Part shown: piece by piece, positions 1-64,000 of the stretch
How the letters are laid out: each line of letters starts with the position of its first letter
Numbering within the stretch: the first letter of the stretch is position 1
NCBI RefSeq assembly: GCF_056712565.1
Contig: NZ_CM160072.1
Length of the DNA stretch: 64,000 nucleotides
Reading direction: 5' to 3' (one strand)
The notes under the pieces: generated by a model
What the model was told of the DNA's origin: nothing
Seen by the model: the letters and a program-made list of their open reading frames with translations, nothing else
Database searches by the model: none
Program-made: the position numbers and the translations under genes

Positions 1-53
1 ATAAAAAGCATAATTCACCACCGGCATTAGCTATATCTCTTCTGAAACTTGAT

Positions 54-1190
54 GTGTCTGAAAGAAATTACGACTCTTCTGGCAGAAGAATTATCAAACA
101 GACGCGAAATGATGAAAAAGATTTGGGAGGTAAAGTACACCCTGTGTCATCTTCAAGCATCAAACCGGTAGTAGACTACTACATTAATGGAGATAATCTC
201 TATGAACCATTATCAATTCCCCCTTATGGAGTTAGAACTTATAAAGATACTTTTCAACTAATCATCTATAAAGAAGGAATTAGATATAATAAGCCAGCAA
301 TTTATTTTGGTAAAATTCAATCTAATATACGGCTGGAGATAAATTCGAATAGATATTACCTTACTTTTTTAGCCAGAAAGAAAGGTACCAAACAAGCATA
401 TAAACTTGAAATTGATGCTTCAGAATGGGATGAAAGTAAAAAGAGTTTTTTCTGTAGTGAGTATGAAAAACAAAGAGCAGAAGCAAATAAGTATTATAAT
501 GGACTAAAAGACAAGCGCAAAGCAACCAAATATCTTAATATTTTCTTTTTTGGTTTTCCTGATGAGTGCGATAGTTTTTTATTTAAGACTAGTTGTTTTA
601 AATTGATTTATATCGTTTTCTTAGATGATTTTGATGTGACTTATAATGACAAAAACTACAGCATAGAAAAAGAACAGCTAATTAGAGATGAAATTAACAA
701 AGAACATTTGACAGATCATCAAAATAGAATAAACCTTGCTGAGGTTGCTGAGGTTGCTGAGGTTGCTGAGGTTGCTGAGGTTGCTGAGGTTGCTGAGGTT
801 GCTGAGGTTGCTGAGGTTGCTGAGGTTGCTGAGGTTGCTGAGGTTGCTGAGGTTGCTGAGGTTGCTGAGGTTGCTGAGGTTGCTGAGGTTGCTGAGGTTG
901 CTGAGGTTGCTGAGGTTGCTGAGGTTGCTGAGGTTGCTGAGGTTGCTGAGGTTGCTGAGGTTGCTGAGGTTGCTGAGGTTGCTGAGGTTGCTGAGGTTGC
1001 TGAGGTTGCTGAGGTTGCTGAGGTTGCTGAGGTTGCTGAGGTTGCTGAGGTTGCTGAGGTTGCTGAGGTTGCTGAGGTTGCTGAGGTTGCTGAGGTTGCT
1101 GATTTTGACAAGAGCGAATTTAACCCTTCGGATTCTGATAGGAAAATATGGACTGGGATAAGAAAGCTTATTTCATTCTTTAAAAAATAG
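54..1190 (+). CDS. Hypothetical protein with C-terminal (Ala-Glu-Val)n tandem-repeat tract; reading frame is open to window start so the N-terminus may lie upstream
   Basis: 378-aa ORF in AT-rich DNA; about 40 consecutive AEV tripeptides encoded by perfect 9-bp repeat; no stop in frame between position 3 and 54. Confidence 0.45.
   Translation: MSERNYDSSGRRIIKQTRNDEKDLGGKVHPVSSSSIKPVVDYYINGDNLYEPLSIPPYGVRTYKDTFQLIIYKEGIRYNKPAIYFGKIQSNIRLEINSNRYYLTFLARKKGTKQAYKLEIDASEWDESKKSFFCSEYEKQRAEANKYYNGLKDKRKATKYLNIFFFGFPDECDSFLFKTSCFKLIYIVFLDDFDVTYNDKNYSIEKEQLIRDEINKEHLTDHQNRINLAEVAEVAEVAEVAEVAEVAEVAEVAEVAEVAEVAEVAEVAEVAEVAEVAEVAEVAEVAEVAEVAEVAEVAEVAEVAEVAEVAEVAEVAEVAEVAEVAEVAEVAEVAEVAEVAEVAEVAEVADFDKSEFNPSDSDRKIWTGIRKLISFFKK
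737..1100. repeat. Perfect 9-bp tandem repeat (GCTGAGGTT) x about 40, in frame within ORF 54..1190
   Basis: Directly visible in sequence; generates spurious ORFs in other frames (SATSAT.., LRLLRL..). Confidence 0.95.
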
Positions 1191-1221
1191 ATCTATAGCA
1201 GTCATCATATTGGATTATTGG

Positions 1222-1257
1222 TGAAGTGGTACACTGAATTTGCCCACCTGAACAGAG
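1222..1257 (+). mobile_element. Solo IS3-family (IS911-like) terminal inverted-repeat remnant
   Basis: TGAAGTGGTACACTGAATTTGCCCACCTGAACAGAG matches the IS911 terminus seen at about 9880-9915 (reverse complement) with 2 mismatches; no adjacent transposase. Confidence 0.5.
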
Positions 1258-1321
1258 TTGGTTTTATCAAACTTGTAGTTTACTCAATGACGTAAAAATT
1301 GGTGATGTAAAGGATATAAAA

Positions 1322-3106
1322 ATGTGGTCAGACAAAGAGTCATCAGAAGACTACCTAAATTTTGGTGAAGTATCTCAGTTAGCCGTGGATGTACTTACCA
1401 CGAAAGATATGTTACCAGTATCTATCGGAATTTTTGGAAACTGGGGGGCAGGTAAATCCTCTCTGTTAAAACTGATAGAGCAAAAACTTGAGCAAGACGA
1501 CAAAGATTGGATTGTTATCAATTTTGACTCTTGGCTCTATCAGGGGTACGACGACACCCGTGCCGCACTTCTTGAAGTCATCGCTACAGAATTGACAAAA
1601 GCTGCTGAAGGTAATTCAGCCCTTATATCAAAAACTAAGAGACTCCTTAGTCGAGTTGATGGTTTTAGAGCTATGGGATTACTAGCTGAGGGTACAGCTT
1701 TAATGGCAGGATTACCTACTGGCGGTTTGCTTTCTAGGGGGATTGGTGCATTAAGAAATATCACCGATGGCATCCAGAGCCAGGAAGAGTATGAGGCTTT
1801 AGGCAATATAGCTAAAGAAGGTAAAGAAACTGCTTGTGGTTTGATTAAACCACAAACAAAAAAAAGCCCCCCTCAGCAGATTGATGCCTTTCGTAAGGAA
1901 TATGGGGAAATTCTAGAAGAACTTGGAAAGCCACTCATTGTGGTAATAGATAACCTAGACCGCTGTCTCCCTGCCAATGCTATCCATACACTTGAAGCTA
2001 TCAGGCTATTCCTTTTCTTGACTAATACAGCCTTTATTATTGCAGCAGATGAGGACATGATTCGCTCTTCTGTGGCTGATTACTTCAAAGGGGCATCACA
2101 GCGCCATCAAATAGATTATCTGGATAAGCTAATCCAGGTTCCTATTCGGGTGCCTAAGGCTGGGGTCCGTGAGATCCGTTCGTATCTGTTCATGCTTTAT
2201 GCCATTGAACATGGCTTAGAAGGCGAAAAAATAACTATGCTCCGTGAGGGCTTAGAGAAGGCGTTACAGCAATCCTGGAAAGATGAACCAATCTCACGTC
2301 AGGAGGCCTTAAAAATGACTGGTGAAGCGGATGATAGCAACCTCGCGCTGGCGTTTGCGCGTGCTGACCGTATTGCTCCCATTTTAGCCAACTCTCCAAT
2401 TATTCATGGTAATCCCAGGATCGTTAAACGCTTGTTGAATGTTGTGAAAATGCGATCTCAAATTGCGAAGCGACGAGCAATGCCTTTGGATGAAGCAATT
2501 ATTACTAAGCTAGTAATTTTTGAACGCTGTGTTGGAGTGGATGGCACCGCTGATTTATATCATCTCGTGGATATTGAACAAGGTGTTCCCCAGATACTTA
2601 AACAGCTTGACGATAATGGCGGTCAAATACCTACTGATGCACCAAAGACATGGACTGATAGTCCAACGACTAAATCTTTCATCAGTCAATGGGCCCAACT
2701 TGAACCTCGTCTTGGTGGGATTGACTTAAGGGCCGCCATATATCTGTCCCGAGAAACTATGCCAATAGGTGCATATGTGGTTGGTTTATCGCCATCTGGA
2801 CGGGAAGTACTAAATGCACTAATTGAATTGAAAAACACTAGTTCTCCTACAGCAGAAAACCTTTTGAAAGCACTTCCTCGTGAGGAGCAAATACCTGTAA
2901 TGGAAGGTTTAATTAACCAGTTACGGCAGGTATCAGATTGGGATCGTAAGCCCAGAGGCTTTTCCGGTGCATGTCTGTTGGCCCGCTACTCAACAGATGC
3001 AGCCAGCATATTAATTCGTTATCTACAGGAATTACAGTTGGGGATGAAACGACCAGCGTGGATGACTGCAGCATTAAAAGATGAACAATGGAATAAGGAC
3101 GCTTAA
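1322..3106 (+). CDS. qatA: KAP-family P-loop NTPase (QatA-like)
   Basis: Walker A GNWGAGKS, FDSWLYQGYDD motif after P-loop, Walker B VVIDNLDRC; 594 aa; first gene of 4-gene overlapping operon. Confidence 0.75.
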   Translation: MWSDKESSEDYLNFGEVSQLAVDVLTTKDMLPVSIGIFGNWGAGKSSLLKLIEQKLEQDDKDWIVINFDSWLYQGYDDTRAALLEVIATELTKAAEGNSALISKTKRLLSRVDGFRAMGLLAEGTALMAGLPTGGLLSRGIGALRNITDGIQSQEEYEALGNIAKEGKETACGLIKPQTKKSPPQQIDAFRKEYGEILEELGKPLIVVIDNLDRCLPANAIHTLEAIRLFLFLTNTAFIIAADEDMIRSSVADYFKGASQRHQIDYLDKLIQVPIRVPKAGVREIRSYLFMLYAIEHGLEGEKITMLREGLEKALQQSWKDEPISRQEALKMTGEADDSNLALAFARADRIAPILANSPIIHGNPRIVKRLLNVVKMRSQIAKRRAMPLDEAIITKLVIFERCVGVDGTADLYHLVDIEQGVPQILKQLDDNGGQIPTDAPKTWTDSPTTKSFISQWAQLEPRLGGIDLRAAIYLSRETMPIGAYVVGLSPSGREVLNALIELKNTSSPTAENLLKALPREEQIPVMEGLINQLRQVSDWDRKPRGFSGACLLARYSTDAASILIRYLQELQLGMKRPAWMTAALKDEQWNKDA

Positions 3107-3858
3107 TGGGAACATCACAATCAAGTAAAGGTCCAGGAGGTGGCTCTCCGCTGGTTCCACCATGGGCTGATGATCAGCCACAGCAACCGTTACCCTCGCC
3201 GCAAGAAAGGAGGTTTGCGCCATTTCGAGAATCGTTGGGAAATGCGGTATCAAATGGAAATCGAGCAGATTTCAGAAAAGCCATAGGGCACTACGCGCGA
3301 AAAGCCTCCGGAGGGAGCAGTAACGCTGCTCGGCGATTAGGGAGTGTCACGCAAGCTGGGGCCGAATTATTTGGGGCTTTAGTGGGAATGCCTTCGGCTC
3401 CCGGAGAACCAAGCATCGATTTGGGCAGTTTGGCAGGCCTTCCATGCGAAATAGCAATATCAACTATTGCTCAAGCTTTAACATCACAGGATGGTGACTC
3501 AGAAAAGATCTGTGCGGCCATGAACCATGCTTTAGTGGAGGCTCTTGATGGCGTAGAAATTTTCGATCCTCAAAAAATAACTGATGGTGTGATTGTTGAC
3601 ACAATGATTGGTTATCTAGCGGAAAGTATTTTCCTTCAGATGGTAATGGATTCTAATAGGGCATGGAACAAAGCAGATACACCTTCAAAGGCAATTCATG
3701 CAGAAATTGAACTCCGGGAATTGATTAAAGTTGTTGTTGATAAACATATGGCACCAAAACTTGCCGGTAACATAAGATCGTTCACACGAAACCAAATGGT
3801 AAAAATTGAACGTCAGGCCATTATTGAGGCCTGGCAAGAATGGGAGGCATACCAGTGA
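3106..3858 (+). CDS. qatB: Protein of unknown function (QatB-like position)
   Basis: 250 aa, Gly/Pro/Ser-rich N-terminus, no recognisable catalytic motif; start overlaps qatA stop, end overlaps next gene. Confidence 0.55.
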   Translation: MGTSQSSKGPGGGSPLVPPWADDQPQQPLPSPQERRFAPFRESLGNAVSNGNRADFRKAIGHYARKASGGSSNAARRLGSVTQAGAELFGALVGMPSAPGEPSIDLGSLAGLPCEIAISTIAQALTSQDGDSEKICAAMNHALVEALDGVEIFDPQKITDGVIVDTMIGYLAESIFLQMVMDSNRAWNKADTPSKAIHAEIELRELIKVVVDKHMAPKLAGNIRSFTRNQMVKIERQAIIEAWQEWEAYQ

Positions 3859-5159
3859 CACAATTAGTTTTCCATCATAAACATCACCATTTGCCGCCAG
3901 CAAGTGAGAAAGTGTTACCTGTTCAGCTATATGGATTAAGTGGTCAGAGGCGCGGAGATATATCTGTTATCGGGAATCCTGCGATTGATCGGATCAGACG
4001 TTTGGGAGTACAGCTTCCAGCTAAGGTCATGGATTTTCTGAGTGTTGCATTAGCAGTAACTGCAGCAGATACTTTCGTTCAGCGTGAAAGTTCCGAGGAT
4101 GGTTGGACCCGCCAATTGTCGTTACGACTCCCCCTTCATGAACCATCCAGATGGATTAGTCTAAAGAAAGAACTTGAGAGTGCTTTGCATTTTCTTAGTG
4201 GAGACATCTGGGATTTCGAATTTTGTGACGATGGTTATGCACCGCCAGAGCCTTATAGCCAGCATTCAAGGCATCGTCTGATTAAGCTAAAAGGGCTTGA
4301 CTGTGTCAGCTTATTTTCAGGAGGTCTGGATTCAGCTATTGGTGCAATAGATCTTCTGGCTGCAGGGCGCGCTCCACTTTTGGTTAGTCATGCTTATAAG
4401 GGGGACAAGTCTCGTCAAGATCAGATCGCTGAAAAATTAAGTGGCCAATTTTCGCGCTTTGAGATTAATGCTGACCCACACATTTATCAAGGCGTGACTG
4501 ATATTACGATGCGAACTCGTAGCCTCAATTTTCTTGCCTTTGCGGCCGTAGGTGCTTGTGCCGTACAAGAGATATCTCAACAAGAAAAGATTGATTTGTT
4601 CGTACCTGAAAATGGATTTATCTCATTAAATGCACCACTTACTCCACGGCGGATAGGTTCGCTGAGCACACGAACAACACATCCACATTTTATTACGAGC
4701 ATACAAAAGATCTTTGATGCGCTCGGTATTTCTTGTCAAATAATCAATCCATATCAGTTTAAGACAAAAGGAAAAATGATCTCCGAATGTTCAAATAAGC
4801 AGCTCTTATCTAAAATTGTGGAAAGTACAGTATCCTGCAGTCATTGGAAACGAATGGGGCAGCAATGTGGGGTATGTATACCGTGTATCATTCGACGAGC
4901 ATCACTTCATGCAGGGGGAATTAGTAGAGATGTTGAATATATTTTCCAGTCCTTAGCTAAAGTAATGAATGAAATAGATCGCAGGGACGACCTGATCGCC
5001 CTTAGGATTGCGATCACGCAGAAATCGACTTTGAAAATAGGTACATGGATTGCCAAAAGTGGCCCTTTGCCTACGGCAGAATTTGATAATTTCAAGCAAG
5101 TATTTAAGGATGGCCTAGATGAGGTTGAAAGCTATTTACTGAGTGAGAACATAGTATGA
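3840..5159 (+). CDS. qatC: QueC-like PP-loop ATPase family protein (QatC-like)
   Basis: PP-loop SGGLDS; C-terminal Cys cluster CSHWKRMGQQCGVCIPC resembling QueC zinc site; about 150 aa extra N-terminal region; 439 aa. Confidence 0.7.
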   Translation: MGGIPVTQLVFHHKHHHLPPASEKVLPVQLYGLSGQRRGDISVIGNPAIDRIRRLGVQLPAKVMDFLSVALAVTAADTFVQRESSEDGWTRQLSLRLPLHEPSRWISLKKELESALHFLSGDIWDFEFCDDGYAPPEPYSQHSRHRLIKLKGLDCVSLFSGGLDSAIGAIDLLAAGRAPLLVSHAYKGDKSRQDQIAEKLSGQFSRFEINADPHIYQGVTDITMRTRSLNFLAFAAVGACAVQEISQQEKIDLFVPENGFISLNAPLTPRRIGSLSTRTTHPHFITSIQKIFDALGISCQIINPYQFKTKGKMISECSNKQLLSKIVESTVSCSHWKRMGQQCGVCIPCIIRRASLHAGGISRDVEYIFQSLAKVMNEIDRRDDLIALRIAITQKSTLKIGTWIAKSGPLPTAEFDNFKQVFKDGLDEVESYLLSENIV

Positions 5160-5881
5160 GCATCGATATGCACTGTCATCTAGACTTATATCCTCGGCCA
5201 GACCTCGTGGCTGAAGAAAGTAAGCGTCGAGGGACTTATATTCTGTCGGTGACAACAACACCTAAAGCATGGCATGGTACTTCTTTATTGGCTAAAGAAA
5301 GTCAACGAATCCGAACTGCTCTTGGGCTACATCCTCAAATCGCGCATCAAAGATCGCATGAGTTAGACCTGTTTGATTCATTGCTTTCGGAAACTAAGTA
5401 TGTAGGGGAAATAGGGCTTGATGGTGGACAGGGATTTAAAGAACATTGGGATATTCAATTGAAAGTGTTCCGACACATTCTCAACAGTGTAAATCGGGCT
5501 GGTGGCAAGATTATGACTATCCATAGTCGGGGAAGTGCATCAGCGGTGCTTGATGAGATTGAAAATATCGATGGGGTGGCAATATTGCATTGGTTCACTG
5601 GAACACCTAAGCAGCTTGAAAGGGCAATTGATTTAGGATGCTGGTTCTCAGTGGGGCCTGCTATGCTCGATACAATAAAGGGTAAGGCCTTAGTTTTGAA
5701 AATACCCAAATCACGCATTCTTACAGAAACAGATGGGCCATTTGCTAAGTTTCGTAATGACCCACTAATGCCATGGGATAGTGGGATTGCAGAGAAACAG
5801 TTAGCCGCATTATGGGGGATTAGTCAGATGGAGGTTAATGCTCAGCTAGTTGATAATTTTAAGGTATTATGTACATCATAA
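5156..5881 (+). CDS. qatD: TatD-family metal-dependent hydrolase/nuclease (QatD-like)
   Basis: N-terminal DMHCHLD (HxH), EIGLD, C-terminal TETDGPF motifs typical of TatD; 241 aa; start overlaps qatC stop. Confidence 0.75.
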   Translation: MSIDMHCHLDLYPRPDLVAEESKRRGTYILSVTTTPKAWHGTSLLAKESQRIRTALGLHPQIAHQRSHELDLFDSLLSETKYVGEIGLDGGQGFKEHWDIQLKVFRHILNSVNRAGGKIMTIHSRGSASAVLDEIENIDGVAILHWFTGTPKQLERAIDLGCWFSVGPAMLDTIKGKALVLKIPKSRILTETDGPFAKFRNDPLMPWDSGIAEKQLAALWGISQMEVNAQLVDNFKVLCTS

Positions 5882-6433
5882 GAATGAAAAACTTAGATAT
5901 GCATTTACAGTTCAATTCATTTTTCGTCATCAGTTAATTACACATAAAATTAAAAGTAAGAATATATCTACCCTGTGAATGAGTAAGGCGGATTTATATA
6001 GTTTGTAATTAGTTTAAATGTAAGCAGTTCGTCAGAGTGCGTATTCCGCTCTATTCGATCACGGATTGGCCGTTATGACCCGATCTCGATGGAAGTTATT
6101 GGGTGATCCCCTTCCATGAAAATATGCACCGAAGCTCCCGCAGAGGTTTCCGTGGGCGAAGGCATGATTCTGTCCGAGAGCCGGATGTGTTAGAAGCGCA
6201 TGTCCGCTTCGATGAGCGGGGTGTGGAAACAGGATTTATGGTCAGGACAGTAAGGCACCGCCAATCGAAAGAGGCGGCAACAGATATGCCTGACCTGTAA
6301 AATTACCGCGCCACATCTTGACTCTACCCGTTTTCCAAGCGCCCCCCCTTATAGAACGTACACTGGATGGTGATACCGGCTATACATCGCATATTTGACA
6401 GTCAGCTTGCTGAATTTTTCATTGGCTGCAGCA

Positions 6434-7009
6434 TCAGGGCGTTTTCCAGATGACAGCTATAGTAAAAATGATCGCCAGACTGGCGAGAAAGCAGAGCGAA
6501 AGCGGGATTTTGTCCTTCAGTGTCAGGTTCAGCTCTTCTTCAACCCATGCTTTTTCAAATTCACAGTAAAATTTATAATGTGCGTACCAGTTACTTCCGA
6601 AGATCTGTTTGCTGATGACCGTGCCGTAAAACCGGGACATGATAGCGTCGATGGATTGTTGTGTACGCTGATAGTCAAAGTTTGCATCGCTTTTTACGTT
6701 GCGGTAGATGACTTCAAGTTCATTAAAAATTTTGGTCTGCTCAATCCCCGCACTTTCATAACTCTGCTTTTCCGAGTCATAAAACTGAATGTACATTGTA
6801 GCAACACCAAATATAATTAATATCGCGGAAATGACGTTTGTGGCCAGCTCAGGAATAAAAAGGGCGAACACACCGACAGCAAGAGAAATAAAGCTAATCC
6901 AACCGGATGCCTTACAAATCAGATCATAGGTGGCAAAGTTTTTCTTAGCGCCAAATCCAACGTTATAACCATGTCGGGCGATTAATTTCAGCATCTCTGA
7001 TTGCGTCAT
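6434..7009 (-). CDS. Small membrane protein, SLATT-like putative effector partnered with nucleotidyltransferase
   Basis: 191 aa; two central hydrophobic helices (WISFISLAVGVFALFIPELATNVISAILIIFGVATMYIQ) plus C-terminal hydrophobic segment; 7-nt gap after upstream gene. Confidence 0.5.
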   Translation of the reverse strand: MTQSEMLKLIARHGYNVGFGAKKNFATYDLICKASGWISFISLAVGVFALFIPELATNVISAILIIFGVATMYIQFYDSEKQSYESAGIEQTKIFNELEVIYRNVKSDANFDYQRTQQSIDAIMSRFYGTVISKQIFGSNWYAHYKFYCEFEKAWVEEELNLTLKDKIPLSLCFLASLAIIFTIAVIWKTP

Positions 7010-7016
7010 AAAAACC

Positions 7017-8345
7017 TCAGCTTATGGGAACTTCAATCTGGGCCCGGGCAACCACAACCTCATTTTTTATCACATAGCATTCTACCATGTGATCTCCGCG
7101 GAAGTCGGTAGTTTCTTTCTTCGTACAGTAGCCGCCGTCCGAAACGATTTGTCCCCGGATCATATTTCTTCTGCGTGCTTCGTCACCCACGTTCAGTACC
7201 TTCCACATAACGGTGTAGGGTTCCTCTGCCTCCATTTCTGTCAAGTCTGCCCGGAAAAGGAGAGATTTTCGAGCGGAGAGGCGGAATCTTCTGATAAGCA
7301 TCTCCCTCAGGCTTCTGGGAGGGAAACCATCCTGGGTTACGGTACAGTCAAGGTTGAGTGAGTACCTGATATCCACCGGATATTTATCCTCTATAAACTC
7401 TTCGGTATCGGTCCAGGGAACAGCATCTGCCGCATGCGATTCCAGACCAAGACGGGCTTCCATAATACCCACTTTACGTCTGGGGAAGGCTCGTCCGAAC
7501 ACTTTGCGCCAGCGGTCATTTTCACTGGCAGCCCCCTCAGCGTCTAAGGCATCACAACATAATTCATACGCGTGTTTCGCTGCCCGGCCAAACCAGGGAG
7601 ATTTAACACGTACATGCTGATTACTGCCTAACGCGAGATACCTTTCCTTTCTCTCCTCATTTGACAGATATTCAAAAAAGTCTCTGGCGAGGGCTCCCAG
7701 GCTGCCATTTCCGGTATTGTCATAATCTGATGTTGATGAAAGAAAGCGATACGCTAGTGTGTCTATCAGTAAGCCACCCATATTGACGCCATGCAGGTTC
7801 TTCCAGGCTCTGATCATTTTACACAGCTTGCGCAGATTATTGGATTTATCTCGCGAAAATGCGGTCATGGCCGCCTTTTCGTGAAGAGGTTTTGTAATGC
7901 GCCATGCTCCTCCATTATAGCTTTCAGGGAATTTAAAGCTGTCATCATCCTGTCTGAATACAGGTTGAACCTCGACATAAAAGTTTTTAAAGATGATCTG
8001 AACAACCAGTCTGTCCTTTTTCACAGTCTGGTCAGGATATTCTTCCGCCAGAATGTTTCTGACATCTGTAAGCAATGCAGACTGACCATTATCCTTACGG
8101 TTATAATATTCATACTGATTGGGGGGCATAATATAAAGCATATCCAGATCGGATATGCCTTTTATTGCGGTATGTCTGCCTACTGACCCCACTTTCAAGC
8201 GGTTTGCTACCCGGGAACTCGTTCCTCTGAACGCAAGATTTAATGACTTGGTTATTTTTCGATAGTGATAGCTGATCTTTTTTGCCTGTTTGAGGTCAAG
8301 ATTCAAATTTTCAAGAAATTCGCTGAACAATTCCCTGTGGCTCAT
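7017..8345 (-). CDS. SMODS/CD-NTase-like nucleotidyltransferase with about 120-aa C-terminal extension
   Basis: Pol-beta-type NTase signature GSVGRHTAIKGISDLD (GS-x10-[S]DhD) and downstream acidic strand YVEVQP; 442 aa. Confidence 0.55.
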   Translation of the reverse strand: MSHRELFSEFLENLNLDLKQAKKISYHYRKITKSLNLAFRGTSSRVANRLKVGSVGRHTAIKGISDLDMLYIMPPNQYEYYNRKDNGQSALLTDVRNILAEEYPDQTVKKDRLVVQIIFKNFYVEVQPVFRQDDDSFKFPESYNGGAWRITKPLHEKAAMTAFSRDKSNNLRKLCKMIRAWKNLHGVNMGGLLIDTLAYRFLSSTSDYDNTGNGSLGALARDFFEYLSNEERKERYLALGSNQHVRVKSPWFGRAAKHAYELCCDALDAEGAASENDRWRKVFGRAFPRRKVGIMEARLGLESHAADAVPWTDTEEFIEDKYPVDIRYSLNLDCTVTQDGFPPRSLREMLIRRFRLSARKSLLFRADLTEMEAEEPYTVMWKVLNVGDEARRRNMIRGQIVSDGGYCTKKETTDFRGDHMVECYVIKNEVVVARAQIEVPIS

Positions 8346-8448
8346 GGTGTTTCCTTTGGCATGTGAAACATTAGCTTACATTATCATTACACCTTATAAA
8401 AACCAAGATCTTGGGAGGTGAGCGTTCTGCATGGCTTTATGACTTAAA

Positions 8449-8666
8449 CGTAAGCGTTAACGGAGTGCCGTATTGACGCTTATTTATTGGTGAGTACTAC
8501 GTTCCATGGCAGGAGTTCGTCAACTCGGTTGGAAGGCCATTCCGGCAGTACGCTCAGGATATGGCTCAGATACGCTTCCGGATCGATATCGTTCAGTCGG
8601 CAGGTGCCGATCAGCCCGTACAACAGTGCTCCTCGCTCGCCGCCGTGATCGCTGCCGAAGAACATA
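8449..8666 (-). pseudogene. IS66-family transposase 3' fragment with element terminus (GTAAGCG...)
   Basis: 61-aa ORF ending ...LYGLIGTCRLNDIDPEAYLSHILSVLPEWPSNRVDELLPWN resembling IS66 TnpC C-terminus; GTAAGCG terminal motif at about 8449; abutted by IS911. Confidence 0.45.
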
Positions 8667-8685
8667 ATGAATCGCCACGGATAAT

Positions 8686-9498
8686 CTAGACACTTCCGAG
8701 CCGTTGATAATACTGGTTTTCATATTCTGTCGGTGACATCTGTTCGCTAGAACCATGCCGACGCTTACTGTTATAAAACATTTCGATGTAATCAAAAATA
8801 TCACTGCGGGCTTCTTCCCGCATTCCGTAGATCTTTTTCTTTATCCGTTCACGTTTCAACAACTGGAAAAAACTTTCTGCAACCGCATTATCATGGCAGT
8901 TACCGCGACGGCTCATGCTACCCTCCAGGCCGTGTGATTTCAGGAACGACTGCCACTCATGGCTTGTGTACTGACTGCCCTGATCCGAATGAACCAGCAC
9001 CTGTTTTTCGGGATTACGCCGCCATACAGCCATCAGCAGTGCGTTCAGGACAATGTCCTTTGTCATCCGGGATTGCATGGACCAGCCGATAATTTTGCGT
9101 GAGAACAGATCAACAACAACGGCAAGATACAGCCAGCCTTCGTGGGTCCTGATGTAGGTTATGTCCGTTACCCAACGCTCATCAGGAGCATCCGGATTGA
9201 ACTGTCGCTGGAGCCTGTTGGGTGACATGATACTGGCCTCGCCTTTACGTGCCCGCGGGCTTCGGTATCCGACCTGAGCCTTTATTCCGACACGTTTCAT
9301 CAGTCTCCAGACTCTGTTTACTCCGCACTGTTGCCCGCTGTCACGCAGATCCAGATGGATTTTGCGATAACCATAGACGCATCCCGATTCCAGCCAGAAC
9401 TGTTTAATCTGTCCTGTCAGTCTCAGGTCTGCCTGATGGCGTTGTGAATGCGGCTGCTGAAGCCAGGCGTAAAAACCACTGGGATGAACATCCAGCAC
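8686..9498 (-). CDS. IS911 transposase OrfB (DDE integrase domain)
   Basis: 270-aa ORF with IS3-family catalytic region (HSDQGSQYTS.., CHDNAVAESFF). Confidence 0.8.
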   Translation of the reverse strand: MLDVHPSGFYAWLQQPHSQRHQADLRLTGQIKQFWLESGCVYGYRKIHLDLRDSGQQCGVNRVWRLMKRVGIKAQVGYRSPRARKGEASIMSPNRLQRQFNPDAPDERWVTDITYIRTHEGWLYLAVVVDLFSRKIIGWSMQSRMTKDIVLNALLMAVWRRNPEKQVLVHSDQGSQYTSHEWQSFLKSHGLEGSMSRRGNCHDNAVAESFFQLLKRERIKKKIYGMREEARSDIFDYIEMFYNSKRRHGSSEQMSPTEYENQYYQRLGSV

Positions 9499-9554
9499 CC
9501 GACAGAGCAGGCGAACAGGCCAGCAACAGGTGTTGTCACGGATAAAGGCGTACC

Positions 9555-9842
9555 TCAGTCGGACAGCTTTGCGAAGTACGCCGCCTTTTTTAATATTTCA
9601 TTCTCCATTTCAATGCGTTGTAGCTTTTTCCTCAGCTTACGTATTTCGATTTGTTCTGGTGTTATCGGAGAGGCTTTTGGTGTTTTGCCCTGACGCTCAT
9701 CACGCAGTTGTTTGACCCATCTTGTCATTGTGGAAAGGCCAACATCCATAGCTTTGGCGGCATCTGCCACCGTGTATTTCTGGTCAACAACCAGTTGAGC
9801 GGATTCGCGTTTAAACTCTGCGCTAAAATTTCTTTTTTTCAT
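9555..9842 (-). CDS. IS911 OrfA (HTH transposition protein)
   Basis: [49 protein letters not shown].. ; start trimmed to internal Met. Confidence 0.75.
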
Positions 9843-9915
9843 TGGAGCACCTGTGTTGTTCTGAGGTGAGCATATCACCTCTGTTCAGGTGGCCAAATTC
9901 AGTGTGCCACTTCAA

Positions 9916-10289
9916 GCCGGGAGCGGCGTCAGCCAGTCTCCCTTTACCCGCGCTTTTTCGGAAAGCCCACCCCAATGTTTTTCTCCTACACCCCAGCCGG
10001 TCAGCAGGACCTTATCCCCGGTCTGATATTCAGGATGTGAGCTGGCGGACACTGTACCGGCAAAATCAATGCCTGGCACCATTGGAAAGTGCCGGACGAT
10101 AGGCCCGCGGCCCGTAATAGCCAGTGCGTCTTTGTAGTTGATAGATGAACAGTCGACATTGACCTCCACATCCCCCTGTGGCAGCTCGCTTTCAGCGATT
10201 TCAGCAATTTGGGCACTGTGGCGACCATACATCTTACTGATTAATAAGGATTTAAACATTTTTTTCTCGTCTTTCTGGTTTGATGTCAT
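9916..10289 (-). pseudogene. N-terminal fragment of YhdH/AcuI-like NADPH-dependent quinone oxidoreductase, truncated by IS911
   Basis: 125-aa ORF with [34 protein letters not shown] motifs of MDR superfamily; ends at the IS911 terminus. Confidence 0.6.
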
Positions 10290-10859
10290 TGAGCTATAAA
10301 GTAGTCAATAAACAATATTGACCGATCGTCTAATAATCAACGCTGATATCCCAGTGTTTGTCAGAAAACAAGAATTGCTTTTCTTTTCATCAGGTTAAAT
10401 CTATCTTTTTTGATTTATATCAAACCAGATTCGGTCTTCAATTATATAGGCATCAATGTTAGCGGTCCTACAAGATACGCAGTCGATGCTTCAGGGCGTA
10501 CTGATGAAATAAAACAAGTAGGCTGAGATTAGTTGGTCTGCTCATCGCTCACAGCGGACCTTCAGCTTCGTTAGCCAAGCGCTGACATAGTTACCGATGT
10601 AGCGTGTTAATCTGTCGGGAGCATAGCCGAAATCACTTAACCCATTAGACTTCACCTAAAACTGCAAAAATTACCGTCTTTGTCACACTCACCGAGTTTA
10701 ATCAAACTAACACTGTACATAGTGCGAACAAGAGCCAACCAGAAAGACTGTTCAGCATCAACAGTGAAGTTTTTCCCCGCTACTTCCCCGCAATTCTTCC
10801 GCAGTTTTCCCACTAGAGAGTTCGACACATCCCTTGCATACCAACGCTTTGATTCAAAT

Positions 10860-11627
10860 CTCGGTAGTGCATCCAATTAGTAGAATATGTGTTTTTCGAT
10901 AAATGCTCCGATCACTTTTTCGTGGATCTCAACTGAGCGTGAGAAGCAGATTGTTTACGAGCCAACCGCTTAATGTGGGTGCGTAGCGTCAGATTATTAC
11001 GCTCAATGCGTTGGGTGAATATTTTGCCGGTCAGATGCTTATTCTTCGGCACCACCCGGCCATAGCTGTCCCAGTCATCGCTGGTGAGCATGCCGATGTT
11101 GAAGGGTGTAAGCAGTGCCAGTAGCTCCCGGCACGTTTGATCGGTTCGGGGACCAAAAGTGTAGGCCAGTACACCGCCTGTTTTGGTGTTGTACGCGTAC
11201 CAGAGCCAGTGTAGCCGGGCTTTACTGCCAACGTAGCTCCATTGCTCATCAAGCTCGCAGATAAGCGCCACATCAGCATGGGCAACAGGCGAAGAAGTTA
11301 TTTGCGTTGGTGCGAGTTTTTTAAAGTCCGGATGATGGTGTTAATACCAATTTTCAGTGTCCTGGCGGTATCGCGAACCCCGGCACCATTAAAGGCCATT
11401 TCAGTGATCATCTCTTTCATACCCGGCTTACGTGCTTGATAAGTATAAGTGAGCTGAAACACACGGTGGCAGTCACGGCAGCGAAATCTGTCACGGCCTT
11501 TAGGGTTCTGACCATGGCGGTAAACCTGAGCTGACTGACAACGGGGACAATGAATATTAACGCTGGCCATGAGATAACCTCAAAAGCCCGTATTATACAT
11601 CAGATTCAACCAATTAGAGGCATCACC
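10860..11627 (-). mobile_element. Divergent IS1-family insertion sequence
   Basis: InsA-like (11298..11570) and InsB-like (10912..11271) ORFs; ends resemble IS1 IRs (GGTAGTGCATCCAA... / ...GGCATCACC); InsA only about half identical to the canonical IS1 InsA at 17483. Confidence 0.65.
11298..11570 (-). CDS. insA: IS1-family InsA-like protein (divergent isoform)
   Basis: 90 aa, Zn-finger CPRCQS..CRDCHR and HTH resembling IS1 InsA. Confidence 0.7.
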   Translation of the reverse strand: MASVNIHCPRCQSAQVYRHGQNPKGRDRFRCRDCHRVFQLTYTYQARKPGMKEMITEMAFNGAGVRDTARTLKIGINTIIRTLKNSHQRK

Positions 11628-11822
11628 CTTTCCTACATTCGTAGGACTTTGATTACATATAGCAAGGGTTAATTCTTATATACATAGAATAAATTAGGAA
11701 TATAATGAATTTTATCGTGACGACCTTATTTATAATTAATTTATATTGTCAGAGAAATTAGTGTCCACAACATGAAGCCTTACAAAGAGATTCTATGATT
11801 TAAAAAAAATAAGAGCCAGCTT

Positions 11823-13292
11823 ATGCATATCGATTCGACTGAAAAAAATAATAAACAAAAGTTGGGCTTGCTTGCGCTAACATCCATTGTCGTGAGCTCG
11901 ATGATCGGCAGCGGCGTTGACGGACTCCCCCAGAATATGGCGGAGAATTCTGCCGTGGGCCCGGTGGCGATAGCATGGATAGTCTGTGGTATCGGCATGT
12001 TTTTCATCTCCAGAACTTTTATCGTGCTGTCAAACATTAGACCTGATCTCCAGTCAGGAGTTTATATGTATGCCCGGGAAGGGTTCGGCCGATTTACGGC
12101 ATTTAACGTCGCCTGGGGCTACTGGCTGATGACTATATTCAGCAACGTCGCCTTTGCCATTATGGTGATGGATACGCTGAATTATTTCTTACCAGGTGAT
12201 TTCAAGGGAGGGAACAATATTCCTTCCGTTATCGGTGCCTCTTTGCTGATATGGGGATTCAACTTTTTAGTCCTCTCCGGTACCCGCATTGCCGGGTCGA
12301 TTAACATCGTCGGCACGCTGGCCAAACTGATCCCGCTGGTGGCCTTTATTATTATTCTCATGCTGTTTATGAAGTACACCACGTTCGCAGATAACGTCTG
12401 GGGGCACAGCGCGAGTAAGGCCAGTCAGGACCTAGGCTCTATTTTCTCACAGGTAACTTCACCGCTTAGCGTGGCACTCTGGAGCTTCATCGGCGTTGAG
12501 GGGGCTGTCGCTCTTTCCGGTCGGGCCAAAAATAAACGCGACGTGGGTAAAGCCACATTCATTGGCTTCGTTGTATCACTGATTATCTGTCTGCTGGTCT
12601 CCATCCTGCCGTTTGGCGTGCTGACTCAACATGAGCTCAGCGCAATTCCAACCCCATCCACCGCCGGTATTCTGAAGATTGTTGTCGGTGAATGGGGGAA
12701 GATTATGATTATCTTGGGGGTGCTGATTTCGGTGCTTACCAGCTGGCTGGCGTGGACCATCATCTGCGCCGAACTGCCTATGGTGGCCGCGCAGAACGGC
12801 ACATTCCCGAAACCGTTCAGCAAAAAAAATGTGAAGGGTTCGGCCTCGGTTTCGCTTTATATAAGCAGTGCGTTTATGCAAATCGTCGTACTTCTGGTCT
12901 ACTTTTCTAACGATGCCTGGCTTGCAATGCTGGCTATCTCTACCCTGACCGTTTTACCTGCGTATTTAATGACCACGGCATACCTGTTTAAACTATGTAT
13001 TAGCGGCGAGTATGCCAGCTATACCACGAATCACAGCCGCAGCGCCGCGCTGGTCAGCAGTATTATCGGCTTTGTATTCTGCCTGTTTATGTTCTACGCC
13101 AGTGAAATCAAATATCTGGCGATGGTTCCGGTGCTGCTTACGCTGGGCGTGCCCCTGTTTATCTGGGCAAGAAAAAAAGACGATCGCGCAGATAAAATAT
13201 TTACGCTACGCGAACTGGCATTTTTTATTTTACTGCTGGTCCTCGACATCATTGTTTTTATTCTACTGCATTATAAAACGATACATTTTTAG
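11823..13292 (+). CDS. APC-superfamily basic amino acid antiporter, ArcD/YdgI-like (paralog 1)
   Basis: 489 aa polytopic; N-terminal KLGLLALTSIVVSSMIGSGV..LPQNMA and GVYMYAREGFG, FIGVEGAV..SGRAKNKRDVGKAT motifs as in arginine:ornithine-type antiporters. Confidence 0.7.
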   Translation: MHIDSTEKNNKQKLGLLALTSIVVSSMIGSGVDGLPQNMAENSAVGPVAIAWIVCGIGMFFISRTFIVLSNIRPDLQSGVYMYAREGFGRFTAFNVAWGYWLMTIFSNVAFAIMVMDTLNYFLPGDFKGGNNIPSVIGASLLIWGFNFLVLSGTRIAGSINIVGTLAKLIPLVAFIIILMLFMKYTTFADNVWGHSASKASQDLGSIFSQVTSPLSVALWSFIGVEGAVALSGRAKNKRDVGKATFIGFVVSLIICLLVSILPFGVLTQHELSAIPTPSTAGILKIVVGEWGKIMIILGVLISVLTSWLAWTIICAELPMVAAQNGTFPKPFSKKNVKGSASVSLYISSAFMQIVVLLVYFSNDAWLAMLAISTLTVLPAYLMTTAYLFKLCISGEYASYTTNHSRSAALVSSIIGFVFCLFMFYASEIKYLAMVPVLLTLGVPLFIWARKKDDRADKIFTLRELAFFILLLVLDIIVFILLHYKTIHF

Positions 13293-13396
13293 TCCAGATT
13301 AATTCACAGCAAGTTAAGGTGACGATAATGTCTGTTTCTTGGGCATGACATCCTCACAGTTAAATACTATCTGAACAGTAACCGTGGAGACACCTA

Positions 13397-15766
13397 ATGA
13401 AATTTAACCACAATCTTTTATTTATTTCCTCACAATATCTTGATGGCGACAACCCTTCGCAGCAGGTACTGGAAGAGCTTCAAACCGAACTCGCGGAACG
13501 CGGTTTTAAAATTCATATCACGCACCAGATCTCTGATGGATTAAAAATCATCGAAAAAAGCCCCCAATACAGCGGGATTGGTTTTTACTGGGAGCCAGAC
13601 AATCCGACCTTTGCAGAAGAGCTACAGCACTTTATCAGCATATTCCGCAAAAGAAATGCCACGACGCCGCTGATAATTTTCTCAGAACAGAATATTACCG
13701 ATCGTATCCCACTCGACGTCTTAAAAGAGGTCAGCGAATATGTTTATCTGTTCTCTGAATCCGCAGCCTTCACTGCCAATCGACTGTACTCCTTAGTCCA
13801 CCGCTATGCGGATAAGCTTCTTCCTCCCTACTTTAAAACCCTTAAGGACTTTACCGAGGACGGTGACTATTACTGGGACTGCCCGGGGCATATGGGGGGA
13901 ATGGCCTATCTGAAACATCCTGTTGGCATTGAGTTCATTAACTTCTTTGGCGAAAACATGATGCGCGCTGATATTGGCGTGGCTACCGCGGAGATGGGGG
14001 ATTATCTGATCCACGCCGGACCGCCTAAAAAATCGGAAGAAATTGCGGCCCGACTGTTTGGCTCTGATTGGACCTTCTACGGTGTTTCCGGCTCATCGGG
14101 GTCGAACCGTATTGTGGCCCAGGCTGCGGTTGGCGCAGATGAAATTGCCATTATTGACCGAAATTGCCACAAGTCACTTAATCATGGCCTGACCTTGTCT
14201 CAGGCAAGGCCGGTTTACCTGAAACCTACCCGCAACGCGTGGGGGCTGATTGGGCCTATCCCGACCGGGCGCCTGAAGAAGGCCAGTATTGATGCGCTGG
14301 TGGCAAACAGCCGACTGGCATCTGGTGCGGTCAGCCAGTCCCCGTCCTACGCCGTGGTAACCAACTGCACCTATGATGGCTTCTGTTATAACGTGAACGA
14401 TGTAGTCAGACACCTGGGTGAAAGCGCACCGCGCATCCATTTTGATGAAGCATGGTATGCCTATGCGCGTTTCCATCCGCTATACCAGAGTCGCTATGCA
14501 ATGGACGCGGAGGAAACGCCAAATCGTCCAACCCTATTCGCCGTACAGTCCACCCATAAAATGCTGCCCTCACTCTCCATGGCCTCAATGATTCATGTGA
14601 AGAAAAGCGATCGCGCGCCGCTTAATTTCGATGACTTTAACGATGCCTTTATGATGCACGGCACGACCTCACCCTACTACCCGATCATTGCATCAATTGA
14701 TGTGGCAGTAAGCATGATGGAGGGTGAATCCGGTTATTCGCTTGTGCAGGAGTCAATTGAAGAAGCGATTGCCTTCCGTAAAGCCGTGGTCAGCGTCAAG
14801 CGCCAGCTCCAGGAGCAGGAAGGTGGTGACGCCTGGTTCTTCGATGTGCTTCAGCCAACCGAAGTGCAGGACAGCGATTCTGGGCAGCGATACAGTTTTG
14901 AAGAGGCACCCGTATCGCTGCTGAGCCACAGCGCCGACTGCTGGTCGCTGCGCTCCGGTGAGCGCTGGCACGGTTTTGCCGATGATGATCTGGTCGAAAC
15001 CAACAGTATGCTCGATCCAGTAAAAGTGACCCTGACTTGTCCAGGGATCGGCCCGAAGGGAGAATACCAGAAAAACGGTATTCCGGGATATTTGCTGACC
15101 CGTTTTCTCGATGACCGTCGCATTGAAATTGCCCGTACTGGTGACTACACCGTGCTGATCCTGTTCTCCGTCGGCATCACCAAAGGCAAATGGGGAACTC
15201 TGATTGAAAGCCTGCTGGCCTTTAAAAAGCATTACGACAATGACGATCTGGCCACAGATGCTATCCCGTCGCTGAAAGCGCATTCTCCACACTACGACAC
15301 GCTAACCCTCAAGGAGCTATGTCAGATAATGCATGAAAAAATGGATGAGCTGGAGCTGATGTCGCATATCAACGACGCGGTAAACACCGATCCGGAACCA
15401 GTTATGACCCCGGCAGAAGCCTATCAGAAAGTCGTACGCTACAAAACCGAGCATATCCGGCTGGATGATTTTAGCGGCAGAATTGCCGCCAGCATGCTCG
15501 TCCCATATCCCCCAGGCATTCCTGTACTGATGCCGGGCGAACGGATGCCGCAAGGTAACAAGGGCATTATTGGCTATCTGCGCGCCCTGCAGGAATTCGA
15601 TAAGCAATTCCCAGGTTTTGAACATGAGATCCAGGGCGTTAACGTCGATGAAAACGGGGACTTCTGGGTCAGAGCGATTGTGGAAGAAGAACGCGATGGG
15701 CAGTCGCTACCCGGCCACATAACCTTTAAACGCCAGGTCTCTGGTATTAAAAAGGGCCGCCAGTAG
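13397..15766 (+). CDS. PLP-dependent Orn/Lys/Arg decarboxylase, AdiA-like (biodegradative arginine decarboxylase family)
   Basis: 789 aa; DRNCHKS, VTNCTYDGFCYN, HFDEAWYAYARF, QSTHKMLP (PLP lysine), GKWGTLIESLLAFKKHYD closely parallel recalled AdiA motifs, less so CadA/SpeF. Confidence 0.8.
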   Translation: MKFNHNLLFISSQYLDGDNPSQQVLEELQTELAERGFKIHITHQISDGLKIIEKSPQYSGIGFYWEPDNPTFAEELQHFISIFRKRNATTPLIIFSEQNITDRIPLDVLKEVSEYVYLFSESAAFTANRLYSLVHRYADKLLPPYFKTLKDFTEDGDYYWDCPGHMGGMAYLKHPVGIEFINFFGENMMRADIGVATAEMGDYLIHAGPPKKSEEIAARLFGSDWTFYGVSGSSGSNRIVAQAAVGADEIAIIDRNCHKSLNHGLTLSQARPVYLKPTRNAWGLIGPIPTGRLKKASIDALVANSRLASGAVSQSPSYAVVTNCTYDGFCYNVNDVVRHLGESAPRIHFDEAWYAYARFHPLYQSRYAMDAEETPNRPTLFAVQSTHKMLPSLSMASMIHVKKSDRAPLNFDDFNDAFMMHGTTSPYYPIIASIDVAVSMMEGESGYSLVQESIEEAIAFRKAVVSVKRQLQEQEGGDAWFFDVLQPTEVQDSDSGQRYSFEEAPVSLLSHSADCWSLRSGERWHGFADDDLVETNSMLDPVKVTLTCPGIGPKGEYQKNGIPGYLLTRFLDDRRIEIARTGDYTVLILFSVGITKGKWGTLIESLLAFKKHYDNDDLATDAIPSLKAHSPHYDTLTLKELCQIMHEKMDELELMSHINDAVNTDPEPVMTPAEAYQKVVRYKTEHIRLDDFSGRIAASMLVPYPPGIPVLMPGERMPQGNKGIIGYLRALQEFDKQFPGFEHEIQGVNVDENGDFWVRAIVEEERDGQSLPGHITFKRQVSGIKKGRQ

Positions 15767-15840
15767 GCGGGGGAAAGAACAATACCGTCGGATCGCCTGC
15801 AATCCGACGGCAATATTATAGAATAGCTGAGGGAAACGTT

Positions 15841-17340
15841 ATGGCAGAGCAATCTTCAGATGTAAAAAATAGTGACAATAGCGCCGGAGGACATAAGCTG
15901 GGGCTTATATCCCTCATCGCTATTGTCGTTAGCTCCATGCTGGGAGGCGGCGTTTTCAGTCTGCCGCAAAACACGGCGGCCTCTTCTGCACTAGGGCCAG
16001 TAATCATTGCATGGATTATTGCCGGGATCGGTATTTATTTTATCGCAAACTCCTTTCGCGTACTATCAGATCTGCGCCCGGACCTTCAGGCTGGAGTGTA
16101 TATGTATGCCCAGGAAGGTTTTGGTTCCTTTATTGGCTTTAACGTCGCCTGGGGCTACTGGCTGATGACCGCATTTGGCAACGTTGCCTTTGCGGTAATT
16201 TTAATGGATGCTTTTAATCAGTTTATGCCGGGGGTTTTTACGGATGGTAATAATCTGAACTCCATTATCTGCGGCTCAGTGCTGATCTGGGGCTATAATT
16301 TTCTTGTTCTGTCCGGGACGAAAGTGGCCGGATTTGTTAACACCTTGGGAACCATCGCCAAGCTCGTCCCTCTGATCCTATTCGTATTACTGCTGGGTGT
16401 GCTGATCGATTATTCGGACCTGTTTAAAAACTTTTGGGGAGAATCACCCGCGATCCTCAGTGGCAACGGAAATGACGCCGCACCAGTATCGCTGCTGTCT
16501 CAGATTCTGGCACCGATGACCGTAACGCTCTGGGCCTTTATTGGCGTCGAGGGAGCGGTTGTTCTATCCGGACGTGCCAAAAATAAACAGGACGTAGGGA
16601 AAGCCACACTGATCGGCTTTCTGCTGGCGCTAATTATTTATATGTTAATGTCCATTCTGCCGTTCGGTGTAATGCCTCAGGCAGAACTAGCGCAGGTCAG
16701 TAACCCCTCTACCGCAGGCGTGCTCGCCCACGTTGTCGGTCAGTGGGGCGACTGGCTGATGAGCGCGGGGCTGATTATTTCTGTTCTGGCCGGCTGGCTT
16801 GCCTGGACCATGCTATGCGCTGAAATACCGATGGTCGCAGGACAGAAAGGCGCTTTCCCGCGCGCGTTTGCCCGAACGAACAGTAAACAGGCGGCCAATG
16901 TGTCACTGTGGGTTAGTAGCTTTGTGATGCAGGCGGCCATGTTACTTGTTTATTTTTCAAATAATGCTTGGACCACCATGTATAATATCAGTGCGCTGAT
17001 GGTTGTTCCGGCCTATATTACCACCACGCTGTATCTGACCAGTATTTGCAGAAACGGAAAATATGATCAGTATGCAAAAAAAGGCCGCAGGCTGGCTTTG
17101 TCCAGCGGTGTTTTAGGCTCGCTATTCTGTCTGTTTATTCTTTACGCCAGCCAGATTGAGTATGTTGCATTAATTCCTATCCTGTTGACCTGTGGTCTGC
17201 CGGTCTTTATCTGGTCAAGAAAAGAAAAAAATGATGGTCAGCCGATATTTACCAAAAAAGAGCTGATTTATCTGATTATGCTGTTGCTGTGCGATATTAT
17301 CGTCGTTGCCCTGTTTATTGGTGGATATTTAAAGGTATAA
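15841..17340 (+). CDS. APC-superfamily basic amino acid antiporter, ArcD/YdgI-like (paralog 2)
   Basis: 499 aa; same motif set as 11823..13292 (KLGLISLIAIVVSSMLGGGVFSLPQN..). Confidence 0.7.
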   Translation: MAEQSSDVKNSDNSAGGHKLGLISLIAIVVSSMLGGGVFSLPQNTAASSALGPVIIAWIIAGIGIYFIANSFRVLSDLRPDLQAGVYMYAQEGFGSFIGFNVAWGYWLMTAFGNVAFAVILMDAFNQFMPGVFTDGNNLNSIICGSVLIWGYNFLVLSGTKVAGFVNTLGTIAKLVPLILFVLLLGVLIDYSDLFKNFWGESPAILSGNGNDAAPVSLLSQILAPMTVTLWAFIGVEGAVVLSGRAKNKQDVGKATLIGFLLALIIYMLMSILPFGVMPQAELAQVSNPSTAGVLAHVVGQWGDWLMSAGLIISVLAGWLAWTMLCAEIPMVAGQKGAFPRAFARTNSKQAANVSLWVSSFVMQAAMLLVYFSNNAWTTMYNISALMVVPAYITTTLYLTSICRNGKYDQYAKKGRRLALSSGVLGSLFCLFILYASQIEYVALIPILLTCGLPVFIWSRKEKNDGQPIFTKKELIYLIMLLLCDIIVVALFIGGYLKV

Positions 17341-17482
17341 GTCCGAGTTAAATCTTTACTGGGCTAGTAATGCCGCCTTTTAAACAAGAAGGGCGGCAAT
17401 CTTACTGAAATTAGTATGCTGCAAATCGGTAATGCTGCCAACTTACTGATTTAGTGTATGATGGTGATTTTAAGGTGCTTGC

Positions 17483-17758
17483 GTGGCTTCCATTTCCATC
17501 AGATGTCCTTCCTGCTCCGCTACTGAAGGCGTGGTGCGTAACGGCAAAAGCACTGCCGGACATCAGCGCTATCTCTGCTCTCATTGCCGTAAAACATGGC
17601 AACTGCAGTTCACTTACACCGCTTCTCAACCCGGTACGCACCAGAAAATCATTGATATGGCCATGAATGGCGTTGGATGCCGGGCAACTGCCCGCATTAT
17701 GGGCGTTGGCCTCAACACGATTTTACGTCACTTAAAAAACTCAGGCCGCAGTCGGTAA
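17483..17758 (+). CDS. insA: IS1 InsA
   Basis: [40 protein letters not shown]... 91 aa. Confidence 0.9.
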
Positions 17759-18180
17759 CCTCGCGCATACAGCCGGGCAGTGACGTCATCGTCTGCGCGG
17801 AAATGGGCGAACAGTGGGGCTATGTCGGGGCTAAATCGCGCCAGCGCTGGCTGTTTTACGCGTATGACAGGCTCCGGAAGACGGTTGTTGCGCACGTATT
17901 CGGTGAACGCACTATGGCGACGCTGGGGCGTCTTATGAGCCTGCTGTCACCCTTTGACGTGGTGATATGGATGACGGATGGCTGGCCGCTGTATGAATCC
18001 CGCCTGAAGGGAAAGCTGCACGTAATCAGCAAGCGATATACGCAGCGAATTGAGCGGCATAACCTGAATCTGAGGCAGCACCTGGCACGGCTGGGACGGA
18101 AGTCGCTGTCGTTCTCAAAATCGGTGGAGCTGCATGACAAAGTCATCGGGCATTATCTGAACATAAAACACTATCAATAA
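17677..18180 (+). CDS. insB: IS1 InsB (transposase frame; expressed as InsAB' by frameshift)
   Basis: 167-aa ORF overlapping insA in -1 frame. Confidence 0.85.
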
Positions 18181-18646
18181 GTTGGAGTCATTACCGACAT
18201 TGTCAAGATGAACAGCATGCATTGTAACAGTCTGCAGTTTATGTTCTCCGTGGATAATTATTCTTATTTCATGGTGATTTTTGTTATATTTTAAAATGCA
18301 TATCTCACCATTTAGTTTTTTATATCACAAAAACATAGTGATGCAATCATACACACCTGCCTCTATCGTACAGAGAAAACGGGCAATTATTTGTATTATT
18401 CCTTCATAACGACTTCAGTATACAGGATGACCGCAACCACGCTCCTTCTCCTGCCCGGGCGAAGTGCCTGGTTCAGACAATTACATTAACTGGCTGAAAT
18501 TTTCGACGCGGTACAAGCCTCCCTGCTTTGAAAGGTGGCCTGGCGCTGCAATTTTTTACTTTTGTTTTTGTATCCGGAAAAACACATCTGCAAGAATCAT
18601 TATTCTCTTGCCTGAAGCTATCCAGCATCCTCAGATATTTCGCACT

Positions 18647-19162
18647 TTATGAGCTGGCATCAGAAAAATGTGCCAGTAATTTTTTATTAATGACTTCAAA
18701 CAGTTCCTGTTCATCATGAGTCAGATAATCCCAGATTTCTTTCAGATACATGCTTTGTGCAAGAGTGAGCCTCTGAATAAAAAACATACCTTCAGATGTC
18801 AGACTGATTTTTTTAGCACGGCGATCCTCCCTGCTATCCGTCCTTTTTACATATCCGGCTTTTTCTAAAAAATCTGTAATGCGGGTAATATTAGTTCTGG
18901 TAAACTGAAGTTTCTGGCTTATCTCTGAAGGTGACAGACAATGGTTCTCCGCTGCGAATAATGTGGTGAGAACCATATATGCTGAGTGATTTATTCCATA
19001 CGCCCCCAGAAATTCAGATATATTATCCTGCATTCTTTTATTTGTGCGAATACAGAGCTGCATCAACAAATGTTCCCGAAAGGGATATGCGGGGTCTTTG
19101 TTTTTTTGGTGTCTGATTATTTTTTCTAATGTGTCTGTGTTATTCATTTCATTATTCTCCAT
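18647..19162 (-). CDS. MarR-family transcriptional regulator, PapX/SfaX-like (fimbrial-operon-associated)
   Basis: winged-HTH region LSPSEISQKLQFTRTNITRITDFLEKAGYVKR; recalled similarity to 17-kDa PapX-type proteins; start trimmed to MENNEM. Confidence 0.6.
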   Translation of the reverse strand: MENNEMNNTDTLEKIIRHQKNKDPAYPFREHLLMQLCIRTNKRMQDNISEFLGAYGINHSAYMVLTTLFAAENHCLSPSEISQKLQFTRTNITRITDFLEKAGYVKRTDSREDRRAKKISLTSEGMFFIQRLTLAQSMYLKEIWDYLTHDEQELFEVINKKLLAHFSDASS

Positions 19163-19364
19163 ATTACTGAAACACACTGTCTGTGTACAAGCGCGCATCA
19201 GTCATCCGGTAAACATCGACTTTCCACTACAATTTATTCCTACCTGATTTCTGTATGACAGAGTAGTCCCGACAGGCAGACGGATAAATTCCCGCAGGTA
19301 AAAGAACATAAATGCTGGCTGCTGACAAGTCTGTGAAAAAGGATTATTGTAGTGGTTCACAAAA

Positions 19365-20157
19365 TCAGGACACCGGAATAACCTGTTTCCACTTTTCTTC
19401 ATGTAAGCAAGGCGGTAAACCATCGTTGTTCGTGTGAGGTCGATAAACGTTGTAATAACCATTAATCCACTGGTTTATATCACGTACCGCATGGATAAAA
19501 TCACCATAACCACCTTTCGGAAGCCATTCATTTTTAAGGCTGCGAAAGACTCTTTCCATCGGCGAATTATCCAGGCCATTCCCTCTGCAACTCATACTTT
19601 GCATTACCCCATAACGCCAGAGTAACTTTCTGTATTTATTGCTTTTATACTGAACACCTTGATCTGAATGAAACAGCAGACGGCCATCACGTGATCGTGT
19701 TTCCAGTGCATTACGCAAAGCCCTACACACCAACTCAGCATCAGCGGTTAATGAGAGGGCTGAACCGGTAATCCGCCGTGAATATAAATCAACAACGAGC
19801 GCGAGCTAACACCATTTGTCATGCAGGCGAATAAAACTGATGTCGCCGCACCAGACGCGGTCTGGTGCGGCGGGGTGAAATTGCCGGTTCAGTAAATTTG
19901 GCAATGGCGGACTTTTGTCTTCGTTGACCCGGTAGTGATGTTTAACCATCTGTCGACTTGTCAGCCCGCATTCCCGCATCAGTCGTCGTGCCAGCCACCG
20001 GCCTGCATCAACGCTACTCTGGCGCAACATCTGACTGATTGCACGGCTACCGGCTGCGCCACGACTGAGAGCATGGAAAGCCCTCACCCGACTTCGTAAG
20101 TCAATTCTTTGCACATTAACAGGACGCGTCACCTGCGCGTAATAAACGCTACGGTTA
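19365..20157 (-). pseudogene. IS3-family transposase OrfB remnant (split into two frames, 5' end cut by IS1)
   Basis: ORFs 19806..20171 and 19365..19733 carry IS3-family OrfB motifs ([26 protein letters not shown]); frame break near 19740-19800; abuts IS1 end at 20158. Confidence 0.6.
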
Positions 20158-20172
20158 GGTAATGACTCCAAC

Positions 20173-20676
20173 TTATTGATAGTGTTTTATGTTCAGATAA
20201 TGCCCGATGACTTTGTCATGCAGCTCCACCGATTTTGAGAACGACAGCGACTTCCGTCCCAGCCGTGCCAGGTGCTGCCTCAGATTCAGGTTATGCCGCT
20301 CAATTCGCTGCGTATATCGCTTGCTGATTACGTGCAGCTTTCCCTTCAGGCGGGATTCATACAGCGGCCAGCCATCCGTCATCCATATCACCACGTCAAA
20401 GGGTGACAGCAGGCTCATAAGACGCCCCAGCGTCGCCATAGTGCGTTCACCGAATACGTGCGCAACAACCGTCTTCCGGAGCCTGTCATACGCGTAAAAC
20501 AGCCAGCGCTGGCGCGATTTAGCCCCGACATAGCCCCACTGTTCGCCCATTTCCGCGCAGACGATGACGTCACTGCCCGGCTGTATGCGCGAGGTTACCG
20601 ACTGCGGCCTGAGTTTTTTAAGTGACGTAAAATCGTGTTGAGGCCAACGCCCATAATGCGGGCAGTTGCCCGGCAT
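20173..20676 (-). CDS. insB: IS1 InsB
   Basis: identical 167-aa product. Confidence 0.85.
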
Positions 20677-20870
20677 CCAACGCCATTCATGGCCATATCA
20701 ATGATTTTCTGGTGCGTACCGGGTTGAGAAGCGGTGTAAGTGAACTGCAGTTGCCATGTTTTACGGCAATGAGAGCAGAGATAGCGCTGATGTCCGGCAG
20801 TGCTTTTGCCGTTACGCACCACGCCTTCAGTAGCGGAGCAGGAAGGACATCTGATGGAAATGGAAGCCAC
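20595..20870 (-). CDS. insA: IS1 InsA
   Basis: identical 91-aa product. Confidence 0.9.
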
Positions 20871-21399
20871 GCAAGCACCTTAAAATCACCATCATACACT
20901 AAATCAGTAAGTTGGCAGCATCACCCAATCTGCTGACAGACGAAGATAATGAACCCGTTATGGTTTTTAACGGAGAGAGGAATGTACTGGCAGACAGTCT
21001 GAAACCACAGCCTCTGATTCTTCCGGTCAAGGGAAAATAAGCGTAATGTTCATCACCAGATTATGTACGATGAGTTTTCCACTGTTTATAGCAATTATCT
21101 TGCTAATAACCAGACAGGAGTAACCAGACCAACCGAAAACACCGGGAAGGTGATTACCCGCTGGCAGAGGAAATCCGGTTTTTTTTGATGTCAGCCATAA
21201 CGTGTTTGACAATAAAGCATCATGAAAGGGTGTTAATGAGTCCATGGGATAATTCATAAAAATAATTTACTGTGTTATCCTTTTCAAAAGAAATATTCAG
21301 AAGATAACCCCTGGCTGACAACCAGGGGAAGGGAGCATTAACAGTGTTATTATTGGTGAATAAATTATTACTTGTGTGCAGGATACACTAATGCAATAT

Positions 21400-22473
21400 C
21401 TACTGATACTGTATGCCAGTATGTTTCATGCCTGCCGCTGAAAACGGCAATATCCAGGGCCAGACATATTCACCATTCATATTTCTGCATTTCTGTACAA
21501 TTTTCTCAGAAAGCGTCTCATCAATTCTTTCACGCAACTTCTCCTGCTGTCTTAAAATACTTTCGCATATTTCGAAATCATCTTCCTGCATCAGCATTTC
21601 GGCGCATTTAATGATTTCTGCCCGTTCATGCAGCACAGAGGAATGATTATAGAGCCAGTTTACAAACAGCAATGCTTCCGGATATTGCCCCCATAACGGG
21701 TGGTATGTGGCATAATAATCTTCGGCAGTATCCGGACCGCCTGAAAAGTTATGCCATACAGCAAGTGGAAATGGATGCAGATTTCCGCACAGTATTTCTG
21801 CGATGTAAGTATTTGCCGCAAAGCCGCGACGAAATGCAGTTGCAGCTTTTACCAGTTCCCCATTAAGAAAATGCAGAAGGCCGAGTTCATACCAGTAAGG
21901 TGAAAATTCATCTGCATGTTCCTGCAGTATATGGCGTGCCTGTTCATGAGCGCCAGTGCGTAACAGTTCCGGTCCCAGTAGCCAGCGTGCACCATGATTA
22001 TCTTCGGGATTGTAATCCAGTATTTTTTCAATGAGCATGATGGCATCCTGATGACGCCGTAAATGTGCATTTGCCAGGATTGCCGCATAGAGGGCACGAA
22101 GAAAAGGTCGGTTGTCAGGATGTATCCAGATGATTCTGCCACTGAAACCTTCAGGGATAAGACGATTGCCAACTGCCAGCCCTTTAAGGGCAGCATTCAG
22201 CGCCTTACGCGGGGCATTCTGCTCCAGAAATACGTATGCCAAGTGAGCGTGTACATCAATAAAGTCATTCTCCTGTCGGGCAAGGCGCCTGAGTTTGTTG
22301 ATGTAACTTGTTTCGCTGATTTCATCCGCATCGTATGCATCAATCAGTTCTTCAAACTCATCCAGCAACGAGCCAAACCAGGTTTCCGGAAATATGAAAC
22401 AGCCCTGGTTATCGTTCACTTCAAAGCGTAATTTGCCAGTCATATTCTGAACCTGTAAAAAAGGATGGACCAT
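21400..22473 (-). CDS. Hypothetical protein (helical-repeat-like), island cargo next to integrase
   Basis: 357-aa ORF, no motif I can assign; good coding length and position. Confidence 0.4.
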   Translation of the reverse strand: MVHPFLQVQNMTGKLRFEVNDNQGCFIFPETWFGSLLDEFEELIDAYDADEISETSYINKLRRLARQENDFIDVHAHLAYVFLEQNAPRKALNAALKGLAVGNRLIPEGFSGRIIWIHPDNRPFLRALYAAILANAHLRRHQDAIMLIEKILDYNPEDNHGARWLLGPELLRTGAHEQARHILQEHADEFSPYWYELGLLHFLNGELVKAATAFRRGFAANTYIAEILCGNLHPFPLAVWHNFSGGPDTAEDYYATYHPLWGQYPEALLFVNWLYNHSSVLHERAEIIKCAEMLMQEDDFEICESILRQQEKLRERIDETLSEKIVQKCRNMNGEYVWPWILPFSAAGMKHTGIQYQ

Positions 22474-22698
22474 AACCTGCAGGCTATAAAAATTGTGATG
22501 CCTGGCATCGGTGTCCTTTTATTGTCCGGGATTAACGTTGCCCATGATAATACAGTGAATTCTGTTCTGTGGTAAGACGTTGAGTTATTGAATGAGAACC
22601 TCAGCCTGGCTGATGGTTCCGCCGGCATAAAAAAGAAATTGATTGAGGCGGGTGCTCTTCCCCTTAAGAGGAAGAGCATGTGTGTAAATGGCGTTCAG

Positions 22699-23964
22699 TC
22701 ACCTTTTCAGTGGATTGTTAACTTTTGCATATTCAAACGGACTGATACACTCCTCCCTGTTTGCATCCAGAAAATCTGCCCACCATTGCAGCATAAGCCG
22801 ACGTTCTTCCAGATGTTCTGCTTTATGAATATACGCGGCACGTACTCCGTTGCGCTCCTGATGACTCATCTGACGTTCAACCGCATCTCTTGACCATAAG
22901 CCGGATTCAATCAATGCACTGCACGCCATCGCCCGGAATCCATGGCCACAGACTTCCTTGGTTGTGTCATACCCCATCACTCTGAGGGCCTTATTTACGG
23001 TATTTTCACTGATTGGTTTACGTGGGTCGTGTGCTCCCGTAAAGATCAGACCATTTTCACCTGCCCATGTCTGAAGTTCTGCCAGTATGGCTACAGCCTG
23101 TTGGCTGAGTGGCACAAGATGTGGTGTTCGCATCTTGGAGCCCCGGTATGAAAATTTTACGCCTGGCAGAGGTTCGCGTTCGGCTGGAATAGTCCACATG
23201 GCATTGTCAATATCAATTTCAGACCAGCGGGCATATCTGAGTTCACTGGAACGAATAAAAACCAGTAAATTCAGCATAACTGCCAGTCGGGTGACAGGCT
23301 GGCCTTTATAACCGTCAATACGCGACAGAAGTTCAGGCAGGCGTGAAAGATCCAGAGCAGGGCGATGCTGGCGTTTTACCGTGGTCAATGCACCAGCCAT
23401 ATCCAGAGCCGGGTTATATCTGATGATGCCAGACTGTACGGCATAACGCATTACAGCAGATATTCTTTGCTGCAGACGACTGGCGATTTCATAAATTTGT
23501 TTAACTTCTGCAGCACGAACAGGGATAAGCAGATCCGGGGTACTGAGTGTTGTGATATCCCGGTTGCCGATAAAGGGGAAAACGTGAGTCTCGAGGCTTT
23601 TGAGTACTTTATCGCTGTGTGATTGTGCCCATTGTTTATTACTGGCATGCCAGCGTCGTGCAATATGTTCAAAAGAGAGCTGTAAATCAGGGACTACTTT
23701 TTTAGCTCTTTTCTGTTCGCAAGGGTCAACCCCCTCCGAAATCAGTTTTCGGGCCTCATCCCGTTTTGTACGAGCTTCGGAGAGAGAAACTTCCGGATAC
23801 ACACCAAGTGCCAGGGTTTTCTCCTTACCCAGAATACGATAACGGAGACGCCAGTAACGGGAACCATTAGGATGTACCAGCAGGAACATGCCAGCCCCGT
23901 CAGTGAGTTTATAAGCCTTGTCAGTGGGCTTTGCAGCCCGGATTTTTGCGTCAGTCAGTGCCAT
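22699..23964 (-). CDS. int: P4-type (CP4-like) tyrosine integrase
   Basis: 421 aa; N-terminal MALTDAKIRAAKP..KAYKLTDGAGMFLLVHPNGSRYWRLRYR typical of P4-family integrases; C-terminal HGFRAMACSALIESG and R..Y region; adjacent to tRNA 3' end. Confidence 0.85.
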   Translation of the reverse strand: MALTDAKIRAAKPTDKAYKLTDGAGMFLLVHPNGSRYWRLRYRILGKEKTLALGVYPEVSLSEARTKRDEARKLISEGVDPCEQKRAKKVVPDLQLSFEHIARRWHASNKQWAQSHSDKVLKSLETHVFPFIGNRDITTLSTPDLLIPVRAAEVKQIYEIASRLQQRISAVMRYAVQSGIIRYNPALDMAGALTTVKRQHRPALDLSRLPELLSRIDGYKGQPVTRLAVMLNLLVFIRSSELRYARWSEIDIDNAMWTIPAEREPLPGVKFSYRGSKMRTPHLVPLSQQAVAILAELQTWAGENGLIFTGAHDPRKPISENTVNKALRVMGYDTTKEVCGHGFRAMACSALIESGLWSRDAVERQMSHQERNGVRAAYIHKAEHLEERRLMLQWWADFLDANREECISPFEYAKVNNPLKR

Positions 23965-24127
23965 AGTTCAGCCTTCTGAATGCGTTAAAGAGGGTACAAA
24001 TTCTGTCGAACTGGGGTATACCCGCAATTATACCCACACAATGGGGTTGATGTGGGGGGAATCTGGTTGAGTTCGGTAGAATTGATTTGGAGGCAGAACG
24101 CTTAAATTGTGGCGTTCTGAAACGAAA

Positions 24128-24160
24128 AACGGACCTCCGTGGAGGTCCGTTGATATGAAC
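24128..24160 (-). terminator. Rho-independent terminator downstream of tRNA-Phe
   Basis: GGACCTCCacGGAGGTCC hairpin followed by T-run on minus strand. Confidence 0.6.
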
Positions 24161-24161
24161 T

Positions 24162-24237
24162 TGGTGCCCGGACTCGGAATCGAACCAAGGACACGGGGAT
24201 TTTCAATCCCCTGCTCTACCGACTGAGCTATCCGGGC
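24162..24237 (-). tRNA. pheU: tRNA-Phe (GAA)
   Basis: Reverse complement reads GCCCGGATAGCTCAGTCGGTAGAGCAGGGGATTGAAAATCCCCGTGTCCTTGGTTCGATTCCGAGTCCGGGCACCA. Confidence 0.95.
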
Positions 24238-24343
24238 AACGGGGCGCATTAAACCGTAATCTGCACATCTCGTCAACCTAATTTCAGTAAAAGCGATTCA
24301 ACTGCTTAAGATTGCGGCAAATCGCTTCTTTTCTGTGTTTCTG

Positions 24344-24919
24344 TCAGGTCAGTGCACCACCCTGACGGCAGCGGGCGAAGCGCAGGATATCTTCCGCCAG
24401 CCGATGTGCGGTGTCGACATCCGCCTGGCTACGATTCACCAGCATTCGGCTTAAACAGCCTTCCAGCACCAGTTCCATCTGCTTTGCTACCATCGCCGGA
24501 TCGTCAACTTCCAGCGTGGTTAACAGTTCGTGGGTGAAATCGTAGGCCGCGCTTTTTTGCTGATCGGCCAGTTGATGAATAGGGTGGCCAGGATCGGGGT
24601 AAAACGTACAGGCAGCGATAAACAGACAGCCCGGATAGCGGTTGTTTTTAACGCACTCCGATAACGCCTGATAACGTGCCAGCAACTTTTGTTCGGCGGT
24701 TTGCGTTTCGTCCAGCATCAGCTGACGACGCCAGACATCTATCTGTTGGCTAAGATAACGCAGCGCATCGTAGAGGATTGCCTCTTTGTCTGGCCAGAAG
24801 CGGCGTAGCTCGTCCAGTGGATAATCCACACGTTCAGCAACCATCTCCAGCGTGGTGTTGGCAATCCCTTGTAATTCTAATAATTTCAGGGCTTCTCCCA
24901 GTACATCTTCACGTTGCAC
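24344..24919 (-). CDS. yjdC: TetR-family transcriptional regulator YjdC
   Basis: recalled YjdC sequence; GTG start assumed. Confidence 0.8.
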
Positions 24920-24955
24920 GCTATTTTCCTCCGTCTTTCCCACTGCAAGTGTCGT

Positions 24956-26653
24956 TCACGGTTGGCGATCGCGCAAATGTGCGCTGAAGGTTTCAGCATC
25001 CATAAAGCCCGTGACGCGTGCTTGTGGATGCTCCTGGCCTTGTCCGTCAAAAAAGAGAATTGTCGGTAGGCCAAGGACATTAAGATGCTTTAACAGCGCC
25101 ACATCTTGTGCGTCGTTGGCAGTGACGTTGGCCTGAAGTAAGACCGTATCTGCTAACGCTTTTTGCACCTGCGGGTCGCTGAAGGTGTATTTCTCAAACT
25201 CTTTACAGGCGACGCACCAGTCGGCATAGAGATCTAACATCACTGGTTTGCCTTTGGCTTCAACGAGCGCCTGATTTAACTCATCTACTGTTTTGATTTG
25301 TGTAAAGTTGAGATGCGTCTGAGTTTGCGCGGTATGTGTTTCACCAAATGCCCAATCCTGAAGTGGGCGCACGCTAACCAATGCCGCTGCCAGCAGGATT
25401 ATTTGCACCACGCGCATCCAGCCGCGTTTGGCCTGTAGGCTGGTGATAAAGGCCCAGCCAAAGAATGCGACACCAAGCGCCGACCACAAGCGTAATCCCC
25501 ATATATCACCAATCACTCGCTCCAGCAGGAAGACCGGCAGTGCGAGGATCACAAAACCAAACGCGGTTTTGACTTGTTCCATCCACGGGCCGCTTTTCGG
25601 CAGCAAGCGGTTACCAAAGACGGTAATTAGCATCAGCGGCAGGCCCATGCCCAGCGCATAAAGATAAAGCGTGCCGCCGCCCAGCCACATGTTCCCGCTT
25701 TGGGCGATATACAGCAGAATCGCGCTAAGCGGTGCAGTGGTGCATGGTGAACAGATCAGTCCGGCAATCGCCCCCATAATAAACACACCGCCAGGTGAGC
25801 CGCCCTGTTGGCGATTGCTCATCAGCGTGAGACGTGTTTGCAGCGAAGAGGGGAGTTGCAGAGTAAACAAGCCAAACATTGACATCGCCAGCAAGGTAAA
25901 GACGATGGCGAGGCCAATGAGCACGTATGGGTGCTGTAGCGCCGCCTGGAACTGTAACCCTGCGGCGGCAACCACCAGACCCAGCGCCGTGTAAGTCAGC
26001 GCCATCCCCTGCACATAAATAAAGGTCAGCAACAATGCTCTGGCAGTGGAAAGCCGCTGTTTACCGCCCAGCACGATGCCAGAAATCAGTGGGTACATTG
26101 GCAGCACGCATGGCGTAAAGGCGATACCAATACCGATCAACAACGCCCAGAGCGCGGAAAAGGGCAATTGCGCGGTGGGCTGCTCTTGCTGCGGAACAGA
26201 CACAGGCTGTGACGCTTCGTTGTTAGCGACCACTTCGCTTAACGGAACGGTTTTGGTTTCTGGCGGATAACAGAAACCGGCATCAGCACAGCCCTGGTAG
26301 GTGACAGTTAACGTTGCTCCCGCACTCGCCTGGTTGATGGTTACGGGAAGCGTCAGCCGATCGCGGTAAATCTCGCTTTTGCCGTAAAACTCATCTTCAT
26401 GCCAGACGCCTTGCGGCAGCTGCACGTCAGCAATTTTCGCGTGTTCCGGCGTAATGCGGATCTGTTTACGGTAGAGGTAGTAACCGTCTTTGATCTGCCA
26501 GGTCAGATTCAGATCATGTTGATTTTGCTGAAAATCAAAAGCAAAGGCTTGATCCGCGGGGACAAATTGTGAACGTCCCGGCGCGTCGAATAATCCGGCA
26601 AAAACGGAAGTGCTGCAAAGTAGCAGGATCAGCGTAAAGATGCGTTGAGCCAT
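24956..26653 (-). CDS. dsbD: Thiol:disulfide interchange protein DsbD
   Basis: [19 protein letters not shown].. ; ORF-track start trimmed by 27 codons. Confidence 0.9.
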
Positions 26654-26967
26654 GAGAGGTAATCTGTGTCTCCGTGTGTAACAGGTAAAACCAGAAGTTC
26701 CGGGGTTTGATATGGATGATGAGACTTCAGGCATTCCAGCAGCGCCTGCTGGTGAGATACGGTAGTTTTTAAAATCATCTGCACTTCGTATTCTTGCTCC
26801 AGCTTACCTTCCCAGTAATAGAGAGAGGTAGCGCCGGGGATCAAGGTCGCGCAGGCCGCCAGTTTTTCCGCCAGCACTTTGGCGGCTAAATCCTGGGCTG
26901 TCGCTTCATCCGGTGCCGTACATAGCACCACGACAGACGTGGTATTCGAACTTTTTTCATCAAGCAT
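26629..26967 (-). CDS. cutA: Divalent-cation tolerance protein CutA
   Basis: [32 protein letters not shown].. Confidence 0.9.
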
Positions 26968-27082
26968 AAACACCTCGCAAGAACAGATGGAACCGCAAGA
27001 GAGAGGTCACTATACAACGGACGGGGAAAGGATGTTAGTCGGCGGGAAAGAAAGCGGGGCGTGAACGCCCCGCGATGGGTCA

Positions 27083-28384
27083 TTACAGCATGAAGCTACC
27101 CAGCACGAAGCCGAAGCAAACGGCCAGGGCAACGCCCAGAGTACCCGGGATGAAGAACGGATGGTTGAAGACGAATTTACCGATACGGGTAGTACCCGTG
27201 TCATCCATCTGTACCGCAGCAACCAGTGTCGGGTAGGTCGGCAGAATGAACAGACCAGACACCGCAGCGAAAGAAGCAACAGCGGTCAGCGGAGAAACGT
27301 TCAGTGCCAGAGCCATCGGCATCAGTGCTTTTGCGGTTGCAGCCTGAGAGTACAGCAGAGCAGAAGCAAAGAAGAAGATGACGGCCAGCAGCCACGGATG
27401 ACCCTGAATCACTTCACCAGCGGTATCTTTGATCCAGTCGATGTTGTTGGAAACGAAAGTATCGCCCAGCCACGCAACACCCAGGATACAAATACAGGCG
27501 CTCATACCTGCTTTGAAGGTGCTGGAGTTGAGAATGTTGTCGGTATCGACTTTACAGATAACGGTGGTCAGAGTTGCAACGCTGAGCATGATGATCAGGA
27601 TTGCGTTGGTGGTGTTCATCAGCGGTTTTTCAACCAGACCCATGCTTGGGCTGTTGATGATTGCATAGATAACCACGCCAACTACGCCCAGCAGGAACAG
27701 CCAGACGGACGTTTTTGCACCGGATTTGATTTCAATCTGCTTTTCACCGCGCAGTTCAACCAGGCCCTCTTCCAGACGCTTGCGATAAATCGGATCGTCA
27801 GAGAGTTTGGAGTTGAACAGCATAGTGACCAGGAAGGACATCACCAGAACCGCCAGCAGGGTGGACGGGATGACCACGGAGAGCAGATGGAGGTAGCTGA
27901 TGCCATGACCTTCCATTACGGAAGACATGTAAACCACTGCCGCTGAGATTGGCGATGCGGTGATCGCAATCTGCGCGGATACCACTGCAGTAGACAGCGG
28001 ACGGCAAGGTTTAACGCCTTGTTCCTTCGCAACTTCAGCGATAACTGGCAGTGTCGCCAGAGAGATGTTGCCAGTACCAGCAAAGATTGTCAGGAAATAG
28101 GTCACGATCGGTGCGAGGATCGTGATGTATTTCGGGTTACGGCGCAGCAGCTTTTCTGTCTGATGAACCAGATAGTCCAGACCGCCAGCAACCTGCATGG
28201 CAGAAATAGCGGCGATAACCGCCATGATAATGGAAATGACATCGAACGGGATGTTACCGGGTTTAACGCCAATAGCGGCAAGAACCAGCACCCCCAATCC
28301 GCCTGCAAAACCAATACCTATTCCCCCCAATCTGGCGCCCAAGAAGATCGCCAGCAAAACTATGATGAGTTCTACAACTAGCAT
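27083..28384 (-). CDS. dcuA: Anaerobic C4-dicarboxylate transporter DcuA
   Basis: 433 aa polytopic, recalled DcuA sequence. Confidence 0.9.
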   Translation of the reverse strand: MLVVELIIVLLAIFLGARLGGIGIGFAGGLGVLVLAAIGVKPGNIPFDVISIIMAVIAAISAMQVAGGLDYLVHQTEKLLRRNPKYITILAPIVTYFLTIFAGTGNISLATLPVIAEVAKEQGVKPCRPLSTAVVSAQIAITASPISAAVVYMSSVMEGHGISYLHLLSVVIPSTLLAVLVMSFLVTMLFNSKLSDDPIYRKRLEEGLVELRGEKQIEIKSGAKTSVWLFLLGVVGVVIYAIINSPSMGLVEKPLMNTTNAILIIMLSVATLTTVICKVDTDNILNSSTFKAGMSACICILGVAWLGDTFVSNNIDWIKDTAGEVIQGHPWLLAVIFFFASALLYSQAATAKALMPMALALNVSPLTAVASFAAVSGLFILPTYPTLVAAVQMDDTGTTRIGKFVFNHPFFIPGTLGVALAVCFGFVLGSFML

Positions 28385-28501
28385 ATTAGCCTTCCTTGTT
28401 TTTTAACAAGTTGATATTAAATCGTTATTTTTAAGTTACTACTCACAAGAAAAAAGGCACGCCATCTGACGTGCCTTCTTTATTTGTACTACCCTGTACG
28501 A

Positions 28502-29938
28502 TTACTGTTCGCTTTCATCAGTATAGCGTTTTGCTTTGTAAGCCGGGTGCATCAGATTCTGTACGGAGAAAATATCGTCAAGTTCCGCTTCAGTCAACAG
28601 ACCGCGTTCCAGAACGACTTCACGTACACTCTTACCGGTTTCGGCACAGATTTTACCCACGATGTCACCGTTGTGGTGACCGATGAACGGGTTCAGGTAA
28701 GTAACGATACCGATAGAGTTGTAAACGTAACCTTCGCACACTTCTTTGTTAGCAGTGATGCCGTTAATGCATTTTTCCAGCAGGTTGTAGCAAGCGTTGG
28801 TCAGAATGTGAACGGATTCGAACATGGCCTGGCCAATGACTGGCTCCATAACGTTCAACTGCAGCTGACCTGCTTCTGCTGCCATGGTAACAGTGGTGTC
28901 GTTACCGATGACTTTGAAGCATACCTGGTTAACCACTTCCGGAACAACCGGGTTTACTTTAGCTGGCATGATGGAAGAGCCTGCCTGCAGTTCCGGCAGG
29001 TTGATCTCGTTCAGGCCGGCACGTGGACCAGAAGAGAGCAAGCGCAGGTCGTTACAGATTTTGGACATCTTCACAGCCAGGCGTTTCAGCGCGCCGTGAA
29101 CCATAACATAAGCGCCGCAGTCGGAGGTCGCTTCGATCAGGTCTTCAGCCGGTACGCATGGGAAGCCAGTGACTTCAGCCAGTTTTTTCACTGCCAGCGG
29201 AGAGTACTCTTTCGGCGTGTTCAGACCAGTACCGATTGCTGTTGCGCCAAGGTTAACTTCCAGCAGCAGTTCAGCGGTACGTTGGATATTTTTCACTTCT
29301 TCTTTCAGCAAGATGCTGAAGGCGCGGAATTCCTGACCGAGGGTCATCGGTACTGCGTCCTGCAGCTGGGTACGACCCATTTTCAGGATGTCCTGGAATT
29401 CGACAGCTTTACGTTCAAAGCCTTCACGCAGTTGGTTAATCGCATCTACCAGTTTAATCAGGGAAGAGTAAACTGCGATACGGAAACCGGTCGGGTAGGC
29501 GTCGTTAGTGGACTGACATTTGTTAACATGGTCGTTCGGGTTCAGGTACTGATATTCACCTTTCTGGTGACCCATCAGTTCCAGACCGATATTGGCCAGC
29601 ACTTCGTTGGTGTTCATGTTTACGGAAGTACCTGCGCCGCCCTGGTAGACGTCTACCGGGAACTGATCCATGCATTTTCCGTTGTTCAGGACTTCATCAC
29701 ATGCGGCAATGATGGCATTCGCTACACTTTTAGGAATGGTTTGCAGCTCTTTGTTTGCCATAGCTGCGGCTTTTTTAACCATTACCATACCGCGAACAAA
29801 TTCAGGAATATCACTGATTTTGTTGTTGCTGATATAGAAGTTTTCAATCGCTCTCAGAGTGTGAACACCATAGTAGGCATCAGCTGGAACTTCCCTGGTA
29901 CCCAACAGATCTTCTTCGATACGAATGTTGTTTGACAT
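28502..29938 (-). CDS. aspA: Aspartate ammonia-lyase
   Basis: [34 protein letters not shown].. ; fumarase/aspartase signature [11 protein letters not shown]. Confidence 0.95.
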
Positions 29939-30274
29939 GTGAACCTTCTTTTTCAAGCTGCCAATGATTTGCTTTAAACACACAGAATATATGTGGTTTC
30001 GAATGTTTTTCGGCCGACGATTATCCCCTGCATCGACCGAATACCCGAGATCATATGCTGCTTGAGGATTTCTACCGTAACCTGGATCACTTTAAGTGTC
30101 GGTTTTTACCCCTTAATTATTAATTTGTGAAATGGATCACCGCTTTGGGATTACTACCAAAAATAGTTGCGCAAACATCTTGAAATTTTGCTAATGACCA
30201 CAATATAAGCTAAACGCGATTCGCAACCCATTCAGGTAGCCGGGTTTAACCGGCTGCTATTACAGGAGAAACCT

Positions 30275-30751
30275 TTGCGCTGGTTACCTTTTATTGCCAT
30301 TTTCCTTTATGTCTATATTGAGATTTCAATCTTTATTCAGGTTGCTCATGTATTGGGGGTATTGCTGACCCTCGTGCTGGTTATATTCACGTCAGTTATC
30401 GGTATGTCACTGGTACGCAACCAGGGCTTTAAGAATTTCGTGCTGATGCAGCAAAAAATGGCGGCGGGTGAAAACCCAGCGGCGGAGATGATTAAAAGTG
30501 TTTCGCTGATCATTGCCGGTTTGCTGCTTTTATTACCGGGCTTTTTCACCGACTTCCTCGGTCTTCTGCTTTTATTGCCGCCGGTGCAAAAGCATCTGAC
30601 AGTGAAGTTGATGCCTCATCTGCGTTTTTCCCGTATGCCAGGCGGCGGTTTTAGCGCCGGGACCGGTAGCGGTAATACTTTTGATGGTGAGTACCAGCGA
30701 AAGGATGATGACCGCGACCGCCTTGATCATAAAGACGATCGCCAGGATTAA
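30275..30751 (+). CDS. fxsA: Inner membrane protein FxsA
   Basis: 158 aa, recalled FxsA. Confidence 0.85.
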   Translation: MRWLPFIAIFLYVYIEISIFIQVAHVLGVLLTLVLVIFTSVIGMSLVRNQGFKNFVLMQQKMAAGENPAAEMIKSVSLIIAGLLLLLPGFFTDFLGLLLLLPPVQKHLTVKLMPHLRFSRMPGGGFSAGTGSGNTFDGEYQRKDDDRDRLDHKDDRQD

Positions 30752-30766
30752 TGTCGAAACGCCGGA

Positions 30767-32023
30767 TTATGTGGTTATGCCATTTCCCGGCGTTTTTCGT
30801 TTTGGCAGAAACAGCCATAACCCCGCCAGCATGATCAGCGCGTAGAGACTTTTCCAGCCGACCATTGCCAGTAACAGAACGCATAATAGCCCGCCAACCA
30901 CTGCCAGTAGTCGATAACGTCCTTGCAATAATTTACAGCCTGCCAGCATGCATAACAGATAAATCATAATAAAGATGCCATTGGCATAAATAATAAGAGC
31001 GTCCAGATTGATCTCTAAAGCATGAATCACCAACGTGCTCACCACGCAGCAGCCGAGCACCGCATTGAGGGCATTATTCGGAATATGGCGAGAAGAGAGG
31101 CGTGCCAGGTAGTGGTCAGGATTATGTTGCGCCTGCGACCAGACCAGGCGGGCGAAGCTCTGTATATAAATGTTGAGACTGGCAAAGCAGGCCAGATAGC
31201 CAATTACGCAGGCAATCCATAACGCTCCTACACCGAACAACTGCACTACAATTTTGGGAAGCGATGCTGCCGCCGCCATTTGTTCACCATAGGCGTCGAA
31301 GTGTAAGACGACTACCGTACAGCCCCAATAGACTAATCCTGCCAGCAGCAGGCCAATCATCAAAGCACGAGGAAAATCACGCTCTGGATTTTTAAATTCC
31401 GAGGCAAGATGGGCAAATGCTTCCAGACCGACAAAACACCAGAACATCACTGATAACGCAGCGAATAACCCGGTAAGTTCGATATTTCCTGGCGCAGGGA
31501 AGGGGATATTCGCAGGTTTGATATCGCCCGCCCACCAGATAGCGACAATCAGTGCGACGATAAGTCCGGCAATAACTGTTTGTAGATTAGCACTGGAACT
31601 GGCACCGCGAGTACCGATATACCACACCAGCGCCAGCGTACCGAGTTCTGCCAACAACAGTTGCTCGCTATGCCAGCCAAACATTGCCTGGCCGAATCCG
31701 GCAGCAATTTGTAGCGCGGCAGGCAAACCCACGGGAATGACCGATAAAAACAACCAGCCGGTGACTCGCTCAAGCCGCGAACCAAACGCCATACCGACGA
31801 AGTGTGCGACGCCGCCTGCGCTGGGATAGTGGCGACCCAGAATCGCAAACACAATCGCAATCGGGAACACTAAGATAATCAAAACGGGCCACGCCCACAG
31901 GCTGTTATTGCCTGCTACTAGCGCAGCTAACGCAGGAACGGCAAACACGCCAGTGCCTAATAATGACGTCGATAGCAGGCCGATGCCCTGGGCCAGCCCC
32001 AGTTCTTGTTTGAGTCCACTCAT
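30767..32023 (-). CDS. yjeH: APC-family amino acid exporter YjeH
   Basis: MSGLKQELGLAQGIGLLSTSLLGTGVF.. Confidence 0.85.
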   Translation of the reverse strand: MSGLKQELGLAQGIGLLSTSLLGTGVFAVPALAALVAGNNSLWAWPVLIILVFPIAIVFAILGRHYPSAGGVAHFVGMAFGSRLERVTGWLFLSVIPVGLPAALQIAAGFGQAMFGWHSEQLLLAELGTLALVWYIGTRGASSSANLQTVIAGLIVALIVAIWWAGDIKPANIPFPAPGNIELTGLFAALSVMFWCFVGLEAFAHLASEFKNPERDFPRALMIGLLLAGLVYWGCTVVVLHFDAYGEQMAAAASLPKIVVQLFGVGALWIACVIGYLACFASLNIYIQSFARLVWSQAQHNPDHYLARLSSRHIPNNALNAVLGCCVVSTLVIHALEINLDALIIYANGIFIMIYLLCMLAGCKLLQGRYRLLAVVGGLLCVLLLAMVGWKSLYALIMLAGLWLFLPKRKTPGNGITT

Positions 32024-32247
32024 GGGTTGATGTCCGATTGCGCCCAAATTTTGGGCAACTGCGTAGATTTTCGATGGTAGCACAATCAGATTCGCTTATG
32101 ACGGTGATGAAGAAATAGCGATGAAATGTGAGGTGAATCAGGGTTTTCACCCGATTTTGTGCTGATCAGAATTTTTTTTCTTTTTCCCCCTTGAAGGGGC
32201 GAAGCCTCATCCCCATTTCTCTGGTCACCAGCCGGGAAACCACGTAA

Positions 32248-32592
<345 letters not shown>

Positions 32593-32623
32593 TCCGCGCA
32601 CGACACTGAACATACGAATTTAA

Positions 32624-34282
<1,659 letters not shown>

Positions 34283-34307
34283 TTGCCCTGCACCTCGCAG
34301 AAATAAA

Positions 34308-34342
34308 CAAACCCCCGGGCAGAAATGTCTGGGGGTTTTTCT
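34308..34342 (+). terminator. Rho-independent terminator after groEL
   Basis: AAACCCCCGGGCAGAAATGTCTGGGGGTTTTT hairpin plus T-run. Confidence 0.7.
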
Positions 34343-34419
34343 TTTGGTCATCTTTCTAGTATAAGATTCAGACACGGACGACGCGAGTGGCGTCCAGCTC
34401 ATTGATTATGGGGAATAAC

Positions 34420-34773
34420 ATGCACGTAAAATACTTAGCAGGGATTGTCGGTGCCGCGCTACTGATGGCGGGTTGTAGCTCCAGCAACGAATTGAGTGCT
34501 GCCGGTCAGAGTGTACGCATTGTGGACGAGCAACCAGGTGCAGAGTGCCAGCTGATTGGTACTGCGACAGGTAAGCAAAGCAACTGGCTTTCCGGGCAAC
34601 ACGGAGAAGAAGGCGGTTCTATGCGCGGCGCAGCAAACGATCTGCGCAACCAGGCGGCTGCAATGGGCGGTAACGTGATTTATGGCATCAGCAGCCCGTC
34701 GCAGGGAATGTTGTCCAGTTTTGTCCCGACGGATAGCCAGATTATCGGTCAGGTTTATAAGTGCCCGAACTGA
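34420..34773 (+). CDS. yjeI: Lipoprotein YjeI
   Basis: MHVKYLAGIVGAALLMAGCSS lipobox. Confidence 0.8.
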   Translation: MHVKYLAGIVGAALLMAGCSSSNELSAAGQSVRIVDEQPGAECQLIGTATGKQSNWLSGQHGEEGGSMRGAANDLRNQAAAMGGNVIYGISSPSQGMLSSFVPTDSQIIGQVYKCPN

Positions 34774-34822
34774 TGTGATCCAGAGGCTGGATACTTCCAG
34801 CCTCGTAGTAAAACAGATGAGA

Positions 34823-35692
34823 TTATTTCGCCTGTGGTGCAGTTTTGCTGGTGGATTGAACACGTAAGTGATGCAGCGCGCGTAAGCATTGATCCTGGGT
34901 TAGCGGTTGGGCGTTATTTGCCGCTACGGTGCGAACATAGACCTGACATGGCACACCCGCGAGTTTTTTCAGTCGGGGGCTGAAATCAAGCATTCGGCGA
35001 GTGATCGCCTCCACTTCTTTACCCGGCGTTGCTTCACGCGTTTTCACCACTGCGCCGCTAAATTGTTCATTGCCACTTTCATCTTTAAAGCGGTAAAGCA
35101 CCGCCAGATAATGGTTGAACAAGTTATGTTTCCATTCCGGTTGGGAATAGGTGTCATATTCCAGATTGCCATTTTCCTGGCAGTCAACGTCGTATAACGG
35201 CAGGAAATCTAACAGTGAGGTAATACGTAATGCCAGTTCACGCATTTCCGCATTATTAATTGCATGAATGATTGCTCGCGCCAGCATTTCAATCTGCAAC
35301 TCATTGACGACTAACTCACATTTGCTACCGTCATGTAGCGTTAATACGAAGGTAAGATTTTCGCCCTGATCATCGGTAAGTTCCAGCGTGTTAACCCGAC
35401 GATTAATATCGGCATTTTTAAGCTCATCAACCAGAATTTCTGGGATATTTTCTGCCATTTTCTTAATGACTTTATCGCGAGCTTGTTCATACTGAAGGCG
35501 TGCAGCAGCATCCAGTTTATGCTTTTGATGCAGACGACTTTCCAGCGCAATCAGAAGGTCGCGCAATTCCATGGCAGACATAAAGAACAACGATTCTTTA
35601 TTGCGAGGTTCTTTAATTTTCAGCGCCAGTGCAATGAAATTATTACTCTTGCGAATAACACCGGTATTAACACCCTTGATGCTTATGGCCAT
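34823..35692 (-). CDS. yjeJ: Uncharacterized protein YjeJ
   Basis: 289-aa ORF in conserved position. Confidence 0.75.
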   Translation of the reverse strand: MAISIKGVNTGVIRKSNNFIALALKIKEPRNKESLFFMSAMELRDLLIALESRLHQKHKLDAAARLQYEQARDKVIKKMAENIPEILVDELKNADINRRVNTLELTDDQGENLTFVLTLHDGSKCELVVNELQIEMLARAIIHAINNAEMRELALRITSLLDFLPLYDVDCQENGNLEYDTYSQPEWKHNLFNHYLAVLYRFKDESGNEQFSGAVVKTREATPGKEVEAITRRMLDFSPRLKKLAGVPCQVYVRTVAANNAQPLTQDQCLRALHHLRVQSTSKTAPQAK

Positions 35693-35926
35693 GTAGGTTC
35701 TCCCTAACCATTTCTCAATTAAATAATTAATTTTAGTTTATAAGCCAGATAAATGGGCTTGGTAGTAATAGTTGTTAAAATAACATAAATAGCCGTGCTC
35801 ACTCTATATAAACAGAAAAGAAAGGTTAATTATTGGTGTTGGTTATATAAAGAGTAACAACAGCAATGTATATGAATAATTAAAGGTTATGCAACGGGCA
35901 AAGATTAAACTTCCCTGTTTAATCAG

Positions 35927-36955
35927 TTACTGCTGGCGTAGCTGGAGATCCAGCGGCGTTTTGCTGGGTTCGCCGCCAATTTCTCGCGCCAGTTTAGGCA
36001 CCAGATATCCCGACACCAGTGTCAGCAACTCACGCATAATCTGCCGTGCTTCGTCATCACTCACCATAAAATGCGCCGCGCCCTGTACTTTATCGAGCAC
36101 ATGCAGGTAATACGGCATCACGCCCGCATCGAACAACGCATTACTCAGGTTTGCCAGCGTTTGCGCGTTATCGTTCACACCACGTAACAGAACGCTCTGG
36201 TTCAGCAAAGTAACGCCCACCCGGCGCAACTTAGCCATCGCCTGACGGAATGTTTCATCTACCTCATTGGCATGGTTGATGTGATTCACCAGCAAGATTT
36301 GCAGCGTAGAATGAGAAAAGCGTTCAACCAGCGCATCTGTGATGCGTGCCGGGATCACAATCGGCAGACGGCTGTGAATCCGCAGACGTTTGATATGCGG
36401 GATGGCTTCCAGTTGTGTGAGCAACCAGTCCAGCTCGTGATCTTTCGCCATCAGCGGATCGCCGCCGGAGAAAATCATCTCGTCCAGTTCCGGATGCGCA
36501 GCAACATACTCAAGTGCAGTCTGCCAGTTACGCTTATTGCCCTGATTTTCGGCATAGGGGAAGTGGCGACGGAAGCAATAGCGGCAATTTACCGCGCAGC
36601 CGCCTTTGACCAGCAAAAGCGCCCGGTTGTGGTATTTATGCAACAAACCAGGCACTACGCTATGCTGTTCTTCCAGCGGGTCGGTGGAGAATCCGGGCGC
36701 GACGACAAACTCATCTTGCGAGGTAAGTACCTGACGCAAAAGCGGATCGTTCGGATTGCCTTTCTCCATGCGATCGATAAATGAGCGGGGCACACGCAGG
36801 GCAAACAGCTTTTTGGCGCTGCGTCCGGCCAACAGTTTTTCGTCCGCGTCTATATTCAAAAGACGCAGAAGTTCATCAGGATCGGTCACAACATCGGCAA
36901 GTTGCGTTAACCAATCTTCTCTGGATGGGGTATTTAGGGTTACAATATGCGCCAT
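35927..36955 (-). CDS. epmB: EF-P beta-lysylation protein EpmB (lysine 2,3-aminomutase-like radical SAM)
   Basis: CAVNCRYCFRRHF radical-SAM Cys motif; 342 aa. Confidence 0.9.
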   Translation of the reverse strand: MAHIVTLNTPSREDWLTQLADVVTDPDELLRLLNIDADEKLLAGRSAKKLFALRVPRSFIDRMEKGNPNDPLLRQVLTSQDEFVVAPGFSTDPLEEQHSVVPGLLHKYHNRALLLVKGGCAVNCRYCFRRHFPYAENQGNKRNWQTALEYVAAHPELDEMIFSGGDPLMAKDHELDWLLTQLEAIPHIKRLRIHSRLPIVIPARITDALVERFSHSTLQILLVNHINHANEVDETFRQAMAKLRRVGVTLLNQSVLLRGVNDNAQTLANLSNALFDAGVMPYYLHVLDKVQGAAHFMVSDDEARQIMRELLTLVSGYLVPKLAREIGGEPSKTPLDLQLRQQ

Positions 36956-36996
36956 TTTGTGGCTTAGCTACCAATTAACAAATTTCAGAGGGCCTT

Positions 36997-37563
36997 ATGG
37001 CAACGTACTATAGCAACGATTTTCGTGCTGGTCTTAAAATCATGTTAGACGGCGAACCTTACGCGGTTGAAGCGAGTGAATTCGTAAAACCGGGTAAAGG
37101 CCAGGCATTTGCTCGCGTTAAACTGCGTCGTCTGCTGACCGGTACTCGCGTAGAAAAAACCTTCAAATCTACTGATTCCGCTGAAGGCGCTGATGTTGTC
37201 GATATGAACCTGACTTACCTGTACAACGACGGTGAGTTCTGGCACTTCATGAACAACGAAACTTTCGAGCAGCTGTCTGCTGACGCAAAAGCAATTGGCG
37301 ACAACGCTAAATGGTTGCTGGATCAGGCAGAGTGTATCGTAACTCTGTGGAATGGTCAGCCGATCTCCGTTACTCCGCCGAACTTCGTTGAACTGGAAAT
37401 CGTTGATACCGATCCGGGCCTGAAAGGTGATACCGCAGGTACTGGCGGCAAACCGGCTACCCTGTCTACTGGCGCTGTGGTTAAAGTTCCGCTGTTTGTA
37501 CAAATCGGCGAAGTCATCAAAGTGGATACCCGCTCTGGTGAATACGTCTCTCGCGTGAAGTAA
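36997..37563 (+). CDS. efp: Elongation factor P
   Basis: [58 protein letters not shown].. Confidence 0.97.
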
Positions 37564-37614
37564 TGCGGTTGTGGTGCGGCCTGCAGGCTGCACCATCACT
37601 TATTCAGGTCAGAG

Positions 37615-37740
37615 ATGATGAAACGCCTTATCGTTCTTGTTTTGCTTGCCAGCACGCTGCTTACGGGCTGTAACACCGCTCGCGGTTTCGGCGAAGATAT
37701 CAAACACCTCGGCAACTCCATCTCCCGCGCTGCCAGCTAA
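37615..37740 (+). CDS. ecnA: Entericidin A lipoprotein
   Basis: [41 protein letters not shown]; too short for ORF track. Confidence 0.8.
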
Positions 37741-37850
37741 TTTTTCTTCTCTTCCGAAAAATCATCAGATTTCCATCATTTTTGGCGATGTTGTCTATTA
37801 TTAATTTGCTATAGGCAAACATAAATAACATTACCTAAAAGGAAGACGTT

Positions 37851-37997
37851 ATGGTGAAGAAGACAATTGCAGCGATCTTTTCTGTTCTGGTGCTTTCAAC
37901 AGTATTAACTGCCTGCAACACCACGCGTGGCGTTGGTGAAGACATTTCTGATGGCGGTAACGCGATTTCTGGCGCAGCAACGAAAGCGCAGCAATAA
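37851..37997 (+). CDS. ecnB: Entericidin B lipoprotein
   Basis: [48 protein letters not shown]. Confidence 0.8.
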
Positions 37998-38104
37998 GCA
38001 ATAACGGTACGACAGCTGTGTCGTGCCGTTTGTTTTTTCTGCGATAGTTACATAGGTAATAGTTGAAATTCCCCTGCCACCTGGCAAAATATCCGTTCAA
38101 CCAT

Positions 38105-38157
38105 CAGCTTTGCAGGACGACCTGCAAACGCGTCTTTTCACCGGGGACGGCCCCAAT
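38105..38157 (+). promoter_or_regulatory. Guanidine-II (mini-ykkC) riboswitch-like tandem hairpins in sugE 5' leader
   Basis: Two stem-loops each with ACGR loop: TTGCAGG-ACGA-CCTGCAA and GGGG-ACGG-CCCC, just upstream of the SMR guanidinium exporter gene. Confidence 0.6.
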
Positions 38158-38172
38158 TTTCCGGAGCCTGAT

Positions 38173-38490
38173 ATGTCCTGGATTATCTTAGTTATTGCTG
38201 GTCTGCTGGAAGTGGTATGGGCCGTTGGCCTGAAATATACTCACGGCTTTAGTCGTTTGACGCCAAGTGTTATTACCGTGACGGCGATGATTGTCAGTCT
38301 GGCGCTACTTGCCTGGGCGATGAAATCGTTACCAGTAGGGACGGCTTATGCCGTGTGGACGGGTATTGGCGCAGTCGGCGCGGCCATCACCGGCATTGTG
38401 CTGCTCGGTGAGTCCGCTAACCCGATGCGCCTGGCGAGTCTGGCGTTAATCGTATTGGGGATTATTGGTCTGAAACTCAGCACTCATTAA
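38173..38490 (+). CDS. sugE: SMR-family guanidinium exporter SugE/Gdx
   Basis: [26 protein letters not shown].. 105 aa. Confidence 0.9.
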
Positions 38491-39020
38491 CTACCGGGCT
38501 GCTGTACCCAAATAAACTTACTGACATCAAACCCTTCCCGGGTCGCGACTGCCAGCATCTCCTGTTTCACTTCGTCAGAAATGGTTGGCGTGCGGGAGAG
38601 TATCCACAGGTAGTCGCGGTCCGGGCCGCAAACCAGCGCATGGCGGTATTCCCGATCGAGTGCAATAACGTTATAACCGCCATAGAAAGGACCAAAGAAT
38701 GACACTTTCAGCGCAGCGCGAGTTGGTGCTCCGGTAAAGTACGCTTTCCCTTCACTCTGCTGCCACATTTCTCTGTCAGGGTTATAGCCTTTATTAATGA
38801 CATTCAGGCCGCCGTCATCACGCAGGCTGTATGTTGCGGTGACTTTTTCCAGTCCACGTTCAAAGCGGTGATCAAAACGGGCAATCTCATACCAGGTACC
38901 GAGATAACGTTTAGCGTCGAAATTATTCACTACGGTCACGCCACGCGGCGGCGTAGGGGAACTGCAGGCAACGACCAGAAATGCAGCTGTCGCTGCGGCA
39001 ACGAGAGGGAGCAGGCGCAT
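38487..39020 (-). CDS. blc: Outer-membrane lipocalin Blc
   Basis: [21 protein letters not shown]..; 177 aa. Confidence 0.9.
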
Positions 39021-39108
39021 AAATGTTTCCTTACTGGTTTTTTTCTAAGTGTAGATGACAGCAAGGAAAAGCGGAGAAAAGGTCCGAAAATTCGGACCCG
39101 ATGAAATT

Positions 39109-40664
<1,556 letters not shown>

Positions 40665-40674
40665 CTCAGGCTCC

Positions 40675-41807
<1,133 letters not shown>

Positions 41808-41815
<8 letters not shown>

Positions 41816-43616
41816 TCGCCTTCTCCTTCTTATTGGCTGCTTCCGCCTTATCGGCTGCATCCGCTTCGCCACCGTAAACACGTTTAGCTGGCGGCAGCGT
41901 AGTAATCTTCACGTCGCTGTACTCCAGGCGAGTCGTGCCATCAGCATCGCGGAAGGCGAGGGTGTGTTTGAGGAAGTTGACGTCGTCACGCTCGGTGCAA
42001 CCTTCGTCCAGACGCTGGTGCGCGCCGCGGGACTCTTTACGTGCCATTGCGGAGTGCGCCATACATTCAGCAACGTTCAGACCGTGGCCCAGCTCAATGG
42101 TGTAGAGCAGGTCGGTGTTGAACACGCTGGAAGTGTCGGTGATGCGCACGCGCTTGAAGCGTTCCTGCAGCTCTGCCAGCTTGTCGATGGTTTTCTGCAT
42201 CAGTTCCGGCGTACGGTAGATACCGCAGCCTTCTTCCATGGCCATGCCCATTTCGTCGCGGATCTTAGCCCAGTTTTCGCCGCCATCCTGGTTAACCAGA
42301 TCTTTCAGACGTTGTTCAACGCCAGCTGCCTGCGCTTCAATTGCCGCTTCGTTGCCATTACCGGCAGTTGCTGCACGCTCTGTCGCTTGTTCACCGGCCA
42401 GACGACCGAAGACCACCAGTTCCGCCAGCGAGTTGGAGCCCAGACGGTTCGCACCGTGCAGACCAACAGAGGAACATTCACCCACGGCGAACAGACCTTT
42501 AATGCGGGTTTCACAGTTCTGATCGGTTTCGATACCGCCCATGGTGTAGTGTGCGGTCGGACGTACCGGAATCGGTTCTTTAACCGGATCGACGCCAACG
42601 TACGCTTTCGCCAGTTCGCAGATGAACGGCAGACGTTCATGCAGTTTTTTCTCGCCGAGGTGACGCAGGTCGAGGTAAACCACATCGCCACGTGGCGTGG
42701 AGATGGTGTTGCCTTTACGCCATTCGTGCCAGAAGGCCTGAGAAACTTTGTCGCGTGGACCCAGTTCCATATATTTGTTTTTCGGCTCGCCCAGCGGAGT
42801 TTCCGGGCCCATGCCGTAATCTTGCAGATAACGGTAGCCATTTTTGTTGACCAGAATACCACCTTCACCGCGGCAGCCTTCGGTCATCAGGATACCGGAA
42901 CCTGGTAGACCGGTTGGGTGATACTGAACGAATTCCATGTCACGCAGCGGAACGCCGTGGCTTAGCGCCATACCCATACCGTCACCGGTAACGATGCCGC
43001 CGTTGGTGTTGTAACGATAAACGCGACCCGCACCGCCGGTAGCCATAACGACCGCGTTAGCACGGATCTGCACCAGCGTGCCTTCCATCATGTTCATTGC
43101 TACCAGGCCGCGAACATGACCATCATCAACCAGAATATCCAGCACGAAATGTTCGTCAAAACGCTGGATCTGCGGGAATTGCAGAGAGGTCTGGAACAGC
43201 GTGTGCAGCATATGGAAGCCGGTCTTATCGGCGGCGAACCAGGTACGCTCGATTTTCATGCCGCCGAAGCGACGTACGTTGACGCTACCATCCGGACGAC
43301 GGCTCCATGGGCACCCCCACAGTTCCAGTTGGGTCATTTCGGTTGGGCAGTGGTGGACGAAATAATCCACGACATCCTGCTCACACAACCAGTCGCCACC
43401 CGCTACTGTATCGTGAAAGTGATATTCGAAGCTGTCATGATCCTGCGCGACAGCGGCGGAGCCCCCTTCTGCAGCAACGGTATGGCTACGCATCGGGTAT
43501 ACTTTTGAGATTAGTGCGATTTTTGCATTTGGATTTGCCTGCGCGGCAGCAATTGCAGCACGTAATCCCGCGCCACCGGCGCCTACAATGGCAAGATCGG
43601 CTTGAAAGGTTTGCAC
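41808..43616 (-). CDS. frdA: Fumarate reductase flavoprotein subunit FrdA
   Basis: [26 protein letters not shown].. FAD-binding. Confidence 0.97.
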
Positions 43617-43940
43617 GACATTCCTCCAGATTGTTTTTATCCCACAGCCCCGTACTTCAGGGTAAGTGCCTGAAAGTTACGGTCTGCGAACGCTATTCCA
43701 CTGCTCCTTTATAGGTAAAACAGTATAGTCTGATGGATAGGTCTGAAATTTGACGAGATCGATTTTTTTAGTGCGCAAGAGGGCTAAATTATCACTGAAG
43801 ATGATTAATTTAATTACTAAACCATCAGATCGTGCTTTTTTTAGTCACTGCCCACCGTTGTTTTATTCCTGCGTAAAATTTGTCTCGCCGTCGCGTTGCG
43901 AGTAGACTTCGTGCCCTTGTCAAAAACTGGAGATTTAACT

Positions 43941-44918
43941 ATGAGCGAAACGGCATCCTGGCAGCCGAGCGCATCCATTCCTAACTTATTAAAACGCGCG
44001 GCGATTATGGCGGAGATCCGTCGTTTCTTTGCCGATCGTGGAGTGCTGGAGGTGGAGACGCCTTGTATGAGCCAGGCGACGGTAACCGATATTCATTTGG
44101 TCCCGTTTGAGACACGTTTCGTTGGCCCCGGGCATTCGCAGGGGATGAATCTCTGGTTAATGACCAGCCCGGAATACCATATGAAGCGCCTGCTGGTTGC
44201 CGGTTGTGGGCCGGTATTCCAGCTGTGCCGCAGCTTCCGTAATGAAGAGATGGGGCGTTATCACAACCCTGAGTTCACTATGCTTGAGTGGTATCGACCG
44301 CACTATGATATGTACCGGTTGATGAACGAGGTGGACGATCTCTTGCAACAGGTGCTGGACTGTCCGGCAGCAGAAAGCCTTTCTTATCAACAAGCTTTCT
44401 TGCGTTATCTGGAAATTGACCCACTATCTGCCGACAAAACGCAACTGCGGGAAGTGGCAGCGAAACTGGATTTGAGCAACGTTGCCGATACTGAAGAAGA
44501 CCGCGACACGCTTCTACAATTGCTGTTTACCTTTGGCGTAGAGCCAAATATTGGCAAAGAAAAACCGACCTTTGTGTACCACTTTCCAGCCAGCCAGGCA
44601 TCACTGGCGCAAATCAGTACCGAAGATCATCGGGTCGCTGAACGCTTTGAGGTTTATTATAAAGGTATTGAGCTGGCGAATGGTTTCCATGAATTGACGG
44701 ATGCCCGTGAGCAGCAACAACGCTTTGAACAAGATAACCGTAAGCGCGCGGCGCGCGGTTTGCCGCAGCACCCCATTGACCAGAATCTGATTGAAGCCTT
44801 GAAAGTCGGTATGCCTGACTGCTCCGGCGTGGCATTAGGTGTTGATCGTCTGGTGATGTTGGCGCTGGGCGCGGAGACACTGGCTGAAGTCATCGCCTTT
44901 AGCGTTGACCGGGCATAA
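43941..44918 (+). CDS. epmA: EF-P lysine-lysyltransferase EpmA (PoxA)
   Basis: [41 protein letters not shown].. class II aaRS-like. Confidence 0.9.
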
Positions 44919-45136
44919 TTCTGAAAAATTACTGAATTAACAGCGAAGAATGGCGTGATAAGCGCCATTCTGTAGCATATGTTTTCATTTTTCCGCTAAA
45001 GGCCACAATTTAAGACTGGATATTTGATATCATCCAGGTATCAATTCTGTATTGGTTTTTACGCTGCCCGCTCAATGTTGGGCAGTGCAGTTCAGTGGGC
45101 GCGTTTTATACACGCGCTGAAATGAAGGATGGTTTC

Positions 45137-46639
45137 ATGCCTCACTCGATAAAAAAGATGAGTCTGATAGGACTCATATTGATGATCTTTACTTCTGTAT
45201 TTGGATTTGCCAATAGCCCATCGGCTTATTACTTAATGGGTTATAGTGCGATTCCCTTTTATATATTTTCTGCATTGTTATTCTTTATTCCATTCGCCTT
45301 AATGATGGCTGAAATGGGAGCTGCTTATCGCAAAGAAGAAGGCGGTATCTATTCCTGGATGAATAATAGTGTCGGACCACGTTTTGCCTTCATTGGTACG
45401 TTTATGTGGTTTTCCTCTTATATCATCTGGATGGTGAGTACCTCCGCGAAAGTTTGGGTACCGTTCTCAACATTCCTCTACGGTAGCGACATGACCCAGC
45501 ACTGGCATATTGCCGGACTGGAGCCTACGCAGGTGGTTGGTCTGCTGGCAGTGGCATGGATGATTCTGGTCACCGTCGTTGCTTCAAAAGGGATTAATAA
45601 AATTGCCCGCATTACTGCGGTGGGCGGTATTGCAGTAATGTGTCTGAATTTAGTATTGCTGTTAGTAAGCATTACTATTTTGTTATTAAATGGTGGGCAT
45701 TTCGCGCAGGATATTAATTTCCTTGCATCACCGAACCCAGGTTATCAGTCCGGTCTGGCAATGCTATCGTTTGTGGTATTTGCCATTTTTGCCTATGGCG
45801 GAATTGAAGCGGTTGGTGGTCTAGTTGATAAAACGGAAAATCCAGAAAAGAACTTTGCCAAAGGTATTGTTTTTGCCGCTATTGTTATTTCAATCGGTTA
45901 TTCGCTGGCAATATTTTTATGGGGCGTCAGCACAAACTGGCAGCAGGTATTAAGTAATGGTTCCGTTAACCTCGGCAATATTACCTATGTGCTGATGAAG
46001 AGCCTCGGGGTGACGCTGGGTAACGCACTGCATTTGTCACCTGAAGCGTCATTGTCGCTGGGCGTATGGTTTGCGCGTATTACCGGACTGTCGATGTTCC
46101 TCGCTTATACCGGTGCGTTCTTTACACTTTGCTATTCACCGCTGAAAGCCATCATCCAGGGGACGCCGAAAGCATTGTGGCCGGAACCGATGACGCGCCT
46201 GAATGCGATGGGGATGCCGTCTATCGCCATGTGGATGCAGTGTGGGTTGGTTACTGTCTTCATCCTGCTGGTTTCGTTTGGTGGCGGTACCGCATCGGCG
46301 TTCTTTAACAAGCTGACGCTGATGGCGAACGTGTCTATGACGCTTCCTTACCTGTTCCTCGCGCTGGCTTTCCCATTTTTTAAAGCACGTCAGGATCTCG
46401 ACAGACCGTTTGTGATTTTCAAAACGCATATGTCGGCAATGATTGCAACAGTGGTTGTCGTACTGGTGGTGACATTTGCGAACGTCTTCACCATCATTCA
46501 ACCTGTGGTTGAAGCTGGAGACTGGGACAGCACATTGTGGATGATTGGCGGCCCTGTCTTCTTCTCGCTGTTAGCGATGGCGATTTACCAGAACTATTGC
46601 AGTCGCATGGCGAACAAACCTGAGTTAGCTCTCGACTGA
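45137..46639 (+). CDS. yjeM: APC-family inner membrane transporter YjeM
   Basis: polytopic 500 aa; start chosen at MPHSIKK. Confidence 0.8.
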   Translation: MPHSIKKMSLIGLILMIFTSVFGFANSPSAYYLMGYSAIPFYIFSALLFFIPFALMMAEMGAAYRKEEGGIYSWMNNSVGPRFAFIGTFMWFSSYIIWMVSTSAKVWVPFSTFLYGSDMTQHWHIAGLEPTQVVGLLAVAWMILVTVVASKGINKIARITAVGGIAVMCLNLVLLLVSITILLLNGGHFAQDINFLASPNPGYQSGLAMLSFVVFAIFAYGGIEAVGGLVDKTENPEKNFAKGIVFAAIVISIGYSLAIFLWGVSTNWQQVLSNGSVNLGNITYVLMKSLGVTLGNALHLSPEASLSLGVWFARITGLSMFLAYTGAFFTLCYSPLKAIIQGTPKALWPEPMTRLNAMGMPSIAMWMQCGLVTVFILLVSFGGGTASAFFNKLTLMANVSMTLPYLFLALAFPFFKARQDLDRPFVIFKTHMSAMIATVVVVLVVTFANVFTIIQPVVEAGDWDSTLWMIGGPVFFSLLAMAIYQNYCSRMANKPELALD

Positions 46640-46701
46640 TCATATGAAATCCTGCAACTCATCGTCTCTCCGGCGATGAGTTGTCTGGAAAGGAAGACGT
46701 T

Positions 46702-47016
46702 ATGGACGACGCTAGTCGGGATCCAGTGATAACCGAAGATGAAATCAGGGAGCTGCAATTTTCTGCCGGGGATGTGGCGGAAATAGAGCAAACGGTCCTC
46801 TCTTTTGTCGATACCCGCCACACCCGCAAAGTAGCGATGGTGGTGGGTAACACTATTAATACCCTCAAAGAGCGCGATGGTCCGCGGTGGGGAAACCTGC
46901 CGGATATCTATTGCGCTTATCTTATTAGATGTCTGGTTTTTCGCGGAGAATTAGTGGGATACGGCGATTTGTTTCGTATACGCTATAGCGAAATTAAGCG
47001 ACCGATTATCTCATGA
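46702..47016 (+). CDS. yjeN: Uncharacterized protein YjeN
   Basis: MDDASRDPVITEDEIRELQFSAGDVAEIEQ.. Confidence 0.7.
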   Translation: MDDASRDPVITEDEIRELQFSAGDVAEIEQTVLSFVDTRHTRKVAMVVGNTINTLKERDGPRWGNLPDIYCAYLIRCLVFRGELVGYGDLFRIRYSEIKRPIIS

Positions 47017-47327
47017 GTGCGCGCATGTTTATCTTGTGCTGCATCTGGTTTATTGTGGCGTTCCTCTGGATAACCATCACTTCCGCGCTGGACAAAGAGT
47101 GGATGATTGATGGACGCGGGATTAATAACGTCTGCGATGTGCTGATGTATCTCGAAGATGACGATACCCGTGATGTCGGTGTGATAATGACGTTACCGCT
47201 CTTTTTCCCTTTTCTCTGGTTCGCTTTGTGGCGAAAAAAACGCGGCTGGTTTATGTACGCCACCGCGCTGGCTATTTTCGGCTATTGGCTGTGGCAGTTT
47301 TTTCTGCGCTATCAGTTTTGCTTATAA
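47013..47327 (+). CDS. yjeO: Inner membrane protein YjeO
   Basis: 104 aa, hydrophobic. Confidence 0.7.
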   Translation: MSARMFILCCIWFIVAFLWITITSALDKEWMIDGRGINNVCDVLMYLEDDDTRDVGVIMTLPLFFPFLWFALWRKKRGWFMYATALAIFGYWLWQFFLRYQFCL

Positions 47328-47357
47328 GCCGGATGGGTTCATCCGGCCACAAAGACC

Positions 47358-50300
47358 TTACAAACTTCCCGCCTGACGACCTTTGCCCGCAGAAGTTAAT
47401 GTTCTCCCCGTTTGTTTACCGTTGAGGCTTTCCAGACGCATCTGGAAGGGCGGGAATGGCATATCGATACCGTGGGCGTGGAAGCCCGCCAGAATTAGTT
47501 GGTGGATCTCATGGCGTAGCGGCATACGGTGACCCATCTCAGCGGCGTAAATACGCAGCTCGAAAATCTGAATCCCCTGCTGCAGATCCACCAGGAAGAC
47601 TTCCGGTGCTGGGTTGTCGATCACCAGTGAGCAGCGACGCGCTGCGGTGAGCAGGATTTCCGTCACTTCTTCACTGTTGGCATCGGCAGGGGCCGGAATT
47701 GTCAACACCACACGCGTGACCGAGTCAGAGAGCGACCAGTTGATAAACTGCTCGGTAATAAACGCCTTGTTCGGCACGATAATTTCTTTGCGGTCCCAGT
47801 CGCTGATGGTGGTGGCGCGGGTGTTAATTTTCGTCACACTACCGGTAAGATCGCGGATCGTTACCGTATCGCCAATGCGAATCGGTTTTTCGAACAGGAT
47901 GATCAGGCCAGAGATAAAGTTGGCGAAAATTTCCTGCAAACCAAAACCGAGACCAACACCGAGCGCGGCAACCAGCCACTGCAATTTCGACCACTCAATA
48001 CCAATCATTGAGAAGCCGACCAGCCCGCCAATCAGCATCAGCAGATATTTGGTGATGGTGGTGATGGCGTAGCCCGTACCCGGCGTTAAATCCAGGTGCT
48101 GCAGAATCGCCAGTTCCAGCAGCGCGGGCAGGTTGCGCACCAGCTGCGTGGTGATGATAAACACCAGAATGGCAATCAGTACCGCACCGAGGGTAATCGG
48201 CTCCAGGCTTTCTACGCCCTGTACCGTGGAAGTGACATCCCACAGCGAAATATTTTCGAGGAAGCCGAAAGCGGAATGGATTTCTGACCACAGCACAATG
48301 ACCGAAAGCAGGGCGATCAACATCAAAATTGAGCGCACCAGCCGCAAGGATTGCGCACTGATGGCATCGAGATCGACTTCGCTTTCATCGACTTCAATTG
48401 CTCCTTCCGGGCTACTGTGATGATGCGCTTCCTCTTCGCCACGCGCACGCTGCGCTAACATCTCTGCCCGGCGATGCTTCGCCCGGTCAAACGCCAGCCT
48501 GCGGCGCTGGATCAGCATCCAGCGGCGGATAACGTGATAAACCACCAGTAGCAGGAACCAGATGGCAACCGAGGTTTCAAGCCTCGCTAACAGTGCCTGC
48601 GCCGTTGCCAGATAACCCACCGCCGACGCCAGAATGGCAACCAGAGGTGCGCCAATCATCATGTTCCACAGCATATGGTTGGTAATGTTGTCGCCGCTGC
48701 CCTCTTTGTTGAGATACAGCGGGATCCCGGCCTTTTTCAGGCTGAGGGTGACCACCGCCAGCGCACCGCAAATGAGGATAAAGCAAAGCCGTCCCAGCGA
48801 ACCGGAAAATTCGCGGTCGTCGAGGTTATCGAACATCATCAGCGCCATAATCAGCGGCACAATAAGCCCGATGCTCATCAGGTAGTAACGCATCCCACGG
48901 GAAACACGTTCGCGCGGCCAGCCAAAATGAGCGATAAACAAGCCGTTCGGGCGAGCAAAGGTGGCGCAAATCATCACTACCCACAGCAGCGGCACGGTGG
49001 CTGTTACGCCATCACCAATCGCGACCGCCAGCGGATAAGGCCACGCCTCGCGCAAGCCGTAACCCAGCGTCATCCACAGCACAGGCAGCGGTGACGCGAC
49101 GAGAATCGACCAGAAAAGAGTGCGTAACGTCAGCCAGAAGTGATCCTGAGTCACTTTGCCGACTTTCGCCGCCGAACGTTCAAGAAAACGGGTGAAATAG
49201 CGGCGCGAGTAAATACTGCAACCGACCAGAATCAACGCGCCAAACAGCGGCAAAATCGTCTCCTTACTGGTCAGCATCATCACACTGGCTTTGCCCAACT
49301 GACTGAAGGTGTCCAGCGAAATGAGACGACGCAGATCCTGGGCGATTTCCAGCGGCCAGGCGATGGTCATCGGGCGCACGTCAGAGGTCCAGAACAGATA
49401 GCGGTGCGTCGCTTCGTTCACCTCTTTCAGCGCATCCTCCAGTTGCCCGTTGGAGACTTTCAGCTTGGTCAGCTCCAGCAGTAGCGTGTCGCCACCCTGC
49501 AACAATGAGTTTAGCAACTCACGCTGAGTGCGTAGCTGTGCTTCCAGAATACGGTTTTGCTCGGCGGTCAGCGGCTGACCGTCGGCCTGATGGATTTGCC
49601 GTAGCAGCGGCTGTTTATTAAGCAGATCCTCATAACGTAACCGTTGCACACGTAACTGCGCCATTTCGGTATCAAGCTGTTGTGGTTTTGGCATTTCCGG
49701 TAGCCGTGCCACCTGCGCCCGCAACGCTTCGCCGAGCAGGTTAGATGATCCCAGCCATTGCGACTGTTCACGCAGCGTATTCAACGCCTGCCGGACCTGT
49801 AACGTCTGGCTGGCAGCCTGACGCTGTTGCGAGGCAACGAGATCCATCCGCTGCGCCTGTTGATTCAGTGCCGCCGATAGTTCGCGGTTAATTTTAAACT
49901 GGGCGACGATATCTTTTGGCAAATCGGCGCTACTTTCCGCCAGTTGCTCGGTACTTTCCAGAGCCCGTTCCGCTTCCTGTTGGCGTTGACTATTCAACTG
50001 GTTGCGTAGTGCTTGCAAATATGCATCCAGCTGCTGGCTCTCTTTTTCCGCCAGCTCAGAGCGCAAGCGCGCTAATTCCTGGCGGTTATTGGCAGATAGC
50101 TGCGCCAGCTCCAGTTCATCAACGAGCGCTTTCAGACGTGCGGAGTCAGACTGCAACGCGAAATTTTGTGCCTGATTGAGCGGGGTATTGCCGGTAAGCG
50201 TCCCCAGGCGGCGCTCGATTTCATTCAACTGACGGCGGGCATCGGTTTGCTGTTGCGGCAGTTGATTCAGCGAATCGGCAATCTCGCGGGCGCGCTCCTG

Positions 50301-50681
50301 CTCTTGCTGGGCCTGACGGCTTTTATCCAGCAACTGACTGCTGATCTGGAGAATTTCCTGATTCAGCGCATCGTTAGACATTCCCGGCGACACGCTGCGT
50401 GGCTCGTCACGCATGTTGTTTAACTGCGCGCGCAGAGTGGCGGAAAGTTTCGGATAATTATCAATGACTTCTTGATATTGCTTGATGCGCTCAAGGGAAC
50501 CTTTTCGTTCCTCAAGCGCATTTAAGGCAGACTGGAGCGCCTCTACGACTTCCGGCTGCGCAGGTTTCGCCGCTTTTGCCTGCTCCAGTTCCTGGGTGAT
50601 TTGTTTGCTATCGGGGGCCGTCGCGGCGTACGCCCCCCAACTGAGGCACCAGGCCATCAGAAAAGTGATAATCAGGCGCAC
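47358..50681 (-). CDS. mscM: Miniconductance mechanosensitive channel MscM (YjeP)
   Basis: 1107 aa; signal peptide, long coiled-coil periplasmic region, C-terminal MscS-like channel domain. Confidence 0.9.
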   Translation of the reverse strand: MRLIITFLMAWCLSWGAYAATAPDSKQITQELEQAKAAKPAQPEVVEALQSALNALEERKGSLERIKQYQEVIDNYPKLSATLRAQLNNMRDEPRSVSPGMSNDALNQEILQISSQLLDKSRQAQQEQERAREIADSLNQLPQQQTDARRQLNEIERRLGTLTGNTPLNQAQNFALQSDSARLKALVDELELAQLSANNRQELARLRSELAEKESQQLDAYLQALRNQLNSQRQQEAERALESTEQLAESSADLPKDIVAQFKINRELSAALNQQAQRMDLVASQQRQAASQTLQVRQALNTLREQSQWLGSSNLLGEALRAQVARLPEMPKPQQLDTEMAQLRVQRLRYEDLLNKQPLLRQIHQADGQPLTAEQNRILEAQLRTQRELLNSLLQGGDTLLLELTKLKVSNGQLEDALKEVNEATHRYLFWTSDVRPMTIAWPLEIAQDLRRLISLDTFSQLGKASVMMLTSKETILPLFGALILVGCSIYSRRYFTRFLERSAAKVGKVTQDHFWLTLRTLFWSILVASPLPVLWMTLGYGLREAWPYPLAVAIGDGVTATVPLLWVVMICATFARPNGLFIAHFGWPRERVSRGMRYYLMSIGLIVPLIMALMMFDNLDDREFSGSLGRLCFILICGALAVVTLSLKKAGIPLYLNKEGSGDNITNHMLWNMMIGAPLVAILASAVGYLATAQALLARLETSVAIWFLLLVVYHVIRRWMLIQRRRLAFDRAKHRRAEMLAQRARGEEEAHHHSSPEGAIEVDESEVDLDAISAQSLRLVRSILMLIALLSVIVLWSEIHSAFGFLENISLWDVTSTVQGVESLEPITLGAVLIAILVFIITTQLVRNLPALLELAILQHLDLTPGTGYAITTITKYLLMLIGGLVGFSMIGIEWSKLQWLVAALGVGLGFGLQEIFANFISGLIILFEKPIRIGDTVTIRDLTGSVTKINTRATTISDWDRKEIIVPNKAFITEQFINWSLSDSVTRVVLTIPAPADANSEEVTEILLTAARRCSLVIDNPAPEVFLVDLQQGIQIFELRIYAAEMGHRMPLRHEIHQLILAGFHAHGIDMPFPPFQMRLESLNGKQTGRTLTSAGKGRQAGSL

Positions 50682-50702
50682 GTCAGCGTTTCCTTTGATG
50701 GA

Positions 50703-51671
50703 TTAGACCTGGTCTTTTTTGTCGTCAACCAATGGGCTGGCGTCGTGTTCTGCTTCGATCTCTTCAGCAGGAAGCGGGGCTGGTTCAGCGTCTGGCGTAA
50801 CAAAGGTTTCGGTAGATACTGCCAGCGGCTGGCCAATTTTCGTGACAGACAGGCTTTCCAGTTGCTCAACCAGGTTCACTTTACCTGGTGCAAACAGGTT
50901 GATAACGGTAGAGCCAAGTTTAAAGCGACCCATTTCCTGGCCTTTCAGCAATGCCACAGAATCGTCGTTTTCCCCGGCAGGCCAGGTCCAGCGCTTGATG
51001 ATGCCTTCGCGCGGCGGCGTAATGGTGCCCGCCCAGACCGTCTCAATGCTGCCTACAATCGTCGCACCGACCAGAATCTGCGCCATCGGGCCAAATTCGG
51101 TATCGAACAGGCAGATCACGCGTTCGTTACGGGCAAACAGATTCGGCACGTTCTGAGCAGTGAGATGGTTAACGGAGAAGAGATCGCCCGGCACGTAGAT
51201 CATTTCACGCAGAATACCGTTGCACGGCATGTGTACGCGGTGGTAGTCACGTGGGGAGAGGTAAGTGGTCACAAACGTACCGTTACGGAAGAGATCCGCC
51301 ATCAGATAGTTGCCTGCCAGCAGGGCTTCGAGGCTGTAGTTGTGGCCTTTGGCTTGCAGGATTTTATCTTCTTCGATTTTACCCAACTGGCTGATAACGC
51401 CATCGGCAGGCATAACCAGTACATTCGGATCGGTATCGATTGGGCGTACTTCGTCACGCAGCGGACGGACAAAGAATTCGTTAAAGGTGCGGTAGCTGGC
51501 GGTGTCCGGCTTTTGCGCCTCTTTCATGTCGACCTTGTAGTATTTAACGAACAGATCGATAACCAGTTTTGTCAGCCATCCTGCCCGCTTGCTTGCGCCC
51601 CAACCCGCCAGGCGAGTAAGCCATAGTTTCGGCAGAATGTACTGTAGCGAAAGTTTAAATGAATTTAACAA
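50703..51671 (-). CDS. psd: Phosphatidylserine decarboxylase proenzyme
   Basis: 322 aa, LGST self-cleavage motif ([11 protein letters not shown]). Confidence 0.95.
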
Positions 51672-51767
51672 GGTAGCCTCCAGGCCATTGTTTTGTCGTT
51701 CCTGATCCGGCCTACATGCCGGATCCTGAAAAAAAGGGGACGATTCTAACGACGGTTAGCTTAATTG

Positions 51768-52820
51768 TCAGTCATCCGTATCAGAAAAGTTTTTACGCGT
51801 TTTTACCTGCGCCATGCTTTCCAGAATACGGTGATAGTTTTCGAAACGGGTTTCCGCGATTTTTCCTTCCTCAACCGCTTCCCGGATAGCGCAGCCCGGA
51901 TCGGTATCGTGTTTGCAATCGCGATATTTACACAGACCTAAATAGTCATGGAATTCGACAAAGCCCTGAGTGATTTGTTCCGGCTCCAGGTGCCAGAGAC
52001 CAAACTCACGCACACCTGGGGAATCAATCACATCACCGCCGTGCGGGAAGTGATACAGTCGTGCGGCGGTCGTGGTGTGCTGACCAAGCCCCGAGTTGTC
52101 AGAGACATCGTTGGTCAGGATCTCTTTTTGCAGCCCCAGCAACGCGTTCAGCAGGCTGGATTTGCCAACGCCAGACTGCCCGGCAAAAATGCTGATGCGC
52201 CCGGTCAACGCCTCTTCCAGCGGTTTCAGCCCATCCTGAGTATGACTGGAAACCATCAATACGCGATAACCGATATTGCGGTAGATATCCATCTGCTCGT
52301 TGACGAACTCCATGCCTTCGTCGTCCAGCAGGTCTATCTTGTTGAGCACAATAATCGGCTCAATCTGCAAGGTTTCGCAGGCCACCAGGTAACGGTCGAT
52401 AATATTGAGCGACAGCTCCGGCAAAATGGCGGAGACAATGACAATCTGGTCGATGTTGGCAGCAATAGGTTTCACACCGTCGTAAAAATCCGGGCGCGTC
52501 AACACTGAGGTGCGCTCATGCACCGCTTCCACGATCCCTTTGACATTTACGCCTTCCGCCGCTGGTTTACCCGGACGCCAGACTACGCGGTCGCCGGTCA
52601 CCAACGAACGGATGGTACGGCGAATATTGCAGCGGTGAACGTCGCCATCGGCGGATTCCACATCAGCGTGCATACCAAAGCGGCTGATGACGATACCTTC
52701 ATCAGGCTCGCCAAACAGATTGTCGTCGTAGTCGGGCTTCTCCTTAGACGTTTTAAGACGACGCTGGTGATTGGCGTTCACGCGGCGCTGCTGGCCTTTG
52801 GAGAGTTTATTTTTACTCAA
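51768..52820 (-). CDS. rsgA: Ribosome small-subunit biogenesis GTPase RsgA
   Basis: [16 protein letters not shown]-loop, C-terminal Cys cluster; start trimmed (non-ATG start assumed). Confidence 0.85.
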
Positions 52821-52914
52821 TCGTACAGACTCCTGGTCGCCCCTGATGGGCAAAACATCTATGATACACGCAATTGTGGATCAATATAGTCACTGTGAAT
52901 GGGTGGAAAATAGC

Positions 52915-53460
52915 ATGAGTGCCAATGAAAACAACCTGATTTGGATCGATCTTGAGATGACCGGTCTGGATCCCGAGCGCGATCGCATTATTGAGATTGC
53001 CACGCTGGTGACCGATGCCAACCTGAATATTCTGGCAGAAGGGCCGACCATTGCAGTACATCAGTCCGATGAACAGCTGGCGCTGATGGATGACTGGAAC
53101 GTGCGCACCCATACCGCCAGCGGGCTGGTAGAGCGTGTGAAAGCGAGCACGATGGGCGATCGTGAAGCTGAACTGGCAACGCTCGAATTCTTAAAACAGT
53201 GGGTGCCTGCGGGAAAATCGCCGATTTGTGGTAACAGCATCGGTCAGGACCGTCGCTTCCTGTTTAAATACATGCCGGAGCTGGAAGCCTACTTCCACTA
53301 CCGCTATCTCGATGTTAGCACCCTGAAAGAGCTGGCGCGCCGCTGGAAGCCGGAAATTCTTGACGGCTTTACCAAGCAGGGGACGCATCAGGCGATGGAT
53401 GATATCCGTGAATCGGTGGCGGAGTTGGCTTACTACCGCGAGCATTTTATCAAGCTGTAA
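52915..53460 (+). CDS. orn: Oligoribonuclease
   Basis: [34 protein letters not shown].. DEDDh exonuclease; ORF-track start trimmed by 48 codons. Confidence 0.95.
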
Positions 53461-53670
53461 AATTTTTCCTGGTCACGTAAGCGCCGGAATCCACTTGCGG
53501 CGGCGTGATTTTGACGCTAAATTGAACGTCTTGCTGATAATTTCAGCACTTGAGATAAAAACTCAAAAAAAATTTTTTAGGGGGGTTGCAGAGGGAAAGA
53601 TTTCTCGTATAATGCGCCTCCCGTAACGACGCAGAAATGCGAAAATTACGAAAGCAAAATTAAGTAGTAC

Positions 53671-53746
<76 letters not shown>

Positions 53747-53782
53747 AAATTTGAAAAGTGCTGTAAAGCACAGACCACCCAA

Positions 53783-53858
<76 letters not shown>

Positions 53859-53893
53859 AAATTTGAAAGTGCTGTAAAGCACAGACCACCCAA

Positions 53894-53969
<76 letters not shown>

Positions 53970-54238
53970 AATTCTTCTCTCAATAAAATATCCACAGCGA
54001 CGCGATGCGTTATTGCTGGTTTTTGTTGTCTCTGACAAACTCTTGTAAACAGAGTTATCCACAGTCTCAGGCTGTAATCTTAATTTCAAAGAAACTTCGC
54101 ACGGTGAATAGTATTTTTTTAACCTATTGATAGATAAGTTAAAAATTAAGATTCCGTTTTGTCGAGTCGATCACTTGACGATTTTATTCATCTTGAATTG
54201 CAATGCGTTTTTATTTTTATTCACAGGCTGTGGATGAA

Positions 54239-55376
54239 TCAGGCGTCACGCGGTAACCCTTTTTCAATCACCCGAACCAGACGCTGTTTTTTCGGTAATT
54301 GCACTTCGACTATGCACGCATTTCGCCTCTCGATTTGCTGCGCAATCGCCCACGCTATGTGCTCATCGAGAAGTGGGTGCTCACCTTTACGACTTTCCAG
54401 CGCTGTCAAAATCGTTTCATCCCAGGGGGCATTGCCTAATGCTACGGCGATATTACGCAGCCAACGCAGGTGACCTATACGGCGAATCGCCGAACCTTCC
54501 GTGACTTTTAAAAACTGCTCTTCGCTCCAGGCGAATAACTCAATGAGTTCCGGAGCGTGTAGCGGCTTACGCGGGCTGAAATCGTCTTCTGTAGTGAGTT
54601 GCGAATAGCGATTCCACGGGCAGATAAGCTGGCAGTCATCGCAACCATAAATACGATTTCCCATTAACGGTCGCAACTCTTCCGGGATCGCCCCCTCCAG
54701 TTCGATGGTGAGATAAGAGATACAGCGGCGAGCATCGACGGTATATGGCTCGACGATGGCACCGGTCGGGCAAATCGTCATACAGGCCACGCATTTACCG
54801 CATCCTTCCTCGACTGGTTGATCCACGGGCAGCGGAATATCGACCAGCAATTCGCCTAAAAAGAAGAACGAACCGGCCTCGCGATTGAGGATAAGTGAGT
54901 GCTTACCTGTCCAGCCAAGACCTGCTTTTTCAGCTAACGGGCGCTCGAGAATAGGCGCAGAATCGACAAACGGTCTAAAATTCAGCGAAACACAATGTTG
55001 CTGAATCATCTCGCCCAGCTTTTTGAGTCGGTTGCGCAGAAGCTTGTGATAGTCACGGCCCAGCGCATAACGGCTAACATAGCCGAGTTTGGGATTTTTC
55101 AGCGTGCTGGCAAATGCGGCGTTAGCAGGAAGGTAATTCATCCGAACGCTGATCACGCGCAGCGTACCGGGCAATAATTCGTGAGGACGAGCACGCAGCA
55201 TACCGTGACGCGCCATCCAGTCCATTTCGCCGTGGTATTGTTTGTCCAGCCATGCTTGCAGTTTGGGCTCGGACGCGCTGAGATCGGTATCGGTAATACC
55301 TACCTGCTGAAAGCCCAGTTCCAGCCCCCACTGTTTAATATTTTGCGCTAATTGATTGAGATCGAGGGGCTCTGAC

Positions 55377-55378
<2 letters not shown>
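54239..55378 (-). CDS. queG: Epoxyqueuosine reductase QueG
   Basis: MSEPLDLNQLAQNIKQWGLELGF..; 4Fe-4S Cys motifs CGKCVACMTICP, CDDCQLICP. Confidence 0.9.
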
Positions 55379-57357
<1,979 letters not shown>

Positions 57358-57375
57358 CCTTTGAAAGGTGGCGGG

Positions 57376-58713
57376 ATGATGTATCGCATCAGAAATTGGT
57401 TGGTAGCGACGTTGCTGCTGCTGTGCGCGCAGGTGGGTGCCGCGACGCTCTCTGATATTCAGGTTTCTAACGGCAACCAACAGGCGCGGATAACGTTGAG
57501 TTTTATTGGCGATCCTGATTATGCGTTTAGCCATCAAAGCAAACGCACCGTGGCGCTCGATATCAAACAAACGGGCGTGATTCAGGGACTGCCGTTGTTG
57601 TTCAGCGGCAATAATCTGGTGAAGGCGATTCGCTCTGGAACGCCTAAAGATGCACAAACGCTACGGCTGGTGGTCGATCTTACCGAAAATGGTAAAACCG
57701 AAGCGGTGAAGCGGCAGAATGGCAGCAATTACACTGTCGTCTTTACGATTAACGCCGATGTGCCGCCACCGCCTCCTCCGCCGCCTGTGGTTGCGAAACG
57801 CGTTGAAACGCCTGCGGTTGTCGCACCGCGCGTCAGCGAACCGGCGCGCAATCCGTTTAAAACGGAAAGTAACCGCACTACGGGTGTTATCAGCAGTAAT
57901 ACGGTAACGCGTCCGGCAGCGCGCGCGACGGCTAACACAGGCGATAAAATTATCATCGCTATTGATGCCGGACACGGCGGTCAGGATCCTGGCGCTATCG
58001 GCCCCGGTGGTACGCGGGAGAAAAATGTCACCATCGCCATCGCGCGTAAATTGCGTACTTTGCTCAATAACGATCCGATGTTTAAAGGCGTTTTAACCCG
58101 TGACGGGGATTACTTTATCTCGGTGATGGGGCGCAGTGATGTGGCACGTAAGCAAAACGCCAATTTCCTTGTATCGATTCATGCCGATGCCGCACCAAAC
58201 CGTAGTGCCACCGGTGCCTCTGTATGGGTGCTCTCAAACCGTCGCGCCAACAGCGAAATGGCAAGCTGGCTGGAACAGCATGAGAAGCAGTCGGAGCTGC
58301 TGGGCGGGGCGGGTGATGTGCTGGCGAACAGTCAGTCTGACCCCTATTTAAGCCAGGCGGTGCTGGATTTACAGTTCGGTCATTCCCAGCGGGTAGGGTA
58401 TGATGTAGCGACCAGTATGATCAGTCAGTTGCAACGCATTGGCGAAATACATAAACGCCGACCAGAACACGCGAGTCTCGGCGTTCTGCGTTCGCCGGAT
58501 ATTCCGTCAGTACTGGTCGAAACCGGTTTTATCAGTAACAACAGCGAAGAACGTTTGCTGGCGAGCGACGATTACCAACAACAGCTGGCAGAAGCCATTT
58601 ACAAAGGCCTGCGCAATTACTTCCTTGCGCATCCGATGCAATCTGCGCCGCAGGGTGCAACGGCACAAACGGCCAGTACGGTGACGACGCCAGATCGCAC
58701 GCTGCCAAACTAA
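57376..58713 (+). CDS. amiB: N-acetylmuramoyl-L-alanine amidase AmiB
   Basis: [23 protein letters not shown] signal; proline-rich linker PPPPPPPP; amidase_3 motifs. Confidence 0.9.
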
Positions 58714-58722
58714 GGACGATTG

Positions 58723-60570
58723 ATGCCAATTCAGGTCTTACCGCCACAACTGGCGAACCAGATTGCCGCAGGTGAGGTGGTCGAGCGACCTGCGTCGGTA
58801 GTCAAAGAACTGGTGGAAAACAGCCTCGATGCAGGTGCGACGCGTATCGATATTGATATCGAACGCGGTGGGGCGAAACTTATTCGCATTCGTGATAACG
58901 GCTGCGGTATCAAAAAAGACGAGCTGGCGCTGGCGCTGGCGCGTCATGCCACCAGTAAAATCGCCTCTCTGGACGATCTCGAAGCCATTATCAGTCTGGG
59001 CTTTCGCGGTGAGGCGCTGGCGAGTATCAGTTCGGTTTCCCGCCTGACGCTCACTTCACGCACCGCAGAACAGCAGGAAGCCTGGCAGGCCTATGCCGAA
59101 GGGCGCGATATGGACGTGACGGTTAAACCGGCGGCGCATCCGGTGGGAACGACGCTGGAGGTGCTGGACCTGTTCTACAACACCCCGGCGCGGCGCAAAT
59201 TCCTGCGCACCGAGAAAACCGAATTTAACCATATCGATGAAATCATCCGCCGCATTGCGCTGGCGCGTTTCGACGTCACTATCAGTCTGTCGCATAACGG
59301 CAAAATCGTACGCCAGTATCGTGCAGTGCCGGAAGGCGGGCAAAAAGAACGGCGTTTAGGCGCGATTTGCGGCACCGCTTTTCTCGAACAAGCGCTGGCG
59401 ATTGAATGGCAACACGGCGATCTCACGCTGCGCGGCTGGGTGGCCGATCCAAATCACACTACGCCCGCACTGGCAGAAATTCAGTATTGCTACGTGAACG
59501 GTCGCATGATGCGCGATCGCCTGATCAATCACGCGATCCGCCAGGCCTGCGAAGACAAACTGGGGGCCGATCAGCAACCGGCATTTGTGTTGTATCTGGA
59601 GATCGACCCGCATCAGGTGGACGTCAACGTGCACCCTGCCAAACACGAAGTGCGTTTCCATCAGTCGCGTCTGGTGCATGACTTTATCTATCAGGGCGTG
59701 CTGAGCGTGCTACAACAGCAACTGGAAACGCCGCTACCGCTGGACGATGAACCACAACCTGCACCGCGTGCCATTCCGGAAAATCGCGTGGCGGCTGGGC
59801 GCAATCACTTTGCTGAACCGGCAGTTCGTGAGCCGGTAGCTCCGCGCTACTCTCCTGCGCCCGCCTCAGGCAGTCGTCCGGCTGCCTCCTGGCCGAATGC
59901 GCAGCCTGGTTACCAGAAACAGCAAGGTGAAGTGTATCGCCAGCTTTTGCAAACGCCCGCTCCGATGCAAAAACCAAAAGCGCCAGAACCGCAGGAACCT
60001 GCACTTGCGGCGAACAGTCAGAGTTTTGGTCGGGTACTGACTATCGTCCATTCCGACTGTGCGTTGCTTGAGCGCGATGGCAACATTTCACTTTTATCCT
60101 TGCCAGTGGCAGAACGTTGGCTGCGTCAGGCACAATTGACGCCGGGTGAAGTGCCAGTTTGCGCCCAACCGCTGCTTATTCCGTTGCGGCTAAAAGTTTC
60201 TGGCGAAGAAAAATCGGCATTAGAAAAAGCGCAGTCTGCCTTGGCGGAACTGGGTATTGATTTCCAGTCCGATGCGCAGCATGTGACCATCAGGGCCGTG
60301 CCTTTACCCTTACGCCAACAAAATTTACAAATCTTGATTCCTGAACTGATAGGCTACCTGGCGAAGCAGTCCGTATTCGAACCTGGCAATATTGCGCAGT
60401 GGATTGCACGAAATCTGATGAGCGAACATGCGCAGTGGTCAATGGCACAGGCCATAACCCTGCTGGCGGACGTGGAACGGTTATGTCCGCAACTTGTGAA
60501 AACGCCGCCGGGTGGTCTGTTACAATCTGTTGATTTACATCCGGCGATAAAAGCCCTGAAAGATGAGTGA
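58723..60570 (+). CDS. mutL: DNA mismatch repair protein MutL
   Basis: [44 protein letters not shown].. GHKL ATPase. Confidence 0.97.
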
Positions 60571-61513
60571 TATCAGTAAGGCGAGCCTGCCTAAGGCGAT
60601 TTTTTTGATGGGGCCGACGGCCTCCGGTAAAACAGCGTTAGCCATTGAGCTGCGTAAAATTTTACCAGTAGAGTTGATAAGCGTTGATTCTGCCCTTATT
60701 TACAAAGGGATGGATATCGGGACGGCGAAGCCGAACGCTGAAGAGTTACTCGCCGCGCCGCACCGATTGCTGAATATTCGCGATCCGTCGCAGGCTTACT
60801 CGGCTGCTGATTTTCGCCGCGATGCGCTGGCGGAAATGGCCGATATCACCGCGGCGGGGCGGATCCCACTATTAGTGGGCGGTACGATGTTGTATTTCAA
60901 GGCATTGCTGGAAGGGTTGTCGCCGCTACCGTCGGCAGACCCGGAAGTACGGGCCAGAATTGAGCAACAGGCGGCAGAGCAAGGTTGGGAGTCATTGCAT
61001 CGTCAACTTCAGGAGGTAGATCCGGTTGCGGCAGCAAGGATTCATCCAAATGATCCACAAAGGCTTTCCCGGGCACTGGAAGTTTTTTTCATTTCGGGTA
61101 AAACTTTAACGGAACTGACGCAAACGTCAGGAGACGCTCTACCGTATCAGGTGCATCAGTTCGCCATCGCCCCGGCGAGCCGTGAACTGCTCCATCAACG
61201 AATTGAGCAGCGTTTTCATCAGATGTTGGCTTCAGGTTTTGAAGCAGAAGTCCGGGCGCTTTTTGCCCGAGGAGATTTGCATACGGATTTGCCTTCCATT
61301 CGTTGCGTGGGTTATCGCCAGATGTGGTCTTACCTTGAAGGCGAAATCTCATACGATGAAATGGTTTATCGAGGTGTTTGCGCCACGAGACAGTTGGCGA
61401 AGCGGCAGATAACCTGGCTGCGTGGTTGGGAAGGGGTTCACTGGCTTGACAGTGAAAAACCAGAACAGGCGCGTGACGAAGTATTACAGGTTGTTGGTGC
61501 TATCGCAGGCTGA
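60563..61513 (+). CDS. miaA: tRNA dimethylallyltransferase MiaA
   Basis: GPTASGKT P-loop; 316 aa. Confidence 0.95.
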
Positions 61514-61586
61514 ATGTGTACAATTGAGACGTATCGTGCGCAATTTTTTCAGAATCGAAAGGTTCAAAGTACAAATAAGCATATAA

Positions 61587-61907
<321 letters not shown>

Positions 61908-61982
61908 GGTTTCGGGCTATTTTTTTACACGGGGAGCCAGCGATCCTGCGTTCCCCGCTGATCTATTTAGAGGGTTATACGC

Positions 61983-63263
61983 TTGTTTGACCGTTATGAT
62001 GCTGGTGAGCAGGCGGTACTGGTACACATCTATTTTACGCAAGACAAAGATATGGAAGACCTCCAGGAGTTTGAATCTCTGGTCTCTTCCGCCGGTGTCG
62101 AAGCATTGCAGGTGATTACCGGTAGCCGTAAAGCGCCGCACCCAAAGTATTTTGTAGGTGAAGGTAAAGCAGTTGAAATTGCGGAAGCCGTAAAAGCGAC
62201 AGGAGCTTCGGTCGTTCTTTTTGACCATGCCCTGAGCCCGGCGCAGGAGCGTAACCTGGAGCGTTTGTGCGAGTGTCGTGTCATCGACCGCACCGGCCTT
62301 ATTTTAGATATTTTCGCCCAACGTGCGCGTACCCATGAGGGTAAGTTGCAGGTTGAGTTGGCGCAGTTGCGCCATCTGGCTACGCGCCTGGTGCGTGGCT
62401 GGACCCACCTTGAAAGACAGAAAGGCGGGATTGGTTTGCGTGGTCCGGGTGAAACCCAGCTCGAAACCGACCGTCGTTTGTTGCGTAATCGCATCGTGCA
62501 GATACAGTCGCGCCTGGAAAGAGTTGAAAAGCAGCGTGAGCAGGGGCGGCAATCGCGTATCAAAGCCGACGTTCCTACTGTTTCGCTGGTGGGATATACC
62601 AACGCCGGTAAATCTACTCTTTTCAATCGCATCACCGAAGCGCGGGTCTACGCGGCAGACCAGTTGTTTGCCACCCTCGACCCGACGTTGCGGCGTATTG
62701 ACGTTGCGGATGTCGGTGAAACCGTGTTGGCAGATACCGTAGGGTTTATTCGCCACCTGCCGCACGATCTGGTGGCGGCATTTAAAGCCACGTTACAAGA
62801 GACGCGGCAAGCCACATTGCTGCTGCACGTCATTGACGCGGCGGATGTGCGTGTACAAGAAAACATCGAAGCGGTGAATACGGTTCTTGAAGAGATTGAT
62901 GCTCACGAGATCCCAACCCTGCTGGTGATGAACAAGATCGATATGCTGGACGATTTCGAACCGCGTATTGACAGAGATGAAGAGAACAAACCGATCCGTG
63001 TCTGGCTTTCTGCGCAGACCGGAGCGGGGATACCACAGCTTTTTCAGGCTTTGACGGAGCGTCTTTCCGGCGAGGTGGCGCAGCATACATTGCGTCTGCC
63101 GCCGCAGGAAGGGCGCCTGAGAAGTCGTTTTTATCAGCTTCAGGCAATAGAAAAAGAGTGGATGGAGGAGGACGGCAGCGTAAGTCTGCAAGTTCGTATG
63201 CCGATCGTTGACTGGCGTCGCCTCTGCAAACAAGAACCGGCGTTGATCGATTACCTGATCTAA
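61983..63263 (+). CDS. hflX: GTPase HflX
   Basis: [13 protein letters not shown]1 motif; 426 aa. Confidence 0.95.
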
Positions 63264-63348
63264 CGGCGTAGCGTCTGAAGCGTGGAGTCATATCCTCTGG
63301 CGTCGAAAGACAACAGGGATCACCGCATAACAAATATGGAGCACAAAC

Positions 63349-64000
63349 ATGGCGTGGAATCAGCCCGGTAATAACGGACAAGACCGCGACCCGTGGGGAA
63401 GCAGCAAACCTGGCGGCAACTCTGAGGGAAATGGAAACAAAGGCGGTCGCGATCAAGGGCCACCTGATTTAGATGATATCTTCCGCAAACTGAGCAAAAA
63501 GCTCGGTGGTCTGGGCGGCGGTAAAGGCACCGGATCTGGCGGTGGCAGTTCATCGCAAGGCCCGCGCCCGCAGCTTGGCGGTCGCGTCGTTACCATCGCA
63601 GCGGCAGCGATTGTCATTATCTGGGCGGCCAGTGGTTTCTATACCATTAAAGAAGCCGAACGCGGCGTGGTAACACGCTTTGGTAAATTCAGCCATCTGG
63701 TTGAGCCGGGTCTGAACTGGAAACCGACGTTTATCGACGAAGTCAAACCGGTGAACGTGGAAGCCGTGCGTGAACTGGCAGCTTCTGGTGTGATGCTGAC
63801 GTCGGACGAGAACGTAGTGCGCGTTGAGATGAACGTGCAGTACCGCGTCACCGATCCGGAAAAATATCTGTATAGCGTGACCAGCCCGGATGACAGTCTG
63901 CGTCAGGCTACCGACAGCGCCCTGCGCGGGGTTATCGGTAAATACACCATGGACCGCATTCTGACGGAAGGTCGTACCGTGATTCGTAGCGATACTCAGC
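63349..64000 (+). CDS. hflK: Modulator of FtsH protease HflK (3' end beyond window)
   Basis: MAWNQPGNNGQDRDPWGSSKPGGN..GGLGGGKGTGSGGGSS.. ; not in ORF track because no stop inside window. Confidence 0.85.
   Translation, partial: MAWNQPGNNGQDRDPWGSSKPGGNSEGNGNKGGRDQGPPDLDDIFRKLSKKLGGLGGGKGTGSGGGSSSQGPRPQLGGRVVTIAAAAIVIIWAASGFYTIKEAERGVVTRFGKFSHLVEPGLNWKPTFIDEVKPVNVEAVRELAASGVMLTSDENVVRVEMNVQYRVTDPEKYLYSVTSPDDSLRQATDSALRGVIGKYTMDRILTEGRTVIRSDTQ

Follow-up and report, generated by a model that had tools for sequence, protein, structure and literature searches.

The IS3-family element at 8668-9914 of the 64,000-nucleotide stretch of Escherichia coli DNA analysed here (the window) is a chimera of two insertion sequences, IS911 and ISX, joined at the frameshift site. 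ISX is the name used here for a 1229-bp IS3-family element, an example of which lies on the Klebsiella plasmid NZ_CP151724 (WP_098141133.1). The original prediction had described this element as an intact IS911 at 8667-9915; its open reading frames, slippery site and ends are intact, but 915 bp of it, comprising orfB and the right end, are ISX at 99.5% identity. We regard as probable, including its IS30 history, a reading in which the locus consists of immobile IS remnants within the tRNA-Phe genomic island of a B2-type E. coli, with the hybrid at its centre. E. coli APEC O1 and ATCC 11775 match the window at 100% identity and have the stretch in an island adjacent to tRNA-Phe, and the identical APEC O1 sequence is annotated alike by PGAP; our element names derive from PGAP annotations and direct alignments. 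The hybrid excepted, the locus is a commonplace heap of dead mobile-element remnants, and its biology is mostly known already, with a single modest new detail. All four features that had been predicted (IS66 fragment, IS3-family element, acuI-like fragment and divergent IS1) are present, on the minus strand and with coordinates that differ by only 1-3 bases:

8450-8667, minus strand: 3'-terminal 218 bp of an ISEc23-like IS66-family element (profile matches, ISEc23 alignment)
8483-8665, minus strand: final 61 codons of tnpC within the IS66 remnant, stop codon at 8480-8482
ending at 8450: IS66 terminal inverted repeat, GTAAGCG on the plus strand
8668-9914, minus strand: chimeric IS3-family element, 1247 bp (segment alignments, domains, PGAP)
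8668-9582, minus strand: ISX-derived right part, 915 bp, with the last orfA codons, the entire orfB (DDE catalytic core) and the right inverted repeat
9585-9914, minus strand: IS911-derived left part, 330 bp, with the left inverted repeat, the orfA start (ATG at 9842) and the A6G heptamer
9555-9842, minus strand: hybrid orfA
8686-9842, minus strand: hybrid OrfAB fusion by -1 frameshift, 385 aa, reconstructed
9585-9591, minus strand: A6G slippery heptamer, A AAA AAG
9915-10259, minus strand: 5' fragment of an acuI/yhdH-like acrylyl-CoA reductase gene (MDR oxidoreductase), 115 of about 327 codons (AcuI profile)
10260-10862, no strand: non-coding spacer
10863-11627, minus strand: divergent IS1-family element, 765 bp, a pseudogene (NCBIfam transpos_IS1 on both open reading frames)
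11298-11570, minus strand: insA of the divergent IS1
11316-11322, minus strand: A6C slippery site of the divergent IS1, AAAAAAC

The chimeric nature of the element is evident from its segment identities. In an element numbering that runs one base longer than the true 1247 bp, positions 1-334 share 97.9% identity with the intact IS911 of strain ST70, about 99% with the IS911 copies of CRE10 and K-12, and 50.3% with ISX, whereas positions 335-1248 are 99.5% identical to ISX and 46.9% identical to intact IS911; the two bases between the parts (GC, 9583-9584) are common to both parents. By the ISfinder convention, isoforms have about 95% or more nucleotide identity. The full hybrid is 60.7% identical to intact IS911 overall, and the 97.9% of its first 334 positions falls to 46.9% over the other 914. 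The left end, read from 9914, is of the IS911 type (TGAAGTGGCACAC...), and the right end, read from 8668, is of the ISX type (TGAATCGCCACGG...); the paired TGAAGTGG... repeats of an IS911 isoform are thus absent, the right end being TGAATCGCCACGGATAATC... as in ISX. A search for target-site duplications had been suggested as a check; the 3-bp (rarely 4-bp) one of IS911 is absent at the hybrid (GCT on one flank, TTA on the other). Membership of the IS3 family is clear: orfA and orfB lie in the 0 and -1 frames with an A6G-type heptamer, from which the 385-aa OrfAB can be reconstructed; OrfAB contains the HTH_Tnp_1, HTH_21, rve and rve_2 domains, i.e. both the helix-turn-helix and the DDE core; NCBIfam transpos_IS3 matches with E=8e-100; and TG...CA termini are present, TGAA opening both ends. 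A plain IS30 insertion in a true IS911, considered for the break at position 333, was ruled out by alignment of genuine IS911 copies. That the element is simply an ordinary intact IS911, flanked by the results of successive insertions or deletions, is hardly credible. Its left end, orfA and A6G site are indeed 98-99% IS911, both reading frames are open and PGAP calls an intact transposase ('IS3 family transposase, programmed frameshift'). Past the slippery site, however, the sequence and the right inverted repeat belong to ISX, and PGAP reserves 'IS3-like element IS911' for the genuine copies; the alignment by itself already refutes this explanation.

The sequences on either side of the hybrid are unrelated because two different insertion sequences were fused, probably through IS30. 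The original prediction correctly took these flanks to imply several events; it assigned both to one IS911, but each flank arrived with a different parent. On one side lies the 3' end of an IS66-family element, predicted at 8449-8666 with the last 60 codons and terminus and now placed one base further on with 61 codons of tnpC. The 61-aa C-terminus of TnpC matches Pfam DDE_Tnp_IS66_C (PF13817, E=1.8e-16) and positions 348-385 of the 387 in NCBIfam transpos_IS66. The remnant shares 96.3% identity with ISEc23 and 95.4% with IS682, and homology with an ISEc23 copy in another genome ends precisely at the terminal ...GCTTAC. Only these 218 bp are left, without tnpA, tnpB or the left end; at the same locus, strain ETEC1701 lacks the IS3-family element and carries a longer IS66 remnant (444 bp), again beside these defence genes. 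On the other side, the acuI-like gene is cut by the IS911 end. The fragment matches positions 1-114 of the 325 in NCBIfam acrylyl_AcuI (E=1.4e-50), scoring 172 bits against a curated cut-off of 440 for the full-length protein, and Pfam finds ADH_N but no NADPH-binding domain. The predicted 125 codons of a YhdH/AcuI-like reductase correspond to a mechanical open reading frame that starts with the ATG at 10289 and runs into the insertion sequence to a stop at 9912; the truncated gene is real, but only about 115 of these codons belong to it. An intact 327-aa acuI-like gene with a TetR/AcuR regulator is present on the Enterobacter plasmid pE76_001, and E. coli strain 600029 retains both halves of the gene, after which come acuR and genes for a DUF2254 protein and a BCCT transporter. 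As far as about 10551 the spacer represents sequence upstream of the acuI-like gene, where homology with the Enterobacter plasmid ends at query position 312. A separate module, 10544-10862, abuts the IS1 variant; in ECO3183 it has the IS1 variant on one side and an IS66 tnpA on the other. A 74-aa open reading frame at 10652-10876 had no family match among the NCBIfam and Pfam profiles, and an Rfam scan of 8300-11800 gave no match at E<=1.

Both parents of the hybrid and an intermediate between them exist. In CFT073 the acuI and IS66 flanks are those of the window, but IS30 separates the two parts of the element (...AAAAAAGGCTAC|IS30|GCGGCGTAC...). The IS911::IS30 parent is found in K-12 (GGCTAC|IS30|ACCGCGCTC, with the 2-bp duplication AC), where the yjh locus has the same IS911|IS30 left junction in the CFT073 orientation. 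The ISX::IS30 parent is found on a Klebsiella plasmid, where GC is duplicated and the right junction is exactly that of CFT073; ISX-left|IS30 also occurs in K-12 CP4-6 and in strain MB57. The IS911-specific TAC is retained in CFT073 and absent from the window, whose junction (AAAAAAG|GCGGCGTAC) is 3 bp shorter than that of either parent. IS30 is known for hot-spot targeting, a 2-bp duplication and deletions that proceed via IS30 intermediates (PMC9333248). We propose that the hybrid likely arose by two separate insertions, fusion across IS30 and loss of IS30 with 5 bp. IS911 would have entered the acuI-like gene and, separately, ISX would have entered tnpC of an ISEc23-like IS66 element adjoining the CD-NTase/SLATT/Qat defence module. 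IS30 would then have entered both elements at one hot spot, 5 bp beyond the -1 frameshift heptamer. The two IS30 copies could then have recombined, or IS30 could have mediated an intramolecular event; either would have fused the IS911 left part to the ISX right part, with loss of the remainder of acuI, acuR, the downstream genes and the 5' portion of the IS66 element, and CFT073 would still be in this state. Finally, the lineage of the window would have dropped IS30 and the 5 bp between two GC dinucleotides, which would have left an in-frame hybrid with intact slippery site and OrfAB and with ends from two different elements. The order of these events and the mechanism of recombination are what we infer from the junctions, and three bases together with parsimony suggest that the CFT073 form preceded that of the window. 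The reciprocal junctions (IS66 with the ISX left end, and the IS911 right end with the 3' part of acuI), sought with a synthetic 396-nt query, gave no spanning match in the complete E. coli genomes, and we therefore infer the two original insertions rather than observe them. Our literature searches returned no paper describing the IS911/ISX hybrid and no usable sequence information on an IS30 consensus.

The principal competitor to fusion across IS30 is direct recombination between IS911 and ISX at their shared ATATTAAAAAA without IS30, the IS30 of CFT073 being a later, independent insertion at the hot spot. The parents have about 11 bp in common at the slippery site, and IS30 does enter this site repeatedly, independently and in both orientations. 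An in-register crossover would nonetheless not lose 3 bp, insertion of IS30 into the AAAAAAGGCGGCG of the window cannot yield the left flank GGCTAC of CFT073, and the IS30 of CFT073 is flanked by AC and GC and not by the 2-bp duplication that a simple insertion gives; we consider direct recombination improbable. Less probable still, and indeed very doubtful, is that the hybrid is a functional, distinct insertion sequence that transposed as a unit and later lost its duplication through flanking deletions. The intact OrfA, OrfAB, slippery site, DDE core and TG...CA termini would suit such an element, as would the modular appearance of IS3-family elements, among which the ISX right part is joined to at least three different left parts. 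Against it stand the essentially single locus, the mismatched ends and the CFT073 intermediate, according to which the flanks were already present while the two halves were still apart. Misassembly is common in IS-rich regions, but an assembly or sequencing artefact joining repeats is effectively excluded, as the same 3.5-kb arrangement occurs in 189 independently sequenced complete genomes.

The hybrid is seen at essentially a single locus. Roughly 376 E. coli genomes contain the acuI fragment, among them genomes with the hybrid without IS30, with the IS30-containing form and with further rearranged forms. The full-length hybrid is present in 197 of 5426 E. coli genomes, in 189 of them with the whole 3.5-kb context; the other eight hold less than 80% of it, and a rare transposed copy among these is possible. 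As one piece the hybrid was found in none of 72,556 plasmids; near-full-length matches on plasmids were either tandem elements or composites of the form ISEc52-left|IS30'|ISX-right. The exact 41-nt junction, which is matched in the window itself, had no match in 100,044 species-representative genomes; this counts for little, as the representative of E. coli evidently does not carry the locus. ISX itself is widespread on plasmids of Klebsiella, Enterobacter, Citrobacter and E. coli, with full-length copies on 704 plasmids and in 187 E. coli genomes; we assume that it may be ISEhe3-like. The hybrid combines an IS911-type N-terminal DNA-binding domain and left end with an ISX-type right end, and for this reason it is probably immobile.

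The remaining feature is a divergent IS1-family element, with the ends GGTGATGCC... (from 11627) and GGTAGTGCATCC... (from 10863). Two IS1 lineages do coexist in the window, as was predicted: the DNA of this element is 53% identical to that of the two canonical copies, InsB is 43% identical, and alignment of InsA, expected to be about half identical, gave 45% (39/87). The zinc-binding domain IS1_IS1595_Zn is matched in InsA and accompanied by the A6C site and an InsB' frame. Neither this element nor the IS66 fragment turned out to be an unrelated sequence, and annotation and alignment uphold the core of the original prediction. The element is not a simple copy, however, but a pseudogene, marked 'frameshifted' by PGAP: an A4 run has lost one A (10954-10956), and this 1-bp deletion relative to two intact copies breaks the InsB' frame, truncating and altering the last ~24 InsB residues, so that no intact InsAB' frame remains. 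The element has no 8-9-bp target-site duplication (GTAGGAAAG on one flank, GAGATTTGA on the other), and no target-site duplication was found at the hybrid or at either canonical IS1 copy of the window. An intact plasmid copy of 766 bp carries the 8-bp duplication TGTGGCTA on both sides, and strain 600029 has an intact 766-bp copy at the same chromosomal site. The divergent IS1 of the window is an old insertion, orthologous to that in strain 600029; it later lost one base in situ and is dead. We presume that its lineage may be IS1N (nu-xi); a literature search for this name returned no usable sequence information.

The main value of these results lies in annotation and in the reconstruction of how the island was assembled; they alter the understanding of no system. 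The hybrid illustrates that an insertion sequence may look intact, have open frames and still be a defunct fusion of two elements, and the joint between a metabolic module (decarboxylase/antiporters, acuI) and a defence module (CD-NTase/SLATT, Qat) appears to be the product of IS30-mediated recombination. The repeated entry of IS30 at the frameshift site of IS3-family elements is a neat natural case of one insertion sequence targeting another, of possible interest to transposon specialists. A broader idea, which we hold to be speculative and rather unlikely, is that IS30 systematically targets the bases just past the frameshift heptamer of several IS3-family elements (IS911, ISEc52-like, ISX and a third), inactivating them and at the same time providing portable homology that could shuffle DNA-binding (left) and catalytic (right) modules into in-frame hybrid transposases; the element of the window would be one of these, perhaps with partial (one-ended or trans-complemented) activity.

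The AcuI/YhdH acrylyl-CoA reductase is matched over its N-terminal 114 residues by the AcuI equivalog profile, and related loci have acuR adjoining; unlike these, the gene in the window is truncated to 35% of its length and non-functional. The last 218 bp of ISEc23 and IS682 (IS66 family), including the terminal repeat, are 95-96% alike in the window, where about 9% of such an element is left. The divergent IS1 shares with IS1 (IS1A/IS1B type) and with the divergent lineage of plasmids such as pOkiPb01679_3 a size of ~766 bp, GGTGATG/GGTAGTG ends, the InsA zinc finger, the A6C site and InsB'. It differs from canonical IS1 in its InsA (45%) and DNA (53%) identity, and from its active relative, which made an 8-bp duplication, in having no duplication and a 1-bp deletion. 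The hybrid resembles IS911 in the left inverted repeat, the N-terminal HTH and leucine-zipper region of orfA and the A AAA AAG -1 heptamer (98-99%), but its orfB and right inverted repeat are only ~47% identical and it has no 3-bp duplication; it is a hybrid and not an isoform. To ISX it is 99.5% identical in orfB, the DDE core and the right inverted repeat, whereas the own left end (TGAATCGCCACGGGTTTAAC...) and own orfA (MSGKRYPEEFK...) of ISX are 50% identical to the left part of the window, and the junction of the window is one codon (GCT) short. The closest parallels to the fusion are K-12 IS911'-IS30A-IS911'' (CP4-6, 5.8-6.1 min) and the CFT073 locus, where IS30 lies at the same dinucleotide, 5 bp past the heptamer (PMC9333248); the window differs from both in having neither IS30 nor the 5 bp, and the right-hand piece in K-12 is of the IS911/ISEc52 type and not ISX.

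The stack of mobile-element scars put forward in the original prediction is real and largely as described, with one substantive correction, in that the supposedly intact IS911 is a hybrid of IS911 and ISX (our label for an unnamed IS3-family element, carried for example by Klebsiella plasmid NZ_CP151724), and one minor correction, in that the divergent IS1 is a pseudogene. The region is ordinary mobile-element debris within a well-sequenced pathogenicity/defence island, and its features are as follows.

8450-8667, minus strand: IS66-family fragment, 61-codon ORF with the IS66 C-terminal domain
8668-9914, minus strand: IS911/ISX hybrid, from alignments with IS911, ISEc52 and the Klebsiella-plasmid element
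9915-10259: acuI-like gene remnant (AcuI/YhdH-like reductase), 115 codons kept
10863-11627, minus strand: divergent IS1, with IS1-type ends, InsA zinc finger, A6C slippery site and InsB' frame
17428-18195, plus strand: canonical IS1
20158-20925, minus strand: canonical IS1
Minus strand (PGAP): partial 'transposase domain' gene
Minus strand (PGAP): IS3-family transposase with programmed frameshift
Minus strand (PGAP): partial alcohol-dehydrogenase-N gene
Minus strand (PGAP): 'frameshifted' IS1-family transposase

In a search of E. coli genomes, genuine IS911 copies (PGAP 'IS3-like element IS911') matched only the first ~333 bases of the hybrid, and other elements matched it only from ~332 onward. 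Alignment with an intact IS911 (strain ST70), ISEc52 and the IS3-family element of the Klebsiella plasmid gave, in a segment numbering that runs one base longer than the true one, 97.9% identity to IS911 and 50.3% to ISX over the left 334 positions, against 46.9% and 99.5%, respectively, over the remaining 914. ISX is itself an IS of 1229 bp that has a left end and an orfA of its own; full-length copies are present in 704 plasmids and in 187 genomes of E. coli. The switch from IS911 to ISX lies at the -1 frameshift heptamer, where the window reads ATATTAAAAAAG/GCGGCGTAC, IS911 ...AAAAAAGGCTACCGCG and ISX ...AAAAAAAGCTGCGGCGTAC. The seam is 3 bp shorter than in each parent and the reading frame is kept; OrfA (95 aa) and OrfAB (385 aa) are both open and contain HTH_Tnp_1, HTH_21 and rve domains. 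The left and right ends derive from different elements and the flanks (GCT vs TTA) show no duplication, from which we infer that the hybrid is probably immobile. At full length it occurs in 197 of 5426 complete E. coli genomes, 189 of which have the entire 3.5-kb context in common; a search of 72,556 plasmids yielded no copy in one piece, and species-representative genomes lack the exact junction.

Against the IS66 transposase profile (387 positions), the ORF of the IS66 fragment aligns with positions 348-385; at the DNA level the fragment shares 96.3% identity with ISEc23 and 95.4% with IS682. Homology to an ISEc23 copy at an unrelated locus stops precisely at ...CGTTAACGCTTAC, which by this alignment marks the terminus of the IS66 element at 8450. 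In ETEC1701, more of this tnpC survives (444 bp) in front of the same defence genes, and there is no IS3-family element ahead of them, which indicates that the IS66 element adjoined the defence module before being cut in the window. On the other side, the acuI-like gene is truncated as predicted, but the 125 codons originally assigned to it are those of a mechanical ORF. Strain 600029 retains both halves of the gene, split there by IS100; next come acuR and genes for a DUF2254 protein and a BCCT transporter. On an Enterobacter plasmid the gene is intact (327 aa) and accompanied by a TetR/AcuR regulator. The spacer at 10544-10862 does not belong to the acuI locus as seen on that plasmid; ECO3183 has it between the IS1 variant and an IS66 tnpA. 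A 74-aa ORF of the spacer, which extends into the IS1 end, has no family match. An Rfam search of 8300-11800 found nothing.

Two IS1 lineages do coexist, as had been claimed: the divergent IS1 is 53% identical to the two canonical copies in DNA, 45% in InsA and 43% in InsB. Its boundaries are fixed by the 8-bp duplication borne by an intact 766-bp plasmid relative. The window's copy is short of one A in an A4 run (10954-10956), so that the final ~24 codons of InsB are out of frame. In strain 600029 the divergent IS1 occupies this site intact, between identical flanks; the deletion therefore occurred in situ, and loss of the duplication predates it. The canonical copies differ at 1 base in 768 and neither has a target-site duplication. 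Their InsB reads CAEMGEQW, compared with CAEMDEQW in K-12 IS1B and CELDEQW in the divergent IS1, with Gly in place of a conserved Asp that may be part of the DDE triad; judged from this residue, both may be catalytically dead, despite the PGAP label 'intact'.

The surrounding 3.5 kb matches the chromosomes of E. coli APEC O1, ATCC 11775 and many ST95-type strains at 100% identity, and at least 80% of it is present in 189 of the 5426 genomes. The island adjoins tRNA-Phe (24162-24237), and an integrase gene neighbours the tRNA. One flank of the region holds CD-NTase-like and SLATT genes and a Qat system, the other an antiporter-decarboxylase-antiporter cluster. The CD-NTase-like nucleotidyltransferase, which scores under the cut-off of CBASS cyclase profiles, and SLATT_6 (6434-8345, minus strand) directly abut the IS66 terminus and form with the Qat genes a small defence island, also present in ETEC1701 and CFT073. 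A lone 39-bp sequence (1222-1260), 92% identical to the IS911-type left-end region of the hybrid, lies just upstream of qatA-D (about 1322-5881). The cluster at 11823-17400 (basic amino acid antiporter, Orn/Lys/Arg decarboxylase, second antiporter) is bracketed by the divergent and a canonical IS1 in a layout like a composite transposon, but the bounding ISs differ and duplications are absent.

The origin of the hybrid, a neat detail of limited interest, is suggested by CFT073, which has the same acuI and IS66 junctions with IS30 at the seam (...AAAAAAGGCTAC/IS30/GCGGCGTAC...). The bases bordering this IS30 are AC vs GC, without duplication, so it is not a simple insertion. Each of the two parental arrangements occurs elsewhere: IS911 with IS30 and the duplication AC in K-12 CP4-6 (GGCTAC/IS30/ACCGCGCTC), described as IS30A interrupting IS911 (PMC9333248), and ISX with IS30 and the duplication GC on a Klebsiella plasmid, where the orientation is the same and the right junction is exactly that of CFT073. 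The CFT073-type left junction recurs at the K-12 yjh locus, and ISX-left joined to IS30 in K-12 (IS30B) and strain MB57. Given both parental forms and the non-duplicated CFT073 flanks, the simplest history is one in which IS911 would have inserted into acuI and ISX, separately, into the IS66 tnpC; IS30 would then have entered each, and recombination across IS30, or an IS30-mediated deletion, would have produced the CFT073 form. Loss of IS30 and 5 bp between two GC dinucleotides would have given the window form, a direction indicated by the IS911-specific TAC kept in CFT073 and absent in the window. The reciprocal junctions of this fusion were not found in complete E. coli genomes. Beyond the acuI/IS911-left junction of RIVM_C037884 (7022-10604 of comparison sequence L005) come a fragment of IS30, further IS3-family fragments and a group II intron. 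The locus has undergone additional, independent rearrangement in other lineages.

IS30 lies 5 bp past the slippery heptamer not only in IS911 and ISX but also in an ISEc52-like element and a third IS3-family orfA fragment, in both orientations, across K-12, CFT073, MB57, IncY plasmids and a Klebsiella plasmid, making the frameshift site of IS3-family elements a recurrent IS-in-IS hot spot for IS30. The sites, in comparison-sequence coordinates, are:

L012
L013: 3120-3140, 4340-4380
L017: 4300-4330
L018: 3300-3330, 4530-4560
L019: 3600-3620, 4825-4845
L020: 570-590, 1795-1810

Use of the same dinucleotide in IS911, the ISEc52-like element (IncY plasmids) and ISX, in both orientations, points to a hot spot, and this recurrent site fits the known hot-spot preference of IS30, its 2-bp duplication and its capacity to make deletions (PMC9333248).

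Follow-up and report, generated by a model that had tools for sequence, protein, structure and literature searches.

A horizontally acquired decarboxylase/antiporter cassette in the Escherichia coli pheU island and its possible link to histamine

Introduction

Which amino acid is the substrate of a decarboxylase whose gene lies between two ArcD-like antiporter genes in the pheU island of Escherichia coli? The genes were found in a 64,000-nucleotide stretch of contig NZ_CM160072.1 (assembly GCF_056712565.1), here called the window. It corresponds to the pheU island of B2/ExPEC E. coli, being identical to S88, APEC O1, and ATCC 11775 and 99.9% identical to CFT073. A literature search on the E. 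coli cassette genes (pheU locus, protein accession, B2 arginine decarboxylase) returned nothing relevant. An earlier sequence-only reading described an AdiA-like enzyme between paralogous carriers, placed this module where cadBA is normally found, and considered its substrate beyond assignment. Here we examine the cassette by profile searches, phylogeny, and comparison of loci across genera.

Results

The cassette lies inside an island of ~64 kb inserted at pheU. An intact cadC-cadB-cadA locus is present in S88 ~64 kb away, across the island from the cassette, so the proposed location in the normal position of cadBA was wrong. Both are decarboxylase/antiporter modules of the same inducible class in the same chromosomal neighborhood near pheU. 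However, cadCBA is a separate, intact locus of the same genome, and the cassette products are 36% (enzyme) and 25-26% (carriers) identical to CadA and CadB. Three same-strand ORFs of 489, 789, and 499 aa, encoding the carrier T1, the decarboxylase (DC), and the carrier T2, were found exactly where the sequence-only reading had placed them (Table 1).

Table 1. Features of the cassette and its boundaries (positions in the window)
Feature	Position	Strand	Basis or remark
Frameshifted divergent IS1-family transposase remnant, left cassette boundary	10877..11570	-	S88 annotation; two ORF fragments match NF033558 transpos_IS1
T1 upstream region, AT-rich (31% GC)	11571..11822	+	One promoter-like site, 11679-11706
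T1, 489-aa APA-family (ArcD-like) antiporter, accessory paralogue	11823..13292	+	TIGR00905, 487 bits (cut-off 409)
789-aa wing-domain AAT-fold PLP decarboxylase, putative HDC2-type histidine decarboxylase	13397..15766	+	HMM, Pfam, tree
30-nt GC-rich palindrome in the 74-nt decarboxylase-T2 spacer	15783..15812	.	13-pair stem, listed on minus strand
T2, 499-aa APA-family (ArcD-like) antiporter, universal partner	15841..17340	+	TIGR00905, 493 bits (cut-off 409)
Complete 768-bp IS1, right cassette boundary	17428..18195	+	Near-identical inverted copy at 20158-20925

A classic IS1 composite transposon was considered for the cassette boundaries and rejected, because the right IS1 is complete while the left element is a divergent, decayed, frameshifted IS1-family copy with no blastn match to it. 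Promoter-like matches upstream of T1 were not above shuffle expectation, and the T1 upstream region contained neither a linked regulator gene nor an Rfam element. Neither a conserved nor a histidine-rich leader peptide was found there, and nothing in the cassette upstream sequence could be aligned between E. coli, Klebsiella sp., and Citrobacter sp.

The cassette is also found in Proteus, Providencia, Hafnia, Citrobacter, Alcaligenes, Bordetella, and Acinetobacter, and it occurs on plasmids. The order T1-DC-T2 or DC-T2 is kept in Proteus, Providencia, Citrobacter, Klebsiella sp., Commensalibacter, Alcaligenes, Bordetella, Acinetobacter, Victivallis, Crenobacter, and Ignatzschineria. Neighboring genes vary from genus to genus, apart from AraC or LysR regulators and a FomA-type porin that turn up occasionally, and no amine-catabolic genes (agmatinase and similar) were found near the cassettes across genera. 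The E. coli segment is a horizontally acquired, IS-bracketed, operon-like cassette with the order T1-DC-T2. Of 511 matching records, 492 carry it at 99% identity or higher, and 494 complete genomes contain 80% or more of its length. Carriers of the cassette make up ~9% of complete E. coli genomes and include the B2/ExPEC strains CFT073, S88, and APEC O1 as well as the type strain. Such conservation argues for purifying selection, or at least for recent spread of an intact unit.

The decarboxylase belongs to the wing-domain AAT-fold Orn/Lys/Arg decarboxylases (LAOdc), having an S-x-H-K motif and all three Pfam domains of the group (OKR_DC_1_N, 1e-15; OKR_DC_1, 1e-144; OKR_DC_1_C, 6e-46). Its PLP-lysine is K388, within S-T-H-K, and both the FDEAW aspartate and the NCHKS histidine are kept. 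As noted earlier from sequence, the 789-aa enzyme is longer than AdiA (755 aa), SpeF (732 aa), and CadA (715 aa); the excess is mainly a basic C-terminal tail of 26 aa (residues 764-789). That it resembles AdiA rather than CadA is correct insofar as AdiA is its best HMM and PDB match. The preference is marginal, at 39% identity to AdiA vs 36-37% to CadA/LdcC (and 32% to SpeF), equal to the distance between AdiA and CadA.

Profile scores for the decarboxylase fell below every NCBIfam equivalog or subfamily cut-off, including those for AdiA (NF011603; 739.9 vs 1167 bits), CadA/LdcC (NF011929 and NF011928; 560 and 621 vs 1056 and 968), and SpeF/SpeC (425 and 429 vs 1310 and 794). Phylogeny placed the enzyme outside the CadA/LdcC clade, in a clade of its own composed of ~790-aa enzymes (bootstrap 100) and sister to AdiA-like enzymes (84), with both carriers in the ArcD-like branch. 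Because enzyme and carriers fall elsewhere, the tree departs from the pattern of an enzyme inside CadA and carriers inside CadB. The earlier view of a non-canonical decarboxylase/antiporter module, distinct from an ordinary cadBA, adiAC, or speF-potE locus, is thus borne out by the phylogeny. This predicted decarboxylase is not AdiA, CadA, or SpeF.

At 24 family-conserved positions, the decarboxylase family differs from AdiA at all 24. For example, AdiA residues E117, E193, R194, E259, Q393, and T571 are replaced by S120, A196, T197, N262, M395, and A579, respectively, and the family motif R575-x-E577-x-A579 stands where CadA and SpeF have G-x-V-x-E. As a control, a bona fide AdiA encoded beside a related transporter (L097) keeps the AdiA signature at 22 of 24 positions, the other two being conservative changes (T to S and Y to F). 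Judged by sequence position alone, the signature residues would lie in the substrate pocket. Compared with AdiA/AdiC (AR3), the cassette enzyme has the same fold, three-domain architecture, wing domain, and PLP-lysine, AdiA is the nearest characterized group by HMM and tree, and the predicted proton-consuming exchange cycle is the same. In contrast, the enzyme is 39% identical to AdiA, is under the equivalog cut-off, and has the AdiA signature residues replaced; its carriers come from another APA branch (29-31% identical to AdiC), and no AdiY-type regulator is adjacent in E. coli.

The decarboxylase cluster comprises 1333 member sequences. A distant subclade (Acidobacteriota and methanogens) has no linked antiporter except at one Acidobacteriota locus (L008), where an AdiC gene follows the enzyme gene. 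Here the family enzyme occurs together with a true AdiC and an AdiA-like enzyme, and this coexistence implies non-redundant substrates.

T1 and T2 both exceed the cut-off for the APA family (TIGR00905; 486.7 and 493.0 bits) and remain under that of the ArcD equivalog (TIGR03810; 441 and 450 vs 591). Scores on the AdiC, CadB, and PotE models (102-155 bits) are far under these ArcD-type scores, and on the AdiC model NF007929 they reach 145 and 155 against a cut-off of 574, unlike an AdiC-type partner. The two carriers share 55% identity with each other, as against 37-38% with YdgI and 21-31% with AdiC/CadB/PotE. Their ArcD-like character, proposed from the sequence, is confirmed by a split from the AdiC/CadB/PotE branch with 100% bootstrap. 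The T1 (100), T2 (90), and T1+T2 (99) clades were each recovered, and the pair are ancient paralogues in the ArcD-like branch. Like ArcD/YdgI arginine:ornithine antiporters, they belong to this APA sub-branch, but they score under the ArcD cut-off, form their own clade, have distinct AdiC-equivalent binding positions, and are linked to a decarboxylase instead of the arginine deiminase pathway.

T1 orthologues in Proteus, Bordetella, and Acinetobacter are 63-68% identical. For T2, orthologues reach 76-84% identity. A T2-type gene lies directly downstream of the decarboxylase gene in all family members of at least 60% identity for which downstream sequence is available, including loci that lack T1. 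T2 is therefore the universal partner and T1 an accessory. T1 and T2 have almost all AdiC-equivalent binding-site residues in common, which argues against two different substrate/product pairs, one of the options raised by the sequence-only reading. The predicted signature (M96, T97, F104, and V361 in AdiC numbering) differs from those of ArcD, an HdcP-like carrier, and an AdiA-partner carrier. The closest outgroup carrier, P0122 (50% identical to T1), has a genuine AdiA-type enzyme as its partner; this carrier branch can thus serve arginine/agmatine.

We also considered T1 and T2 as orthologues of known histidine-histamine carriers. This was rejected, as both are far under the cut-offs of NF040512 (histam_anti_2; 437 and 415 bits vs 725) and TIGR04298 (his_histam_anti; 121 and 134 vs 750). 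The HdcP-like representative P0126, which does not adjoin an hdc gene, is no closer to T1/T2 than ArcD types are.

In four Photobacterium-type loci (L007, L094, L102, and L103), a family member of 766-771 aa is the sole decarboxylase and lies between an antiporter gene and a histidyl-tRNA synthetase (HisRS) gene, which is full length in three loci and split into two ORFs in L103. At the locus scored (L007), the antiporter reached 738 bits on TIGR04298 (cut-off 750) and HisRS 449 bits (cut-off 287). The P. phosphoreum and P. kishitanii enzyme is 62% identical to that of E. coli with the same signature, and this subclade matches the E. coli clade at 328 of the 351 columns whose conservation in the latter is 95% or higher, all signature positions among them. 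The E. coli enzyme is accordingly a member of the HDC2-type clade (~770-790 aa; family bootstrap 100/100).

Bjornsdottir-Butler and coworkers reportedly found histidine decarboxylase activity for P. phosphoreum HDC2 in 2020. A survey terms their enzyme "newly discovered" and sets it apart from both classical classes of HDC (PMC8465708). Strains with hdc2 and a histidine-histamine antiporter, and without canonical hdc, comprise 11 P. phosphoreum and 1 P. carnosum (PMC8671102), a species pattern that matches the protein cluster of our Photobacterium family members. These members are very probably the published hdc2, an alternative histidine decarboxylase, as judged from locus description and species distribution. 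The closest studied relative of the E. coli enzyme would then appear to be a histamine-forming enzyme of fish spoilage. To call the substrate unassignable was thus too pessimistic, as the antiporter/decarboxylase/HisRS cluster of Photobacterium matches the published hdc2 locus (PMC8671102).

The E. coli cassette and the P. phosphoreum hdc2 cluster both have a decarboxylase of this clade directly adjoining an APC-superfamily amino-acid/amine antiporter. They differ in that Photobacterium has one AdiC/PotE-like, TIGR04298-type carrier, a dedicated HisRS, and an enzyme without the 26-aa tail, whereas in E. coli two ArcD-like carriers accompany a tailed enzyme and hisS is missing. Among the comparison loci searched for HisRS homologues, only L007 and L094 matched and main-clade loci gave none; L102 and L103, which lay outside this set, also have HisRS, and the S88 annotation of the cassette stretch shows no hisS. 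The hallmark of an hdc cluster, a linked HisRS with a histidine-histamine antiporter above its cut-off, is absent in E. coli and nearly complete in Photobacterium.

Two carriers around one decarboxylase are not unprecedented, since Morganella has the arrangement hdcT1-hdc-hdcT2-hisRS (PMC12072131) and antiporter duplication around hdcA has been noted (PMC8465708). This layout of Morganella/Klebsiella, one decarboxylase between two paralogous antiporters, is analogous to that of the cassette. Its enzyme is a classical PLP-dependent histidine decarboxylase with adiC-like carriers (PMC8465708), in contrast to a ~790-aa Orn/Lys/Arg-family enzyme with ArcD-like carriers.

Discussion

The mechanism class of the cassette is almost certainly proton-consuming decarboxylation/antiport. 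By homology to AdiA/AdiC, CadA/CadB, and HdcA/HdcP, an ArcD-like exchanger would import the amino acid and the cytoplasmic PLP decarboxylase would remove the carboxyl group at the cost of one proton, with release of CO2. The amine would then exit via the same exchanger(s) as further substrate enters, in a cycle expected to raise internal pH and generate membrane potential. T2 would be the ancestral, obligatory carrier. T1 appears to be an old duplicate that probably carries the same pair, given the nearly identical predicted binding sites, with different kinetics or pH gating.

Histidine and histamine are the likeliest pair because Photobacterium members of the clade fill the decarboxylase slot of a histidine/histamine antiporter-X-HisRS cluster. 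For E. coli, a histidine-to-histamine module is a prediction we regard as about as likely as not. Several observations count against it: identity between the E. coli clade and the Photobacterium proteins is only 62%, and the former has another transporter type and no linked hisS; the NF040512 scores of T1 and T2 do not exceed their ArcD scores; and P0122, their nearest outgroup, pairs with an AdiA-type enzyme. E. coli, moreover, is described only as a low histamine producer (PMC9227395). The cassette has no linked regulator in E. coli.

A second, divergent arginine decarboxylase system, with arginine in, agmatine out, and ArcD-like carriers in place of AdiC, would fit the many database records that read "arginine decarboxylase", the AdiA HMM and PDB matches, the sister position to AdiA-like enzymes, and the partner of P0122. 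We consider it unlikely in view of the AdiA model score (740 vs 1167), the loss of the AdiA signature at 24 of 24 positions including three acidic residues (22 of 24 kept in the L097 AdiA), a host already equipped with adiA/adiC, the co-occurrence with AdiC and an AdiA-like enzyme in one locus, and the histidine context of the Photobacterium members. It is quite unlikely that a lysine or ornithine decarboxylase, forming cadaverine or putrescine, arose here inside the Adc-like radiation. All family members have alanine (A579) in place of the glutamate kept in CadA (E526) and SpeF (E532), a linked carrier of the CadB or PotE type is missing, and the enzyme is under the Ldc and Odc cut-offs; against this stand the 36-37% identity to CadA/LdcC, the residues M166, H263, G582, Y584, and H646 common to the family and CadA, and the substrate shifts and hidden paralogy of the Adc group (PMC6257575). 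A parallel would be the lysine decarboxylase of Burkholderia AIU 395 noted by Carriel et al.

Another cationic or unusual substrate (citrulline, 2,4-diaminobutyrate, homoarginine, or a methylated basic amino acid), or a promiscuous enzyme for which Photobacterium histamine is a side activity, is likewise improbable. The T1/T2 signature, unlike those of ArcD, HdcP-like, and AdiA-partner carriers, the distant subclade without linked antiporters (L008 excepted), and the basic C-terminal tail are consistent with it, but no specific alternative has positive evidence, and the HisRS genes linked in four loci (three of them intact) point specifically to histidine. Finally, the E. coli cassette could be a silent or decaying passenger of the pheU island without current function: it is bracketed by IS elements, its upstream region is AT-rich and unconserved, and the AraC or LysR regulators and FomA-type porin of other taxa are missing. 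Three intact ORFs, the near-identity of 492 of 511 records, the 494 complete genomes, and the 1333 sequences of the cluster make this very unlikely.

Returning to histidine, we tentatively propose, at somewhat less than even confidence, that the ~790-aa clade stands beside the pyruvoyl and group-II PLP enzymes as a third class of bacterial histidine decarboxylase with a structure of its own (AAT-fold plus wing domain). It would be mobile on islands and plasmids and would account for the histamine formed by "hdc-PCR-negative" Proteus, Providencia, Hafnia, Citrobacter, and Alcaligenes, and by E. coli of the ~9% of complete genomes with the cassette. In the 1940s, Gale reportedly described a strain-variable E. 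coli histidine decarboxylase, which is not known to have been assigned to a gene; the cassette enzyme could be that activity. Most of the histamine producers given in PMC9227395 (Proteus vulgaris/penneri/mirabilis, Providencia rustigianii, Alcaligenes faecalis, Hafnia alvei, Citrobacter, and E. coli) come from genera in which the cassette occurs.

If the substrate is histidine, conserved and widespread island genes of extraintestinal pathogenic E. coli, and of urinary-tract Proteus and Providencia, would make histamine, and uropathogenic-type E. coli may do so by a route that standard tests miss. Histamine acts on the host as a mediator and has a bearing on inflammation of bladder and gut, on asthma-linked gut microbiota, and on food poisoning. 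Neither current hdc PCR assays nor genome surveys target the enzyme class that would be involved, and such an enzyme would account for many "weak histamine producers" that lack hdc; the survey of PMC8465708 says explicitly that such a class may be missed. Even with another substrate, the cassette would add one more decarboxylation system of the acid-resistance type to the Gad, Adi, Cad, and SpeF/PotE systems of E. coli, one in which ArcD-like carriers, besides those of the AdiC/CadB/PotE type, have been recruited as decarboxylase partners.

A decarboxylase-antiporter cassette within the pheU island

The cassette at bases 11823-17340 is of the decarboxylation/antiport type, a novel pairing of a putative HDC2-type decarboxylase clade with two ArcD-like carriers. 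AdiA/AdiC, CadA/CadB and HdcA/HdcP constitute established decarboxylation/antiport cycles, and homology with them makes this mechanism class very probable here. In such a cycle the carriers would swap an external amino acid for the internal amine, while each decarboxylase turnover would use up one cytoplasmic proton; the outcome would be an alkalinised cytoplasm and a built-up membrane potential. The sequence-only reading had proposed a decarboxylase between two antiporters that do not form a plain cadBA locus. The three same-strand ORFs (antiporter T1, decarboxylase DC and antiporter T2) lie exactly where it had placed them, and the non-ordinary module is real.

The window is an Escherichia coli chromosome segment of phylogroup-B2/ExPEC type. 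Bases 11500-17600 were 100% identical to S88, APEC O1 and the type strain ATCC 11775, and the cassette itself was 99.9% identical to CFT073. At a completeness of at least 80%, it was present in 494 of 5426 complete E. coli genomes, and matches were nearly all chromosomal.

The cassette lies inside a genomic island, about 7 kb from pheU (tRNA-Phe), which the island integrase abuts. In K-12, cadC-cadB-cadA directly follow pheU. In S88 these genes are intact, and an island of ~64 kb separates them from pheU. The cassette is therefore an addition and no replacement of cadBA; its placement in the position normally occupied by cadBA was mistaken, as the island is inserted between. Besides IS elements, the S88 island also harbours a grp glycyl-radical microcompartment locus and a Qat defence system. 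According to the S88 annotation, the QatABCD anti-phage system comprises a KAP NTPase, QatB, QueC-like QatC and TatD-like QatD, and is adjoined by a SLATT-domain protein and a 442-aa nucleotide-binding-domain protein. Elsewhere in the window, three tandem tRNA-Gly(GCC) genes form an ordinary glyVXY-type array.

IS elements border the cassette on both sides. We considered a textbook composite transposon, but the left remnant and right IS1 had no nucleotide-level match to each other, so this model was rejected. Between the two inverted IS1 copies, right of the cassette, lies an MprA/EmrR-like MarR-family regulator, which scored 121 bits where the cut-off is 157 and is probably unrelated cargo. 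A GC-rich palindrome with a 13-bp stem occupies the short DC-T2 spacer and could affect how T2 is expressed or how stable the mRNA is.

Positions of features in the window and in loci from other genomes
Feature	Sequence	Position	Strand	Remarks
QatABCD and SLATT/nucleotide-binding-domain pair	Window	1322-5881; 6434-8345	+; -	S88 annotation
IS1-family remnant	Window	10877-11570		Divergent, frameshifted; left border of cassette
T1	Window	11823-13292	Same as DC, T2	489 aa; RefSeq "basic amino acid/polyamine antiporter"
DC	Window	13397-15766	Same as T1, T2	789 aa; RefSeq "Orn/Lys/Arg family decarboxylase"
C-terminal tail of DC	Window	15686-15766		DC residues 764-789
GC-rich palindrome	Window	15783-15812
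T2	Window	15841-17340	Same as T1, DC	499 aa; RefSeq "basic amino acid/polyamine antiporter"
IS1, complete	Window	17428-18195		768 bp; right border of cassette
MarR-family regulator	Window	18647-19198	-
IS1, inverted twin	Window	20158-20925		Near-identical to right IS1
pheU	Window	24162-24237
tRNA-Gly(GCC) array	Window	53671-53969	+
cadC-cadB-cadA	S88	4,615,409-4,620,874
FomA-family porin-like outer-membrane protein	L030	12085-13137
FomA-family porin-like outer-membrane protein	L006	9992-11017
FomA-family porin-like outer-membrane protein	L019, L020	~12.1-13.1 kb
Unannotated ORF after T2	L100	12582-13607
Family member with AdiC and AdiA-like enzyme	L008	6001-12753		Acidobacteriota MAG
Methanogen loci with family members	L028/L029	6482-10442
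Methanogen loci with family members	L056-L058
Pyruvoyl-type decarboxylase with permeases	L098	1734-6449

A distinct decarboxylase family

All three Pfam domains that characterise wing-domain Orn/Lys/Arg decarboxylases are present in DC, together with a catalytic S-T-H-K motif whose lysine is K388. Its best NCBIfam model was AdiA, but the score of 740 bits fell short of the 1167-bit cut-off; DC also failed the cut-offs of the LdcC, CadA and ornithine decarboxylase models. Pairwise identity was 39% to AdiA, 36-37% to CadA/LdcC and 32% to SpeF, placing DC as far from AdiA as AdiA is from CadA. Database searching recovered a compact family of 766-802 aa proteins (52-87% identical) from Proteus, Providencia, Hafnia, Salmonella diarizonae, Citrobacter, Klebsiella sp., Commensalibacter, Bordetella, Alcaligenes, Orrella, Acinetobacter, Shewanella, Photobacterium, Victivallis, Acidobacteriota and methanogens. 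Neighbour-joining analysis that included reference sequences and 100 bootstraps recovered the family as monophyletic in every replicate, and both CadA/LdcC and the ornithine decarboxylases fell outside it. This agrees with the earlier distinction from an ordinary cadBA locus.

The extra length of DC relative to AdiA consists of a 26-residue basic C-terminal tail (ending IKKGRQ), four N-terminal residues and a 3-residue insert. The tail is kept in the main (E. coli) clade and archaeal members, and is absent from Photobacterium HDC2-type proteins, AdiA, CadA and SpeF.

The family carries a residue unlike that of AdiA at 24 positions. Each is conserved in 94% or more of core members, and 17 hold as well in all seven sequences from the distant Acidobacteriota/archaeal subclade. 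For example, the family has DYYWDCPGHM, GVATAEMGDY and SLNH where AdiA has EYSWAAPGHQ, GIERTSLGSL and SIEQ. Likewise, VQSTHKMLPSLSMASM and RRIEIARTGDYT in the family correspond to THSTHKLLNALSQASY and HGIVPTRTTDFQ in AdiA. A genuine AdiA with 58% identity to the E. coli protein, encoded in L097 next to a related transporter, retained the AdiA signature at 22 of 24 positions, the other two being conservative (T to S and Y to F). The family differences are therefore no alignment artefact. Judging from their proximity in sequence to PLP motifs, the signature positions may line the substrate pocket.

Two related ArcD-like carriers

Both carriers passed the APA-family cut-off of 409 bits (T1, 487; T2, 493). 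They scored below cut-off on ArcD-type models (441 and 450 against 591) and on NF040512, the ArcD-like histidine-histamine "exception" model (437 and 415 against 725). Scores on the AdiC, CadB and PotE models were far weaker (102-155 bits), and T1/T2 separated from that branch with a bootstrap of 100. Scores and phylogeny thus bear out the original description of the carriers as ArcD-like and outside the AdiC/CadB/PotE branch. Bootstraps were 100 for T1, 90 for T2 and 99 for the combined clade.

T1 and T2 are 55% identical. Their duplication is old, because orthologues of each span Gamma- and Betaproteobacteria (63-68% identity for T1, 76-84% for T2). All family members at least 60% identical, where downstream sequence was present, had a T2-type gene 3' of the decarboxylase, whereas T1 was confined to Enterobacterales, Alcaligenaceae, Commensalibacter and Acinetobacter. 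This makes T2 the core partner, with T1 in an accessory role. At AdiC-equivalent binding positions they have in common M96, T97, N101, F104, W202, I205, E208, W293, S357 and V361; the main difference is the TM1 motif (G-S-G in T1, G-G-G in T2). As nearly all these residues are shared, the comparison favours one substrate pair handled with different kinetics, and disfavours the two substrate/product pairs entertained in the sequence-only reading.

Conservation, neighbours and mobility

The T1-DC-T2 arrangement recurs, and its flanking genes are unrelated from genus to genus. It is present on a 171-kb Providencia rettgeri plasmid (L100, NZ_CP086258.1), and DC-T2 on a conjugative IncFIB plasmid of Salmonella Macclesfield (L101, NZ_CP022118.1). 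Fimbrial operons adjoin the cassette or DC-T2 core on both plasmids. On the former, T2 is followed by an unannotated ORF close in size to the porin gene described below.

An AraC-type regulator lies 5' of the cassette in Proteus and Alcaligenes; in Bordetella trematum a homologue is encoded on the other strand, ~4 kb upstream. A Klebsiella sp. locus has a LysR regulator. In Acinetobacter, two Bordetella species and Providencia rustigianii, a FomA-family porin gene directly 3' of T2 yields a four-gene version. The region upstream of the E. coli cassette has 31% GC, and contained no conserved leader peptide, no Rfam match and no alignment with the upstream sequence of relatives.

The closest outgroup of T1 (P0121) is one of three ArcD-like permeases that surround a 453-aa phosphatidylserine-decarboxylase-like protein of the pyruvoyl type (PF12588 and PF02666) at locus L098. 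The arrangement suggests a further, as yet uncharacterised, decarboxylase/antiporter module.

Substrate of the cassette

Four Photobacterium-type loci contain a three-gene cluster of permease, DC family member and histidyl-tRNA synthetase: one from P. kishitanii (L007), one from a related metagenomic contig (L094) and two from P. phosphoreum (L102, L103). The family member (766-771 aa) is the sole decarboxylase in each, and the synthetase gene is intact in all except L103, where it is split. In P. kishitanii the permease scored 738 against a cut-off of 750 on TIGR04298 (histidine-histamine antiporter equivalog), and the synthetase gene encodes a full HisS (449 bits; cut-off 287). Biogenic-amine clusters are recognised by an aminoacyl-tRNA synthetase paralogue next to the decarboxylase and antiporter, HisRS marking those for histidine decarboxylase (PMC8465708, PMC12072131).

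Canonical hdc was absent from the Photobacterium genomes of Fuertes-Perez et al., who reported hdc2 with a histidine-histamine antiporter in 11 P. phosphoreum strains and one P. carnosum strain (PMC8671102). Clustering at 90% protein identity put the 770-aa enzyme in a group with the same species pattern: it comprises several different P. phosphoreum sequences, of which one occurs on 25 contigs, and the records listed include one from P. carnosum. Mou et al. place the Bjornsdottir-Butler 2020 enzyme outside both classical classes and call its type newly discovered (PMC8465708). Together these observations strongly suggest that hdc2 is a member of the DC family; HDC2 is probably its only characterised one. 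Of the 351 columns with 95% or higher conservation in the E. coli clade, the Photobacterium subclade matches 328, every signature position among them, which favours one specificity for the whole family. Circumstantially, each genus of the histamine producers in one review (Proteus vulgaris/penneri/mirabilis, Providencia rustigianii, Alcaligenes faecalis, Hafnia alvei, Citrobacter freundii and E. coli; PMC9227395) has the cassette. The substrate had earlier been judged unassignable from sequence. The Photobacterium synthetase and antiporter context points beyond that, to histidine, although the pair is still one we infer, and we consider histidine/histamine about evenly balanced between right and wrong.

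Against histidine, the E. coli clade differs from Photobacterium in carrier type and in having no linked hisS, and E. coli is reported as a weak histamine producer only (PMC9227395). True AdiA is the partner of the nearest outgroup to T1/T2, and the carrier branch therefore cannot discriminate histidine from arginine. Weighing the sister relationship of the AdiA-like group to the family (84 of 100 bootstraps) with the family's loss of the AdiA acidic residues E117, E193 and E259, we regard arginine as unlikely. Lysine or ornithine is a little less likely still: the glutamate of CadA (E526) and SpeF (E532) is alanine A579 in the family, with a new glutamate, E577, two residues before it.

Distant Acidobacteriota members had no conserved linked antiporter, with the sole exception of L008, where a family member beside a true AdiC and an AdiA-like enzyme makes two decarboxylases for one antiporter. 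Glutamate decarboxylase adjoins the family member in Methanosarcina; at Methanothrix-type loci it is accompanied by an AdiA-like enzyme in two of three, and L056 has the AdiA-like enzyme only. These neighbours show that the family is non-redundant with arginine decarboxylation, and do not name its substrate. Another or a promiscuous substrate is unlikely beside the histidine context of Photobacterium. That the cassette is a silent passenger in E. coli is very improbable. The E. coli cassette has neither an AraC-type or LysR regulator nor a FomA-family porin, with IS elements abutting both ends and IS1 following T2; it is also at least 99% identical in 492 of 511 matching records.

The cassette is uncharacterised in E. 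coli, though present in CFT073 and the type strain. If the histidine reading is true, ExPEC, Proteus and Providencia could prove to be histamine makers via an enzyme class ignored by current screens.

Follow-up and report, generated by a model that had tools for sequence, protein, structure and literature searches.

A short cassette that carries an orphan papX gene between two inverted IS1 copies occurs in both orientations in E. coli, and both orientation isomers are fixed in natural lineages. The cassette was analyzed in a window of 64,000 nucleotides (contig NZ_CM160072.1, assembly GCF_056712565.1), where it sits within a P4-integrase island at tRNA-Phe (pheU) (Table 1). We consider it very probable that a pap operon decayed at a tRNA-Phe island and that IS1-mediated inversion and gene conversion followed. 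This is an ordinary but well-documented case of IS erosion and inversion in a pathogenicity island, and it leaves IS biology and the understanding of PapX unchanged.

Table 1. Features of the IS1-bracketed papX cassette and its flanks (window coordinates)
Feature	Position	Strand	Description
Left outer flank	15841..17427	+	Abuts the IRL of IS1-L
Basic amino acid/polyamine antiporter gene	15841-17340	+	In left outer flank; 3' hairpin
IS1-L	17428..18195	+	Complete IS1, 768 bp; outer end IRL, inner end IRR
insA	17483-17758	+	Part of IS1-L
insB frame	17677-18180	+	Part of IS1-L
A6C frameshift motif	17734-17740	+	Part of IS1-L
papX 3' flank	18196..18646	-	Truncated by IS1-L at 18196
Terminator-like hairpin	18590-18611		Directly after papX stop codon, within 3' flank
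papX	18647..19198	-	Intact; MarR-family winged-helix regulator; ORF of 183 aa
papX leader and proximal promoter region	19199..19347	-	Kept from operon
IS3-family remnant	19348..20157	-	Right-hand 810 bp of an IS of ~1,257 bp
IS1-R	20158..20925	-	Complete 768-bp IS1; inner end IRR at 20158, outer end IRL at 20925
Right outer flank	20926..24237	-	From small hypothetical ORF to tRNA-Phe
Hypothetical ORF (hyp)	21027-21257	-	In right outer flank
TPR protein	21400-22443	-	In right outer flank
P4-type integrase	22699-23964	-	In right outer flank
tRNA-Phe	24162-24237	-	pheU side

One inverted repeat pair was detected, with arms of 768 nt around an interior of 1,962 nt, and it coincides with the two inverted IS1 elements reported in a first-pass annotation of the sequence. 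That annotation had called the copies identical. An exact comparison upheld near identity (767/768) but not strict identity; the one mismatch falls at position 4 of IS1, within the terminal repeat of the outer (IRL) end, where IS1-L has A and IS1-R has G. Translated, InsA (91 aa) and the InsB frame (167 aa) are the same in both copies, as had been claimed. A repeat of this length with 99.9% identical arms is no chance match; it is IS1. Both copies have the length (~768 bp) and the imperfect ~23-bp terminal repeats (GGTGATGCTGCCAACTTACTGAT / GGTAATGACTCCAACTTATTGAT) of the family. The outer IRL of IS1-L begins GGTAATGCTGCC... and reads GGTAATGCTGCCAACTTACTGAT, that of IS1-R reads GGTGATG..., and the IRR of the copies is GGTAATGACTCCAACTTATTGAT. 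The insA and insB' frames, with zinc-ribbon/HTH and DDE_Tnp_IS1 domains, are joined by a -1 frameshift, and the insAB' frameshift site is intact (A6C motif, AAAAAAC, at IS1 position 307). Both copies match the Pfam InsA N- and C-terminal domains and DDE_Tnp_IS1 (PF03811, PF12759, and PF03400) as well as the NCBIfam IS1 transposase model NF033558, and RefSeq labels IS1-L "IS1 family transposase, programmed frameshift." IS1 was found in 5,204 of 5,426 complete E. coli genomes. The 8- to 9-bp target-site duplication of a simple insertion is absent at IS1-L (flanks CTGCAAATC and GACATTGTC) and at IS1-R (flanks in IS orientation AGCAGATTG and TAACCGTAG). Simple, composite, inversion-swapped, and duplicative-inversion signatures were all searched, and target-site duplications were absent in the window, in Y5, and in ST131. 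Their absence is no argument against IS1 identity, as it is expected after later deletion or recombination of each copy. A third IS1 annotated by RefSeq (~10877-11570) was rejected as a recombination partner; it is divergent and frameshifted and has no blastn similarity to IS1-L or IS1-R.

The MarR-type, PapX-like regulator that had been placed between the IS1 copies was recovered with a 99.6% match to RefSeq papX and 96 to 100% protein identity to PapX and X proteins. The protein matches Pfam MarR (1.6e-12), and the DNA is 99.6 to 100% identical to RefSeq papX and MarR genes in ~1,000 genomes. In protein alignments, the window PapX differs by one residue from EC958/ST131 PapX (99%), is 96% identical to the PapX of F11, the strain used for a papX deletion study (PMC6246914), and is 100% identical to the X protein of A24. 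In A24, X is the terminal gene of an intact papF-papG-like-sfaY-X pap-like operon. PapX and FocX are themselves 96.7% identical (PMC6246914). NCBIfam had no PapX-specific model, and the best match there was MprA, under its cutoff. By these identities the regulator is placed with the PapX/SfaX/FocX X regulators and is more than merely PapX-like. PapX is given in the literature as a 166-aa form, which corresponds to a start at the ATG at 19147 (offset from T35/A97/M103; PMC6246914).

The window papX is an orphan, and its fimbrial operon is gone. In CFT073, papX/focX has a transcription start site 144 bp upstream of the ATG, and papX is transcribed from the operon promoter as well as a proximal promoter (PMC6246914). 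The equivalent of the published start site lies at ~19290, within the 149 bp that are kept upstream of the papX ORF; the homology of this leader to A24 and F11 starts at 19347. The putative papX promoter hexamers are a -35-like TTGTCA (19328-19323) and a -10-like TTTTAC (19303-19298), the latter one base off (TTTTAT). A consensus promoter scan missed the published proximal promoter because only spacers of 16 to 18 bp were allowed, whereas the published spacer is 19 bp. An Rfam scan of 16500-22000 (E ≤ 0.1) gave no match.

Upstream of papX lies the split IS3-family orfB that had also been noted. It consists of one frame, running from 20156 down to 19365 on the minus strand, with an internal stop at 19806-19808. 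The claim that its 5' end is cut by the second IS1 also held, as the frame stays open into the IS1-R junction, at which ~446 bp of the left end, comprising the IRL, orfA, and the orfB start, is lost. Pfam HTH_21, rve, and rve_3 and, partially, the NCBIfam IS3 transposase model NF033516 match the remnant, and RefSeq describes it as "internal stop; incomplete; missing N-terminus." The right end at 19348 is a true terminus (...CCACTACA). The remnant is 97% identical to a fuller copy of ~1,257 bp in strain D8, which has the IRL TGTAGTGG.... It thus has the traits of the IS3 family (rve/DDE orfB core and termini 5'-TG...CA-3'), but not the orfA, orfAB frameshift, and pair of termini of a complete element, and it is a dead remnant.

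The first-pass annotation had further read the cassette as the residue of a fimbrial island eroded by IS1-mediated deletion. The residue part of this reading stood, and deletion as the agent is what we infer. Comparison with the 3' ends of pap operons bore out the resemblance: the A24 sequence continues through the 18196 junction, and similarity to the end of the F11 pap operon breaks off near 18441. The papX 3' flank thus comes from a pap-like operon of the A24 type. The closest relative is the partial pap cluster of the ST131 GI-pheV (EC958), whose integrase (WP_001218869.1), TPR gene, and hypothetical gene are those of the window; GI-pheV islands with intP4.1 are known to hold "complete or partial pap" modules with IS elements between them (PMC11537424). 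EC958 papX is located inside this sister cassette, which is likewise bracketed by inward-facing inverted IS1 copies and occurs in both orientations. Its order is int-TPR-hyp|IS1|18196..19453|IS1|papA'-papB-papI. The hyp|IS1 junction, at the IRL of the right flank, and the IS1|18196 junction are common to the window and ST131, and an alignment showed the two to be identical from the IS3 terminus, with the same upstream junction, to the papX start. The second IS1 of ST131 lies at 19453/19454, leaves 107 bp of the IS3 remnant, and adjoins papA'-papB-papI, whereas that of the window lies at 20157 and is next to a decarboxylase/antiporter module with no pap genes left. The ST131 IS1 copies are both IS1A, whereas the window copies are another variant (19 differences), and the island site is pheV in ST131 and pheU in the window. 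Since the ST131 sister cassette at pheV still adjoins papA'-papB-papI, the comparison supports reading the cassette as what decay has left of the 3' end of a P-fimbrial (pap-type) operon.

The proposed decay would have begun with the IS3-family element, which landed ~1 nt short of the stop codon in the gene that precedes papX, some 20 bp upstream of the proximal promoter of papX. IS1 would then have inserted in two separate events, each with later IS1-associated deletion or recombination. These events would have removed the structural genes of the fimbria, together with ~446 bp from the left part of the IS3 element, and would have left both IS1 copies without target-site duplications, with deletion being the presumed cause of both. 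Left between the inward-facing IS1 copies is papX, intact and still accompanied by its promoter region and terminator. Recombination with further IS1 copies, also from one island to another, would produce scars no different from those of deletion. The MS7163 genome paper makes no mention of the locus.

That the inverted pair is a substrate for inversion had been predicted, and natural isomers were found. A synthetic isomer of the window, with the cassette interior inverted, was compared with 5,426 complete E. coli genomes; 176 of these have the window orientation and 131 the exact inverted isomer at full length. MS8345, annotated with the genes in flipped order, has 0 differences from the synthetic isomer. 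ST95-type genomes are split 176 to 8 between the orientations. The ST131-type cassette is native in 561 genomes and flipped in 38 (38/599). The ST131 orientations were counted using a query with a 1,500-bp papA' flank, because with 500 bp the ST95/Y5-type loci reached ~87% joined coverage, and they were confirmed in the annotated genomes SaT040 and MB1341. Among ~120 Y5-type islands, none was seen in the flipped state, so flipping is rare, and it is stable within clones. The window-orientation version of the Y5 sequence had no 100% match, with its best matches being ST95-type genomes. The window orientation, with the IS3 remnant towards the integrase, would be the derived one.

The 768-bp inverted copies would offer homology for the host recombination system, and reciprocal crossovers between them would invert the 1.96-kb interior. 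Judging from the products, the mechanism would be homologous recombination. It is of a known kind, as recombination between inverted IS copies inverts the segment between them in a way that short reads cannot see (PMC5009759). The position-4 marker stays with its own outer flank in both isomers, which fits crossovers inside the IS. Both isomers have the same four junction sequences, only re-paired, with no new target duplications, and the antiporter|IRL junction of IS1-L is unchanged in both. In the ST131-type cassette, each yqgA allele is found with each orientation, four combinations in all, which points to at least two flips there. With at least one in the ST95-type cassette, there would have been at least three independent flips. 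Over 15 kb of flanking island DNA, the SNPs of the ST95-type genomes occur in one genome each or in AH21I008 and AHB22 alone, and MS8345 matches the window exactly; because ST95-type islands are almost without SNPs, the number and direction of the ST95 flips lie beyond their resolving power. The layout of two full-length inverted IS copies is that of other E. coli inversions by inverted-IS recombination (PMC5009759). The present segment differs in being very short (1.3 to 2.0 kb), with a single, probably functional regulator, and in being countable over hundreds of natural genomes with concerted IS evolution visible.

The near identity of IS1-L and IS1-R might be taken as a sign of recent or related insertions, and this did not hold. 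In Y5, the two corresponding copies differ at 6 clustered positions, and the hyp-side copy of ST131 is a different IS1 variant, IS1A-type throughout, with 19 differences from IS1-L. For these reasons, the near identity appears better explained by gene conversion of old copies than by recent insertion. In Y5, the IS1A-type part of the hyp-side copy is confined to positions 4 to 55, and in ST95 to position 4 alone; the partner copy is without any reciprocal markers. IS1 position 486 is T in both ST95 copies and G in all others. Such mosaic patterns suggest that non-reciprocal exchange brought the two copies of the ST95-type lineage to near identity. Two near-identical IS copies are no proof of recent insertion.

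Two other origins of the inverted pair were weighed against in-place decay. Inverted IS1 copies flanking a passenger gene, with their IRL ends outward, are the geometry of composite transposons such as Tn1681. The cassette shares this outward arrangement, both of its IS1 elements are full-length, their ends and insAB' frameshift sites are intact, and its passenger is likewise short and of one gene. It could thus have carried papX into the island as an inverted IS1-papX-IS1 unit. However, the 9-bp outer sequences differ (CTGCAAATC on the left versus CAATCTGCT on the right), leaving no target-site duplication around the unit; the antiporter and hyp outer flanks are the same in every full copy examined, with no second location at an unrelated site; and in Y5 the outer ends of the two copies belong to different variants. 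Only the IS1 junctions on the hyp side recur in the ST131 sister, whose second junction is another one (19453|IS1|papA'); this fits decay in situ rather than movement as a unit. Unlike Tn1681, the unit appears to have been assembled by in-place decay, and entry as a transposon is extremely improbable. IS1 also transposes replicatively and makes adjacent deletions and inversions, and intramolecular duplicative inversion yields a second, inverted IS copy, with the intervening DNA turned round. A single step of this kind would account for both the pair and the inversion, and the near identity of the window copies is in its favor. Yet the 9 bp outside one IRL do not equal the 9 bp outside the other IRR in the window or ST131, and the differences between the Y5 copies and between the ST131 hyp-side variant and IS1-L argue that the pair is not one element duplicated. 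The re-pairing of the four junctions is, moreover, what reversible homologous exchange gives. We regard the one-step origin as very unlikely.

The orientations themselves could be assembly artefacts, with segments misoriented between the 768-bp repeats: repeats longer than short-read inserts cannot be oriented by short reads (PMC5009759), and some records may be hybrid assemblies. All records are, however, complete-genome assemblies, and repeat and interior come to only 3.5 kb. Near-identical isolates of the same study agree, with MSB1_7A/3B, 447/463/439/446, and S21EC/S22EC all flipped and 4/1-1, 4/4, and 2/0 all native, and AH21I008 and AHB22 share private mutations as well as orientation. 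Random misorientation would not yield the sharp differences between lineages (0/~120 Y5-type, 38/599 ST131-type, 176 versus 8 ST95-type), and such an artefact is extremely unlikely. Inversion that is real could also be a functional switch, in which orientation picks the outside promoter that reads via the upstream IS1 into papX and so sets motility heritably. In ST131, papX would lie downstream of the phase-variable papBA promoter (native) or of integrase-side genes; in ST95, it would lie behind the decarboxylase/antiporter operon or integrase-side genes. The outer genes, upstream IS1, IS3 remnant, and papX are co-directional in each orientation, papX is transcribed from operon and proximal promoters (PMC6246914), and EC958 papX is phenotypically active. 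Against this, the promoter region, gene, and terminator all lie inside the invertible segment and invert as one, and read-through must cross a complete IS1 and, in the window, also the 810-bp IS3 remnant. IS1 insertions are strongly polar. The fimS element (FimB/FimE) is likewise a short two-orientation segment near fimbrial and motility regulation. Unlike fimS, the cassette has no dedicated recombinase and no short inverted repeats as recombination sites, its repeats being whole 768-bp IS copies and the only nearby recombinase the P4-type integrase of the island; its promoter stays with the gene; and its flips are rare and clonally stable, not at phase-variation rates. A switch is very unlikely. 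If there were one, rare flips would make sublineages of two pandemic ExPEC clones differ heritably in PapX dosage and, through it, in motility.

With host recombination between the IS1 copies as the preferred reading, papX expression is probably unaffected by the flip, since promoter, gene, and terminator flip together and the upstream IS1 always reads towards papX. PapX represses flhD and motility (PMC6246914), and Tn5 insertions in EC958 papX raise motility (TraDIS; PMC5425062). X regulators of this group repress flhDC transcription by binding the flhD promoter. The window papX most likely still works as an flhDC/motility repressor. The EC958 motility result comes from the sister cassette, with a PapX that is 1 residue different, and the window papX has 810 bp of IS3 remnant upstream. 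The cassette is a clean, countable natural example of deletion scars, reversible inversion, and concerted IS evolution in one IS-bracketed segment, and the three IS effects are traceable over ~900 complete genomes, which come from the ST95-type, ST131-type, and further lineages. Short-read surveys are blind to this orientation polymorphism. An orphan papX has persisted in two major ExPEC clones after their fimbrial genes disappeared and is phenotypically active in EC958, so it should be taken into account when papX is used as a marker of P fimbriae or when motility regulation is compared between strains.

A repeat search of the window found one long inverted repeat in the region, with arms of 768 nt separated by 1,962 nt (IS1-L and IS1-R in the table). 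Pfam found InsA and DDE_Tnp_IS1 domains in the proteins of both arms, which also matched the IS1 model of NCBIfam, the A6C frameshift motif was found in the arms, and ORF translation gave the same InsA and InsB-frame products from each, indicating that both are complete IS1 elements. They point inward, with the IRR ends toward the interior and the IRL ends outward. The first-pass annotation had described two identical inverted copies; the inverted arrangement and the identical proteins were borne out, but at the DNA level an exact comparison gave 767/768 identity. The sole mismatch lies in the outer terminal repeat, where IS1 position 4 is A in IS1-L but G in IS1-R. Comparison of the flanks detected no 9-bp target-site duplication at IS1-L or at IS1-R. 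The four IS1 flanks also lack the pairings predicted by a composite transposon, by two simple insertions whose flanks were swapped through inversion, and by a one-step duplicative inversion. The window also contains a divergent, frameshifted IS1-family element (InsA-like ORF MASVNIHCPRCQ...), which showed no similarity to either IS1-L or IS1-R by blastn and is therefore not a homologous-recombination partner for them.

Features of the window discussed in the text
Feature	Coordinates	Strand	Remark
Qat anti-phage genes qatC, qatD	up to ~5881		S88 annotation
SLATT-domain protein	6434-7009	-	S88 annotation
Nucleotide-binding-domain protein	7017-8345	-	S88 annotation
Divergent IS1-family element	10877-11570	-	frameshifted
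Basic amino acid/polyamine antiporter	11823-13292
Orn/Lys/Arg-family decarboxylase	13397-15766		789 aa
Second antiporter	15841-17340
IS1-L	17428-18195	+
Operon-derived 3' flank	18646 to 18196	-	terminator-like hairpin at 18611-18590
papX	19198 to 18647	-	183-aa ORF
Operon-derived DNA upstream of papX	19347 to 19199	-	A24/F11 homology
IS3-family remnant	20157 to 19348	-	orfB frame, genuine terminus
IS1-R	20158-20925	-
Three tandem tRNA-Gly(GCC) genes	53671-53969

The IS3-family remnant between the IS1 copies is one orfB reading frame with a single internal stop (19806-19808), and alignment showed that it closes at a genuine IS terminus, ...CCACTACA, at position 19348. A 97%-identical IS3-family copy in strain D8 is ~1,257 bp long and begins with the IRL TGTAGTGG..., indicating that the window retains the right 810 bp and that ~446 bp holding the IRL, orfA, and the first part of orfB is gone. 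This loss agrees with the earlier reading that IS1-R cuts the 5' end of orfB. Rfam gave zero matches over 16500-22000.

The 183-aa ORF was identified by Pfam as a MarR-family winged-helix protein. A PapX-specific model is absent from NCBIfam, where the best match was MprA, below its cut-off; PapX membership is therefore based on near-identity to named, tested proteins. The papX DNA and its flanks are 99.6 to 100% identical over 1,169 bp in ~1,000 complete E. coli genomes, in many of which RefSeq carries the label papX. The window protein differs by one residue from ST131 PapX (WP_001774069.1), shares 96% identity with F11 PapX, and is identical (as WP_001447126.1) to the last gene product of the intact pap-like operon of A24, so that the assignment to a PapX-like regulator was correct. 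The characterised paralogues PapX and FocX share 96.7% identity (PMC6246914). The A24 operon, whose tail has the order papF, papG-like, sfaY, X, serves as the best intact model of the window remnant. In A24, a strain from an armadillo, the gene for the PapG-like adhesin and the X gene are separated by an sfaY-type gene (6150-6899 of comparison locus L007), and the A24 PapG-like protein is annotated solely as "PapG chaperone-binding domain-containing". The tail of the A24 operon looks like a pap/sfa-type hybrid.

Published residue numbering uses a 166-aa form of PapX (PMC6246914). Residues T35, A97, and M103 are residues 52, 114, and 120 in the 183-aa ORF, an offset that places the ATG of the shorter form at window position 19147. 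The transcription start, mapped 144 bp upstream of that ATG (PMC6246914), has its equivalent at ~19290 once a 1-nt indel is allowed for. This lies 56 bp within the retained operon DNA, indicating that the proximal promoter region of papX was kept, ~20 bp below the IS3 terminus. The putative promoter hexamers are TTGTCA and TTTTAC with a 19-bp spacer. The -10-like hexamer (19298-19303, minus strand) is TTTTAC in the window and ST131 and TTTTAT in A24 and F11, and the patch at ~19240-19300 differs from A24 and from F11 alike by about 12 substitutions plus a 1-nt indel, suggestive of a promoter allele that is recombinant or divergent.

S88, APEC O1, and numerous further genomes match the window at 100%; these strains belong to ST95. 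The island that carries the cassette (both IS1 copies and the papX-bearing interior) has a P4-type integrase and tRNA-Phe at its boundary and adjoins dicD-dsbD-cutA, which is the pheU site. The integrase (WP_001218869.1, 22699-24237 region; also comparison loci L005, L011, and L014) has an identical counterpart in ST131 GI-pheV. In ST131 genomes, EC958 among them, this integrase protein is encoded at pheV together with the same TPR gene and the same small ORF (hyp), followed by an IS1, the 18196..19453 segment with papX, a second, inverted IS1, a frameshifted and IS1-cut papA', papB, and papI. This partial pap cluster is the nearest relative of the window cassette, and its hyp/IRL and IRR/18196 junctions are the same, base for base, as in the inverted isomer of that cassette. 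The segment 18196-19200, which had been proposed for comparison with pap operon ends, matched the A24 operon end, with A24 sequence continuous across 18196; homology to A24 and F11 ends at 19347. Together, the ST131, A24, and F11 comparisons indicate that what lies between the IS1 copies is the 3' end of a pap-type operon, which first received an IS3-family insertion a short way upstream of the papX promoter and was later trimmed at IS1 copies on both sides. The missing target-site duplications point to deletion, rather than recombination between IS1 copies of different islands, as the probable mode of trimming. The view of the locus as a fimbrial-island residue was thus upheld, with IS1-mediated deletion as its presumed cause. 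Pap modules that are partial and have IS elements between them are already on record for these islands (PMC11537424).

We searched a synthetic isomer, made by reverse-complementing the interior within unchanged window flanks and IS1 copies, against 5,426 complete genomes. This inverted arrangement (orientation B) was present in 131 of them (coverage of >=80%), and the window arrangement, with the IS3 remnant toward the integrase (orientation A), was present in 176, confirming that the inverted pair serves as an inversion substrate. The feature is real, and the earlier interpretation is overall supported and extended. The top matches listed for B were all full length and mostly in a single piece, and several were 100.0% identical; MS8345 showed 0 differences from the synthetic isomer, and its annotation has the flipped gene order. 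The position-4 marker keeps its outer flank in both isomers and the two inner junctions are swapped, the outcome that a crossover inside the IS should give. In orientation B, 18196 adjoins hyp. Native ST131 has this arrangement too, and its papX runs colinear with papB and papA', indicating that B is ancestral and the window orientation derived. B with ST95-type alleles occurred in three contexts, namely, with pheU directly beside the integrase, with a CP4-like island inserted, and with an SPI-7-type ICE inserted, and the island SNPs are too few to place these genomes as basal or revertant. Orientation A with Y5-type alleles was not found in the complete genomes. AH21I008 and AHB22 have in common a 1-bp deletion at 12822, which frameshifts the first antiporter gene, and C>T at 10930, which mark a small clade of orientation-B genomes.

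Orientation of the ST131 cassette was counted with a query that included 1,500 bp of papA'BI flank; with a short-flank query, ST95- and Y5-type loci reach ~87% joined coverage and inflate the counts. The native orientation was found 561 times and the flipped one 38 times (38/38 single piece and full length), and the flip is seen in the annotation of SaT040 and MB1341. Allele 526 of the flanking yqgA occurred with native (EC958 and locus L003) and flipped (MB1341) cassettes, as did allele 491 (CFSAN067215 and SaT040, respectively). All four combinations require at least two independent flips in the ST131 cassette, and at least one further flip is implied in the ST95-type cassette. Near-identical isolates from the same study agreed in orientation, and none of the ~120 Y5-type islands was flipped, indicating that flipping is rare and heritable; we rejected both fast phase variation and assembly noise on these grounds. 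That inverted IS copies recombine and so invert the DNA between them is textbook behaviour, and short reads cannot see such inversions (PMC5009759). A limited literature search found no published description of orientation polymorphism of the papX cassette or of an IS1 conversion gradient; the cassette is a well-documented new example, not new in kind.

Every lineage has the hyp-side IS1 at the same site, and its sequence shifts stepwise. It is IS1A-type throughout in ST131 (19 differences from IS1-L), at positions 4-55 only in Y5, and at position 4 only in ST95, with zero reciprocal IS1A markers in the antiporter-side IS1. Position 486 is T in both ST95 copies and G in every other copy. Reciprocal crossovers, even two successive inversions, swap markers and do not erase them. 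Because the markers were erased and not exchanged, non-reciprocal conversion is required, and the near-identity of IS1-L and IS1-R probably reflects gene conversion. The initial criterion, by which many differences would point to old, independent insertions, therefore cannot be turned around: IS1-L and IS1-R are old and independent insertions and are still nearly identical.

PapX represses flhD and motility (PMC6246914), and papX insertions raised motility in a TraDIS screen of EC958 (PMC5425062). At the locus level, the annotated EC958 papX sits inside the IS1-bracketed cassette, and the window and ST131 aligned identically from the IS3 terminus through the papX start. Given this shared upstream sequence and the EC958 phenotype, we expect the window papX to be expressed and active. 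A role for the flip as a read-through switch for papX seems highly improbable. The putative promoter region, papX, and the terminator invert as one unit, and since the IS1 pair points inward, the upstream IS1, whichever copy it is, reads toward papX; the flip would be expected to be neutral for papX expression.

The whole island lies at pheU in the window, S88, ZJ3920, and AH21I008 and at pheV in Y5 and SCU-313. The SCU-313 island is ST95-type and in orientation A, indicating that the island as a whole is mobile between the two tRNA-Phe sites and implying recent island transfer between sites or lineages. Extra elements lie between the island integrase and tRNA-Phe, as tandem island arrays, in MS8345 (L004 15100-20601; a CP4-like island with ParDE and CbtA/YeeU) and FDAARGOS_1300 (L008 19100-28601; an SPI-7-type ICE with dnaB-PI, ParA, and ParB). 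The tRNA-Gly genes of the window are ~30 kb from tRNA-Phe, a spacing that fits the E. coli chromosomal region glyVXY-pheU. By the S88 annotation, the island also carries defence genes at ~5000-8345. The two antiporters and the decarboxylase form an island-borne module (11823-17340) that looks like an acquired decarboxylase/antiporter acid-resistance-type system.

Follow-up and report, generated by a model that had tools for sequence, protein, structure and literature searches.

Junction between the integrase and pheU

Positions 22,699–24,237 of the window, the 64,000-nt stretch of DNA analysed here, comprise exactly an integrase gene and a tRNA-Phe gene, as an earlier reading made from the letters alone (the sequence-only reading) had delimited them. 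The features at this junction, and the DNA that adjoins it on the integrase side, are as follows.

22699–23964, minus strand: intact P4-type tyrosine integrase, 421 aa, ATG start (Pfam, NCBIfam PRK09692, PHROG 1 integrase, identity to P4 Int, motifs)
23965–24161, minus strand: spacer of 197 bp from the tRNA to the integrase; island-side arm of attL plus integrase leader
24128–24151, minus strand: terminator-like hairpin with a T-run behind it, 10 nt past the tRNA and on the island's side of the presumed crossover
24162–24184, minus strand: attL core, formed by the final 23 nt of the tRNA (TTCGATTCCGAGTCCGGGCACCA), with an imperfect copy beyond the window, at the distal island end
24162–24237, minus strand: tRNA-Phe(GAA), the pheU gene (ARAGORN), intact and identical to K-12 pheU by alignment
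1–24161, no strand: in all likelihood the integrase-proximal 24.2 kb of a pheU island of ~63.6 kb, whose remaining 39.2 kb lie upstream of the window

The integrase start lies 197 bp beyond the 3′ end of the tRNA and both genes are on the minus strand, in agreement with the distance of about 200 bp and the shared orientation claimed previously. The assignment of the enzyme to the P4 type was borne out by homology searches. Three Pfam domains were detected in the protein, PF13356 (Arm-DNA-bind_3, 2e-29), PF22022 (Phage_int_M, 1.3e-26) and PF00589 (Phage_integrase, 8e-17), and a tblastn search against phage records matched phage P4 Int at 54.9% identity over 97% of the integrase length (E = 7e-152). 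The integrase is full length: the Phage_integrase match spans model positions 8–170 of 172, and the motifs R238-SSEL, H341-G-F-R344 and Y378 are present. From what is known of the family, we take R238, H341-x-x-R344 and Y378 to be the active-site residues of the recombinase. A PDB sequence search with the integrase yielded structures of CP4-like integrases that cover just the N-terminal and central domains, and no solved catalytic-domain homologue on which the Lys and second His could be placed.

The insertion site is pheU, as had been proposed. The tRNA at the same position in K-12 is pheU (b4134), and the site is identified by dicD, dsbD and cutA on one flank and by cadC on the far flank. 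On the side of the tRNA away from the integrase, dicD/yjdC is followed by dsbD, cutA, dcuA, aspA, fxsA, yjeH and groSL, and the right flank keeps the K-12 order on through frdABCD, three tRNA-Gly genes, mutL, hfq and hflX. The three tandem tRNA-Gly(GCC) genes (53671–53969, plus strand), at the glyV/X/Y position, have no adjoining integrase or island and belong to the backbone.

The hairpin at 24151–24128 is 10 bp long and GC-rich, is followed by a T-run and starts ten nucleotides past the CCA end; near-identical copies occur after the distal repeat described below and after K-12 pheU. Likewise, ~130 bp of the spacer between tRNA and integrase are 90–92% identical to the stretch that follows K-12 pheU. 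A crude scan of this spacer found no sigma-70 consensus promoter.

Accessory DNA and backbone in the window

The sequence-only reading had described everything from position 1 to about 24,160 as accessory, with defence genes, IS elements and lower GC content, and everything to the right as conserved backbone. Comparison with complete E. coli genomes supports both statements. With presence defined as at least 80% coverage, 1–24161 was found in 123 of 5426 genomes, and the genomes that match best are of ST95 type, among them S88 and an APEC O1:K1:H7 isolate. In contrast, 24238–48000 is present in 5402 of the 5426, with the K-12 gene order kept through hflX. The composition check that had been suggested gave the same division: GC content is 46.2% for 1–24161 versus 52.0% for 24238–64000, and GC3 is 0.34–0.48 in most island genes versus 0.57–0.61 in the flanking dicD, dsbD and dcuA. 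The right island boundary is fixed at 24161/24162, with accessory DNA at 1–24161 and backbone at 24162–64000. Two kilobases within the backbone are also low in GC, 35001–36000 (41.3%) and 45001–46000 (42.9%), corresponding roughly to yjeJ and yjeN/yjeO; they occur in nearly all E. coli genomes and are thus not recent islands.

The cargo in the window consists of the following features, the defence systems having been identified with PADLOC and the IS1 and IS3 elements being annotated in identical genomes.

1322–5881, plus strand: complete QatABCD anti-phage system (PADLOC, full-length matches for all four proteins)
6434–8345, minus strand: type I CBASS (PADLOC), with a 2TM/SLATT effector at 6434–7009 and the cyclase at 7017–8345
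8480–9842, minus strand: IS3-family transposase and adjoining transposase fragment (annotation of an identical genome)
10877–18180, no strand: antiporter, 789-aa Orn/Lys/Arg-family decarboxylase and second antiporter, with two flanking IS1
18647–19198, minus strand: MarR-family regulator, 183 aa, 38% GC, between IS copies
19365–20870, minus strand: IS3 remnant split by an IS1
21400–22473, minus strand: TPR-like hypothetical protein beside the integrase, with no family assigned; island cargo

QatABCD and the two-gene type I CBASS adjoin each other (1322–8345). The Qat genes are markedly low in GC3 (0.34–0.36), and the decarboxylase cluster reaches 0.53–0.59. Three IS1 copies are present, and the IS1 and IS3 copies divide the cargo modules. 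The two IS1 that bracket the decarboxylase/antiporter cluster, one of them frameshifted, give it a composite-transposon-like layout. The best model for the decarboxylase is AdiA, at 740 bits, far under the AdiA cut-off of 1167 bits. This cluster sits in an island that borders the native cadCBA operon. At the left edge of the window, the ORF at 54–1190 (plus strand) begins upstream of position 1 and has a weak, repeat-like match to ChePep; SF-166, a strain otherwise near-identical here, is shorter by 9 bp and diverges from the window from about position 1094, within this ORF.

The strain-specific occurrence of QatABCD, CBASS and the extra decarboxylase cluster, all within the first 24 kb, is explained by their membership of the pheU island. 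Beyond correct annotation, the finding is of little importance.

The distal junction of the island

The sequence-only reading had held that the window begins inside the island and that the distal att repeat must lie further upstream. Within the window, the tRNA 3′ end does not recur even with three mismatches allowed (0.00 expected by chance), and a mismatch-only search of the upstream locus for the 23-nt repeat was also negative; the repeat there differs by a deletion. It was located by reading and aligning the sequence of near-identical genomes and lies outside the window, for which its position is therefore inferred.

Across the junction of tRNA and integrase, S88 and the window agree in every base of a 3001-bp stretch. 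In S88, the two repeats are at 4685049–4685071, in the tRNA, and at 4621491–4621512, beside cadC, a distance of 63,559 bp. The distal copy, TTCGATTCCGAGTCCGGCACCA, retains 22 of the 23 nt, with one G missing, and lies 39.2 kb upstream of the point corresponding to window position 1, so that the window does start inside the island. In SF-166, the distal repeat is TTCGATTCCGAGTCCG--CACCA (21/23 nt, two Gs missing), ~620 bp ahead of the cadC start codon. The second missing G of SF-166 is either strain-specific or an assembly error in the G-run, and S88 has the usual 1-bp deletion. In the extracted loci, attR is at 27189–27209 for SF-166 (L002) and at 1992–2013 for S88 (L009). The predicted upstream repeat thus exists beside cadC in both strains, in imperfect form.

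A three-way alignment showed that the sequence from the repeat onward is that found after K-12 pheU, including the pseudogene yjdQ, and that the sequence before the repeat is island DNA. Correspondingly, K-12-like genomes begin to match the distal junction at the first base of the repeat and not before it. Just past the CCA, the sequence reads AGTTCATATC at attL versus AATTCATATA at attR and in K-12. These base differences support an origin of the two ends by recombination between attP and attB. The distal junction was found in 355 genomes. A BLAST search with the tRNA plus spacer against a 97.7-kb reconstruction returned two att-like sites only, 63.4 kb apart. An arrangement of tandem or composite islands was considered and rejected, as the 97.7 kb contain no internal att sites. 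No second integrase is annotated within the island; the only other one is an old remnant outside attR.

Upstream of the point corresponding to window position 1, the accessory DNA of SF-166 goes on with type VI secretion remnants and the grp operon, then with fragments of group II introns, an AlpA-like gene and a yee/CP4-like module (YeeP-like GTPase, WYL, DUF932, antirestriction, RadC/JAB, YeeU-CbtA), before cadC is reached. The AlpA-like ORF, ~27 kb upstream of the window, matches PHROG 2790, 'excisionase and transcriptional regulator' (E = 6e-10). An inovirus Gp2-family/replication-initiator-like ORF is also found in the island, whose cargo as seen consists of defence, metabolism and toxin-antitoxin genes. 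One upstream feature was delimited in the extracted loci:

L001 1–9092 and L002 1–11738, upstream of the window: grp operon stretch

This is a full glycyl-radical propanediol microcompartment operon (grpA-S), broken by maturase and reverse-transcriptase fragments of group II introns.

An older occupant of pheU

Comparison with an unoccupied site, which the sequence-only reading had proposed as a check, is provided by K-12, where the order is pheU–yjdQ–cadC without an island; the repeat is precisely the point from which K-12 is homologous to the distal junction. This comparison calls for one refinement, which is that the site holds a decayed P4-type integrase, yjdQ:

L003 2692–2854 (K-12) and L002 27406–27565 (SF-166, just outside attR): yjdQ remnant

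About 60 C-terminal codons remain, and they contain a stop as well as a deletion over the region of the catalytic Tyr. Past the SF-166 repeat, ~130 bp that are 90–92% identical to the spacer between tRNA and integrase lead into this 160-bp integrase remnant. The presence of the same remnant beyond attR and in K-12 indicates that an older island once occupied pheU. The 'empty' pheU site is therefore not naive, and the present island and what is left of an older one stand in tandem. A literature search returned no relevant work on yjdQ.

Relationship to known elements

The island is already known: it is PAI-S88-pheU, an ordinary island of a well-known kind, found in ST95-type pathogenic E. coli. 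PAI-S88-pheU was catalogued in the NMEC strain S88 (NC_011742, 4621378..4684940) as a 64-kb island of 48% GC at pheU, with PapX as its only listed determinant (PMC7545054, Desvaux et al. 2020). Site, boundaries and size coincide, with 64 kb published and 63,559 bp between the repeats, and the SF-166 copy has a GC content of 47.8% against the published 48%. S88 covers window 1–24161 at 100% identity; the alignment falls into two pieces that span 24,323 bp, ~160 bp over the 24,161-bp query, and nothing essential differs. The MarR-family gene at 18647–19198 is probably the 'PapX' listed for PAI-S88-pheU. This orphan PapX-like gene occurs here without any pap operon.

The closest relatives described at another site are the GI-pheV islands, which have the same 23-nt repeat and, in many strains, an attR that reads TTCGATTCCGAGTCCGG-CACCA, with one G missing; their only conserved gene is intP4, and their content is modular, with a partial yee module (PMC11537424, 2024). 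The pheU island shares with them the tRNA species, the 23-nt att repeat, the typical attR one G short, a P4-type integrase immediately past the tRNA, cargo that is modular and flanked by IS elements, and a yee module close to the distal end. It differs in its site, pheU next to cadC rather than pheV, and in its cargo, since GI-pheV carries pap, kps, sat or iuc whereas Qat, CBASS, the decarboxylase cluster and grp are found here.

K-12 has at pheU the same tRNA, terminator and degenerate integrase remnant as are found beyond attR in island strains, but lacks the island. A further comparison is phage P4, an 11.6-kb satellite phage that targets leuX. Both elements have a three-domain integrase (54.9% identity) and both are integrated into a tRNA gene with duplication of its 3′ end; unlike P4, the present element targets tRNA-Phe and has no phage genes.

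Origin and mobility of the island

Taken together, the junctions, the flanks and the genome comparisons leave us highly confident that window 1–24161 is the integrase-proximal part of an integrative island of ~63.6 kb at pheU, catalogued as PAI-S88-pheU and a pheU sister of the GI-pheV islands. We propose a plausible route by which it arose. The attP of the ancestral island would have mimicked the last ~23 nt of tRNA-Phe, and the P4-type tyrosine integrase would have recombined it with the 3′ end of pheU, serving as attB. At attL, this would have regenerated an intact tRNA, the 3′ flank of which, terminator included, would now be island DNA leading into the integrase gene. At attR, it would have left a partial tRNA 3′ end beside cadC, after which the old chromosomal flank with the decayed yjdQ resumes. 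The cargo, modular and IS-ridden (QatABCD, CBASS, decarboxylase/antiporter, grp, yee/CP4-like), would have undergone rearrangement after integration. For excision, Int and probably the AlpA-like factor would be required; in the She island of Shigella, excision by Int with an AlpA-like protein has reportedly been shown.

The imperfect attR, together with the lack of relaxase, type IV secretion and packaging genes, suggests that the island may now be largely fixed and vertically inherited in its lineage, with low or no autonomous mobility. The same argument for low mobility has been made for GI-pheV (PMC11537424). These features would also suit an integrase that is a relic, with the island of this lineage brought in, or replaced, through homologous recombination in the conserved flanks on a large stretch of chromosome received by conjugation or transduction. 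No conjugation or packaging genes are found in the island annotation and attR is imperfect; both ends lie in sequence common to other pheU islands and to the K-12 remnant, which offers ample homology; and in the sister GI-pheV islands, the grouping of intP4 alleles largely follows genome phylogeny (PMC11537424). Nevertheless, the integrase is intact and full length, and the boundaries fall exactly at the tRNA-derived repeat, a signature of site-specific recombination at some point. This route concerns the proximate arrival and is compatible with an older site-specific founding; we regard it as a possibility to be taken seriously, though we would not expect it to prove right.

The sequence-only reading had the island anchored at the tRNA, which is correct with the refinement that the island is modular. 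The same integrase type, at 91–100% DNA identity, adjoins pheU together with dicD in 1303 genomes, and the cargo of the window is present in only 123 of the genomes surveyed; much of the content must therefore have come, or been exchanged, after the founding integration. This integrase type is also found beside the other tRNA-Phe gene in many more genomes than 1303, with genes up to 99.4% identical. The differing counts (integrase at pheU in 1303 genomes, distal junction in 355, window cargo in 123), the GC3 contrasts and the IS1 and IS3 copies between modules together indicate that the scaffold of integrase, att sites and yee module is older and wider-spread than the cargo. Carried to its limit, this would mean that the integrase and att sites are nothing but a scaffold, to which most of the 24 kb, including the defence genes, the decarboxylase cluster and the PapX-like gene, was added later through IS1 and IS3, so that the whole is not one element with one history. 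The three IS1 and the IS3 remnants that part the modules, the GC3 of Qat (0.34–0.36) versus that of the decarboxylase cluster (0.53–0.59) and the uneven genome counts all speak for such accretion. With a single integrase, a single attL/attR pair and no att sites inside the island, it refines the account of a site-specifically founded island and does not replace it, and as an explanation in its own right we consider it unlikely.

The missing G of attR could itself be a feature carried by attP, given that an attR one G short recurs across the pheU islands of S88, E13, O19:H7 730V1 and JB2, whose island-side arm is also common (aligned), and has been published for GI-pheV. If the missing G were built into the attP of this island family rather than a product of decay, strand exchange would fall in the last bases of the tRNA (CACCA and just beyond), and the family might still be active in shuttling defence cargo such as Qat and CBASS from one tRNA-Phe gene to the other, a proposal that we think improbable as a whole.

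An identity as a P4-like satellite prophage or as an integrative conjugative element can practically be set aside: the element has an integrase 55% identical to P4 Int, together with the inovirus Gp2-family/replication-initiator-like and AlpA-like ORFs, but at 63.6 kb it is several times the size of the 11.6-kb P4 record, and the whole-island annotation contains no primase-helicase (alpha), capsid-size, sid, psu, delta, cos or packaging genes, as for a satellite prophage, and no relaxase, coupling protein or type IV secretion genes, as for a conjugative element.

In addition to the islands of this family, a different pheU element is present in E. coli LF82 (NC_011993, 4454229–4455043; L008). 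Its distal repeat comprises ~48 nt of the tRNA with the GGG intact, and the island gene adjoining the repeat encodes a ParA-family protein, which suggests that another integrase class uses the same tRNA in that strain.

Follow-up and report, generated by a model that had tools for sequence, protein, structure and literature searches.

Two short hairpins with ACGA and ACGG tetraloops precede the gdx (sugE) gene in the stretch of E. coli DNA analysed here, which is 64,000 nucleotides long and will be hereafter referred to as the window. This locus raises the question of whether the two hairpins form a guanidine-II (mini-ykkC) riboswitch and, if so, which pairings would close the ribosome binding site (RBS) when guanidinium is missing. 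We conclude that the element is almost certainly a guanidine-II (mini-ykkC, RF01068) riboswitch of the E. coli gdx/sugE mRNA that works as a translational ON switch. The feature is real and has long been described: it is one of the reference guanidine-II examples and has already been characterised structurally, biophysically and in vivo. Nothing counts against the identification; the details of the mechanism are less secure. The leader and its surroundings can be described as composed of the following features.

38003 to 38040, plus strand: intrinsic terminator of ecnB, with a 12-bp stem (hairpin 38003-38030) followed by a T-run, from a terminator scan
38063 to 38090, plus strand: putative sigma-70 promoter of gdx, TTGAAA, 16-nt spacer and TG-extended CAAAAT, by consensus match only
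38109 to 38128, plus strand: P1 hairpin of the guanidine-II aptamer, 8-bp stem UUUGCAGG/CCUGCAAA, ACGA tetraloop at 38117-38120
38129 to 38142, plus strand: linker L1/2, pyrimidine-rich, 14 nt (CGCGUCUUUUCACC; CGCGTCTTTTCACC), with a G/C polymorphism at 38132
38143 to 38154, plus strand: P2 hairpin of the aptamer, GGGG-ACGG-CCCC, 4-bp stem, ACGG tetraloop at 38147-38150
38155 to 38175, plus strand: expression platform, consisting of the spacer AAUUUUCC / AATTTTCC, the Shine-Dalgarno sequence (SD) GGAG at 38163-38166, a 6-nt spacer and the ATG at 38173-38175
38173 to 38490, plus strand: gdx (sugE) coding sequence, the regulated gene, for a 105-aa guanidinium exporter of the SMR family, by NF008512 and RefSeq annotation

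Membership in the guanidine-II class

The guanidine-II class is defined by two G-C pairs that close each tetraloop, by 16 conserved nucleotides and by a linker of 7-40 nt (PMC5558903). In the gdx leader there are two stem-enclosed ACGR tetraloops, both with the conserved GG-ACGR-CC core, which is GGACGACC at 38115-38122 and GGACGGCC at 38145-38152. They are separated by a linker of 14 nt, and the element lies in the 5' leader, adjoining the RBS of a SugE/Gdx equivalog. The tandem hairpins claimed in the initial annotation are present in the sequence, with small corrections. P2 is as it was described there, while P1, read from the sequence as TTTGCAGG-ACGA-CCTGCAAA, has one pair more than had been counted, and the interval 38105-38157 given for the element is slightly too wide. 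The RF01068 (Guanidine-II) covariance model aligned to 38109-38155 over its full length (model positions 1-48) with 49.3 bits against a gathering score of 32. The E-value was 9.5e-7 for the whole window and 4.6e-9 in a local scan. This Rfam scan, which had been proposed as a check, bears out the assignment to mini-ykkC above the curated threshold.

A permissive local scan found no competing Rfam family on the leader, on either strand, and the models of guanidine-I, guanidine-III and guanidine-IV gave no score on it, even at E <= 1. These three classes, guanidine-I (ykkC), guanidine-III (ykkC-III) and guanidine-IV (mepA), bind the same ligand as guanidine-II and regulate like genes, namely Gdx-type SMR exporters and guanidine carboxylases (PMC5558903, PMC12186494). 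However, their folds are unrelated to that of guanidine-II; guanidine-I and guanidine-IV control transcription, and guanidine-III folds as a pseudoknot. A match to Rfam RT-17 at 38070-38131 (16.9 bits, gathering score 40.4, E = 0.98) was rejected as a chance match.

Single hairpins with an ACGR loop and a stem of at least 4 bp are about as frequent in the window (17, both strands) as in shuffled sequences (16.2). Tandem pairs with a spacer of 7-40 nt occur once, and that pair is the one in the gdx leader. In dinucleotide shuffles, such pairs arose with a mean of 0.045 per window, with any pair in 7 of 200 shuffles, and chance hairpins of at least 8 bp numbered 0.3 per window.

The gdx gene and its transcription unit

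Over 521 bases surrounding the element, the window has the same sequence as E. coli ATCC 11775 (100% identity), and of 5426 complete E. coli genomes, 5424 have the locus. The gene order on the E. coli chromosome is epmB-efp-ecnA-ecnB-sugE/gdx-blc-ampC. The product of gdx scored 192 bits with NF008512, the SugE/Gdx equivalog model (cut-off 126), over residues 1-104 of 105; on the same protein the models of drug-exporting SMR proteins all stayed far under their cut-offs. The gene that the hairpins were said to precede is indeed that of an SMR guanidinium exporter. From the end of P2 there are 8 nt to the SD and 18 nt to the ATG of gdx.

The gene is annotated as gdx, 'guanidinium exporter', in MG1655, and it is named 'quaternary ammonium compound efflux SMR transporter SugE' by PGAP. 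No riboswitch or regulatory feature is marked at the element in the six RefSeq E. coli chromosome records inspected (six of six, K-12 MG1655 included). The practical value of the present assignment is therefore one of annotation, both for the unmarked riboswitch and for a PGAP gene name other than guanidinium exporter.

Upstream, the gdx transcription unit is delimited at its 5' end by the strong terminator of ecnB, a gene identified by NF007487. From the consensus promoter, transcription would begin roughly at 38097-38100, some 10 nt upstream of P1. The promoter call is weak on its own, since one site was found where 0.6 were expected; the promoter region is nearly invariant among the E. coli alleles compared. 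Downstream, gdx (plus strand) and blc (minus strand) are convergent, and their stop codons overlap by 4 bases (TTAA) at 38487-38490. The window also contains three tandem tRNA-Gly(GCC) genes at 53671-53969 on the plus strand, with equal Rfam scores of 69.1 bits and identical aligned sequences, and one tRNA-Phe(GAA) gene at 24162-24237 on the minus strand. These fit glyVXY and pheU of E. coli, respectively.

Pairing of the leader with and without guanidinium

Guanidine-II riboswitches are regarded as translational ON switches, in which each ACGR loop takes up one guanidinium, base pairs form between the C and G of the two loops, and the RBS is kept free (PMC5558903, PMC12186494). For the E. coli sequence, guanidinium binding in the loops and the association of the two loops come from published work. 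The oligonucleotide UUUGCAGGACGACCUG(BrC)AAA of PDB entry 5NDI, the sequence of which is given in PMC5486947, was crystallised with guanidine; comparison with that paper shows that it has the sequence of window positions 38109-38128. By NMR and SAXS, the E. coli aptamer, as a 49-nt RNA that retains the natural linker, forms new G-C pairs when the ligand is added (PMC9300104), and smFRET combined with simulation revealed an intrastrand kissing state of the E. coli aptamer (PMC9094411). Schamber et al. also reported poor ligand binding by the isolated P2 loop with its wild-type ACGG sequence, and the formation of intermolecular P1-P1' dimers in vitro (PMC9300104). Because of these two observations, the intramolecular P1-P2 complex is less clear-cut in E. 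coli than in representatives with two ACGA loops.

The riboswitch of K-12 gdx has the same locus and architecture as that of the window, with identical P1 and P2, and it differs by C instead of G at 38132 and by C instead of T at 38159, both outside of the hairpins. A guanidinium reporter fusion, the other check proposed in the initial annotation, has been published for this allele: a K-12 gdx leader-lacZ fusion is induced by guanidinium, with half-maximal induction at 3.8 mM (PMC11423145). The primers of that study map to window positions 38071-38088 and 38145-38166 with a single mismatch, which is at a natural SNP, and the inducible fragment corresponds to 38071-38166. Guanidinium also induces gdx-dependent resistance, and the Cs+-resistant mutant ZX-1 carries a 20-bp deletion that makes gdx constitutive and raises its mRNA (PMC13064478), as measured by RNA-seq with n = 1. 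This deletion maps to window positions 38141-38160 and covers P2. Activation by guanidinium in vivo is published for the K-12 allele, which is two SNPs away from the window allele. Given the RF01068 match and the published induction, neither a missing Rfam match nor a lack of guanidine-dependent regulation, the two outcomes first named as contrary evidence, applies to the element.

The motif, the family, the binding, the loop-loop contact and the induction rest on data obtained here or published, and the exact pairing of the OFF state is one that we infer from folding. P1 is predicted to be stable, with pair probabilities of 0.88-1.0. P2 without ligand is predicted to be marginally stable, with pair probabilities of 0.01-0.21, the upper value being reached in a 101-nt context. 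For minimal inducible fragments that end at or just past the SD, the probability of P2 is 0.01-0.12, and that of an unpaired GG in the SD is at most 0.04. Without guanidinium, the strong P1 would form, and alternative pairings would outcompete the weak 4-bp P2 and also occupy the GG of the SD, so that little Gdx would be made. As guanidinium rises, one cation would enter each ACGR loop, the C and the G of both loops would pair mutually in a kissing-loop complex, and P2 would be locked. The SD would then be released, the exporter translated and guanidinium pumped out.

The predicted ligand-free folds of the two alleles differ in detail. In the window allele, P2 is split: segment 38132-38137 pairs with 38143-38148, and segment 38149-38154, which comprises the GG of the loop and the CCCC, pairs with 38163-38168, which includes the SD. 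In the K-12 allele, segment 38141-38147 pairs with 38158-38164. For the GG of the SD, the predicted partner is accordingly 38153-38154 in the window allele; in the K-12 allele it is 38141-38142. Both predicted folds exclude P2, and both are abolished by the published derepressing deletion.

A different repressor of the same riboswitch has been drawn in published cartoons (PMC9300104, PMC9094411), in which the central pyrimidine-rich linker serves as the anti-SD and is pulled off the SD by the kissing loop. The CUCU of the K-12 linker can pair with GGAG by three Watson-Crick pairs and one G-U pair, and distant examples of the class, such as locus L103, have an anti-SD of the CUCC type in the linker. 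However, the best duplex between the central linker alone and the SD region is weak, at -3.5 kcal/mol, compared with -15.0 kcal/mol for the P2 region. The window allele, which has G and not C at 38132, loses one of these pairs, and in the ensembles of the minimal fragment the central linker contributes at most about 0.1 of the pairing of the SD. Furthermore, the ZX-1 deletion spares both the central linker and the SD, yet gdx is constitutive, which is more easily explained by a repressing partner in the deleted P2 region. We therefore consider a linker anti-SD possible but doubtful.

Read again in the light of the folding, the P2 deletion described in the literature and the minimal inducible fragment favour a competitor helix that overlaps P2 over one formed by the central linker. 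A similar competitor helix was suggested for Gloeobacter violaceus by Huang et al. (PMC5486947). We hold the P2-overlapping helix at roughly even odds, because the predicted costs of opening the RBS are nearly equal, a long helix is dispensable and the RNA-seq had n = 1. The costs were obtained from a 113-nt transcript model for the wild type, the aptamer-locked form and the deletion variants. With this longer 3' flank, in which the SD can also pair with the coding sequence, RBS opening requires 8.2 kcal/mol in the free form, 7.5-7.8 kcal/mol in the aptamer-locked form and 7.0-7.3 kcal/mol in the deletion variants. Since these values differ by at most 1.2 kcal/mol, equilibrium folding with that 3' boundary leaves the switch unexplained, and it was not relied on. 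The long helix 38144-38154:38163-38179, in which the 5' strand and loop of P2 pair with the SD and the start codon, was ruled out as a requirement, since the lacZ reporter fragment known to be inducible stops at 38166.

It is very unlikely that P1 and the U-rich linker act mainly as an intrinsic terminator or attenuator, with transcriptional and not translational control. The terminator scan does flag 38109-38128 plus CGCGTCTTTT, in the MFE fold P1 grows to 10 bp, including one bulge, and GUCUUUUC comes immediately after it (span 38107-38139), and the gdx mRNA is raised in the ZX-1 mutant. However, the U-tract is short and interrupted and is not kept in distant guanidine-II examples, and the ligand-bound ON state needs P1, so that a P1 terminator would oppose induction. 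The ZX-1 deletion spares P1 and the U-tract, yet expression rises, and the class is taken to be translational on comparative grounds (PMC5558903, PMC12186494). Segment 38107-38139 could nevertheless be an extra site of transcriptional pausing or weak attenuation.

That the hairpins arose as inverted repeats by chance, or belong to a coding sequence extended to TTG 38110 inside P1, to which the gdx frame is open upstream (a 126-aa ORF in the ORF list), can practically be dismissed: the chance frequency of tandem pairs and the E-value of the Rfam match given above stand against the former, and against the latter the alignment to the SugE model begins at residue 1 of the 105-aa protein, which starts at ATG 38173 with GGAG 6 nt upstream, the start found in all RefSeq records inspected. 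As the family model and all annotations start at this ATG, the extension 38110-38172 is very probably not translated.

Variation among E. coli leaders and relatives elsewhere

Five E. coli alleles were compared, and they do not differ in P1, P2, the SD or the start region. Only two positions between P1 and the start codon are substituted, 38132 in the linker (G/C) and 38159 in the spacer that precedes the SD (T/C). Farther upstream, around 38049-38053, there are a few additional substitutions. The haplotypes seen at 38132/38159 are G/T (the window, ATCC 11775 type), G/C and C/C (K-12). The haplotype of the window is the minority one: with the 86-nt leader as query, about 974 of the 5407 matching genomes were at least 99% identical, and 4433 were at 95-99%. 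Six genomes matched partially and 19 of 5426 did not match, which puts disrupted or unmatched leaders at about 25 of 5426 genomes at most, as an upper bound for alleles that have lost P2. The two SNPs are predicted to alter which of the folds that disrupt P2 and sequester the SD is preferred.

A natural deletion of 29 nt was found in E. coli strain 167, a urine isolate (NZ_CM132950.1, locus L004, at about 2536). It corresponds to window positions 38130-38158, takes away the linker and all of P2, and joins P1 to CUCCGGAG-ATG. Rfam gives no guanidine-II match at this locus, as the deletion abolishes it. The allele resembles the 20-bp laboratory deletion of ZX-1, in which gdx is constitutive. It is conceivable, though improbable, that the variation of the leader is functional, with the SNPs switching the ligand-free fold and rare deletions of the linker and P2, such as that of strain 167, making gdx constitutive. 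If so, E. coli lineages would differ in the basal and induced export of guanidinium and biocides.

A guanidine-II leader also precedes the sugE(p) gene of blaCMY-2 plasmids, which is of Citrobacter freundii origin and lies in a sugE-blc-ampC type order. It is 77% identical to the window over a region of 431 bases and scores 47.2 bits with RF01068. P1, P2 and the segment from the SD to the ATG are those of the window; both hairpins are identical across the sampled E. coli alleles and this plasmid copy. The plasmid copy differs in a linker that is 1 nt shorter and of other sequence, in a spacer with CUGGAG in place of CCGGAG, and in its location on conjugative plasmids. Its linker is also pyrimidine-rich, unlike that of the distant examples. 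The region was matched by 696 plasmid records, mostly of Escherichia, Salmonella and Klebsiella, and in the IncI plasmid NZ_CP027535.1 (locus L126) the riboswitch is at 1549-1593, in a blaCMY-2-blc-sugE cassette. A riboswitch on this cassette has reportedly already been described by Slipski et al.

Genome contigs were scanned with the pattern GGACGACC-N{10,40}-GGACGRCC, which is too permissive in GC-rich genomes for the result to be read as a survey. Among the matches listed, at least 124 in number, 7 have two real stems, 5 reach the Rfam threshold and 2 lie directly upstream of a Gdx homolog. In the five distant examples among these matches that pass Rfam, the stems differ from those of E. 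coli and stay paired, and the GG-ACGR-CC cores are fixed. In a loop-anchored comparison of eight sequences, three enterobacterial and five distant, the outer positions of P1 and P2 vary between AU, GC, CG, UA and GU and are still paired. Since the sample is small and the distant sequences were selected beforehand by their loop pattern, this covariation agrees with the assignment but does not amount to an independent test of it, and the enterobacterial copies, being identical, are uninformative in this respect.

Two observations were made in other assemblies. In a metagenome-assembled genome (MAG) of the betaproteobacterium Janthinobacterium sp. (locus L014), the Rfam family 5_ureB_sRNA (RF02514) matched 7262-7547 with 133.5 bits; as this sRNA is antisense to urease, the match probably reflects the conserved urease gene and not a real sRNA. 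In a MAG of Afipia sp. (locus L063), a guanidine-II match of 37.4 bits lies at 714-761, and the nearest Gdx homolog, at 1724-2035, is about 960 nt downstream, so that another gene is probably the direct target. A third GGGACGGUC-like motif is found there about 20 nt past P2.
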